This document shows positions 1 to 64,000 of a stretch of 64,000 nucleotides of DNA, piece by piece. The stretch is from Kudoa neothunni. Lineage: Eukaryota; Animalia; Cnidaria. The notes below the pieces were generated by a model. That model saw only the letters and a program-made list of their open reading frames with translations, did not search any database and was not told where the DNA came from. Where the stretch lies: positions 6,082,311-6,146,310 of the forward strand of contig OZ199839.1 in NCBI GenBank assembly GCA_964304625.1, given 5' to 3'. Positions within the stretch are counted from its first letter, which is position 1. Each line of letters opens with the position of its first letter. Both the position numbers and the translations under genes were made by a program.

Positions 1-57
1 TTTTTAATAATTTAGAAAGTTAAAAGGTTTAAAATAATTGTTATCAACCATTATTAT

Positions 58-2449
58 CAAATTAAATAAAATCCTATTGGAATATATCGAACAAATAGAA
101 ATAATCCGAGCTGTGTTTTAAATTGTATTGAAAATCTATTTTGTATCTGATTTGTAAACGATGGCTTAATAAAATCAATGTTTACATCGATCAATCTTCT
201 ATACATGAGTATCAATTTCTAATTTTTAAACTATTCCATATCGTAAAATATTTAAAACTTTTTAATGAAAAATTAATTTTGAATATATAATTTTTTTCTT
301 ATAGTAGTAATATTATAATTATAAATAATGACAAAAATGATTTATCGGATAATACACAATAACAAATTTTGTTATAACTTTTTAATAACAAAATTTTTCA
401 AATTATATATGTAAATTTTTAAGGAATGATATATCATATTTAACAAAAAGCTCATGTAATGTATATTAAAATTAGGTGAAAAAATAAATTCATTGTATTA
501 AATGGCGTTAATTCTAATATTTGAACACACATTTTAATATTTAAATATAAACAAATTCAAATGGACGTTTAAGACTATTTTTGAATAAATATTCAGAATG
601 AAGTGTACAGAGGTAAAAGTTTTTCCTCGTTCATTTAAACTTTAACAAATTGTTGAGTATGGAAGATTAACAAATTGGAATCCAAAACAATTAATTTATC
701 TAGGTATTTGATAATAATAAAGTATTCGATTATTGTTAAAACGTATACTTAACAGAATTAAATAGTTACCTGTCTATTATAAATTTATCTAAACCAACAA
801 GTTCATTGGATTCGAATTTCAACGTATAAGATTTTGTTTGGTCCATCTTCCCCATTCAAATGAGCAAAGTTTATTATTACACGTAATTTTTTCAAAAAGT
901 TGGTTTGAACTTTTCAAAACATTTTCTTGTTTATCATGCAAAACCATTTTAGAGATATATTACTAAAATCTTTTTCCAACGCAATATCTATCTTTAAAAT
1001 ATCATCTAGATATTTATTTGATATGCCAAATGAGGATGAATCTGTAAAAAATATAAACAACTGGGAAAACAACAATATTAATTACATTTATCAACTATAA
1101 ATGAATCTTTATGTTGTAATAAATTAGATACGATTTTAATTTTATAAAAACCATTTTCAGTGATATCATTTAACAATGATTACATACAGAGTTGTCACAA
1201 ACAAATCAGTATGAAATTGTTTTGAGTTTTTTCGACAAACTTCTCTGATTTTTTTTCTAACAATGTGCTTTGAATTGTTACGCGAAAGTTCTTAACGTTT
1301 TTAGTGAAACGTAAGGTAATCGCAAATTTTTCCGTCTATCCATTCATTTGAAACTTCATATTCGTTTGTCACTAAATATAAAAAACATTAAGAACAAACA
1401 CAATTTAATAAATTGTTACATTTTGGAATATCGATTTGAGTGGATTTCTTCAATAGATTTTCCGATATAATATCAATTTCATAAATAGTACCACTCTCAA
1501 CTCCTGTATTTTAAATACATGTAATCTCTCCCTGTTTAGTTGGATTCTTCAAATGATAGAGAGCTTTTTACTGTTTCTGAACTTTCATGCAATTTAAGAT
1601 TCCAATTAGAAGAATATCGACATATGGTAGTGCCAACTTTAAATTTATAGTAAGTGTAACATTGACCGAATCCAATTCCTCATAATTGTACGTTAATTCA
1701 TAATCACTAGGGGACTAGGAAAAATTTTATCTTATAATTAATTTAATAGTTTAATCATACGCTTCTTGGTGAATAAAATATTTTCTTCGTTGCAGGGAGA
1801 TACTTTCAATAATATTTTGTAATTTTCAATGGGTTTTATACAGGATCCTTAACTCGCAAAACATACCCAGCACAAGATATTTGTTGAGCCGATGAGAAGC
1901 AACCACATTATTACTCGAGCTAGTATCTAGCACGGTATAATCGCCTTGTATGTCTCCAACATTTGATTTTCGCTTTATAGAAACTAAAGTTATCATATCG
2001 GATGTAAGACTTTTTGAAACCTCAAAGTCACAATTTTTCTATAAATTAGAAACAATATTAATGTGATCACATATTTGGTAATTAATCATACGTTTCTTTA
2101 TAAAATATGGAGATTCTTTTCTAAATTATGAGACAATAGGATGAGAAGACGATTTTTGCTAGAATCTACGTTTTGAATCTCAAAATTGCATTGGTTTTTG
2201 TTGGCATGAAATTGTTTTTTCAATTAATGTTGGATCAGATGGTATTTCTCCCACAGCATAGATTGCGTGACCAATAGTTAAACTTTTTTCCTTTATTTTT
2301 TCAGCCAGCCGTAGTTTTATATCCAATTGTCTATCACCCCATGAATATTCAAGTTCATAGTGGTATATTTCTAAAATATACACATTACATTACACTCACT
2401 ACCAACATGAACGGATGCAGAAGTAAATAATTAATTTTAGAATAAACAT
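58..2449 (-). pseudogene. Modular secreted-protein family gene A, degenerate
   Basis: TATA-like TTAAATATAG near 2515 and ATG at 2449, giving a signal-like exon MFILKL..FTSASVHV with a 1-nt shift. Then ~280-300 nt exons (about 2370-2092, 2038-1761, 1717-1420, 1372-1087, 1042-769 and 699 onward) with GT..AG introns. Motifs ISCQQNQCNF, ISCAGYVCEL, YELEY and DYELTY. Several frameshifts and in-frame TAA stops; the 3' limit is approximate. Confidence 0.6.
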
Positions 2450-3205
2450 TTAAAATATTAAATTAATTTAGTCTAGATATAGAAAGATGTCCGTGTGTGA
2501 CTTCATAACGCTATATTTAAACTGATATTTGTTTTAATGTTTTTGTAAAGAGATAATTCATTTAATTACTGTTTAATTCGAAATTAATAGAGTAAACATC
2601 CTTCAAACTAAATTAAAAGTTAAAATTATTGGATATGCTAATAAAACAGATCAATAATGATAGTAAATAATAATTTAATTATAGACATTATCTCGATACA
2701 CTAAAACATTTAACAAAATTGCATTTGTTGATTTAAATGTGAAAAATAATCTAGATTATTATTTTAATTAATTTTAAACATTATTTCTTGATATCGAAGT
2801 CATATTTCATATGTTTAGAACGTAGGTCAATTTAAATTAAATTTTACTCATTATGAGAAGGAAAAAATCTTACCCATACCAATATTGTTCAATGATAACT
2901 AGTAAAAACTACATTGTTGGTTTTATTTGATTTGTGATACTATCTCAATACATTTTAAGTTTATATCTTTCTCTTAAGTACCAACAAAGTTTTTTACCCA
3001 ATCTTGGGTTATGAAAAACTTTTTGACATGTTTTAACCCACACTTTTGCCTTAGCACAGCGTTTTAAATAGAAAAAATTAAAAACTAGAAAGTTTACCTT
3101 TTTGCCAAATTATGAAATTGAGAACCTAGTATGTGAAGATAAAAAATACATTTTTTTATAACGACTTATATATTGTAAATGAAACTTACGCAGTTAAATG
3201 AAGTA

Positions 3206-3370
3206 GAGTGATACTACCGATTATCCGAAATTCGAGTTTTCTAATACATTATGTAACGTACATTTTGATTTTATTGAATTTATAATTTGATAAATTCGGC
3301 TTTACCAAAATCTCGATATACGGTGCGAAAATCGTTTGTTCCCCTATTTCGGATAACCGAAAATTATCTT
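3206..3370. mobile_element. Short Tc1/mariner-pogo-type MITE
   Basis: Imperfect TIRs (..CCGATTATCCGAAAT / ATTTCGGATAACCGA..) with TA flanks; TIR resembles the 50449-51636 family. Confidence 0.5.
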
Positions 3371-3532
3371 TAATTGGGTGTTATATTGTGAAAAATGTAC
3401 TAATACATTACAAATAATTAAATATAGCAGGTTCTTAATAATTAACGGCGTGTGTCGCGTATATTTTTGGAGGTTTAAGATTAAAAAATAGAGACCGTGT
3501 AGATGGAATTCGCATATAGGAAGAAGTTTTTT

Positions 3533-4634
3533 TAAGAGAGAGTAGATGCTGTTAATTTTTCAATGACTCTAACGAAAAATCGAGAGAATCGAAATTTGAC
3601 TTTAATTATTACACCGATAAATTTTATTATATAATAAAATACTTTTGTAACTTTTGATTGGTATGATATCATTTGAATTCGAGAAAGTAACAGAAATCTC
3701 ATCCAAACTTATATCCTTCGAAAACACGGCATGAATTTTTCCATCGAAAAATTTTGTACTATCAGGAGAAAAATATATATCTGTATCAGTATATTTTAAT
3801 CCAATGACTGAATCAGGTAACACATTGTATCCATCCAAATCGAGCATAATGTTTTCTTCATTATATTTCACGTAGTAATAATAGAATAGTGGATTAGACA
3901 CTAAGTCAAACAATAACTTTTAAATTATAAAATAAATACCAGTTGGTGATACATCATCAGTTCACCCAATTCCTCTGATACAAGCGTTTTTTAATATAAT
4001 CCAACACAATATCGTCATTAACTGTGTGATCGTACTTGCAGATTTCGACACACGTAATTGGAGAGTCTATATCTTTTTCATATATTTTATTATTTGTTTT
4101 CACATCAAGAATAGTTATTGATTTTATTCGAGTAGAAACAAGTGGTTGAGAGAGAAATATATAACACTTCAGATTTTTTTCGATTATTACCACCCTTCCA
4201 TAGACCTTATAGATTGCTATAAATTTATTATATAACACAACAAATATATTAGTTACATGACTTTTTTAAAGTTGAAGATATTGTTGAACCAAAAGAATAT
4301 TGAATTTTCGATTTATCAGCCACACAATTTTGTAGAAAATCCAAGATATAAACACCTTGGTTATTTGTCGTTGCTACATTGTAACATGCATCGGCGACGT
4401 TGACATCATCTATTCGAATATATGGTGTGATGGATTCTTTATTGTTTTTATCATAATCTAATTTTAAAATTGCTCGATATGGGTTTGCAATGTCGGTATT
4501 TTTTTCATCGAAAAGAACCAAGCTACTATCTTGAACTAAACAAATATGTAATAATCGATTAACAGTTATAAGAGCATTTAATATATGCGTAGAGAGCGCG
4601 CGAGTACGCAAGAAAATAATATAGGAAATTTCAG
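3533..4634 (-). CDS. Modular secreted-protein family gene B (three module exons); start non-canonical or lost
   Basis: Exons about 4536-4256, 4216-3966, 3916-3612 and a short tail ending TAA near 3533 splice in frame. Upstream exon reads (CTG)KFPILFSCVLARSL, is signal-peptide-like and has a GC donor. Confidence 0.6.
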
Positions 4635-4872
4635 TTTAATATTATCCTTAAAATTTATCAATTCGTGATAATAAAAAGTCAATTATAGTCCTATTATATT
4701 AAAACCGTTTTTAATGAAAAAAAATCAACGTATCATTTTTATCAAATAAAAACTGTTGAACTTTATGAGTTCTATTTTTATTAGATGTCCCTAATTTATT
4801 GAATATATTTAAATTATATTTTGGTTATTTAAATTAAAAAAAAAATTTGTTTTGGTTACATGGTAATATAAT

Positions 4873-6701
4873 TTAGTTGAAATCTATTATAACTAAGGAT
4901 ACTTGAATTGGGAGATTCTCATTGTTTAATAAGTTTAAAATAATTAATTTATGGTGATCGGTTAAAGAAAATATTCATACTTTTAAAAATAGTTTGCAAT
5001 AGGACCATTTTGTCTGAGGTTATTTCTAAAGTGGTTGGGGTTGGGCAATTATCACTGACCGTGACAATATCTTCACATTGATTTCCTTGGCAAAAAATAT
5101 TCTTATTAATGCTCTTGTAACATTCGTTTCGCATTTGGTCATAAATTGATTGGCTTAATATTATAACCTGCTGTGGCTGATTGGTACTAAAAGTGATTCG
5201 GTATTTTCTATTATCTATTTTGAGGAAATCTACACTCATTATCGTTGGAACTAAAGGGAAAATTTCAATCCAAATATAGTTTTTATTTATAATGGTTACC
5301 TTTGTTCAATTTTATAAACCGATCTTGAAACAGTAATAAAAATTCATATTCGTGTATATTGGATATAGAAATTTTGGTGGGGGTCGCTGAACACTGATTA
5401 CCTTTACATATAACTTCAATGTTTTGTAAATCTGACTTTTCTTCGCAACGTCCCGCATAACACCGAGTCGAATACACCGAACACATTATTCTACGTTCAT
5501 AATTGAGGGATGTAGAAATTGAGCCTTGAAAATGAATATTGCTTCCCAAAATCATAGCACTATATGATTCCAAATCCAACTTGTCTAACGCTAAAATAAT
5601 AATAAAATTATAAACAAAAATTTAAACTATTTCACTACCGATTTCATATTCATATTTCCTTTCCTGATATGTATAGCTCAATTTAATATTTTTATTTGAT
5701 AAATTTTTTATCAACAGCGTCGGACAAGTATCCGAATTGACATATGAATTCAAAGAATAAGAACTCTTATCTTGTGGAGATGATTTTTCAGCTGGTTCAA
5801 CTCGTTGGCTTTCTTCAACGTTTTGAGGGCTATCGAGTGTGTACATACATTCAATATCACTCATGGCCAAGGTTTTTCTGTCATCAAAATAACTTATTTG
5901 ATGTTTAGAATCTCTCCAAAATATATCTTTAATGTTAATATATAATAGTGTATTTACGATTAATAATATTTACCCTCAAAAGATCTTTGTACATTTTGTA
6001 TTATCGGTATATTAAAGCTAGGCTTGTCGTGTATTATGAGTTGTATTTTATAACCTAGTTCTTCGGAAAATATCTTTAATTCGCTGCACCCCAAATCAAA
6101 TTTATTTATTAATTCTTTGCATTCGAAGGGATCCCAAAATTGATTTATCTTGCTACTATATTGAGTGGTGCAAATACATGAGGTTTCCTCATCAGAATTC
6201 ATTGTAAGTTCAAATTCAAATTTATTTTCCTCAAACGATACGGATCGAAATAATTTTAGATAAAGCTCTAAAAGGATCCAACGACAATCGCATTTGTATT
6301 TCATAATTATTTAAATAATTATTACTTGATTTGAAAATTTTACATGAAGCTAATCGGTCGTTTTCCATTAGACAAAGTCTTATTATTTGACCGGGGTGTA
6401 CCAAATAATCAAGAGAACATACATTTGGATTGGAACCTTCTTCACCTACACAATCAAGTCTTCTATCTAATTCTACGTTCTCTTGAAATTTATCATTTTT
6501 AAAGATATAATATTTCATATATTTGTTGGAACATTCAGTATTTTCACATTCCACATTAATCTTTAATGTGTATCGATCCACTTCAGTTTTAGTGACTTTA
6601 ATTCCATTCTACAAATATTCATTTTAATATATATTAAAAAATGTAGAATATAATTAAATAATATAATTATAAATTATTGTTTATTGTAATATTTCTTTCA
6701 T
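4873..6701 (-). CDS. Modular secreted-protein family gene C (five module exons)
   Basis: ORF-track pieces 6231-6581, 5960-6304, 5622-5870, 5283-5579 and 4949-5239 join in frame through ~47-58 nt phase-1 GT-AG introns. Repeated motifs VECENTECS, VICKGNQCS and IFCQGNQCE. TATA near 6780; first (signal) exon unresolved. Confidence 0.65.
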
Positions 6702-7255
6702 AACAAAATTAGTGTATTCTAATTGAATACACTAATTATTTTGAGGTGAGAGAGGTGTATGATGAAGCAAAGTGCTATATATTAATAAACATGGAAAATT
6801 TCCAAATTATGCCCACTCTGCAAGAAAAAATATTTTTTTACTTAATGTAATAATTAAATTAATATTATTCAGTAATTAAGAAATATAGCTTCATAAATTT
6901 GAATACAATTGTGAAGTGATAAGTATTTAATCAAATTTAATCATATTCAAACAAACTATATTTTAAATCACAAACGTTTTAATGTATTAAGCGAGCGTTT
7001 GGACTAAAAGAGAAAGATAAGATGTGGCGTAGCGATATGAAAATATGTCCAAAATAAATAAACAAAAATAATAAGATTAGGATTTTGAGAAATTTAATTG
7101 AGTTAACGCAATCTTGTAATTCATGAAAACGTTATTGGATGTAATTTTCTATTTTATTATTTACAAATTAATAACTTTACAACCCTTGTGATATTATTTG
7201 GAATCCGTTAATGATAAATTCAAGTCAAAAATCAAAAATATAGAAATATTTTAGT

Positions 7256-7855
7256 CAGAGACCGTAATTTTCGATAATTATTTTTAAAAATTTCGACGGT
7301 TGTTTTTAAAAAAACTAGCGCATGCGCGACCTAAAATTTTATTATCGAGTTAAATGTCAATGAAATAAACATGAATATAATTTTTCACAAAATTTTCCCT
7401 TAGAATATAATATTTAATGCATCCTCATTCGCTAAAACGCTATATTCACCGTATAAACATTTGAAAAAATTCTTTAACTTTAAGAAACTTCTTTCTACGA
7501 CTGTAGGAGATAGAGATGTATGCACCAAATCTTGGCCCACCAAAACAATATGAAATAATTAGATTTGTTTGTTCTCTAAAATTCAGGACCTATCATTTCT
7601 ATGCAGTGTGAATTTTAACAACTCTTGTTGTGGAATTGTTCGTTGTTCGACGTTACCAAATTTTGTTATATTATTTAGATCAGGTTCCTCATTTGAATCT
7701 ATTTATTCGGATATTTCATTTTCAATATGTCTGCTTTTACTTTACATAATAAAACGAACAATAATAGATGAATTATCTCAATTGTAGCCGAAAAATGTAG
7801 AAATAATTATAAAAATTCGACGCTTATGGATTTTAATCGAAAATTACGACCTCTA
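7256..7855 (-). mobile_element. hAT deletion derivative; a second related element begins at 7864
   Basis: TIRs CAGAGACCGTAATTTTCGAT / ATCGAAAATTACGACCTCTA and a degenerate 8-bp TSD (attttagt / attataat). Minus-strand remnant SPTVVERSFLKLK resembles the hAT dimerisation motif. Confidence 0.55.
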
Positions 7856-10800
7856 ATTATAATTAGGGATCGTAGTTATCGACGTTTGTTATGCTTGCCA
7901 ATTCTAATGAACAAAGTTTTAACGTCGTATACATTATTCTCATTTTATGTGTAAATTGCAGTGGAGTTTTAATATAAAATTGTCACAAACTGATCTAATA
8001 TTTTTGAAGTTAGGACTATTTTATCGTAACATAAAAGGTCACGATATTCGACGCGCATAATAAACGTTGAAAGTTGCATTCACTAATTATAATTTATAAT
8101 ATAGCGGATTGAGGTATTTTAACCCAGCGAATCGTTTTAAGGTGATTCAGAACATTAATTTATATCTTATATATATATATAATAATAATAATAATTAGTA
8201 AATTATTACTATTTTATTCTTGTATTTTTAAAAATTTATTCATTTCATAAAAAAGTTTCTCATTAAATATTTATTTCACTTAAAAAATTTAATGAATTCA
8301 AACAGTCAGTATTGAAGTATAAATTAAGTTCTATAAATAATATTCAAAATCGTGAATAGATAACCACATGTATTTCATAATTTTAGATGGTGCCTCCTTC
8401 GACATGTTCACAACTAGTCTAACTCTAGAATGCATACGTGGTAATATTTAATAATATTATTTTTTTATGTATTTGGCTAGTTATATTTCATATTAAGCTA
8501 GTGATTATTTTTAGTATAAAACCATATTTTTCTTTTCTAATGTATGATGATAAAATACACAAGAATATCTTAGAAATATAAAAACACAATTATGAGGGGA
8601 TAAATTCTTGTATATGTTTATTTTTATGTAAATGACCATAAATCTAATTCAGATAAATATTGGAGATGTGAATACCCTGCCAATAAAGGACGTTATTTCA
8701 ACGTCACTATCGTCAAATATCTATTAATATAAAAAAAATGATACCATAACCACGTTGTTACATTTTATAATATTAAATCGTGCTGTTATTAACGCTAACA
8801 TTAAAAAGTGTGTATTAACTAAATTATATTTAGCTATCGAGATCTACCAAAATGTAATTTAAAATATTTTTAACAACGAAACGCGTACAATTTTAGTAAA
8901 TATCACTTTAAAAAGAAAATATCAAATTAAACCCAGTAAACAGTGATAAACTCTATTGTAAATTTTATCTGGGATCAATAACTAAAAAATATAACTAAAT
9001 ATAATAATAATTTTAAATGATAATGTTATTTTGCTTGGAAACTTATGTTTATTATTATTTTTGCGCATGCTCAGCTACCCGTATTAAATTGCTCAGCGCA
9101 AATCCTATTGCGTGTAAAATGATGAGCCAAGATGGTGTTACGCATTTTCATTAATAAAAACAACTTAATATAAACATATAATTTTTAAATTTTACTTATA
9201 ATAAAGATTACAAAACAAATATCTACCTGTATTGGGATGTCAAACATGTATATATAAAGGTATTCTGAAAATATTCCCAGTATAAAAAATTTAAAGATAA
9301 TAGTCATTAGTTTTTCATAACAGGATTAGATTAGTTGAGAAAAATATTAAATAAACTAAAATATATTTTTTTCTAACTCTAATTACATTGAGATCATCAA
9401 AATGCATGCGAGGCCTTCTGACAATCTTTATAACAATTTATTTCTTCCTTGTTAATCTTGTAAATTTAAAAAATTTTGAATTCTATTTGTTTATATTATA
9501 TCTATTTAATACTTATTCCGGATTTTTCAATGTTTATTTTTGATTTTAATGTTTTATAGTTCAAAAGATATTACAAATGGTGGTCGTATATTATGAAATT
9601 GATTCATAAATTATTTAGCTTCGATATTTTCGAATGGATAAAAATTAAAACTAACAATGATGCTTACTGCATAAAAACAGTTTTAACATTAACAGATTAG
9701 TCATATTCGCGTACGCACATACTCATCCAAACTTTTATATTATGATATTTTTCCATTTAGCTTATAAGCGTAGAGCTTAATTCATGTATTTATACTGAAA
9801 TAATTTTGGTTTAGTTTATAAATTTTTTATATAAGAGTTATGTCAGTTTTATGTGTTTCATTTTCTGAAAATACTTTAATCCTCGATCCACAACTTGAAT
9901 TTTACAATCAATCGCTCGTACACACAAAGATTATTTTAAATATTTTCTGGGTTAAAATAAGATCCTTTAAATATGAATAAAATGAAAATATTGAATTCTT
10001 CAAGAACTTAATTCCCGTCTAAAAACCGTTGTAACCTTTATATAAGAATCAATCGCTGTTTCCTTTACATTTATACATAATATATTTGTTAATCAACTAA
10101 ATATGTTTTTTTTATATTATACATGTTTGAAAATGTTAAACCAGCTGATTAATTTTAATCAGCTATGGAATAATAGATCTTTTTGAAGTTCATAACCCAG
10201 AAATGTAGATTCTGTTACAATTCCTTTATTTTTCAAAACCCTTCATTTCTTTTTGACTACCATATTAAGAAAAATAAATGATACAATTTTATCTTACGAA
10301 AAAGACTTATCATATCTAAAATCGAAGTTAATTTCCAATAGGTTCCTCAAACAAAATGTGTACTTTTGTAATTGACAAGAGCAGCTCATTGTGAATTAAA
10401 GTTAAAAATTATGAATAATGTTTAAATATAACATGAATTTTCCGAAAATATAAAACTTGATTAATTAGTAAAAATGATTTGTTTCTCAGATTTTAATTCA
10501 TGTATACCTTTATTAAGCTAGACAAAAAACATTTTTTTCGTACTCAAATTTTTGATGTTAACCGTAATATAAATAATTTATAATTAATATATCGTCAAGC
10601 AACTTTATTAGTTTTAATGAACAAAGTATTTAACTACTTAAGAACGTGTGTATGTATTGCTACAGATAATAAAATCAAATAAATATAAATTTGAGTTATA
10701 ATGAGATTTTCATTGTAAATTTCCAAATCATATAAAAGGAATCGGTTATAACTTGTAACAATCCCAAATAATTTCGATGATCCCGTACCTGGGCTAGATG

Positions 10801-12324
10801 TATGAGCTCAGTCTAAAAAAGTATTGTTTGAAAGTAAAGATCATGGGATGATAGAAGATGACATCAAATGACACTTCTAACGTGTTAAACATTCTACGAA
10901 TCCATTTTGGATAGTGATATTGAATTTTTAAATACAATAATGGATTTATTGGATACAAGGACAAATAATATATTTCAAATGATTAAAACAATTTAAAAAC
11001 GTAATATTTTAACAAATAATTGGATATTTTACTTGGGTATAAATTTTTTAAAGATGTTCATATATTATATATTCTTCGAGTGTGCATAAAATTAAATAAA
11101 TTGGACTGTTCTGCATTTTAAGTATTTATACTTGTTGAAAGTATAACACCAAATCGGTTACATCCTATTTTAATCCTTATAATTCATTTGATGGGGAATA
11201 GTCGTATGAATTTGTTTAAATATTATATCGTATAAAAGTTAATAATTCTCATAGCTGGTAAATATAGAATTCGAAATGGGACTTAATAAATACAAATAAC
11301 TAACAAATTATAACATTATTATGAGCAGAGAAATTTTACGTATTAATTTCACATGGTATGGTTTATATCAAATTAAATAATACCATAGGAAAATATACGA
11401 ATCGCTCAAATATATATATATATATATATGTTTTTATTGTCTTATTCTTATTGTGAAAATAGAATCGATCGAGCAATTGCGGGTTTGATTTTATTCTATT
11501 ATAGTCATGTTGGTTGTTTTTGTTAATTATTTGTTATGAAGCTTCCAATTGATTGAGTATATGTGTATATATTGTATACAATTTTTGTTTCTTATCATCA
11601 GTCGTATATTATTATTAAACATTAAGGCTTTAGATGAAATTAAATTCATTTATATGTTTAAAAATGTAATCCAAAACGTCGAAACATACAAATACAAATT
11701 TTATAAAATTAATTTTTAATTTTAATATTACTGGCATGTAGATTAAATTGGATTTAAATATTAAATCATTTAGCTAAACGATGTCAGGCATATACGCAGT
11801 GATCGTAAAAACCAGAACAAATACTCCACCAATACAAAGTCAAAAAATTTACATATTTTTAATTGGAGTTTCAATCATTAATGAGGAAAATAATTAAAAA
11901 TAAATTAAACAAGATAATGATGAATTATTATATATTCTAAGCATTTAAAAAACAAATGGCACCACACATTGTTGAGAAAAGATAAGTATGTTGACGTGTC
12001 GACCGCTTTATCTGAATACCTCCATTATGCATTAAAAGAATGGAATTCTATAATGTAAATGTGCTACACACTAAATTATTAAATAACTCCATTACAAACC
12101 TATAAACAAGACAAAATAAAACATTCTCATACGCGCGCGTAGGTACTAGTCAAGAAGTAAAAAATAAAGGTATACCCAAAGCAATGAATAACTACTTAAA
12201 ATTCGATAAATAACGTCTACATATATATTTGGTTTTTCCGAAAAATTGTCTTTTTTGAAAAATAAAAAACTAATCGAAATAAGTTTAATCTTGTTATTCT
12301 CGCGCGTGCATCATTGATTTAGAT

Positions 12325-12518
12325 CAGGAGTTCCCAACTGGGGGTTCCCGCGCCTTAGGGGGAGCGAACTTTGGTTTCGGGTGGTGCGAGATCAGATCAT
12401 AATTGAAAATAATTTTTGATAAATTTTGAGTCAGTTACACCTTGTCGTATGCAAGGGGGTGCGAATTCTGTTTGTCAAAAAATGGTGGTGTGAGTCCAGT
12501 TTTAGTTGGGATGCGCTG
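12325..12518. mobile_element. hAT (Charlie/Buster-like) MITE
   Basis: Perfect 8-bp TSD ATTTAGAT on both sides; TIRs CAGGAGTTCCCAAC / GTTGGGATGCGCTG. Confidence 0.8.
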
Positions 12519-12536
12519 ATTTAGATAGAGACACTA

Positions 12537-13211
12537 AAATAGGCAACCGATAATACGCACATTCATCGAAACTTCCGATTCAAATTTTATATTAGCTGAT
12601 ACATTTTATAATATTTTTATGATTCCCGAAATTAAATATCTTTAAAATATCTTTGAATTAAACTAATTAATTATACGTAAGTTATATCACGTGGCGAATA
12701 AATAGTACATCTTTTTCGGCCAAACTACTTAGATTAGATTCTCGTTAAATGGAAAGGGGGTAAAATTTAAATTCTTAAAGTTGTATATTTACAATATTTA
12801 TCAAAAATAATCATTTCTGTGTAAAAGAAAATCGAATAAATTCTATTTGTAGACAATGTTAGCTGCCAATTAAAAAATAATGTTAGAGATACACTCTACA
12901 AAAATTTTGAGTGAAAATTGAAAAAAATTCCATATAGCACTAAAAATAAAAAATAAATATAATAGTATTTATAATTTTATAATACCAACCTTTCATTATA
13001 TTTTATCCCAACGTAAAAGAATATAAATATTTTATCATTAACGAGAATGTTAACAAAAATTAAAAATTATTTTGGTAATAGAGGTGCTTACACCCCCATT
13101 ACCAAGAATAAAACTGCGAACGTATTTAAAGTGCGTATTTTCGGTGGATACGTTATGTACGCAGCTTTTTTAGTGGTCCGAATGGGATTACGTATTATCG
13201 ATTACCTATTG
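12537..13211. mobile_element. TA-flanked MITE, same family as 37330-38083
   Basis: TIR (A)AATAGGCAACCGATAATACG / CGTATTATCGATTACCTATTG; internal similarity to the copy at 37330. Confidence 0.7.
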
Positions 13212-13424
13212 TATCTAGTTATGATAGGTTTGTGAGGGTTTATGTAATAGTTATGCGAGCTTGATTTCTTAAATGTCACAATAGGCAATTATTCACAAAA
13301 TTAATAATTTTGAACTAGAAAATGTGAAAAAGCAGCCAAAAATAACTTTAAACATGTACCTGAGAAGTTTACTCTAATATATGAGCATCAACTAGATATT
13401 AAAGAATACCAAGTTTGATGAATG

Positions 13425-14333
13425 CGCATATATGTTGGTAAATAATTGTAGGTTGGTTGCATACTTTATTTTTTATTATTCTATATTTTTTTTATATTTT
13501 TAACGAATATTTTACTATATATACATATATAAACTTATGCTTGTTAATACAATGTGAAAACATTAGTTTAAGGTACAGTAGTGCTAGATCCAGCGTAATC
13601 GTCGCAAACATACAACAGATTTATGCGACCCTAACACCACTGCGCCATTTTTGAATGATGTATACTAGATTCTAAAAAATGGACTATTATTATTAATTTT
13701 TTTATAATTTCTTCCATATTTGGACATTGTGAGTTGTACTAATAATGATGGTAAAATGATAAAGTATCAATGAGAAGTATTTCCCCAGAATTTCCTCATT
13801 AATTAAAATATGTCATATTCCAACAACTCAATATTGAGTAATGATTGTTAAGACTCAATAAAACTTAAAAGTGGGTGTTATGTGAAAAACTGATATGTGA
13901 ACGTTGTTGAATTGAGTCATTTAAGTGGATAAATTGATCTTTTGTGGTCACTTCTAGTTTGTGATTAATCAATCCAATAAATTCCATCTCTATATTTCCT
14001 ACTTCAGAAATGATTTAAGGGAGTTTGTCTCTATCCAAAATTTATTCGTTCATCTTGAACATAAAATATTATATTATCTATGCAACGCTGTTTCTATTAT
14101 TCAAACATAAACTTAAATTGAATAAATAACGAACGTATATATGTATCAAAAAAATGTATTTTCCATTTTAACCAGGCATTATTTCAAATTTCAAGGAATT
14201 TTTATCCGAAAATCCCAGCAAAAAGCTGTTTTGGTTAAACGAACTTTTATTATTTAGAAGCTACATTATTTTCAAATAATTTTTAAAAAATCATACGGAT
14301 AGAGCGATTTTCGGATAAACGAATTTCGACTTT
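13425..14333. mobile_element. 5'-truncated copy of the pogo-type MITE at 50449-51636
   Basis: Colinear similarity (e.g. AAAAAATGGACTATTATTATTAATTTTTTT and GAATTTCCTCATTAATTAAAATA) and right TIR TTTTCGGATAAACG. Confidence 0.8.
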
Positions 14334-14918
14334 ATGTGAAATGATGTATTTTAGGATTCAACATTGGTGTAACCCTCTAATTACGTCCGCCAAAACTTCC
14401 TACGGAAACCATAATTATTTAAATATTATATTCGATTTAATATATTTATCCTCTAACGAACTTAGGATCTGGGGGACACCAAAGTGATTCTCAGTTGATT
14501 GAAATATATTGCGTATTCTGCCGAAACCCTTGAAACTCACATTATTCCCTTTAATTTAAGATATTTTTAACTTAATTAACATAAGTCAATCAAGAATATT
14601 TAAGGGAAGAAATATAATTTTTAGCTCTAACTAGCTTGGGATCTTTTGATATTTGGTTTTAATTTTAAGATAGTTAATAAAACGAATATTTCAAAAATAC
14701 CGCGAAAATATTAAGAAATTTCTTCCTGCCGAATTCTGACGTATAATTAAAAAAATTTTCTGACCTGTGTACATTAAGATTTCACATGTCGAATGATATC
14801 CTACAAAATAAATCTAACCTCAAATCCCACTTTGAGTCTATCAAAATAATTTAAATTAATATTATAATGAATATAACTCTAATTAATTCAAATATGTATT
14901 AATTTAGTGAAATTTAAA

Positions 14919-17900
14919 TCATACAAAATTTGATTCAGGGTAATAATCCAACAAAAACCTCGTTTGTCCATTATACCATAAAGACATTCGGTATTCGCTT
15001 CCTGGTTCTGGTTTCAGAGCTTTAACATTTACATGATTCACCTTGACATCTTTAAGGTTCGATGCGACTTCAGTAAATGCATCATTTTTTTTAATGAACC
15101 ACTTGTTTTTCATGGATTTGTGATTTCTACCCAAAAATAAATGTTTATAATAAATGTATCCGTCTGAGTTTTGTATTTTAAAGTTGTGTGCGTTGTCAAC
15201 TAAATATGAACAAAATTTTAACTTTAATTTGCAAATGAATTTACATAATAAATTCATTGGGTTCTGTCCATCATAGTCCAGACTCATAATTATGTCGTTA
15301 TATTTTTGATTTCTATTGTAATATCCAGGAAAATCCATTCTACCGCAATTTCGTTTAAAACATTGGTGATTCATAACGCCTACTCTTTGGACAAGGTAGC
15401 CAGGCGTGTTTAATTCCGTATAATAACAACATTTAAAAGTATATATATCAGAATTTCGGTCAAATAATGCCAACGAGCGTTCGGTCCAATCATTTTCCCA
15501 TGTTAGCGACAACGGCGCTAAATTAAAGTAGTTATTTGTATAATTTACGAATTTAATAGTTACTTGAATGAATACTCAATTTTTCTTTCTCATTATTGGC
15601 TGTAAAAGTGACTTTTAAAGTCTGATAAATATACAAGTCAATGCTAAACTTGTTGCATGGTTGCGATTCACTAAAAATTATATCCAATCTATCCATAATT
15701 CATTAAAAATTCACCTTAACCCTTTATTCGATGACACTTCGATTTTGCATGACATGTTTGGGTTTTTCTGATATTTGTTACGAATATATATTTTATTTTT
15801 GTGGTAGCGTAATCCAACTATCATTTTATCTTTATCTATATAATCGAATGTTTTAATATCCAAATAATATTAAAAACTTTAATAAACTAAAAGTGGCGAA
15901 CAATTAAAATTAATCTCGTACTTAAATAATCATATATATTCATAGTAATTATAATTTCTATAGTTTATTACCTAATATATTTAATAATAAATATGATAAT
16001 TTATTGAAGTTTATTGTTATGAAATATTTTAATTTCTTACATATTGAGAACGATTTCTTGAACAACAAATTCATTCCGATGCGTACTGAAACAAGATTTT
16101 CCTCATATAAAGATGTTTTGACATTTAATGCGACGTTGCATTTTTGTACATACGCTAACTTTAATTTCGATTTTTCGTCAAATTTTTTATGCGACCTAAT
16201 ACTAATTTCACAGTATTCTTGTGTTTCAATCCTATTCACAGGTGAGATTTGATGGTTATTATCGGTCATTTTTATATTATAATCAACCTCGTAATTAGCT
16301 AAAATTAAAAGTTAAAATTGAAATAATATTTATTATTTCATACGTATATGTAGTAATTTGTTTAACTTTTGATTATTATTAAATATTATCTCCAAATAAA
16401 CTGTTTTTGCTGGCACAAACCCAACATCTAACGAATAGATTTCGTTTTTGAATGTGAATTTATTCAGACAATCATTTTTACAATCGTAGCATATGTATGA
16501 CGATTTCTTCGAGCCTCCATCCATTTGATACAATACTACACTATTAATCGATTCTTTTTCTATAGTTGATTGGATTCGGAGAACGAAATTGTTGTCAGAA
16601 GACTTCTGGATGTTGGCATTCAATGATTCATCATCTAATATTTTTATTAAAAATTTTAATGAATCTTGTAAATAAAATGAGTGATTCAACTACCGTATAG
16701 TAATTCAATGTAGAAAGTACTGTTAAAACCTGCCAATTGTATATAAAGTCCTAAGGCATCAGTTGAAAGAGGCGAAATGGAAGTATCGCATTTTAATGGT
16801 TGGACATCGGTAATCATATTATTCCAATTATTATATTCTATTTGTAATAATTCTCCGTCGTCAATAAATTTAGTGTAACAATATTCTTCAACAAATTCAC
16901 TTTTAATTTTGAAACTACTTTGATTTCTTTTTAGCTTAAAATTATATTGTTCGTAAAGATTTTTAACCGTATGCAAGTAATTCAATTGGGGAATATATAT
17001 GTGCAACGATAATGGCTTGACTACCGAAAGATCAATTACATAGTTGCTACATACTTTGTAACCATCATGCGACAACGGCCCATATGAGTCATAGGTTCCA
17101 GAATTGCGATAACCGTCCATAAATGTGTCAACTCTAACCAATGTATATAAACAACTCAATTGGTAATCTTCCGGTATATTGGACCAAACGGTCATTTTAT
17201 TATCTTCAAATGAATAATGAATTTTAATCAGTGACGGGTTCCATGGCAGATATTTTTCCCAATACGCGGTATTATGGGACAAAAATATTTTATATGATTT
17301 TAGTAGTTTTTTTTCAAAGATGATGATATTATCGGTAATATATCCAACACAGCCGGTTTTGATATCTTTTTTACATACATATCTCTTCTCCAAACTATCC
17401 CCAGATAGTTCATCTAACACATATTCCACGTCTTCAATAGATACATCACTGTTTAATATAATTTTGAACCGATCTAATTCATCATTCATTTTGAAAAATG
17501 GTGTTTCATTTTCTACATAATAAAATTATATATTGTGAGTAAAAAACTAGCTAATTATACTGAATTGTACTGAACGAATTATTCTTGTTTTGCTTTGGCT
17601 ATCAGTTAAGGCTAAATTCAAGAAACCTCCCTTTGGTTTTCCACATTTAAATTTTATTTTATTTTCGTCAGATTCTTTTTGGCATATGCTTTCCTCAGAA
17701 AACAACGAAACTCCTTCTGGATCAATATAATAATGCTCAATCACGTATAGATTGTTATGATCAATATTTAAACCAGTTAAATTAATTTCAAATTCGTCAT
17801 TGGGCTTTGTATTTAACATATATGGCATATCTCTGAAATTATTTTCTAAATAATTTTATTCATTTTATTTAAAATATAATTATTACTTCTAATAAAGAAG

Positions 17901-18592
17901 TCAATCGGATTAGCAACATCTTTAATTTGGAGGGTTAAATCGACACTAATGGCATTCGATGGGATTTGATACGATGGTTCATCACAATAATTATAAATTG
18001 ATTCGGATTTGGTTTCACTGCCAGATCCCGAATCAATTGATTTGATTAAAATGTAGCAAACATATTTTTTATGATTAAATATAGGACTTTGGAATATAAT
18101 TTTGGATTCTTCATTTATTGTATAATCAACAATATTATTTTCGGTATCTAAACATTTTCATTATAATTTCACTAAGGGAATATTAAATAATAGAATGTAC
18201 TTCTGTAAATTTTCAATGCTTCCTTTTGTTGGCATATATCTGATTTAACAAAAAATAAATAGGAACGTAAACGGTTAATGTCATAAATTGACATGCTACA
18301 AATGTTATCGATGTCACATTTTATTAAACTTTTCCTAGACAGTCGAACGGTAGACCCTTCATTTGAATCTACTAATTTCCAATCAATCTCTACATATTTT
18401 GTTGGTTCTAAAACTTTTAGCCAAACGTCCAACACATTCAAATTAGATTTATACGCATATTCAATATGACAATCCGAAGTGTGTGCTTCTACAAAAATGT
18501 TACGCCATTGTTTAAATAATTTTTAATTTAGAGATTAAATTACTTCCAATAATAAAATTCATAAAACTTATCACTAGGATAAGTACCATCAT
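14919..18592 (-). CDS. Modular secreted-protein family gene D, ~1,000+ aa, near-intact
   Basis: Signal exon MMVLILVISFMNFIIG (ATG 18592, TATA-like near 18650) followed by about nine exons joined mainly by phase-1 introns, including a 29-nt intron near 16660-16690. One apparent 1-nt shift near 15870. Ends ..LLDYYPESNFV* with no TM segment. Confidence 0.75.
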
Positions 18593-20595
18593 TATTTTAC
18601 TTTGTAATAACGAAAGTATTAATAAAATAATATTCCAATTCTATGCTATTTAAACGATTGACGAATAATTTTATATTAAATACGAAAGTTTAATACATGT
18701 TATTAATAATAACCGATTGTAATCGATAATATTGTTAAATCATATATATTTAAATAAGTGCGATCTGAAAACCTCTGAAATCTTTATTAGCAATTAGTAT
18801 TGAGAATGTGTATTGTGTCTTATAATCAATTTTTGAATAATAATGAGAGTATATCGTGTATTTTGTTTCATTAATTCAATAAGGCACTAAATCAATGCAT
18901 ATCAACGGGTGGTGTAAGCTCTACTGACAGAGACCTTATTTTATTGGGATGTAGAAATATTTAAAGGTAAACACGGGAAGTGCTGATAGGATGCAGATTA
19001 CTGAAAACAGATAAAAACTTTTACAACAATTATTTTAAAATGTTGCTCTAATCTCACCTTGAATGATTTTGTAGTAGTTTTAATTTTATTTTTATTAAAA
19101 ATTATATCAATTATGTCTCGATTCACTCTCTTTTTATTCTCAATTTGGAATTAACAATATAACCTTTAACATTTTATAACAAGGTTGTCCTAAATTTTTC
19201 AATATGTAAAAAAATATTTTTATTGGCGCTTAATGGTATTGATATTATATTGTAGAAAATTCCATCTTTTATAACGTAATTGGAGAAATTAATCTCTTTT
19301 AATGCAATAATAAATAGATAAAATTGTATTTTACATAAACAAATATTTCCCTACAATACAATAGGTTATCACTAGATCGCAATCCTTTTAGGACTTGAAT
19401 AATTTACGAACTCGACATCACACACTTCAAATTCGTAATTTTAATGGATGCGTGCGAAATAAATCAAAGTTTAAACCATATTTTCTAAGGTTTATTAAAG
19501 GAATAATCTGTTGTTGTTGCTAATATCATTTTCATTTTTTATTACTTAATAGACTTATAATACTAAAGTTGAATTTTCGATAGTTCTACAAGAATCCACA
19601 ATTTATTAACTTAATTACACGAATCGGATTTTACTTTTCTACATATAAAACAAATGAAACATTATAAAATATTCAATGCAATTAAAATAAATATTTCTTA
19701 ATATTTACGTATAAAATATTGGTAATGGGGGAATATCCAGTTTCAAATATTCGGTATCTTCCCGTTCTCCCGCATCCCCGATTTTCTATAATACAATTTA
19801 ACACATTATTAAAATATTAAGTGCTCATAAATCAGACAAATTTTTATTCTAAAGAGTTGCAAAAAATCGCACTTCGGCACAATCGACATGGCGCTGCTTA
19901 CCGCGCATACCTATTCATTACCTTTTTCAGCCTAATTTGCCATAAATAATTAATGCAATTTGTATTTTTAAGATTTATAATATTATAAAATATGTTCTTG
20001 TGAATTATTAATTAAATTGATCTCACAGAATACACTCCAGTTGTTTATTATGCATTTTTAACTTTAAATTTTCATTAATTACGTTATTAACTACAAATAA
20101 TTACCTAATAAATTATTTTTTAGTTTATATATTTTTTTGATGTAGTAATTCTGAATATATAATGGTATACCTAAAGAATCACATTAAACAATTTAAAACA
20201 TTATTATATTCCCCAAAAATATAATTGTTAATTTGTTAAAGATTCATAATTAGGTTAACACTTAGTTTAAAATAGATTATTTAACATTTATTCAAACAAA
20301 TATACTGACCTTGTTTGAGGAACGATCGGTGATAATTGTACCTTAATAAAGTTATTGTAAAAAATTACGATTATCATTTCTGAGAAACGATTATAAGATT
20401 CAATTTTAATTTATATTTCTACAATAATATCATCCTAATTTAAATTGAATCTAAAAATTATTTTTTCATAAATAGAACCTAAGCGGTATGTCATAAAGAT
20501 ATTTTCTAAATTATTAACATTCAGTAAAAATATGCAAGAAATTTCAAATATATATATTTGCAACTAGAATTTTAATTTGATAATTAATACTATTA

Positions 20596-21950
20596 TGGTA
20601 AAATCTTATGTTTGTATTATTTGTTGCGACAAATAACATTGTATAAATGATTAAGGGAATTAAAACACAAATATTTTGTTTCACTAACTATTTATTAATT
20701 GGAAATAGTAGCGATTGCTCTTAAAAAATATCCGAAGAAAACCAATATCCTTCATTTATGGAACGCAACCAGGATTCGTATAGGTAGGTATCTAGCCGAT
20801 TCCTAGACACACCGCTCATTTTCCGAATAATTTTTATTATCAGGTGATGCCAAACAACCTCGAACGTTTTAGTATGGTAAACCTCGGGAGTGACATACTC
20901 TTCAGAGTGATTAACGGTTATATTATAATAACTGTAAATTCGGAGAGAATTGTACCCTAAGCACTCGCTTGTATATATTGTAGTCACGTTTTCAATTCCC
21001 TGTAAGACAAGCTGAGTCAACGTTGGTTTATATTTTTTTCGGCCAAAAAAAAACATGGATTCTAACTATTTGCGTTTGACATCGTCGTCGGAGCATTCGT
21101 AAATGTCAAGAATCCAAGGAACGTTCACTCGGTAGCCATACATTTCAGTCATCCGTTGACGCCTCAAAGGAGTCGTTCCACGGAATAACCTACATCTTAA
21201 GAAATAGTTTGGAGTGGCTAATCATCCGTACATGCTCAAAAATCTTCCAACATTGTTCTTACAGCGATCTCTTAATAAACATTCGTCAATGTCAAAGATT
21301 CGATTTACATCACCCATTTTCTCGCGTCGTTGGAACATTTTATAACAAATATTCCTCAACGTTGAATACCAAATTGTAATGGTTTTCGGATATTTGAGTT
21401 AATGCTTCCACCCTGCATCTTTGTTTATCAATACACCAAAGGTAAATTAACTCAAATAGCCGAGACACTGCTATTTTTGATACGTTTGACCTGATCGTGT
21501 TATTTATACCAAAGAAGAAAGAGGTCCTAGGGGAAAATGAATTCTACAATCACTCCTATAATTAATATTTTTAAAGGTATACATAAAATAAATGTACTTT
21601 AAAAAAATATATGAATACCTCTCAATCTCATCATTATCATCACATAAATCGGTCGATGATTTGATTCCCTTTTTTTGTACCTTGTAGGCGTAATGTGTTA
21701 TACCTGTGACAATTCTTGCATCGATTACGTATATTTTGTAAGAATCCCTTATCCGCTAGGTAAATGAATAGAGCATTCACATTAAACAAAAGTTTATAAA
21801 ATTGACGTTGAGTTGAAAATTCCGCCATAAACATATATTTTGTTAATTGTTTTAAATTACAAATACGTATAAATTTTTAGATTTTATGCTCCTGTATTGG
21901 CCAATATTTTGGATTTTTTATCATTATTAGCGGCGTTACATAGTTTTATC
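20596..21950 (-). mobile_element. Degenerate Merlin (IS1016/IS1595-like) DNA transposon
   Basis: N-terminal CxxC (RCKNCHR), DIDECLL..KNNVGR near 21285, and TIYTSECLGYNSL..TVNHSEEYVTPEVYHTKTFEVVW, matching the DDE_Tnp_IS1595 pattern. Imperfect TIRs GGTAAAATCTTATGT / ACATAGTTTTATC. Confidence 0.8.
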
Positions 21951-23375
21951 ATGGCCATGAACCATTTTGGAATTATTACGAAGAGACTTTTGTGTTTGAA
22001 GTCTGTATGCTTGAATAAAAAAAAATTCTCTGATGCTGGTGATATCAAATGCTAAGTTATCATTACAAATGTTTGTAATCAATTGTCAAAAAATCCAAGT
22101 TTTAGGTATTACCTAAAAAAATTAAAATTTAACTAAATATTATCTATTTGACTAATTTTTCTTAATTTTAATGAATGAATCGTCGCACATAAAATTAAAA
22201 CCTCATCTAGGTATAGTTGTTATGTGAAATCCAAAAGTCGAACGACAGACTGTAATAGAATGGTTTGAAATTAAAGGAATTGAATAGGCCCAAAAACAAA
22301 GTTTGTTTGCCTAAATTATTATCAATCGCCTTATTGGCCATTGTTTATCCGAAAATAAATTTTAATTCTATCGGAAAATATTTTACATCTTTACTTCCTC
22401 TAGCTCTGAATAACGCTTCTCCGGAAATATCATTTTCTCATCTGGAATTATCGAAAAAATCAGATGAAAAAGAATTTTGTGCTCTACATTAGATAATCAT
22501 GTTTTAATGAGAAATTTTTTCAACATATTGACAAAATAATATCATAAATTTGAAGTTTTTGAGTAAATTATAAATTAACGTAATATTTATACATATAATT
22601 AAATATTACATCCGTTTTTACAAAAAAATCTGATTTGTCCGGAAAAAAATTTTGTCGGATGTCCGATTTGGATTGGCAGCGCTGGGTCCCCATTAACAAA
22701 ATATTAAATTTATTAAATTGGAATCGCGTGATCAATACAATGATGTCGTATCATATGGCATCATTTGATATAATTCGAATTGAATAGGTTCAAATAATAA
22801 CAAAAGTGACTAAAAGATTCATTTTTTAAGTGTTTTAATATTTAATAGAGAATAACTAAAAATAAAATATTAACTATTTTATTTTCAGTATTAAATTTTC
22901 ACCCAAATTAATAAACTTAAAAAAATTGAACAATATTATAGTTTTTTTATTTTGAATTCTAGAATTAATTATTTATTAAAAACAAGAATTAATGAATAAA
23001 TTAACATTGTTCAAAAATGAAAGAAAAATATATTAGAGCTTGAAAATGATAAATGGTTTGATAAACGAAGAATTGGATAATTTCGAATTTTTACTTAACT
23101 TAATAGAGATTAATCAGAAATAAATCTGTCTTCTTTCCTATGGGGGATTCGTTTAAAATACTGAAGATGTTTTTTCTCAAATTAAAATTTTGTAATTGAT
23201 CTTTCAACAATAGAAATCGCCAGGGAAAATCAGCAATAAAGGATGAGAAAATCAATGTATTCACTTTTACATATTTGATCAATAACTTTTGATTTTTGAA
23301 AACAAAAGAAATATCAATTTATATGAATAACACATTATCAATTATGAATATAGGTAAAATAATAGATGGAGTAGT

Positions 23376-26300
23376 TCAATTTAAGGAAAAACTAAATATT
23401 TTGCTGGATTTGTAGAAATTATCGATAATTTCAGGGTTTTTTTTCTTTTGTTTCTGGTGGAAACAAAGCCACAAACACAGCTGCAGCAATACAACATCCC
23501 GCATAGAACCAATAGCCCCCAGAAACTCCAAGTTTATTGCAAAGACCTTCATGGAAGATCGAAACAACAAACGAAAATATCCAGTTAGTTAGAGATGCCA
23601 ATGCAAGTATGGCGCCGATGGTTTTGCTAGTGGATATTTCGATAGATATGACCCATGGAACAAAGTTCCATGTGAGCATATAGAATACGAAATACAAAAT
23701 CAAGCAAACCTTTGGTAACCATGATATATACTGTTGATTACTAGTGTTCTCGCTATCGAAAAAGGTCAATATAAAACAGAGTCATCTCATAACATCTACT
23801 TATAAAAGAATCCTAGAGCAATAAGTGGTACAGCTAGTAACAGGCCACCACAAAATCCAATTATTTTTCTACTTCCATATTTTCCCACTGGCACACTTAA
23901 GAATGTAGTCGGAAATATTGCCACCGCAACTATAACCACACTCAGGCCACTGAGACGATACGATTCACATATAGGACATCTGATTTTCGCATTATTGTCG
24001 GATCCTATAAACCAGCATTAATTCTGAACTATTTAGGAATTCTATCAATAAGTTACACATACTTGGATTTCCGCTTTTTAGAATGTCATTAAGATTGAAC
24101 ATAATTGCGTAGATTCCTATGAGATTAGCTAATATTTGTAGAAAAAAGGTGAGTAGAATTCGTTTGATATTTTCCAGCTTGCCTAACTGTCTGAAGGTAT
24201 CTTTTAAAGCTAAGCAAATAGAATACAATATTAATATTAATTTAATAAATTATAACATAGAAAAATAGATATTAGATGTGCATACTCATTTTGTCAGTGA
24301 TTTTTTCCTCATCATAGAATTTCAGACCAAAACTTGAATTACGGTAGACTCGTCTTGCAAACCTCCTCATTTTAATTTCAAGCACATCCTTGTTAAAACT
24401 CTTAAACTGTTTCCAAACAGGACTTTCAGGCACAATAAATCCGATCAAAAATTGATAGCCAGCCAATATTAGCCCAACCAAATGATTCCACAGAATAACA
24501 TTTGCAAAAACATATCCTTTAGTATTGTTAGAGTTGGCTAAACACATTCAGTACTCATGAAAAGAGAGCAGCGTCTATATATTTTACTCTAGGAGAATAA
24601 GTCTTTTTTAAACTATAACAAATTAACTTGTTTATAATAAATTAAATAGAATTTATTGCATCAATTATATGATTGAAATTACTTGTTGCATTCTAATAAT
24701 ATTTAGAAAGAAATATTCGAGGTAAATTTATGTAATAGTAATTTTATTGGTACATGTTTAGATGGGAATTATAACCGAATAAAATAAGAAATATTTAATT
24801 ATTAGCAAAAGAAAATTTAAAAAAATTATATTTTTTATTAATAGATTTGGTATAAATGCGAATTGTGGTTTAATTTTGTATAAAAATCGAGTTAAAATCT
24901 CTCCTTCACACAGGATCGCACATATTCTTCTTTGAAAAAATCTATTAATCAATTTAAAAGAATAAACCTAAAGTTTTTTTAAATTTCACTCTTCTAAATA
25001 TTATGCTAAGTGGAATTAAAATTAATTTTCGCATAAAAAAAATAATTTAATCTATATGGCTTGGTGGAAACTAACGACAATTAAATTTCTATCGTTAGGA
25101 TAAGGCAAAAATTGAACTGAAATAACGATTATCATACTTGTAATGAAGGGGTCGCGGTGGTGGTTCGAACTCACGAACCGTACCGTCCCGCTGCTGATCC
25201 CGCGGATGTTAGTACGTTAGCTTCGGTTACATCCCTAATGCAATCAACGATTATGTTGTATTATTCCAGGCACATCCAAAAGAGTTAAAAGTCCTCATGT
25301 CGTCAGATATGCGACGAAATCTTTCCCTCTTGATGTCTAACAACTCTAAACTGCTCTCCTTTCACTAGCATATCGGCGGCGACCTTCTTTGGCAGATTTC
25401 AGCCATACTTTCGGACTTTCTCTTGATGTTCAAATGAATCTCACGGACCAATATTATACTGGTAGTTGAGAACTAATCCCTGCGTAACGTAACGCTCTCT
25501 CTGAGTCGACAACCTCAATTTTTGGATGAGTTTGGGATCATTTTTGACCTTAGGATGAAAATAATAGTCTTACGAATATATTTCTTCATCAAAAACGGCA
25601 AACACTAAAATCTTTAAATTATAATTATCTTATTGTGAATTTGGTTGCAATTTTCACATATTATTGATAAATGGGGCTTACAGAAACTTTTCGTTCAATT
25701 TTAGTAATAAGTTGAACGTTTGCTGTTATGCTTTCTAGGATAGATGGGAGGCATCTTTACCAGTAATTCAATTCTCCTTTTTTGCATAATTTGATCTGGT
25801 TAGTTACGTTGTCAATTTCATATTCCATATGGAATTTCTTCACAAAAACAATGTTATATTTTCTTTTTGTTCAAAGATGAAAAAGTATATCTCTTAGCGG
25901 ACAGGATTATGATGAAGATATTAATTTGATCACACAGTTTTGAGAAGAAATTATTTTAAAAGAATTTAATATTAATATAAACTGAATTAAAATCAAATAA
26001 AAATATAAATTTAATTTTTTGAGTACTGAACAGGTTGGATGGAAAATAAGAAAAATAACTTTGGGCCAGGTATACATTAATGAATACATTTCAATCTAAA
26101 CTTTATTAAATGCAGGCATCTGTTATCAATTTTTCGTTTTCCATAATACGCAATAATAAAAATTAAACGTATTGTGGAATTTAAAACAGGTTTTATTGGT
26201 TTAACATATATTTTTGTATGTATAATAGATGGAGATAAAAAATATTTCGAATTTGTTATTTCATAGGCAAATTGAAAAATTGAACGACTCGTTATTAATG

Positions 26301-28251
26301 GATTATTGCATAGATTATTAAATTAGATAATTTATAGTAACGTAATTTTCTTTGCTTAAACTAGGACTGATCTGTTTATAATTAGTGTCATTCCAAAAAA
26401 TATAAATAAGAGAGAATCATTTTACAATTTTTTTTTAATTTTTTTGGCTTTCATAGCTTGTGTAACGATGCATTTTCCAGTTAGTTCACATACTTCATTT
26501 CTCTAAACATTAAAATATTGTTGGCCAATTGTATTTATTATTCGTATTTCTAATTGAAAATTTAACTAAACAATTATTAAACTTGAGTATAAAAAATATG
26601 ACAGTCTAAATCTTACGGATGAATTAATATTTATCTCGATTATAAAGTATCTTAGAGAAAAACTAATACCTTAATCAGTCATAAATAGATAAATTCTACG
26701 TAAATTTATAATTGTTCCCCGATAGTCGAGTGATAAATCATGGGGTAGGATTAAGGCCAGGCCCGCAGAAATATTATGCCCATCCCTGATCTAGATCCTT
26801 CTACAAAATCTTAGGAAGGTCTAAACGTTAGCAAGAGTTTTACATCAAAAATAAAATTTAAATTTATTTATTATGTTGAATTGTCAATGCTTTAATATAA
26901 TTATTTATTCCTGGGTCAAAAATGACTCCAAACTCATCAAAACGTGAATATAGGTCAAAACGTGAATAAAAACAAAATGAGTTCTAATATAAGAACAGCA
27001 TTATGCAAAAAAAAATAACATATATATATATAAGTGAATTTACAATTATAAATTAGATTTTTATTGTTGCTAATCAATATAGCTATTAAGAAGTGAAATT
27101 TTCTCCTAGGTCACCTTTGATCCCAAATTCAGTATAGGTGTGTGAAAGTTCACACAAAGTACGCCGATAAAGACACCAAGTCAATAGTAATACTCTTATA
27201 CCCGTACGCGCACTTCATAATTCTTAACACTCCACACCACTTCCACTGAAGAATAGTAATAGTTTCAATAGGAGGGGGACATTCTCTGTCTTTGTGATCG
27301 ACTTAAATCATTATCATCATCATTGCGTGCATCAATGGCATCCAAAGTGTGATTCGAGTTTCCATTTGGAGCGCTATAACTATTTCCATTATCATTAGGC
27401 GAGGTTGAATTAATATCATCAGCTATAGGGGACATCCACCGGAAAAGGGATTGGAGACATATCATAATTTTTTTGATGGATAATTGCTTTTAAGGGGGTA
27501 GTTACTTGTAGGAGAATCTCTTGAACGATTAGGTTTCAAATTGTTCATATGAACCACATTAGCATTAATGTCCGATGTTGATCAAATAATTAGTCGGACA
27601 TAATTTCTTTAATATTTTACATAATCCACTTCACATTGATTCCAATTTAGAGTGTATATTTTGTAGCTTAAGTCATGCAAAATTACCAACTTTAATGTTT
27701 TCAATCTTCTATTTATATTATCGAAATCACAACATAACTGAGAGTCGTAAATATGAATTCGAGACAGTGACATGTTTCCGAAATTTCTCATCGGCATTTT
27801 TAAGGAGGTATGTTTCACCAAAAAAATCGGGGACCTCAGATGATCTAGGTTCTCTTTCTTGAGTCAACCATAACGGACTATAAACGGTTTTGTTGTGAAT
27901 AGCACTTCTATAATTAATAATAATATTAATATTAAAAATAAAAGCGGCAGTACTTCGTCCCATTGAGCACCTTGATTAATAGATTTTGCAATAGGTTTCT
28001 TCAATGTTCCATTCACTCTTTCGACAATACCGTTGTCATCTCGATGTTCACCACTTGTTGTTATCTTTATACCCAATATATTATCAATTTCTCGTATTAA
28101 ACTTTTATTGAAATTAGTTCCCTTGTAGAAACGAACATGTAATGGAACGCCGAATCTAGAAATAACTTCATTCACCACACATTCGGCGAGTATCTCAGTG
28201 TCGGTACAACATAATGGAAGGGCTTCGACCCCTTTAGTAAATGTGTCTCAT

Positions 28252-28289
<38 letters not shown>

Positions 28290-31200
28290 TTATTTGATCT
28301 AGTTTCAGATAATGGTTTCATAAAATCCAAATGAAGAACATCAAAAAGAGCCTTAGTATTAAAGTGTTGATAGTCGGTAATGCCAATCTCACGGCAAAAC
28401 ATTAGATATAAATTGCAAGAACGAAAAAATTTGAATGTTGATTGTTGATCGTTGGTATCCAGGCCAAAAGAACCGTTTCCTCGGAAGATTAAACACTTTG
28501 AATCCCATCATATGCCCACAAAATCATGAAAATGAGTTAGCACTTTATTTCTTAGTTCATAAGGAAAGTATATTTGTTTCATCATTCCCTCCGGATCTTC
28601 AAATATGCGGTAGACAAAATTTTCCACGAGTACGAATTTTCCTCGCTTTGTATTTTTACTGTTACTAGAGACAGATAGCTTCTTCCTGTGATTCTTAAGA
28701 ATTTTGTCTGAGCCAATCGATTCACGGATTTCATCCGAAGTTAATAATTCTAATATAGGACTATTATTTGGAATAAGGTTAACGCGACGAATTATTCTAG
28801 AAACCACATAAGCATTGACATATTCAGTAGCTTGACGATAGCACACTTTAAAATTGTACTCTTGCAACTGCATTAATCGACGAGATATACAACCATGGGA
28901 ATCCTTCATAGTGCTAAGATAGGTCAAATGGTTATGGACAGTTAAACCCATAAACTGATTTCCAGTTTAATAGTATCGATGTTGACGGATGACCAAAATT
29001 ATTGTCAGGGCATCATTCTCCAAAGTGGGATACTTTCTCTCGATGTCATTCAAAGTTCTACTGGGATAGTATATGACGTGTTCAACACCATTAAATTTCT
29101 GAATCAATACACCTCCAATAGTGTTGTAGGAAGTATCTTTTTGAAGGATAAAATCTCTTTTAAAATTAGCGTAAGACAACAAGGGCGCAGTTGTGACCAC
29201 ATCATTCAATTTAAAAAATGAAGACTCGCAATTCTCATCCCATATGAAACGGATCAGCGTTTTTGTTAGATTGTTCAATCGACCAGTAATTGGAAAAGTT
29301 GGTGACGAATCTTCGATAATAATTTGCTATACCAAACAACGATTTTACCTCTTTTGAGTTTGAAGTTCCTGGAAATTCATGCACGCATTTGATTTTGTCA
29401 AGTGAAGATTTTATACCATCACGGGAGATTGTAAAACCAAGGAATTCAAGTTTTTCTTTGAAATGATGACACCTTATTTAATAAAAGACCTGCTTCCTTA
29501 ATTTTGTTTAAAATCAAATAAAGTTTTTCTTTATGGTCTTTCCATATTTTTGTGAATATTATATCATCGAGGTAAACAAAGCAAAATCTACCAATAAAAT
29601 TCTTTAATAAAATGTTCATGCGTCCTTGAAACATAGCAGAAACATTTGTTATTCCAAGGGGCATAACATTGAAGTGATAGAGACCATGCGGAGTAACAAA
29701 AGCAGTTTGCTCTCTATCTTCCAAAATAAAACGTAATTTGCTAATATCCACTTTTGAAATCCAACGTATTAAAATACTTATAACTTTCAAATTTATTTAA
29801 AAAATCGCCAAAATTAGGAAGCGGATAAACGTCTTTTTTTGTGTTCTCGTTTAATAAATGATAGTCGACTCACATTCACAGACCACCACTTTATTTTCTT
29901 TACAATTACTATGGGACATGCCCAGGAACTATTAATTAATTCAATCATTTTTTTATCTAGCGTCTCTTTTAGTTCAATCTTAAGTCATTCTTCGTATTTG
30001 TATGTGATCCTTCTTAGTAATTGACGCACAGGTTATGAGTTTGTATTGATAGAGTTCAATTAATTTGGTTTTTCCAAACATATTCTCATCATTAACCTCG
30101 TTAATAAAACCTTCCCAATATAGAATTTTTTTATACATTCAGATTTTCCAGGGTTTTTTTGTGAGTTGCTATCCAAGGAAAAGGACATTATCAAATTCGC
30201 AAGTGTGATGGTTTTGCTTTTGTAGTCAATAACGGTTCTATTATAATTCATGATGTTTGAATCAATTATCAAATCTTCACTCAGTCCACTCATGACAAGC
30301 GCTTTACATGAAATAACATTAGTGCCAATTCGAAAGGAGGCATCAAGTCGACCAATCATATCGCATTTTTCACCAAAGGATCAATAAGTGCTACTGAGCA
30401 TCTAACTATGGCAGACTCATTCTTGACCAATTTGGAATTGATGATGATTGCTTCAGATCCAGTGTCAACTAGTGCGGATACATCAGTTCCATACCAATTG
30501 ACGTATATCCTTATCAGTTTGTTAGCTTTAGCGTGGTTCAAGATAGACAGTTTTAAATTCATTAACATCGAGGAATCCATTACTTTAACGCGATTCCAAT
30601 TGTTTATCGATGTATTCAGATATTAAACGATGAGCCTTGCTAAATTCTTGTCGTAAATTGAGTTTTATGATGAAATAATGGTCCAATAATTCATCACCAA
30701 GGGCTAATGGGATTATTCCACAGAATCTTGTCGGAGATAGTCCTTCAAAAGATGTACCATATTCAGATTGTCCCAATTGGCAGAAAAATTATCTTTCCTG
30801 AATTTAGATAGGTTTATGTTTATAACCATTGTTATCCTACTCCTGTCGACAATTGTGAAAGTTCACGCCATGTACGCCGATAAAGACACCACGTCAACTA
30901 TAATAATTTACTAGCGGGAATTGACCTGCTTTGCTTGGGGAGGATTTCGCATAGATACGTTTCTTAATAATATTCAAAAAATATACTGAAGTTTCAAATT
31001 AACCATCTGATGCAAAATAATTAAAAATTTTCAAGTGGCATACTTTCCACGATTTGGATTAGCGAAATTAAAATTATGATCATTTCTGTGAAGGAAAGTA
31101 TCACTCCCGGCATTCATTTAAAAATTTCGTTACCCGGCACCAACACTAAATAATTTAATGTCAGTGTCGTATTTTTTTGCATTCCCAAATTATTTAAATC

Positions 31201-34200
31201 CCGTTAAATGGTTATCCTAGACGTTATTTTTGGTCCGGTTCCGAATGTTTTTACACCCTGTTTACGGCAGATGAATAAATAGAAAAAGATATAGAGATAG
31301 AAGAAAATTAATTTTTATTACTCAAATTAATATCCCTCGGCCAGGCAAGAGCTTAACTTACTTTTCCCCATAAACAACCATGAATCACGTCAAATTCAAC
31401 ATAAACAATTTAAGTAACTAGGTGAAATAAAAGTACAACCATCTGCATTGAATTTAATCACGGAAAGTTTACATTAGCGGACGATTTCAATGAAATCTAC
31501 GGATGTTATATTTCCATTATATTAAAATAAATTTAATTTTAACGTTATCCATCAATTCGTTATTCATTAAACATATATAGATTTTTTATCGTATCTAAAA
31601 CCATTAATAGAACCATCAAAATGTGTTTATCAAGTCAAATACGTTTAAACTCCCGACATAGATAGTGTATCTGCATGAACACCCAAATTTACAAATAAAA
31701 TTTTATACAAAGTCAGATAACAACAGTTAATAAACATTTGGTAGAACATATAAAGGGATAAATTAACTTCAACCGACCATCAGCAGGGCATAAGGGTGTT
31801 AATCCTATTGTCGAACTCGAGTAATGCGATAGAACAAACATTGAATCGACGAAATCACCATTTTCAAAACACTTCTGGGAACACATGATACTTTGAAAAC
31901 GATTTAAGATTGTTTGAAACATTTTGGTTTTTAAAAAATTTCATAAATATCTCTCTATAAGGAAAAATTTAGGACGCACATGCTTACCTACTGACACACA
32001 CGCTCACACGGACACTTCAGCTTTACATGTGTAGTAGATATTCCGCCCGATCACTTCGTAAATCTTAACAGAGTTTTAATACAGTCGAACTTGGATATTG
32101 CGTAATTTCACAAGTTCTTTGAAATATAACGGATATTTTAAATTTTTTACTCAAACGTTGCTTTTATATTGTTTAAATTAAGGTTAATTGAATAAGCGAA
32201 GATAAAAAGTATTTGTTAAAGATATATATATTTAAGTTAATGTGTTAAAACTAAAATCTCGGTACTGCGTAAAATTTTGTTCAGTTTAGTCTCCAATTAA
32301 TCTTCTTTTTAATTCTGCGAAACAAAAATGGTAAGGAATCGAAAAACAGTGGCTGAATAAATTAAATTATCGAATATTATAATTTGATTAAAACACTCAA
32401 AGTAAAAAAAAAAGAATGACTTAACTTCCCGAGCAATCTATAATATAAAATTATCTAATCCCAATATACAGTAAGGCCTCAATTTCGATATAGGGAGGTT
32501 TTTTGGGGAATGCAATTTACCACGCAATAGCAAGACCACTCGCAAATACAATTAATATTTGTATTTGTTGATGAAATGGCTATCTATTTTAGTATGTTTC
32601 TTTAACTTTTTAAATATTTCGTATTAGTGATCCATGGCAGGATATAGAGAGAGCAAAGCTGAGGGTTTTACAGATATAAAGGCCTTTCTAATTTTGCTTA
32701 TCGAGGCTTATAGTTGTTTCGTTGAAATTGTTTCTTTTTCCAAATCAAAATTGGGGTCTTCAGTACATATAGAATTATTTAATTTGTTTGTGTTGGAGCT
32801 GCCAAACGCATCACAAGAACAGCTTCAGCCTCTTCCATAGCGCCAACGTCATCGAGGTCATCAAATATGATCAAACGAGATAGGCAAAAATTAATACCAT
32901 CATAATTTCATAATTTTCATAATTCAAATCAATTAATGATTTTTCTGTATGTATATTAATTATTTCGAAATCAAGAAAAATATCACTACTGAAAATAGGA
33001 GATTTTTTGAAACAATTAAGTATGACTGAATTATTAACTGTTTTCCGAATATTTTTTTATGTATTTAGGAAAGTTAATATAGTTTATTTCGGAATACTTG
33101 TAGCATCGTTGTCAAATATAAGATTTTTGGCCAATATTTTTCTATAATTGGCCTTAAGACTATTAATAACACCGAGATCGATTCGTCGAGTGATGCTGGT
33201 GGTATTTTTTGGGGAGAAATAATAATTTGATATTTGTAGAGGAATTAATTGATTGAGTGTGATAAGGGCATTGATTAAATAACATAAGAACGTTTCTACT
33301 TTCTCGAAAAAATTTATTGTCCAAATCTTTATTATCTCATGGAAAATGGCTGCTGACATCCAACCATTTTTGAGAGAGAAATATTTGCAAGGGAAATTAT
33401 TCACCCCTTTAAAACAACGTTGTTTTTGAAACTTACCAATAACATAGAGCGGAAGTTTTTCTCCAACCAACGATATAGTTATCAACACGGTCACTATATT
33501 TTTTTGATCGTTTACAACCCCTCACTTCGATTTCATCTTTTGTTGTATAAATACGATAAGTACGTGTGGGAAGTTGTTCGTAAAAAGAGCAAATTCTTCA
33601 AGATTAAATATATTTTCATGATTGTAATTACTTATTCCATCCGAATATTGTCAAATCCATTCATTAGCTGCCATCACATCCGCATTATCTGCCTCGCCGT
33701 GAAGCTTTTGGTTTTTCAAACTGAACCATTATTTGAAATTACCAAACCACCCATTACTTGAATGAAAATCTTTGACTCTAAGATCATTTACTATAAGCGT
33801 CGCCTTTTATTTGATTATAAAAATTTGAGATGTTTTTCTTTTTTTCTCGCATGCTAACTATCCAATCATACAACTCATTTTCAATATGGGTGTATTTTCC
33901 CCGTGAAACTCGTATTGGGTAAAATGAAACGTTTGAACTAATAGGTTCATCTTTTTTGATAATATTCCATCGAGAGAGGAATGACCTATCCTGATTTATC
34001 TAAAGTTAAAATCTAGTCATTATTTGACGGGTTAAAATGCTTCATTGTGATCATTTTATCTTAGATATTGTTTTAATCGAGTCGCAATATTGAATTATTC
34101 GAATTTTTTTCTTCTATGTTTCTCTGAGATCGTCCTACCATTATTTCGTTGGGGTCAAATATGGGATTAATCGGATTAAAAAAAAATAAAAAAAGCCACA

Positions 34201-35905
34201 CAACAGCTAGACCATCGATTTCGATGATTTTGAATTTGATTGAACCAAAAATTAATAACCGTGCTTTTTAAAAAAGTTTTCTATTGGCTAGAATACTTTT
34301 TTGAAATTTTTAAGTTAGAAAACAACGAAAAATTTTTAATTACGCTATATCGAGGCCCTACTATATACTGAATTCTTAACGCAATTTTCATATTAATTGA
34401 TAAGGATTCGATAGACCCATGAGTGTGCCTACAAGAGTTCGAAGATTCCCAAAAGATTGGGAACCACTGATCTAAATCATCACATTGCAATAATAATGGC
34501 AAGCTTTAAAACGCATCAATTAAAATAGAAAAATAAAATTTACAGTATTTAACGTGCTAATTAGATTAACTCTCCCATAAAATTTCTCCATTCGGAAATA
34601 CAACTAAAAGTTAAAATTTTCCATCACACAATATCACAGTACCAGGCAAAGCTGGGCATTAGCGCTATTTATTTAACAATCAACAAGGCTTTAGTCTGCT
34701 CGGATTTTAGCCTGCTTGGCTGTGCGAGGAAACTTTTACGCTAGTATCCTTTAAAAATTCTATTCAAAAGTTTTAAAGATATTTTCAAAATCAATTCCAT
34801 CACATTCATCTCAGTTTAATCTTTATTTATCAATAATTATTTTAAAGTTAAACTATGAAATTAAATAGAAAACATGAATATACAAATCAAAGATCTTATA
34901 GATAATAAGATTTAAATTTCACCTCGAATATTTAGTTTCTTAAGCGGTTTATCTATTATTACAGTTTCGCCATTATTTTGAATGTGAAAATATAAAATAA
35001 ATTAAATAATTATTTCTTAATTATGTGTAATTTTAAGTATTTCTTAGTTAGTATAGAAAGACGATAAAATAATTTCGATATTGGAATCGTTATACAAACC
35101 CTCAGAATGAAAAATTCAATTTCGATAATATACAGTAGTTATTCAACAACTGAGTTAATAATCGTTGTCACATGCGATCAACTCAAAACGTAAAAAATTT
35201 ACCTTTTAAATAGGTTTCCAAACCCCTTCAAATCAAACAATAGTGTCACATACGATACACAGTAACCCATTGCAATTCCAACGCCAATAACTATGGATGG
35301 CAACGGAGTCACATAGGTTCTTATTTCGTTGATAAGTATCTCACTTAGGAAAGCCTGTGGTTGTTAATTATTATTGTAAATGGTCACTAGTTACAAAAGC
35401 TCATACATTAATAGACACCGCATTGAAACCAGTGCCGAATCCAATCAGTATCCGACTCACCAACAATAATGTGAGAGTGCTTTTCTCATTGAATGTGATA
35501 CTGTTTATGAGAGTCAATAGTGGTAGGATGTAACCAACAGCATATAACGTTGATGCAATCAACAACGACACTTTTCTGCCGTATTTGTCCATCACAATGA
35601 ACCCACACAACAAACTTCCAATAAGACAGCCTATTATCATTATACTCTAGTATAAATAATAGTTGAAATAATCAATTTGCAAAATACTGACACATTTGTA
35701 AAAATACCGAAAAATATTTTCCATTATCTGCAGCTAGCATACCACTGTCTATTAACAGAGATTTTGTAATTGACGTATAACTAAGCGAATAGCCATAAGA
35801 TAGGTCACAAATGCTGATCAACAAAGAGTAGCATCCCACAGCTATTTTTGAGAATTTTTCATTAGAAGTATTTGTGGTAGTTGTTTGAGCTAATTGTTGA
35901 GTCAT
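23376..35905 (-). CDS. MFS sugar porter (SLC2A6/8, Tret1-like), split by a ~10.6-kb TE-filled intron; 3' half frameshifted
   Basis: 5' exons 35905-~35708, ~35649-35408 and ~35354-35203 contain DKYGRK, SRILIGFGTG and FLSEI. Donor at 35202, acceptor near 24589. 3' exons contain PESPVW, VPWVISIEI, NWIFSFVV and PETK. TATATAA near 36090. Several frameshifts between 23400 and 24590. Confidence 0.85.
27141..32070 (-). mobile_element. Degenerate Ty3/gypsy LTR retrotransposon with ~89-bp LTRs
   Basis: Minus-strand order PR (ALVDTGSE), RT (MPLGITN, YLDD), RNase H (IGGVLIQ, SRTLNDIERKY), INT (LHLDFM, SRFGVP, NGIVERVN). 3' LTR 27141-27229 (TG..CA) is preceded by a purine tract GGAAGTGGTGTGGAG. 5' LTR is split (30854-~30908 plus ~32039-32070) and followed by a tRNA-Leu-like PBS TTGTCGACAGGAGTAGGAT. 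Confidence 0.9.
30909..32038 (+). mobile_element. Non-autonomous Helitron/Helentron-like insertion inside the gypsy 5' LTR
   Basis: Interrupts the LTR relative to the 27141 copy. Begins TACTAGCGGGAATTGACCTGCTTTGCTTGGG and ends ..ACACACGC..GGACACTTCAGCTTTACATGTGTAGTAG, as in DINE/HINE-type elements; no TSD. Confidence 0.6.
32469..34363 (-). mobile_element. Degenerate Tigger/pogo (CENP-B-like DDE_1) transposon
   Basis: Remnants ENELYDWI, SNGWFGNFK, TVLITISLVGEKLPLYVIGK, KNGWMS and NTTSITRRIDLGVINSLKANYRK. TIR-like CAGTAAGGCCTC..CGATATAG / CTATATCGAGGCCCTACTA with TA flanks. Confidence 0.85.
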
Positions 35906-36413
35906 GGTGTTATGTGATTATTGCTCCTTTTTGTTTTTTAAGAGCTTTAAATTATTTTAGTCGATTATGTTTTACGATTATGTTTGAATTCAGTTTTTTT
36001 CTAACTACGATCATATTTAGCCCTTTAGCTGACTCCAAAATGAATTGCAAGTTCTCTCTGCCTTTCTAGTTGTGAAACCTCCCTTTTATATAACACGCAG
36101 AATTTTGAATATTAGGAAAAATTTCGATGTTTACGTTAGGTTTTTATTACAGAAAGTCACTAATCCGATATACTATCAAAAACAATTTTATTTTTTACTT
36201 CAAAGTTGTGACGGTTCCAAAAACCACAGTATATTGTTTTTTTAACAAATTTTAATATATTTCAAATTCAATAATTAAGAGATGTTTTGTTCTATGATGT
36301 TCAACATATACCATCAGCTAAAAGATTAAAACAACAATGTTTTGAATTTGGTGATTAATCAACTTGTTTATTTAATAAGAAAACAAAACATACACATATT
36401 ATACCGAATTTAA

Positions 36414-38388
36414 CCCTCCAAGCACGTCAAAATCTCCTATACATCTATACATCACGTCGTTCTTAGGGTACAATGGACCCCATTTTTTATTGTTTATTTT
36501 TAGTTTATAAAATTATATTAGTTCGCGTTTTAAAGTAAAAAATAATTCTATCGAGTGAATAAGGAAGAAAGCTGAGAATACTAAAAAATCGTTATCTTTC
36601 GATTGTATCCGAATATTCGAAATGTGTTTTTTCTACGTATATATTGGGGGAAAATTTAGTTTTCACACTGAATTTTAATATACATTTAAGTTAATGAAAA
36701 ATAATAAATATTTTTGAAGAAAAGTTATTTATATAGTTTTACAAACAACTCAATATACAATGCGTAAAGTAGCTGTTCATTAATTATTAAAATCGGCTAA
36801 TTTTATTAACTTTTAGCTAATACATTGCTGAAACAAATTTTTATTCTTTATGGATTCATAAAAAACGACATACATTATTTTTCCTCTTAATAACCGAAAA
36901 ATCTATACCGGGCAAATAAAAATGGGGGGCAGAAATGTACTCCGCGTTTTCCATTTCAAAAAATTGTATTAAATAAAAATGAATGTCTACATAAAAATAT
37001 GAGGAAAATTCTTCGTTTGAATTAAGTATAAACGTTCACTTATTAACGTTGTCTTGTTTGCGAATGTGCAAAATTACATGTTGATACGTTATTTTGGAAT
37101 ATGATTGATTGTATTTTTAGGTTTATTTTTGTGATTTTTTATTTGACAACTAACCCAAATATTTTAACTACTTCATGTTAATTTATCTTCTTATAATCAA
37201 CACGATATAATATAGCGTAAAAACACACAAAATGATTGTAAATAGTGCTTATTTCATAAAAACAGTTATCACTTGTTTTCTAATGCCCTCCTACCCTCAC
37301 AATACGAAACTATGCAAAATGATGACATACAGTATGCAACCGATATTACGCACTTTCATCGACACGACGTAATCAATGTTTATATTGGATGGATCATTTT
37401 ATAATATTTTTGTGATTGTAACAAGATAAAAATCTAAAAATATTTTTGAATTAAACTAGGATATTTTCAATGTGTTGTATCACGTGACTAACGGATAATA
37501 CGCAATATTTTCGGCCAAATCACGTAGATTAAATTGTTTTTATTGGAAACGAGGTAAAAATTTTAATTCTCACGGTTGAATTTTTGAACGAAATGAAAAA
37601 TTATTTTGAATCATTTATTAAAAAATGGTTATTTCCATGAAAATAGAATAAATTTTATTTCAAGATAATGTTAGTTGCCAATTAAAGAATGTTATATATG
37701 TACATAAATAAAGATTTTAGGATTAAAAAAAATTCATATTGCGCTAGAAAGTGAATAAGACATAAAATTCTATTTATAACTTTGTAGAACTGACCATTCA
37801 CTAAATTTTATCCCAGTGTAAAAGGATATATAAAAATATTTAATCAATAAATATAGTAAAATAAAAATTACTAATTATTTGTTGACCAAATAATCTTAAT
37901 AATGTTTTTTGTTATTCTATTCAAATAAACGATGTAGTATTCATGCTGAAAAATATAGTAAACGCAAAATAAAATTACCCGCGCACACATCTCACGCTGT
38001 ATTATTTATTATAGGTTACAACGTTTAATATGCACTTTTTTCTGTGGTCCTGAGAGGGTTTACGTATTATCTATTGCCTACTGTACTTATATCAACGTTG
38101 CACATGTGGGTGAGCTTCACTTGCGTCGTATTCAGTTATTTATTCGATAAAATTTCCGGAAATTTTCAAAATTGACATTTATCAATATTTTAAATAATTT
38201 TATATGGAAGGTTTTTTTTACATTAACATTTTTGGTATATGACAAAAAAAATTTCAATTAATTTTTCTGAGACCTTTTATAAAGATAAAAGATTACAGAA
38301 CTCGAGAGGAGTTTGTTCCATTAATACGCTAACTTATTGTTGACAAAATTCAAATGGGGTAGAAATTTACCGCATTTTACTTAGAAGG
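36414..38388. mobile_element. Non-autonomous piggyBac element containing a nested MITE
   Basis: TTAA on both sides; ends CCCTCCAAG / CTTAGAAGG; subterminal GGGGTAGAAATTTACC repeats. Confidence 0.7.
37330..38083. mobile_element. TA-flanked MITE nested in the piggyBac derivative
   Basis: TIR CAGTATGCAACCGATATTACG / CGTATTATCTATTGCCTACTG with TA TSD; the empty site is visible in the sister copy near 45345. Confidence 0.8.
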
Positions 38389-40920
38389 TTAATCTAGACA
38401 TTTTAAATATTATTCTTTCGAAATTCTTCTACAGAATGAATTTTCAAAGTTCTTAGCGTTAATTTACATTTAATTAAAAATTTTCGTTATACGAAGCAAT
38501 GTGCGCTTAACTATTCATGAAAATATAATCCGCATGTCCAAACTATATTATTCATCTTTCTTATGTCAGTCACAGTATTTATTATAAACGAATTAAACTT
38601 ATTATATTTTTTTTTGGACAGTAGAAAATTATTATTTAATTATACTCAAGATGTATACGATTCTATCGGAATAAGTATTTTATTTACACTCAAAAGTTTA
38701 ATAAAATATGGGAAAATGTACCACGGTAGACAATCGATATTGCACATTTTTGGCGAATTTACGAAAATAATAAATCTCCTCTTAGGAATATAAATGATAA
38801 AAATAGCGGCCTTTTTATTGATATAATATGAATGAATAAAATTCTATAGCAAACAAAAAACTAAGTGATAGTTAAATTAAAAAAAATTAATTATTTTGGC
38901 TTGAGTCATATGTCTACCCACTATAGCACATATATCAATTTCCAAGTTTAAAAATAATCTAAAGAGATTTAAACGATTTTAAACTTGTAAGAAAATATGA
39001 TTTTTATTCAGAGAATCCTATTTAGGTTTGTTATACTTGATATGTTGAAATGTTTCACATTAGCTATATTTTGCGTTTTTCGAATCGGAAATTTTCAAAG
39101 CAATTACTATTTTTTATTTTAACATCCTTATGTGTTAACTTTTTATTGTCGCCATATTTTTATTTTTTCTGGGAATAATGGTACATCAATAAACAGAGGG
39201 CCCAAAAAAAGTGTGCAAAATCGATATAAAGCACATTAATTTAGGTAGGTATCTTTCATCATTTACAGTCAATTAATTAATTGAGCTAAAATTAACTTTA
39301 AGTTTAATATATTTGTTTACATAAAAACTTAGAATTATAATTAAATAACTGCAAAAAGTGTGAAATTCGATTATCGACTGTGTTTTTAATTTTGGCAAAA
39401 AAATTGAATGAATTATTTTAAAAAAAGTTAATCTCACATATATTTTGTTCAAATTATACGACACATTACTGACTTTATATGACGATTTAAATAAAGAAAA
39501 TTAAACCTTCATGACAGTTTATAGGGAAAAAGTGTACTGTACTTGTATGTTTGTTTTAACTAAAAAATTAAAAAAAATTGTTTTTACACAAACGTTGGTA
39601 TTGAAAATGTGCTATATGCAACAATGGTTTATTCAAAAAAATAATGGACTGCTGAATTTTGAAAAGAAAATTTCTCCTAACATCGATTACAAAAAATCTA
39701 CTGTGAACGAATTACACAATCTAGTTAATGCATTGACTTAATCTCTTCGACCTCGAAATTAACCCTCGAATTTTTGAAGGCTTAGTCTCTATACTCATAT
39801 TTTTAAATGCCTAGTTGTGATATTAAGTTCCAAATTGAAGCTTCCTTGTATTAAAAATTTTATTGATTAAAGTTTTATTATGATGTTGGGATTCCATTAT
39901 TTTCTCATGCATACATTAACACTTTAGTACGAAAAAATATTTATAGAAAAATTATAATAGTTGCAGTTATTGATTGTTAAAGTGTGAAATTAAAATTGAT
40001 AACTTGCAAGATAATTAATTGATTTTTATAAAAAAATTAGTTGTTCCTACCCCACGATTACCACGTAGATTAAATTTCTTATTTTTACCCATCCAATTCT
40101 CTTTCTTGATGTGTAAAATTCTCTAATTGCGTGCTTCCTAGTCATATTTTGTTGTTTTTAACCATCCTGAAACTTTGCTATAAGGAATATCCTCGTTATA
40201 TCGAGGGTATTGCATGGTTTTAAAAAAATTATAAACTAGTTCTCAATTATAAGTTGATATTATTGTTTAATAAAGAAAATTAATTCAAACCATTCCTAAA
40301 ATAAAGGTTGAAATCAAAATATTGCTTTATCTAGATTCGACTGGAAAAATAAAGTGGTATGGAATCAATTCATTTAACCACTCACATAAAATCCAGCATA
40401 ATAAACCAACCTATTAATTAATCCATACAAGAATTCCCCAAACTTCTTAAAAAAGCCCTCTTGACACGAATAATAGATTTATGTCAATAGGACTAAGTGC
40501 GTCAATAAATTTTCAAGTTATTTATTTAAAAAATATTGATATATTATAATAACATTAAAACTAAAAGTTTCAACGAAGGCTTGAATAACGAGAAAATGTT
40601 TTTCGCAATTGCTTGCGTACTTGCTGATACGAAGTGACATATTATTATTATTATCATAGAAATAAATACGTAAAAATAATCTTCGAAAATTTTATGATTT
40701 CCCGTTGAATGTGAGAATATTGTAATACTTGAGATTAATTTAGTGTTCTTGGGATAAACTAAGATTGCGAAAATTCCGCCATTTCTGTTTACCCAAGGGA
40801 TACACATTCACTAACCAACGAACAATCAGCTTTATATATAAGATAATTGGTTGGTAAAAATAATTGATAGATAATACGGTTTTTACATTATTGCAATATT
40901 GAGTAATTGATTGTTTTTAT

Positions 40921-42306
40921 ATGTTTGAAAAATTCCTTCGTAAACAAATGAAGACTGCATTTCTTTCCAATATAGTAATTTTTAGCATTTGGCTCAATTT
41001 TAACATGTTTATTGTAGCCTGTATCTCGTTTCGTGAAATATTTTATTATATTGTTTTGCATATTTTTTGTTTTATGTGTTATTAAACTATGTGTTCCGAG
41101 AGCAAGTATTCAACTAATTCATTTCTAAACATTAATTATTATAAGTTGCAAAATACTCGATGAAGGCGGCTGTGGAAACGGATATTTGCCGTTTTGAACG
41201 GCATCTGTGTAGTTGTTGTGTTGGTGAACATTTACTATTATTTAGCTAGCACAATACCTGTGAATCTGGATAACATATCCATTGAAGAAGTGGAAAAATT
41301 GTTAAAAACAAAATATAAAGATAAAATGAATGCAAAGGGGATTTTTGGTAACATTTACCATGGGAGAGATTACGTAATAATAAATTCCTTTATTTGGAAT
41401 TATTTACGTGAAATAGGTTGCTATAGTTGTTCCATATAAAAATAGGCTTAAACAGCTAGGAGTGTTTTTAAGGCACATGCACCCATTCCTACAGAATCAA
41501 AATATTAATTATAAGATTTATATAGTGAACCAAGTATAACATGTGAGATGCATAACTGTTATGATAATGAATTAGACCAATGACTCCCCATTCAACCGAG
41601 GTTTACTATTGAACGTGGGATATCTCGAAAGTTTAAAATTCGATAAATACGAATGTTTCATATTTACTGATATTGATCTACTGCCAGAAAATCAATACAA
41701 CCTATATGATTGTTCCCATTCACCAGAACATTTGTCCCAAAATATTAAATCCTACAATTATAGGTAGGTAGGTTTTCTATATTATAAATAGGTAAACTAA
41801 TAACAAAGAAATTTATACGATACTTACATTGGTGGAGTGTTGGCAATGTCACCAAAACACCTTCAAAAGGTGAATGGATTCGCAAATGTTTATTGGGGTT
41901 GGGGCGCTGAAGACGACGATTTATATAATCGGTGTGAAATTCATGTTTGAGCAAATACACAATAATTAACCTCAACCTAGTATTAGATCCAAAGGCTTAA
42001 AATTATACAGGAAACACCCATCATTAACTCGTTACACTGATAATACGAAACATCATACGAGGCATAGTGGGGCCGAATCCTAAACGGTATTAATTCTGGA
42101 TTCTGTTATTAATTTCAATAACGTCATTTAGGCATTATATTTTGGGAGTGATGAAAAATTTAGCTGTAAAATCTGGATTGAAAAATATTATATATAAGAT
42201 CACCTCAATAAAGGAACATATGTTATTCACTGAGATAAATGTTGATTTAGTCGACGCTTATAACGATTACCTCTTCAACTGGGATCCGATATTTAGTATT
42301 GGTTAA
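40921..42306 (+). CDS. B4GALT: Beta-1,4-galactosyltransferase-like, GT7, type II membrane protein
   Basis: Nine exons with ~37-50 nt introns. N-terminal TM (YFIILFCIFFVLCVI), then VAIVVPYKNR, HPFLQNQ, FNRGLLLNVGY, FTDIDLLP (DxD), YIGGV, NGFANVYWGWGAEDDD and PNPKR. One extra base near the GGGG at ~42070 shifts the frame. Confidence 0.93.
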
Positions 42307-44949
42307 TGTTTTTGTGTAAAACTAGAATATTTTTTAAATCGTACTGTTTCAAATAGAAAAATTATACTTGATTTTACATAACTAGCTTAGATTGTAAAAC
42401 GTATGAAAAATAAAATAGTGAATATTAATGCCTCATGGCATCACAACAGTCCAAACTTTTTAGGAACATGAGAAAAATTAGACCGATCTAATTTTAACCA
42501 AAAAATATATTTTTAGATCAGTTATTTAAGCTTACTCAAATTTTTATCAGATAATGGTTGATTAAAAACTCACAATTTTATTTGTATCTATGTTAGCATA
42601 AAATTAATTAAAATATGTCTCTCCAATTGTTTCATTATATTTAAGCATTATTATATAAAATAATGAGAGATTAATGCAAAAAACCTATTTTTATATAAAT
42701 AATAAACAACGTAAAATATTTAATGATACTTTTATACTTGTCTTTAATAAATAAGTTTACAGAAACTCTGATAAAATATTTGAAAGAACAACATGCACCT
42801 AAGCGGTTCCGTAAGTTGTTCTTTATGGTAACCAGCATGGAAATCTAGGTTCGAAATAATACGCTGTTGTAAAGGTAGAAATCATTCTAGTTGCATTGTC
42901 TTCAACTTTAAGAAATATATTCTGTAAATTTTTCCTTTTTCTCAAATAACCTCTTGAATAACTTTGTTTATAGATTTTTTTCAAAATTAATTATAATATG
43001 AGGAAATTTTGAAATACATATAAGGTATTTATAACAAACAACGAAAGGATATATTGAAAAATTTTAGTGACTGCGCTAATGAAAGTTAACTAATCATTAT
43101 AATAATGAATTTACGACGATAAAATTGGATTAGGATTTTCTTGAAATCTTAATCCAAGGAACCTTAGATTTATCCTTGGGTCCAATGAATTCCCGGTTAA
43201 GAACTAAACACCGCTTCTGTATACATTTTATTGTTTTCAGCTCTCAATGAAATGAATTGGTTTATCTTTGACATATATTAAAGAGGAAATTCCTTCAATA
43301 TTGGTAGATTAATGTGGTTATAATGGTTAAGCTAGTTATGAAAACCGATAAATCATCAAATTCCATCAAATTGCATCGTTAAAAATGCGTGAAAATGCGA
43401 TGACAGGGCATCACTCAGTAGAAAATGTATTACCTCTTAAATACGGGGTGCATTCGAAGTATTATTCACTTTTAATTTAATTTTTTTTTAATTTGTAAAA
43501 TATTTTAATTATTCAACAAATAATTTTTTTTTATAAAAACCAAAAAATAAGATTTGAGCGTAAATGAAAATAACTTCTTCATACATAAGATCGACAGAAA
43601 AAATTTCAAGTTCTGAGCGCGCCCAAATGTAACATACATCTGCATATGCGCAATCGGTAGTAAAGCGAGATAGAACCAACTCCTTTAAAATTATAGTTCG
43701 CACGTCCCAGTACTACCAGCTACCATTCCTTACACAATACGAGTTTTAAGGTGGTCTATATTTTTCAAAATAACGTAATATGCTATCAATGATGCTTTGG
43801 TAGGTTAGATTTCCCTCTTCTTATAAAGACATGTGATAAATATAAACGAATCATAATTAGAATTTTCTCATTAATATACATATAAAATCGTTTGCCTTAG
43901 GATCAAGTCAGAAAAATGTGATGCTTCTTAGCTCTCACATCCAGAAAATATTAGCGTCATGCAAATTTTAATGTTTATTAATTATAGCTGTAAACATTTG
44001 TTAAGATATGACACAAATTTGTATTTTCGAATATTATAATGTGTTCTAAATTGCAATTACATATAAAACGTATATACGAGCATTTTTGTTTTAAATTTTG
44101 TAGATATTGGTTTGCTTTATCGGAAAATATGGTTGCAAAATTTATCTAGTTTTCAGCTTCAGAGATTCGTGGATAAAAAAATTAAATTTCAATAAAAATC
44201 AATTTATATGAAAAAGTTTACAGAATAGCGCCATTTCTGGATAATCCGGAGTTTAGTATACTTACATATTTGAAACTAAAAATTTGAGATCCGTCTATTT
44301 TCTTGTGACAAATTACTCAACACTAATATTTCTTCTTCTCCCAGTACTATATTTCATTACCAACATAACGATTAATTTAGTTATTGCATAAGTAATTATT
44401 AGTCATTTCACGAAATTTCTTATCTGTTTTGAGTTAATTCTAAAAAAACGCCATTATCGTATATTTTTCAAGATATAAAACATCGCATTAAGAATTAATA
44501 CTATTAAATATAATTTAAAAATTCGTAACTACCAATTATACACACACTTAGACTCATATTCGGAAACGTTATGTGAACTAAGCGATATTTTTTAATTTCT
44601 CTTACTCTTAACTTCTTATTTGTTATATTACAATTTTTCTATAGTTTTAAATATTAATTTATCCTAATCAAATAATAAATCAAATTAAATATAAAAATTA
44701 ATTTCTAACAGTGAAATACGAGAAAATTCTTATTTTAGCATCTTAACAGTCGTATTGAGTCCACAACTTTCAACTTTGACCTTCTAAATAGCTGCAACAT
44801 TTACACCCTCCACATAAAACTGGGATAGAAATTTAACCAATTTATTTATATGACAAAATTGTCTTAAATAAACGTCAGCATTGACTGACAAAATACGAGG
44901 AAGATTCATCGAATAAATTTTGAATAAATGACCGATTATTAAAGATAAT

Positions 44950-45662
44950 TCCTACATGCGCGTGCTATTTTGTTACGTTTCTTTGTATTATGAGTTTATT
45001 TATAGGTGTATTTGTGTGTTTTTTTAATTTCAATATTTATTTCAAGTTTCATGACAGCTTCCAATTAATTCATCCTATTTTAAATAATGCAGTGTAATAC
45101 TGCGCATAAAAACACAAAATGATGGATGGCAAACGGTGTTTCTTTCACAAAAAAAAAAATTTTTTCTAATTCTTTCTAAAACACAGTAATTCTCAAACCG
45201 CTGAATAATTATATCATATATTTTTTGTGAATGTTCTGTACAACGCAGAACAAAGCAAACTGATGAATTGTCACCATAATTGAATAACTAGTATAAGAAT
45301 AATGAGAGAATAAGGCGCAATCGTTGTATTCAGGCAAAGATGACACGCTTATATCAACATTACACATGAGGGTAAGCGTCATTTGCGTCGTATCCAGTTA
45401 TTTATTCATTATTTACTCGATAGAATTCCGGGGAATTTTTAAATCTGACATCTAACAATATTTAAAATAATTTTATTTGGAAGGTGTTTTTACATTAACT
45501 ATGTTGGTAAAAGCAAAGAAAATTTTCAATCCATTTTCTGAAAGCTTTTATAAAAATAAAAGATTGCAAAAACTCGAGAGAAGTTATGTTCCATTTAAAC
45601 GATTTAATATTGTTTGCAAAATTCCCATGGAGTAGAATTCTGCCCCATTTTTACTTGGATGG
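44950..45662. mobile_element. Partial second copy of the 36414-38388 piggyBac derivative
   Basis: 45345-45662 is colinear with 38085-38388; left boundary approximate. Confidence 0.7.
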
Positions 45663-45702
45663 TATAAATTTCCGTGTGACTCAGAGGGTTAAGCATGTAT
45701 GG

Positions 45703-46356
45703 TAGTGGTGTTATGATAAATCATAAAATTAAATATTTACGAATAAGGTAATAACGCAAGAATTTAATGCTTTCGAAATTTTTTATAGAAATTGTTTCTG
45801 ATATGATATGACAAGTTTTTGATGTTTCCATATTATCAGTGAGCTGACGGTAATCTGGTTTGTATGCTGTTAACGCTGTACGAATTACATCCATCTGGAG
45901 TTTGTTGTTTTGTGAGGAAGGGATCCGCGATGTTTCCATTTTAAAAACTTCATGGTTTAATAAATAGACTCATTACAAAAAGTTTTTGCAAAGATAGAAA
46001 AAAGTTGGAGGTAATTTTTGTTTAATTTTGAATATTTGATTACTGGAACATATTTCGAAAATTTGTTTGGTTCCTTGGAATATCGAATCATCTTAAAAGT
46101 TTTGAGGAAGCTTTTATTATTCCGATAGCTATCATTTTGGTAATGGATAAACACCAGTTCTAATTCTAATCCCTAAGGAAACTCGTATTAATTCTAGTTT
46201 GCGAAAAATATTATCTAGTTTACGATTAAAGGGTTCATTTCTTCATTTGATTAGTTAGTTTAAATTTTCCAATTTTTTCGTATTAACATTTTGGTTGAAT
46301 CAAAAAAAAAATCCACTAAAAAAAAGTTTTTCAAGAGCCCAGTTTGGCCACCGCTG
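45703..46356 (-). mobile_element. hAT (Charlie/SPIN/GTF2IRD2-like) deletion derivative
   Basis: ORF 45721-45939 contains IRTALTAYKPDYRQLTDNME, a typical C-terminal tail of these transposases; TIR CAGCGGTGGCCAAA at the 46356 end. Confidence 0.6.
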
Positions 46357-46680
46357 ACATATAGCCTCCAAATAGATCATTCCAAAGATATCTCGTGACA
46401 GATATATACACATTCACTAGAATTTTTCTTTTAATTAACTTTCTTAGAATTATTAATATAAAATTAATGATAAATTTGAATTTTCAGAGTATTTTTCATA
46501 CATGAAATTTTTGTTGTATTTTAATTGTCCGTCATTAATAACTTATCCATAATCATTTTTTTCTATGAATTATATATTGTATTGTATAGTAATTAAAATC
46601 TTTCCAATTGTTTTTATCAACAGTTATTTTTAATTAATAATCATCAAAAATAGATAATCAACCATAAATACACAATCGAC

Positions 46681-47830
46681 CAGTGTTTCCCTACAAATTT
46701 TTGACTGGTAACTCCATTCTAATTTCCGCGCTCCCTCCTTCTTGTGAAAGTGAAGTCTCAATTTTACAGATTTAAATGTGAAAATGATAATACCAATAAA
46801 AAATATTTTAAAATTATACTTATAATTATTTTAATTGGTATTTTAACTTGATAATATTCCTGCTTATTTTTAAAATGCATTAATTAATACAACATCTTTT
46901 GATTAACTCAATTTGTTATGCTCAATTGAAAAAGAAAAATATCTTTTTTTGCCTCATGACTCAACAATCAACAATCAACACTCAACGATCGAAACTATTA
47001 TTTATTCCTGCTCTAAAATAACATTTTTACGTAAAGTAATAAATAAGCCTAATCAAAAAATATTATTATAATTATTTCAAAATATTTATTCAAAACTAAT
47101 ATTAAATTATTAAAATAATGATTATATGCGTTGGATAAAGCTTTGTATTTAAATGAACAAATCAAATAAGCCAAATAAATATGGTCAATCTATACAGTTC
47201 ACAAAATAAAATTTTCAAAAAATGTTATTTGTATTTAATTGATCTGACGGCTCTCTCGCTCTCGTCCGTTTTTGATAAGTAATTCAAAGCGTGACACTTT
47301 TTTGCACAATAGTACATGGAAATGGTTTGGGAGGATTCAGGGAATTTTTATTTGTATACAACAAAGTCGAGAAGTCTGATTCATATGCCAACTTATGCTG
47401 GATAATCCTAGCGAATTCCTTATTCTATATAGAGTCAGACTTTAGTTTAATAATTGAGACAATGGGTTAGGAAGAATTTAGAAAATTCAAAACAGCTGCC
47501 TACCAAATGTACCTGAATAAAAACTAACTAATATATACTGTTAAAATTAGCATTCATTTATTTTAGTGTGTAAATGAATGCATTGATTTTCGTTTTACCA
47601 ACATTTAAAAGAAAAATTAGCCACAATTCATATCAGGGACCAGATACAAACACGAGCATAAATCTTAAACTGTTACATAATAAAGAATATACAGTTAAAT
47701 GGTGGATCTCAAATTTAAACAGAAGATAAAATTATAAACACATTGTGGTTTTATTTTGAATTGTATAGTTTATTTCCAAGTAGATAGAAATGCCGACCAC
47801 CGAACTACAGCATAAACATATAAACATGTT
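46681..47830 (-). mobile_element. Old hAT remnant
   Basis: CAGTGTTTCCC end and minus-strand YESDFSTLLYTNK near 47350-47390, similar to the hAT dimerisation motif; right limit uncertain. Confidence 0.4.
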
Positions 47831-47837
47831 ATCTTAA

Positions 47838-50301
47838 CCCTCTAAAGACGAAAAAAAACTACCCTCCAATTACATTGGGGTCAATATGACCCCAGATTTT
47901 TATTTGATAAATTTGATTAATAAATTTTTATAATCCCGACTGTAAATTATTCACAAATTCTAACGGTTGAATTTTGAGTAAAACATTAATAAATAGGCAA
48001 ATTAATCTGCCTTAATCTCATTCGCAATATCTCGCCGCTCGCCGCCTATTATCGTTAAATTAATATCCTCAAGGATATCCACTTTTAGGATAAAAAATTG
48101 CATATTTAAAGTTTAGATAAGAAAAACACATTCTATAGTTATATTCAAAAGAGAATCTATGTAATAATTAATTCAAACAATTGCAACATTTGTTGGATGA
48201 GTGTACTTGGCAGTAAGGTTTATTACAATCCGAATAACGAAGGAACGTTTTTTATCATTTCCACGAGGGCAATAACTACATCGTGCCCTCTGATTTTTAA
48301 TTTGAGAGACATTTGTAATTTGTTCGGAGAAAGGTGATTTTCTTTTGACAACTTTGTTATTATTTGAATTTCGATGGATAAGTGGTTGGTAGAGAGCTTC
48401 AACGATTTCTTTTAGAAAGTTACGACGGGTTTTATTTTGGCTATTAAAAATATTCTTGTATAATGCAAAAGCATTAATCAAGGATAGATCGAGAATATCG
48501 AAAAAAACTATCATTGGCCATCTGCGGTTGAATCTGCGAACAGAAACTGAGGCAAGCATTCGGTCAATGGTGTCGACTCCCCTTACGCTTTATTTTAGCA
48601 AATGATCATTTCAGGTTTTTTTTTGTGTGAGGTATCAAGGATGTTACCATTGGTGGTTCCAGTTGAAATTAGAATGACAGCTTTATTTTTTGTTGACATA
48701 CGACGTTAGCATATTTTTCTCAAAAAAGGCAAAAGTTGTACTATACAATTCCCTTTTTTTTGAAGCAAGCACACAAGTTGGAAGTTCCCTTTTGTTGTGG
48801 CGAATAGTGCCCAAGTATGTCAATTTTTTTTGTAATAACTGTGACGTAAGTGGAAAAGAAGGAAAAAAATTATCAGCTATGATATTTCTTCCAGAGTGAC
48901 ATAGTGGTTCAGAGAGTGATAGGACAATACCTTCGGCAACATTTAAGTTTCGTTCGTTTTTCCATTTTTACCCAGATACGGAGAGATATTTAAAACATAT
49001 TTTTCGATTTGATCGACAAGTAAAAAAAAGTTTAGACCATATTTAGTTGGTTTCAATGGCATATACTGTCTAAAGGGGCATCGTCCCTTGAATGCAACCA
49101 ACTGCTCGTCAATTGTGACGTCTTGGTTTGGGTTGAAACATTTTGGTAATTCTCTTGTCCACATTTCCCATACTTCACGTATTGGGCAAAATTTATCTGT
49201 GATTCTTCTCTCATGCCTAGTTTTTACGTCATCGAAATGAAGAGGTCGTGAAATTTGGTAAAATCTTGTCCTTGAAAAAATTGTTCGATAGATTTCTCTA
49301 CCCTCAGACACACTGAACAATTCTGCCATGGGCTCCTCCCGATCTTTATGAACAGACATAAGGATAAGAATACCTAAATATCCATCAAACTCTGTGGAAT
49401 CAATGTCGGTCCAATTTTCTTTAAAATGGCTAAGCCCAAAAATGTTTGTGCATTCGATAATTCTCTCACAAATACTTGTAGTAAACATGATGGAAAGACA
49501 ATCCAACATATTACGAACTCTCTGTAAACAATAGGTGGTCGGACCGGGATGCGAGTTCATTATATTTTCAGCTAATCTTTTAGAGACAACAGGTTTGGTT
49601 AAGCTCCAGGTGATTCCACTTTTACTAATTATGAAGCTATCGGTCTCAACAATTTCCAACAGTTCATCCGACGATTCAGAAATTTCAGTCAAAATGTCTT
49701 CAAACTCACTTCCTGACGATTCGTGTTCACCACTTGACATCTCGACAGCACTCATCGCCACGCGATAAAGTTGTGCACAATATTGAGGCTACTCATGTAT
49801 TATTCTAATATAATGTTGAATAAAACAGGATCGTTGCTTTATCATATAATTTAGTATAGTTAAAATATATTACGAAAAATATTATATTCATATTAACCCT
49901 TAAAATAAACACAAAACTATTTTGTTCATTCAACGATCATGACGGAAATGAAGACGCAATAAGCCGATGAAGATTAAATAAGATTAATTAATGTATTTAA
50001 TATCGTTTTACTCGAAATTCAACCATTAGAATTTTTAATACTTTACCATGGTGATTAAAAAAATTTATTATTCTAATTTTTCGAATAAAAAACTGGGGTC
50101 ATGTTGACCCCAGTGTAATCGGAGGATAGTTTTTTTTATTACATTTCACAGTCAGAATTTTTTTGTTATTTTTCGTTTAAAATACCACTACAACAATATA
50201 GGAGAATACATGTAATCTTGTGGCATGAAGAAGAATTCTAACAAAGTTACTGGTGATCAATTAGGTTTTGGGGTCATATTGACCCCAATGTCTTTAGAGG
50301 G
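47838..50301 (-). mobile_element. Full-length piggyBac transposon (2464 bp), frameshifted transposase at 48173-49761
   Basis: TTAA TSDs, perfect 12-bp TIR CCCTCTAAAGAC, and internal repeats CATTGGGGTCAATATGACCCCA with asymmetric spacers. Catalytic motifs IDEQL, ADNFF and GVDTID, plus a C-terminal Cys-rich domain RCSYC. Confidence 0.96.
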
Positions 50302-50448
50302 TTAAAAGATATTAAAGTTACGATTTTACATGGAAATAGCGAATGCTGGATTTATTACACTGAATAGACTAAATATAAACTATTACCTTATTTTTCCATA
50401 TAATATGATCAAATAAAATGAATTATACATTAAATAAGTTTTCATATA

Positions 50449-51636
50449 CAGTCGAACCCCGTTTATCCGAAAATGTTTGGACCTGGAATTTCCTTTCGGA
50501 CACTGAAATTTCGGTTAAACAAAGTTCGATAAATGCTCATATGTGTTAGTTAAAAATTGTAGGTTAATTACATACTTTATTTTTTATTATTCAATGTTTA
50601 TTTTATATTTTCAAAGAAAACTCTACTACATATAAAGTTAGAATAGTGTATACAATTTGAAAACATTAGTTTAAGGCACAGTAATGCTAGATCCAACGTA
50701 GTCGACACACAAATACTACAGATGTGTGAGACCTTAGCGCCGCTGGGCCATATTAGAATGACACATTCTATATTCTAAAAATGGACTATTATTATTAATT
50801 TTTTTGTAATTTCACCTGTATTTGGATATAATGAGATGTACTAATAATGATGGTAAGAATAAAAAAGTAACAATTAGGAGAAATTTCCCAGTATTCTCCA
50901 TAGCGATATTTAGAATTTCCTCATTAATTAAAATAGGTCATATTCCAACTATTTAATATTGTTAAATGATTGTTAAGACTGGATAGGACTTAAAATGGAG
51001 GTGTTATGAGAAAAACTGATAAGTGAACATTGTGACGGATTTGCATATGTTATCTAACATTGCAATATAATAAACAATGGGTAATCCATCTAGGCGGCAT
51101 TTTATCTGTTATCATCATAAACAGTGTGTTTTTCTACAGCGCTACATTAAAACTATTACAACATTGTTGAATTGGGTAAATTCCGAGGATAAATTGGTCT
51201 TATATAGTCACTGCTAGTTTGTGATTATAAAATTCAATAAATTCCATTTGTATATTTATTACTTATGAAAATGAAAATATACAAGGGAATTTATCTTTAG
51301 CCAACATTTATTCGTTCATGATGAATATGGTTGGATTTTGAACATAAAATACAATATTATTTACATTAAGCTATTTCTATTAATCAAACATAAAGTTAAA
51401 TTGAGTAAATAACGAACATATGCATCGAATAAATAAATGTAGGTGTCATTTTAACCAAACGCTAATCTAGATTTCAAGGCATTTTATTCGAAAATTCCAT
51501 AAAAAATTTGTTTCGGATTGCTTAAGCTAAAATTTCGGTTAAACGAAATTATTTTCTATAGAGTCTACATCATGTTCAAATGAATTTTAAAAAACCATTC
51601 GGCTAATGCTATTTTCGGATAAACGGGATTCAATTG
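50449..51636. mobile_element. Pogo/Tigger-type non-autonomous element (1188 bp)
   Basis: TIRs CAGTCGAACCCCGTTTATCCGAAAAT / ATTTTCGGATAAACGGGATTCAATTG with TA TSD; second copy at 13425. Confidence 0.88.
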
Positions 51637-51704
51637 TACCATTTTACGAATAGAAATAATCGATAAAAACACTTGATGATTTTATTACAGCATTACGTCA
51701 TTAC

Positions 51705-51893
51705 ATGATTAAAACAGAGATTAACAATGATTACGCAATAAATAAATTTCGATAGATTTTCAATTTTATTCTAGAATGACTCTGGCACACGAATTTTGCT
51801 CTTCCTATCCCAAGTGGATGCGGGCACGCGTTTAGAAAAACATTGCAATAGACAAATCGATCTTAGTTACAGTATTTAAAATGAAATGAAGAA

Positions 51894-51930
<37 letters not shown>

Positions 51931-54900
51931 CTACAAAACATAACAACACATAGGTGTGGTTGTGATAAATTTGAGATTGAAAACGCGTAAACTAAAATTG
52001 TAGTGCAATACGCAGGCGCTTCTTGGATTATGCCTGGAAGGAGGACGTTCACTTCTACGAACCATAGATGGAATGTTAATGAGGAATGCATTCGATATGT
52101 GTTAGGTTGTAATTCGTTAGACGAATTTCTAGCCAACCTCGCTCATGACGACCCAAATATTTTGGTGAATATGTTGATAGCTTGTCTTCACTGTGACATT
52201 GACACTCGAAATCGAGTGGTTGAGTTTTTAACAGAATATGTACAATCTGACATGATTAAATCAGAATGGAAATATGTTTTGGGGTTGGTATTATCTTCGT
52301 TGTCTATTCTAAGGGACGCTCCGCCAATTTTACATAATTACTCCACAGAAATGATGCAGAAAATAAGAGACCAATTTTCTACTAAAAGTTTGGGTAGGGG
52401 TGTTGATTGTATCATTAAATTTTTGATATAAATTAATTAGATTTGAGTCGGATGGTTGATCACAGTACAGATCTAAAACAACGTTATTTTAAGTTGAATC
52501 ACATGAGTGCTGTTGTTGGAAATACTCCTAATCACAAAATTTTTTATCATCACTCACACGAGTTCAAGGAGACCAAGCATTTTAATGTTTGTCAAACATT
52601 TCTGGATCAACGACGTAGCAAAATCGGTGATTTTAAACGCGTGTAATTGAATTTTAATTAAACCCTTAGAGAAGTTTACTCATCGTGCCAAAATCGAACC
52701 AGCTCATTTTCATCGTATTTTGTGTCTTATTTTCGACATTTAAACTAAGTAATTGTGGTTGTAGGCAAAAATACAACACCAACGAAAACGGAAAAACCTA
52801 TTGTCGATCTGTCTCCCCAATCCAAACCTATTAAACCTTTCGATATAGATATAATGGCGAAATCGAGATCACACCCCAAAACTATATCGAATCAGAAGAA
52901 AACTGTGGTATTGCAGTTGATTGAATAGATTGTTGGTGAATGCTGATTTTAGTTATTGGATTTGGATGTGGATTTGTTTTCAAAGAAAAAGCCTGGTGTA
53001 TCAAAATCAAAAGCGGCTGCTGGCAAAAGCAAATCAACCCCGACCAAAAATGCTCCTATTAACGCAAAAATCTCCCTCGACTCCGACAACAAACCACCTG
53101 CAGCAACCACCTTTAATATTAACAATGCGGCTAGTTTGTATCCCAACACGCATACAGTTAACCTCACTACTCCTATGGGCAGTCGACTTGCTTCCAACCA
53201 ATCTGTTCAACCCAATCTTCAACAGCTACATCAATCCAATTCACAAATACCCAACAATTCGGTTGCATCTTCCGCCAATAGAAACGACGCCAAATTCAAT
53301 ATACCTATTATTCGTGTCAATCCTAATCTACTGTCCAAATTGAATATGTCTCATATGAGTTCCAACCGTAGAATTGTCTCCGCGAACAAACTCAACGATA
53401 ACACTGCTTCGAATGTGAATACTTTTTCCTGGAGATATTTGTTTAGATTAATCATAATCAACCAATCAATCATAATCATTAGGTTCAAACTCCAAGGATG
53501 AACACATCTAATTTACGCAATATGCCACAATTAAACACAATACCTATTACTTCAACAAATAATCCCCAACAACCCTCAGCTCGTAGTGCAACCATCAACA
53601 AAGTTCCGTTAATCGCTAACACTAATCCCATCCCTGTTAGTAATAACCCCAGTAGTTCAGCTGACAAGAGTCGTCAAGACAATGTAACTCATAGTTGTTT
53701 GATATTAGACAAATCTGAATTTAAATTTGAATTAAAGCCGTTGCTATTGTTTCGTAAAAATTAATTTTAAAATAGTACGTGCGCGTGCGTGGTCCTCATT
53801 TTTAATCCATTAAACTTTTACTTTGTGATCACATTTATAGTTTATTTGTTACTAATTATTACTATTATTTTATTATTATTATATTTATTTTATTATTATA
53901 ATTTTTATTTTATTATTATAATTTTTATTTTATTATTATAATTTTTATTATTTATTTTTTTATTATTTTTATTATTATTTTATTATTTATTATTTTATTA
54001 TTTTTATTATTATTTTTTATTATTTATTATTTTATTATTTTTATTATTATTTTATTATTAATTTTTATTATTATTAATTTTTATTTTATTTTTTTATTAG
54101 ATTTTATTATTAATTTTTATTATTATTATTATTTATTATTTTATTATTATTTATTATTATTATTTTATTTATTATTATTATATTTATTTATTATTATTAT
54201 ATTTATTTATTATTTTTATTATTATTTATTATTATTATTTTATTTATTATTATTATATTTATTTATTATTAATTATATTTATTATTATTTTTAATTTTTA
54301 GCGTGATAATTGACCAGCAATAATTATTCACATTCATTATTAATATCAATGGAATGAATTTATTCTTATAAATGAATAGTTTTTGAATTAATCCGAACCG
54401 CTTTATGTATTCGAGTTGTGTTTATTATTAGTCTTATTCAATTAAAATTGCGTGTAATTAGTTATACCCATTCTAACACTTATTATATTACATTTAATTG
54501 AATTCGATAATTTTCGCGCGTAATTTTTCTGATATTTCATTAAAACAACCAACGGCAATTATATTACTATTATAATATTAATTCTCATTGGTATACATAA
54601 ATTGTGGATTAACTCTTTTTTTGTTTAGGCAAAAGAGTTTTTATCGGTTCTTAACAAAGCTCCTACCAATGTTAAAATGTTGGTGGCTAATTTTCTCAAA
54701 GGAAATCGAGGTCTATAAATATATTAATAGTTTAATCTTTGCAATCAGCTAATCCATTTAGATTTACCTCCAGAAGCCAATGGAAATCCAGTTTATCAGG
54801 TGAAACTAACCGAAAGTTGTATCCAACGGCAAATCGATCCCAATCAACCAGCAATTACGGTTGCTATCGAAGAATGGGTTCAGTTGGATTATTCTACTGG

Positions 54901-54940
54901 TTATTTGAAACGGTTTAGAGCTCCACGTAAAATCTCATAG
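51705..54940 (+). CDS. NELFA: Negative elongation factor A (NELF-A/WHSC2) homologue
   Basis: Multi-exon in-frame model. C-terminus NKAPTNVKMLVANFLKGNRANP..VYQVKLTE..VQLDYSTGYLKRFR matches the NELF-A C-terminal pattern (NKVTRPEKALILGFMAGSRENP..IQIKLSE..MNYATGQWTRFK). Also YFKLNHMSAVVG..KHF, KKTVLLDLD and a low-complexity N/S/P linker. AATAAA at 54943. First exon uncertain (proposed GC-AG intron). Confidence 0.78.
53850..54298. repeat. Degenerate (TTA/TTTTTA)n low-complexity tract in a NELFA intron
   Basis: About 450 bp consisting almost entirely of T and A in imperfect TTA units. Confidence 0.95.
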
Positions 54941-55619
54941 AAAATAAATATTGCTGTATACATTTTGTTTCTTTGACCTCAATTTTTTTGAATATGTATC
55001 TAGTTGTGTGAACGTTAAAAATAAATTTAGGCATTATCTTTAAAACGAATTAATTAACAATTATTATTTTTTTTGAATCTGTTAATGATGTATTTATTTG
55101 TTGTTATATTTGATAATATTTTGAGATGAAACCATCATTGGAGAGAAATTGTTCAATCCGTATGGATTTTTAAATTAATATATGATATATAACAGAAAAG
55201 GAATTTTCAATTTCATCATATATATTTATAACTATGGATCGCAGTTATCGACGTTTATTTTCAGAAAATTCGACTTTTTTATTCACAAGGTCAAATCCAT
55301 TGTGAACAAAAGAGGTTGTGTGGTTCGAGCTGGTTTGACCTTCTTCATTTACGCTATTGGCACGTCAGTGTCATATTAAGGCGACCTACGTTTATGCGGT
55401 ATAGTCGATGACGGGTGGGTGGTTCGTAAATTTTTTGAGGTCCCATTGGGATTATGAACGACCCCTCATCATTGTAGTGTGAGATTTTAACCCACTAAAC
55501 ATCCTCGTTTCGGAGCAACCACCACCCCAATCATACCCTGGACTAACCTATAATTATTATTAGTCTAGGAAATTCATTCGTCTGAATGCGGGCGTCGAAT
55601 TTACGGAAACCCCCTATCG

Positions 55620-58531
55620 CAATGTTTTCCAACCTCTTAGGTTTTAGGTGTGATCAATTTTTTTTTAAATATCAGGTGACCTAATAAACATTTTTTGAGC
55701 TTACTAGAATTAAAAGTTATTCTTTAAACTATTTTTATATCCAATATTATATATGACAATTTAAATTGTATGCTTTATAATAATTATTTTTATTTCGTTA
55801 ATATAAAAATTTTATTTAACTCTAATTTTTGGGCTCTTTTGAAATAATAATATTTCACTTGAAACCAATATTATTAGACCTTTAGGCTACTCCTTTATCG
55901 ATTCGACTTATCACATTAGGTTTTTAATGTTTTTCGTGATATTCTCGCATTCTAATTATTTTAAATATAATTTTTCTGTCTGTAATATTTATTATTAGTT
56001 ATATTTTCGAAATTAATCCTTTGGTTCAGTGATATCATAAATGTAAATTTTAAAATTACTAGTACCTGTTAACTCTTTTCCTCCATACTCAAATACTCAA
56101 TGCAATGAACACAACGTATGTTCTTATTTATACGTTCTCTCTATCCATATAAAATATTAAGTAATATATTTAACAAGTTTCTTTTTAATTCAATAAATCA
56201 TAATTTTCAATATCATTCAAATATGCCATTTCAGAATAAGAGGGAATTCATTCTACTGCATGTAAAGGAGCATACTACACTTACAATAGATTGGTTATTG
56301 GTGTAAAATATGTTTTTTTATACGTAAGGCGCATAATCAATACAAAAATTTGAATTAAAAACAAATTTTTTATTTTTTTAAATCAATTTTGGAATTAGAA
56401 CAAAAATATAGGTTCATTATTTCCCATCAATTGTTATGGCAATTTAATGTTCCTTAATAGATTTAATATAGGTAAACAAATTCATGTGCATTTAAAACAA
56501 TTTTAAATATTTCATTCCAATTTTCTTCTTAAATTAAAATTGGTACATACTCCAATACTTTCTTATATTTTTAAGCATTGGTACATTATTTATCAAAGTT
56601 GAATCTTTCATAACTCAACTCAAGTTCTACATTAATTTTTGGGTAGGTAATCTAAGAGATGACCCCCAAAATTAGCCGTGTTGCGCATGCTCTACATGCC
56701 CGATTTTAATTTAATTCGACTTAATACATTTTTTAAATATTGAGTTTCAGCGCAACCACCTTGAATCGTATTAATCACAAATTTGCAACCAGCGCTCGAT
56801 TCGATTTTTTAATAAACTTAGGTTATTAACTTATTCCTGTTTCTTACATATTAGTTTTCGTGAAACATTATTTTATCGTAACAGTACGAACATTCATCCT
56901 TATTTAATTGAGAATTGTGAATTGAGCAAAACAAGATAACATGTCGGATAAATTTGAACTCTCACGTTAATAGTAGTTCTGTTGAAACATCTTATATGAA
57001 ATTAAGATTATGGAATCATCTCAAAATTTTTTAGTTTATATATATTTTAAGGATGAAACATTAACATTATATATGATTTATTCAGATTTTAAAGTTTGTA
57101 AATATCATTTCTCAACGTTTAAGACCTTCTAGAATGCTCAATTTTACGTGTTCAGGTATATAAATTTAATAAAAAATAGATTTTCTTTTGTTGTTTTTTA
57201 ATAACAGAAATTTTTCGAATCATCGAAATTACTTTTGTTATAAACATCAATAACGTACACGCAACTTCAGATGATTTGAAGCTATAAATTAGGAGAATTA
57301 TGTAAAGGGCATAGATAATAAATATACGTTTATTTTTTTTTAATTATAAAATTGAATTCTTAATTAAAATCTAAAGGAATAAATAAAACAGTGTAGGCGT
57401 TGGGTACTGTACAAAAATTGTCAATGATAGTTTTAATGACTAAATATGAGATTATTAATCAATAATTAATGGGAATAAATGAAATAATAGTAATCAGAGA
57501 TTTTATGTATAAACGGATCTAAACAAATCTTTAATCCGAATTGAAAGTTAATAAATTTAATTTAGAATTGGTAAATGAAATATTATTTTATTACTGTAAC
57601 TTATCAACTTTCGTTGGAATTTGTAAAATTCAAAGGTATCATTTATTTCAAATGCAATTTTATAGTAAATCCAATCTTTTTTTAACAATTTTATTATTAT
57701 AAATCTGGAAAAACGTAAAATGTAATATAATCTAATATCTTTTAACATAATTTAATATTTTTGTTATTTAGAGACAATCAAAGATTATTTTGTTAATATT
57801 TTTTATCAGAAAACTAAACTATATCGAGAAAAATAATTAGTTCATTTGAACGGTTATAAGCAAATTAAATACTTATATACACTTTCTGAGTGTATTACTA
57901 TTTTATAAATTAAATTTATAAGGAAAAAATACGATTGAATCTATATAAATTAATAAATATATTCACCTAACAAGAAATCTATTAACATATCATTTTAGAA
58001 TACGTTAATCGTTCTGAGATATACAAAATAGATAGTTTTCTTGTTAGGAATTAATACCATTATCACCAATGACCGGCAATAGTATTACATATATTTATTA
58101 CACTACTGTTGCCAACTTTGTGATTCAGTATAAAACCAATTAGTAAATTTTAAAGAAATGCACATAAAAGAGTTCTCTTAAAAATAGCAAATTTTTTGAA
58201 TTATTTTAATCGGCTATGCGATAAAAGACTGTAATATTGAAAAGGATATCTTCCAAAAGGTCATTATCGTTGCATTTTGAAGGAATGAAGAAGTAATAGA
58301 TGTTAAATTTTAAAGTTAATCCATAAATTAAATCAGATCCGATTGAATACATTTTAATTCTAACGAGAAAAGAAATATTTATTGATCACTTTCAAATTTT
58401 AATTTGACTTTACCTTGATTCAAAATTATAAGCAGCGTAAATTAAAGAATCAATAAATTTGAATAAGAAAGATCACTGAACTTACATTCAAGAAAAAGTG
58501 GGCGCGGTAGAAAAAAGGTTCGAGAACATTG
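55620..58531 (-). mobile_element. Probable highly decayed hAT element
   Basis: TIR-like CAATGTTTTCCAACC / GGTTCGAGAACATTG; minus-strand remnant NL*LQ..VIDVYNK near 57240-57290. No TSD. Confidence 0.4.
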
Positions 58532-59189
58532 CGTTATAATGTTAATCAATGTGAAAAAACACGAATTTTAATTTAATAAATCAAATAAATAGAATATATG
58601 TGAGAGAATAAGAGAAATTCCATTAAATATAGTTTAAATACACAGTTATATAAACAACAACAATAATGCACAGTAGGCTACTGGCATCACCGACGACTCC
58701 TGACCCTCACTCGTGAAAATGGTGATCCTTTAATTTAACTTTTTTGACATAGATTGCTTTTCACTCAATATTAAAAAATGTAATAAGTCGAATTAAATTA
58801 AAATCGGACATGTAGATCACGCGAAACATTACTAATTTTTGGAGTCATTCGCTCTCATAATCAGTGGGAGAAATCTCCCCATGCTTTTGTCAGCATGTTT
58901 CGGTAACTTCGTGCGAATGGCGCAATAAAACAGATGCATCCGTGTCATCGCGTATGACCTCGTTTACATGTTTTCCTTATTTTCTTAGTATTCTGTCTAC
59001 AGAATTCAACCATTCAATTCTTCTAATATTCTGTTATTTTTTAAAGCAATAAAAACCCTGGGGTCAAATTGACCCAAAAAAACTCGGAAGGCTAAAGACA
59101 ATAATTGTGGTCATAGATTAGCCAAACAAAGAATAATTTCGAAAAAAATCATGCATCGAAGATATACCGTACTAATATGGAAAATACAA

Positions 59190-61010
59190 TTAGATAGGTT
59201 TTATTCTATAAGCCATTGCTGAGCATATAATCACAGCACCGATTCCATAGAGTAGAAATCGAGATCGAACAGATTTTGATTTACTTTTTTTATGTTCCAG
59301 CACGTGCTAAATAATAATAGGAACGTAAAATAAACAATTGTTTAATCTAAGTATGGCTTATACAAAAAATTCATATTTTGGAGGAATGGATTACTAAATT
59401 CTAGTATGTCTAATTTAATATAAACCATATAGTTTAAAAATAGCTGAATAAAGAAGATAAAAATTCCCGCCAATTTATAATTTAGAATAGATTTGTACAA
59501 GATACATCTTTTTGGAGCAAACGAAATACCTTAATTTGGCACAAACTAGTGGTCAGTTTTTTACAGCTATCAATATTTTTGTTTATGTGTTTAGTGGCAA
59601 GCTTGAGAAAATAATCACTCTAAGGGGAAAAAGACTTAAAATTGTTGTTCATTTATCTCCCTAGAAGGATTACACAACTTGAATTGTGAGTCTCGGATAG
59701 CACTTTGATATAACTATCACAGAAATCGTTGATACATTCAAGGTGGTGATGGGTGTGCGAATTGGAAACAGCCAAATCAAACACACTATTAAAAATATGT
59801 ATGTTATATTATTAAAAATGGGGGCCTTAGCGCAATATCGGCTTTAGTACTTTAAATCATCAGCAGATTTGGTGAAAACACCACTATCTAACCCATTCAA
59901 AATGAGTTCATTTTTCGATTTGATCATGTAGTTGGCATCATTAATGTTGATTTTAAGGCGCTAAAATAATCTTAAAAATGTTTACAATAAAAACTTAAAA
60001 TACGTGTTCTAAATCGGTGGCGGATAGTTGGAGAAATTGTTTAAAATTGACTGAGTGCAGCTTTAGTTAAAATATGTTAAAGGAAATACGAATTAAAAGC
60101 ACTTGAAAATTGGTGAACCATTTTTCTCGTTGAATTCCACACAAAAAGTCATACATAATGTCGCCATCTTTGTCTTCAATTATAGTACACTTTTTTTCTA
60201 TTCCGAGCAAAATTTTAAGCAACTGGTCACACAAATGATATTTACCTGTATGATAGACAAAATTCAATCGTATTTCTATCGTAAGTTTTAAAATTAATCA
60301 AAGAATATTTAAATTATTTTATACTTGAATGGATGTGGTGGTATGATTTCAGATTTTAAACCAATTTGTTATCATATATTTATGCTATAATTATTATTAA
60401 TACAAAACAAATATTAGAGTCATAGAATACAATAAAAGTCGCTTGAGAAGCGCCTAGCAACTCCAACAGTGATTCTAGAAAACATTTATAGTTTTTGAAT
60501 TCGCTGTTTTGGATTATTTTTGCTTCATAGGTGTCGAAATAACTCAACAATAATTGAATTATTTTGTTTGATTTTTTTTCAAATGCATAAACCAAATATC
60601 TAATCCGAAAATTGGTTTTCAACAAATATTTTTAGTTACGGTTTTCCCGCTTATATCATGAATGGTTATATTGGATCCACTTTTCATCAAAATATCGGCA
60701 ATATGAAAGTTGTTATTTTCTATTGCGATCATTATGGCAGTTTTTCCCATGACTAAAATATCAAAAATTTAATCATTGAGATACATAAAATGATATCCAA
60801 AAAGAAGCACATCTCAGAAAGCTTCAATTTCGTAGCGCTTATAGACTTGTTAGATCTCAAATTATAATAAAATTAAATTTTTAAATTACGCAAAAAAAAT
60901 AATCATAATTGTCTTTTCTTTGAATATTGCTACTTTTTTAAGGCGGCCATAAAATAATTTTTGAAGTAAATTAAATATTAAAAAAATATGATATTTATAC
61001 ATTGATGCGT
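59190..61010 (-). CDS. ASZ1: GASZ/ASZ1-like ankyrin-SAM-coiled-coil protein with C-terminal tail anchor
   Basis: Ankyrin repeats GKTAIMIAIENNNFHIADILMKSGSNITIHDISGKT and YAFEKKSNKIIQLLL. SAM-like DFLCGIQREKWFTNFQLHSVNFKQFLQLSATDLEH, then a helical HLECINDF segment. Last exon KKSKSKSVRSR-FLLYGIGAVIICSAMAY-RIKPI*. Some frameshifts; start not resolved. Confidence 0.7.
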
Positions 61011-61797
61011 CTTGAAATTATTTATTTAATCGTTAGATATTGTCAACGTGACAAATTTATTATATTTTTTTAATTTATAAATCATAATCCTATTAATAAA
61101 AAAAATCAGAATTAATTTGTACATAAATTAATATGACACCGAATAATACATTTTACTTTATAAATATAACATTTGCTTCAATCAAACCTAATTTAACACT
61201 TTTTGTGAAATTATTCAATAATATTGTTAATACACTAAGAATTATTAATGAGAATAAAATTTTGGATAAATTTTTAAATATAAAATAGTAGGTAATCCAA
61301 GAAGATAAGATGATATGATAATACGAGTGCGTTCGAAATTCCAATTTGGTTAACATAATTAATTTACTTAATTTTAATTGATAAAAAAATATATAAATTA
61401 TTAATTGAGTAAATGATGATATTTTCATCAAATAATATATTTTAATCGGCCAAATAATAACCGGAAATACATAAAAAATAGTGATAAATTAGTCTAAATG
61501 ACAATATGAATTATCTAACGAGATAATATAAGGTTTATTACTAAACGTATTAGAAGTGTTGAGTAGAATATTGAATTATATGTTTATAAAATTAACTACA
61601 TGATATAAAGATATATTCTCCGCAAACTTTTGAAATATATAGTAAAGATATCAATTTTATTTTATTTTTTAAATAGCACTACTATGATTCATCCATATTA
61701 TTTAAAATTGATTGATATTATATATTTATTATAATAAAAAGTATATCTAATTATTAAGACAAATTATCAATCTACGCGATCGCCATGGCATCGGTAT

Positions 61798-61952
61798 CAG
61801 GGGTGGTAAATTCGTGAGATTCCTTCATGTTTGTTCATTAAAAAAAATTTTACATGAAAAAACTAACGAAATTACCGCATCAAATTTTTTTTAATGGACT
61901 AACATGAAATAAATCCCAATTTTATAATTTTTGAACGAAATAGCCATCCCTG
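61798..61952. mobile_element. hAT MITE
   Basis: TIRs CAGGGGTGG / CCATCCCTG, degenerate 8-bp TSD atcggtat / attggtac, long internal inverted repeat. Confidence 0.6.
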
Positions 61953-62417
61953 ATTGGTACAGGCGAAACTCTAATTTTCATTTCCGAAAACTGTTGGAGA
62001 TTAATTCACATGAGAAGTCAATATTAATAAACTCAAGATTATTAATTAAAAATTTATAAACGGATTAAAACAAGGAAAATAATTTTTTGTTTAGAAAAAA
62101 GATAGACTGTGTTATAATTAATCTAAGCGAAAAAAATTCAGATTATTTAAAGACTGAAAAAGAGATTTGATCAACTACTTTCATCAACCCCGAATTCGAT
62201 GATTTGCCATAATGTACAATAAAAAATTTAACAAACTTATAAATATAATATTTTAAATATATTAATTAATTTTTAGGCATAACATCCATCAACCAATACA
62301 TTCTAATCTAGAATTACACAATAAAGGTATAGTAAACAAAACTGCTCAATGATAAGATATTATAAAAATATTAATAAGACAAATCTGTGTTCAAAATCAA
62401 TAATATAGATATTATTA

Positions 62418-63492
62418 ATGTGGTGTGCCTTACAAGTGTTATGCATAATTTTCTCAGTATTACTAAAGGTAGTCTAAATTTGTGTTCGATTTCTAAATGT
62501 TGAACAATGTGACTGAGTTTTGATCTGACTAGTTCACTGGAATCGTCATAGTGATTGTTGGTGCTGCTCTAAAGTTTTTCCTTGTTAACAGCTGTCAAAA
62601 AGAACTATCCTTGCCCATTGGATACATTTTTATTGTTATCGGCTCCGTCATTATACTACAAATGATATTAGTTATATCTGCTTGTTGTTTAAATTCGCTG
62701 GATATTTGCTCGATTATTGTGTTTGTGATTTCATTTGTTGTGGTGCTAGTATCAAGCGGATTTTTGATATATATCTGGTTGGTCAGAAAAAATGTAATTA
62801 TCATCTTCAACGTCTTATAAATTGTTTTGTAGATAATCGAGGGAACAGATACATGTATTGAGCATGGAGCGTTACTTCCTCTGCAATATTTTGGATACGA
62901 AGATGAATATATCAGTATAGCAAAGGAGGCTGTACTCATTTTAATTATATTCGTTAAATAACACACTTTAATAGTACCAATGCTGCAGATTAACCGACAT
63001 TATAGCATTTAACTTCACCGGAACATTCTATTTGGATAAAGATCACAACCAAGCGGTTTCAGGTAATTATATTTACGTATGTGGCGCAATGATTACACTA
63101 CTATCGAAAATAACCATTAATTCAGCTATATTAGCGTTTTTATTATAACTATGAATTATAAAATTTAATAGAAATTAATGAAATCGCTGAAGCCGGTGTA
63201 GTCCAACAAAACGAAGAAAATGATGATCTTGATCAAGAAGACGACGACCAACCCTTCGACTGCAATGACAATATAACTGTCAATACTGCAAAATGTGCTG
63301 GTTCATTCAAGATGCTCCTTTCATACATTTTACCTAGATTTATTGGATCCTTGAGTGGAATAACGTCGTATTCGGTATAAATTCTGTATAAATAATACGG
63401 GTATCGTTGTTGACGCTTCTCTTCTAGTTTGTTGTTCTAACTTTGTTGGTCGGTTACCATTGCTGGATGTTAACAGCAAAACATTCTTATGA
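62418..63492 (+). CDS. Divergent tetraspanin-like protein
   Basis: ATG 62418. TM1 across exons 1-2, TM2-3 in exon 2 (IVIGSVIILQMILVISACC), extracellular loop with YQCCR and an acidic tract, then TM4 (VVFGI..GIVVDASLLVCC) with a frameshift near 63390. TGA at 63492. Confidence 0.7.
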
Positions 63493-63865
63493 TATGGATA
63501 TGAAATGAGATTACACATTATTTTCAATATTAACAAATAATTTACTAGTATCATAGATTGAACCTCACAAATATGTTATTCTTATAAATTTTCCAATTAT
63601 TATTTCTTGTTGACTAATTCGTTACATTTTACTAAATATTTCATTATTAAATAATTAAATTTGAAAAAATGGAGAACATAAGACATTTGATTCGTGTTAT
63701 CGATAATATTTTTGAAGTTCTAAGATATTAATTTTTTAATTTTCTACGATAGATTTATATACAGAATATTTTCATATATCATTTTAGGGAGAATATTGTG
63801 CAGTAAATATAGTCACGAGTGTTTATGACTATTTAGTTATCGCGAGAGTGGCGATTCTTCGTTAA

Positions 63866-64000
63866 CCCTCCAAGTAAAATGGGGTAAAAATCTACTCTAA
63901 ATTTTTTTAACTAAAACTACTTAAAATAAAAAGTTATTTAATTTTGAACAGTATTAGTCAATTCTATCGATTACATGTTGACTAAATCAAGAAACGCTAT
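63866..64000. mobile_element. End of a third copy of the non-autonomous piggyBac family (runs off the window)
   Basis: TTAA followed by CCCTCCAAGTAAAATGGGGTAAAAATCTAC, which matches the reverse complement of the 38388 end. Confidence 0.7.

Follow-up and report, generated by a model that had tools for sequence, protein, structure and literature searches.

The question raised by this locus is whether four same-strand blocks of short module exons (A to D) in the genome of Kudoa neothunni, a myxozoan parasite of fish, are four separate secreted genes, as a preliminary description held, or parts of a larger unit. The window (the whole stretch of DNA analysed) is 64,000 nt long, and positions are those of the window unless prefixed G000:C2. 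By comparison with paralogous loci, the blocks are very probably consecutive ectodomain parts of one predicted adhesion GPCR gene (G000:C2:6080216-6100902, minus strand, ~32 exons, ~2,780 aa). The predicted protein runs from a signal peptide through 24 FN3/Ig-like modules, a short stalk and a GAIN-like domain with a GPS to a 7TM region and a basic cytoplasmic tail.

Splicing was inferred from GT-AG sites, intron phases and paralogues (none of the four sequencing runs is recorded as RNA, and no spliced junctions turned up), and database searches and fold predictions were run exon by exon. The part of the gene inside the window consists of 24 minus-strand coding exons between 18592 and 770, with canonical GT-AG boundaries, module exons of 250-300 nt and introns of mostly 39-59 nt. 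Each exon has colinear paralogues in the genome (~27-62% identity) from which it diverges far more at synonymous than at non-synonymous sites, so the exons are truly coding. The expectation that module exons are joined mostly by phase-1 introns was borne out by 21 of the 23 window introns, the exceptions being phase 2 (D7a/D7b) and phase 0 (D9/C1); the B2/B3 phase and those internal to A were taken from paralogues because of indels in the assembly. The features are as follows.

18544..18592, minus: exon 1, start codon and hydrophobic signal peptide (16 codons, phase-1 donor GTAATT), followed by a 55-nt intron
18201..18488, minus: module D1, FN3-like seven-stranded sandwich with a C-x5-C pair; the most conserved module (67% to paralogue W)
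17887..18147, minus: module D2, phase 1-1
17561..17845, minus: module D3, phase 1-1
16694..17512, minus: exon D4, three modules in a single exon (three exons in paralogue Z)
16344..16634, minus: module D5, phase 1-1
16041..16298, minus: module D6, phase 1-1
15564..15835, minus: module D7, two exons (15835-15715 and 15670-15564) separated by a 44-nt phase-2 intron
15245..15517, minus: module D8, phase 1-1
14925..15199, minus: module D9, phase 1-0
6609..14924, minus: D9-C1 intron, 8,316 nt, phase 0
4981..6608, minus: modules C1-C5 (6608-6326, phase 0-1; 6267-5974; 5926-5639; 5590-5300; 5250-4981)
4536..4980, minus: C5-B1 intron, 445 nt, phase 1, without a signal exon
3643..4535, minus: modules B1-B3 (4535-4257, 4216-3940, 3900-3643)
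2371..3642, minus: B3-A1 intron, 1,272 nt, phase 1
770..2370, minus: modules A1-A5 (2370-2092, 2038-1761, 1714-1420, 1371-1086, 1041-770)
1..769, minus: A5-stalk intron, which exits the window (874 nt in full)

The division of D7 recurs in paralogue W, and D7 is a single unsplit exon in X and V. The 45-nt intron after D8 is stop-free, so that D8 and D9 resemble a single ORF. A search of 769-1 for a further module exon found none.

The wide gaps between blocks (8.3, 0.4 and 1.3 kb) and the stops that follow shortly past each block are what could suggest four separate secreted genes upstream of an unrelated short GPCR, a reading whose probability we regard as close to negligible. In other copies of the locus, the D-C, C-B and B-A gaps are introns of 47 nt (Z; 225 nt in W), 48 nt (V) and 124 nt (W), respectively, which leaves no room for a gene end, a promoter and a signal exon. 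Donor and acceptor phases agree at all three block junctions, including the single phase-0 junction at D9-C1, with C5-B1 and B3-A1 in phase 1, and the order D-C-B-A-GAIN-GPS-7TM is kept on one strand in every paralogous locus read. The blocks end in splice donors; at the end of D9 there is a conserved phase-0 donor and no true stop. The D9-C1 intron of this copy is filled by at least four families of dispersed repeats (~7235-7865, 8446-9078, 9257-12121 and 13405-14335), and inflation of some introns by transposons would be what made one gene resemble four.

Signal-peptide exons point the same way. One had been proposed for each of four genes (though not resolved in C), and only that of D survives: an equivalent exon is positioned likewise in all five paralogues checked (W, X, V, Y and Z), and it is the only such exon of the gene. 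No ATG-hydrophobic-GT candidate was found for B, and none for C within 2.6 kb. For A, a candidate at 2449-2413 was rejected, its GTTCAT donor being unlike the gene's other donors and the exon being absent at that place in the paralogues; the hydrophobic ATG ORF at 2449 could join in frame through this donor, but it lies within the B3-A1 intron and is a chance ORF. TATA boxes are non-diagnostic in this region of ~26% GC. A GPCR gene separate from the blocks would, moreover, have no start codon or signal peptide of its own.

The remainder of the predicted gene lies just left of the window (locus L043), as follows.

G000:C2 6082205-6081931, minus: three short stalk exons
G000:C2 6081886-6081429, minus: GAIN-like exon
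G000:C2 6081369-6081126, minus: exon with GPS and TM1
G000:C2 6081081-6080822 and 6080779-6080713, minus: TM2-4 exons
G000:C2 6080666-6080216, minus: exon with TM5-7 and stop codon

The GPS (PF01825) scores 24.9 bits against a Pfam cut-off of 22.5, in the same exon as TM1 (25.9 in paralogue Z). His and Thr occupy the expected cleavage positions, within H-T/T-S-Y-A-I-I-F, an agonist-like peptide is present, and a PDB sequence search with this exon matched only ADGRF1, ADGRG6 and ADGRL3, all weakly. The 7tm_2 domain (PF00002) falls below its cut-off here exon by exon, yet the profile order is kept (36-117, 160-249), and the cut-off is exceeded in paralogue Z (22.2) and in the homologue L059 (24.0); the division of this domain among divergent exons is why the family escaped a 7tm_2 scan of the whole genome. 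Five helices were called by hydropathy, and TM3 and a split TM4 by profile position. No Pfam match to GAIN was obtained, and the GAIN exon alone was recognised by neither Pfam nor the structure atlas (leads only); the GAIN+GPS piece of L059 gave a 0.96 match to GPS clusters.

A long adhesion-type ectodomain and a GPS/7TM end on the same predicted polypeptide have strong genomic support. Observed directly are exon order, splice-phase compatibility, the GPS and 7tm_2 matches, the beta-sandwich fold of four modules and linkage at 15 loci. The proposal of secreted or spore-structural proteins gives way to that of a membrane receptor ectodomain; an ectodomain shed after GPS cleavage would be extracellular, the sole sense in which "secreted" may hold. 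The reported lack of a TM anchor is correct for the window, which contains no TM segment, and wrong for the gene, whose GPS and 7TM lie 0.9-2.1 kb to the left. The warning that ORF-only annotation fragments this locus was well founded: ORF-based or window-limited annotation yields several false "secreted proteins".

The modules had been described as beta-strand-like, and the predicted structures of D1 and D4 are indeed beta-rich. The D1 model (from an alignment of 42 modules) has seven strands with a pLDDT of 91.7, and its best structural matches are FN3 domains (IL-12 receptor complex, IFNAR1, LAR and fibronectin; Z 8-9.3, rmsd 2-3; atlas TM 0.78); a Foldseek search returned nothing under E 0.001, and FN3/Ig-type rows above that. 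The D4 exon was modelled as beta-sandwich units, of which D4a and D4b gave weaker Ig/FN3-like matches (Z up to 8.2). These fold statements cover four of the 24 modules, D1 and the three of D4. No Pfam fn3 or Ig match was found for 20 window ORFs or the 42 aligned modules, and a PDB sequence search with the module profile found no relative. Extracellular beta-sandwich modules carried mostly one per symmetric phase-1 exon remain the fitting description.

By sequence, one family comprises D1 and A1-A5, together with C5 and B2 in some paralogues; the remaining modules are not detectably related. The likeness noted earlier between the first modules of A and D is real, D1 scoring 41 bits against a profile built from paralogue A modules only (best of 1080 shuffles, 11 bits), and the absence of nucleotide similarity between blocks was confirmed. 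The hydrophobic-x-C-x(4-5)-C motif, said to occur in many modules, is present in only about one third of them, and the two instances cited from A (ISCQQNQC and ISCAGYVC) are readable only when a frameshift is bridged.

Between paralogues, conservation of D1 (67%) and D4 (55%) is close to that of the 7TM (59-65%), and the other modules show 30-46% identity. Because D1 and D4 are conserved like the 7TM, the distal end may carry a conserved binding function. The middle D4 module (16960-17230, minus) contains a loop, R-V-D-T...G-T-Y-D-S-Y-G..., that is conserved throughout the family, near-invariant among close paralogues as well as a homologue from a marine metagenome, and modelled with pLDDT under 50; it is a candidate ligand-binding site. 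Elevated dN/dS in two modules (near 1.3) depended on few sites, and positive selection is not claimed.

The very large ectodomain also allows the gene to be read as real but serving mainly for adhesion or as a shed coat of the cell surface, with the ectodomain freed at the GPS or truncated isoforms secreted, and with little G-protein signalling; we hold this to be possible, if doubtful. Consistent with such a coat, modules are under relaxed selection (dN/dS 0.57 between recent paralogues) and the 7TM diverges from the Pfam profile. Against it, the 7TM and the tethered-agonist-like peptide are 59-73% identical between paralogues, as conserved as the best modules, and the module-profile search of the genome found no module-only gene copies.

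That search placed 142 of its 143 matches within the D4-to-GPS spans of 15 loci; the single match outside (G000:C2:6287142-6287405, plus) is borderline (E 0.001). For each of the 15 GPS loci in the genome there is a D4-type exon 9-37 kb upstream on the same strand that has this locus as its nearest downstream GPS. Module number varies: the five-module A block is tandemly repeated in other copies (twice in X, at least twice in V), and Z differs in its set of modules. The earlier description of the family as lineage-specific, fast-diverging and variable in module number, in the genome of a parasite, stands, with A-block copy number differing between paralogues. Two near-identical D4 exons (L004 and L005, G000:C1:16020455 and 16026151) lie 5.7 kb apart and have one common downstream GPS; L004 also has a D9-type exon before D3 and a run of N, which would reflect either an artefact of assembly or internal duplication of part of the locus. 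In paralogue Y (G000:C2:11709500-11729499; L041 and L042), many exons are frameshifted, including D4 and GPS, by assembly error or because Y is a pseudogene.

Beyond this genome, convincing relatives were limited to a few metagenome and Logan contigs. L059 (another species, 19.5% GC) has modules followed by a GAIN-like region, GPS and 7TM, all within 3.4 kb. L052, L056 and L059, from two ENA metagenome assemblies and one Logan run, are probably stray myxozoan DNA and represent the family in other species. Three long profile-search matches (P0127, P0128 and P0130) were rejected as homologues, their alignments being confined to 22-36 positions surrounding the cysteine pair.

In the assembly the reading frame is broken in B2, A1-A5, the GAIN exon and one of the stalk exons. 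The broken frames of B2, A1-A5 and the GAIN exon would fit a single receptor gene of which this copy is a recent pseudogene with its 3' half frameshifted, which we judge very unlikely. Comparison of the assembly with short-read contigs over window 1-6000 listed 44 indels and 8 substitutions; nearly all differences are one-base indels, and these affect exons as well as introns, 4915-5569 being free of them. B2 measures 277 nt in the assembly and 282 nt, a multiple of three, with three short-read indels (letters at 3986-3989 are ambiguous). A1-A5 are intact in paralogues, and the D, C and 7TM exons of this copy are intact and under purifying selection. The published assembly has ~7-fold HiFi coverage (PMC12239612). 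Assembly error is therefore much more likely than a pseudogene, the short-read check having covered window 1-6000, with the GAIN exon outside it.

The window also contains other coding and transposon-derived sequence. Sugar-transporter exons occur at 23431-24547 (minus), of which 23431-23769 matches Pfam Sugar_tr (E 3e-17), and exons at 35401-35905 (minus) resemble another transporter gene by eye. A piggyBac-type transposase remnant is found at 48173-49761 (minus; DDE_Tnp_1_7, E 1.5e-36), and an intron of paralogue W holds a related element. Fragmented LTR-retrotransposon-like ORFs at 27600-30600 (minus) have protease-, RT-, RNase H- and integrase-like segments by eye, and probable DNA-transposon remnants, likewise judged by eye, lie at 20721-21876 (minus; IS1595/Merlin-like) and 33084-33494 (minus; pogo-like). 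Two unannotated coding stretches are on the plus strand: exons of a gene with a long N/S/P-rich low-complexity stretch (52003-53764), and a hydrophobic tetraspanin-like exon without a Pfam match (62551-62820).

Adhesion GPCRs are cleaved at the GPS, keep the ectodomain and signal through a tethered agonist upon binding or pull (PMC12716839). By analogy, the Kudoa receptor would cleave itself at H-T/T-S-Y-A-I-I-F and retain its long ectodomain. This might bind a distant ligand, either from the host or the parasite's own, with the conserved modules D1 and D4 at the distal end probably making the contact; binding or pull could then expose the tethered agonist and activate a G protein. G-alpha loci that score above cut-off are present in the genome. 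Growth of the family may have involved duplication of genes in tandem as well as the in-frame addition or removal of symmetric phase-1 exons, and transposons would have enlarged some introns. A further possibility is that the ~15 giant adhesion GPCRs form a variable host-facing receptor repertoire, their modules reshuffled by unequal recombination and perhaps alternative splicing, and that it serves recognition specific to a stage or host, or evasion of immunity, in either case coupled with G-protein signalling; this we consider unlikely, the observed part being the variation in module number between copies.

The published K. neothunni genome comprises 40.2 Mb in three chromosomes (N50 12.0 Mb, median intron 49 nt), with ~5,300 predicted genes and a median protein of ~350 aa (PMC12239612). 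In so small a gene set there are ~15 GPS loci, and the copies read encode very long adhesion GPCRs. This points to a surface-sensing system that the parasite has expanded rather than lost, and makes the family candidates for host or tissue recognition.

Adhesion GPCRs are defined as a class by GAIN/GPS and 7tm_2 (PMC12716839). With members of this class (B2; ADGRF1, ADGRG6 and ADGRL3), the predicted Kudoa receptor shares a signal peptide, a long modular ectodomain, a secretin-class 7TM, a GPS with W and C-x-C-x-H, and a T-S-Y-A-hydrophobic tethered-agonist-like peptide just before TM1. It differs in its ectodomain of 24 orphan modules without a Pfam match, in a GAIN N-terminal part that is apparently short and has no Pfam GAIN match, in having no HRM that we could see, and in a GPS tripeptide of H-T/T where H-L/T is common. 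FN3 domains are known from adhesion-GPCR ectodomains, including those of sponges, choanoflagellates and filastereans (PMC4302439, PMC12716839). Those receptors carry fn3 domains that Pfam recognises, whereas in the Kudoa receptor the entire ectodomain consists of diverged modules in a long array, and many of these have a disulfide-like pair of cysteines. The seven-stranded sandwich of D1 is common to the FN3 domains of cytokine receptors, receptor phosphatases and fibronectin, but at 4-14% identity and with no sequence-profile match this is a common fold that does not imply family membership. Giant adhesion GPCRs with an ectodomain built as a long chain of beta-sandwich repeats are exemplified by ADGRV1 (Calx-beta array) and CELSR/Flamingo (cadherin array), which are conserved low-copy genes; the Kudoa receptors have a different repeat type and form a fast-evolving family of ~15 copies with variable module number. 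A literature search found no description of an expanded family with an orphan array of at least 24 modules in a reduced myxozoan genome.
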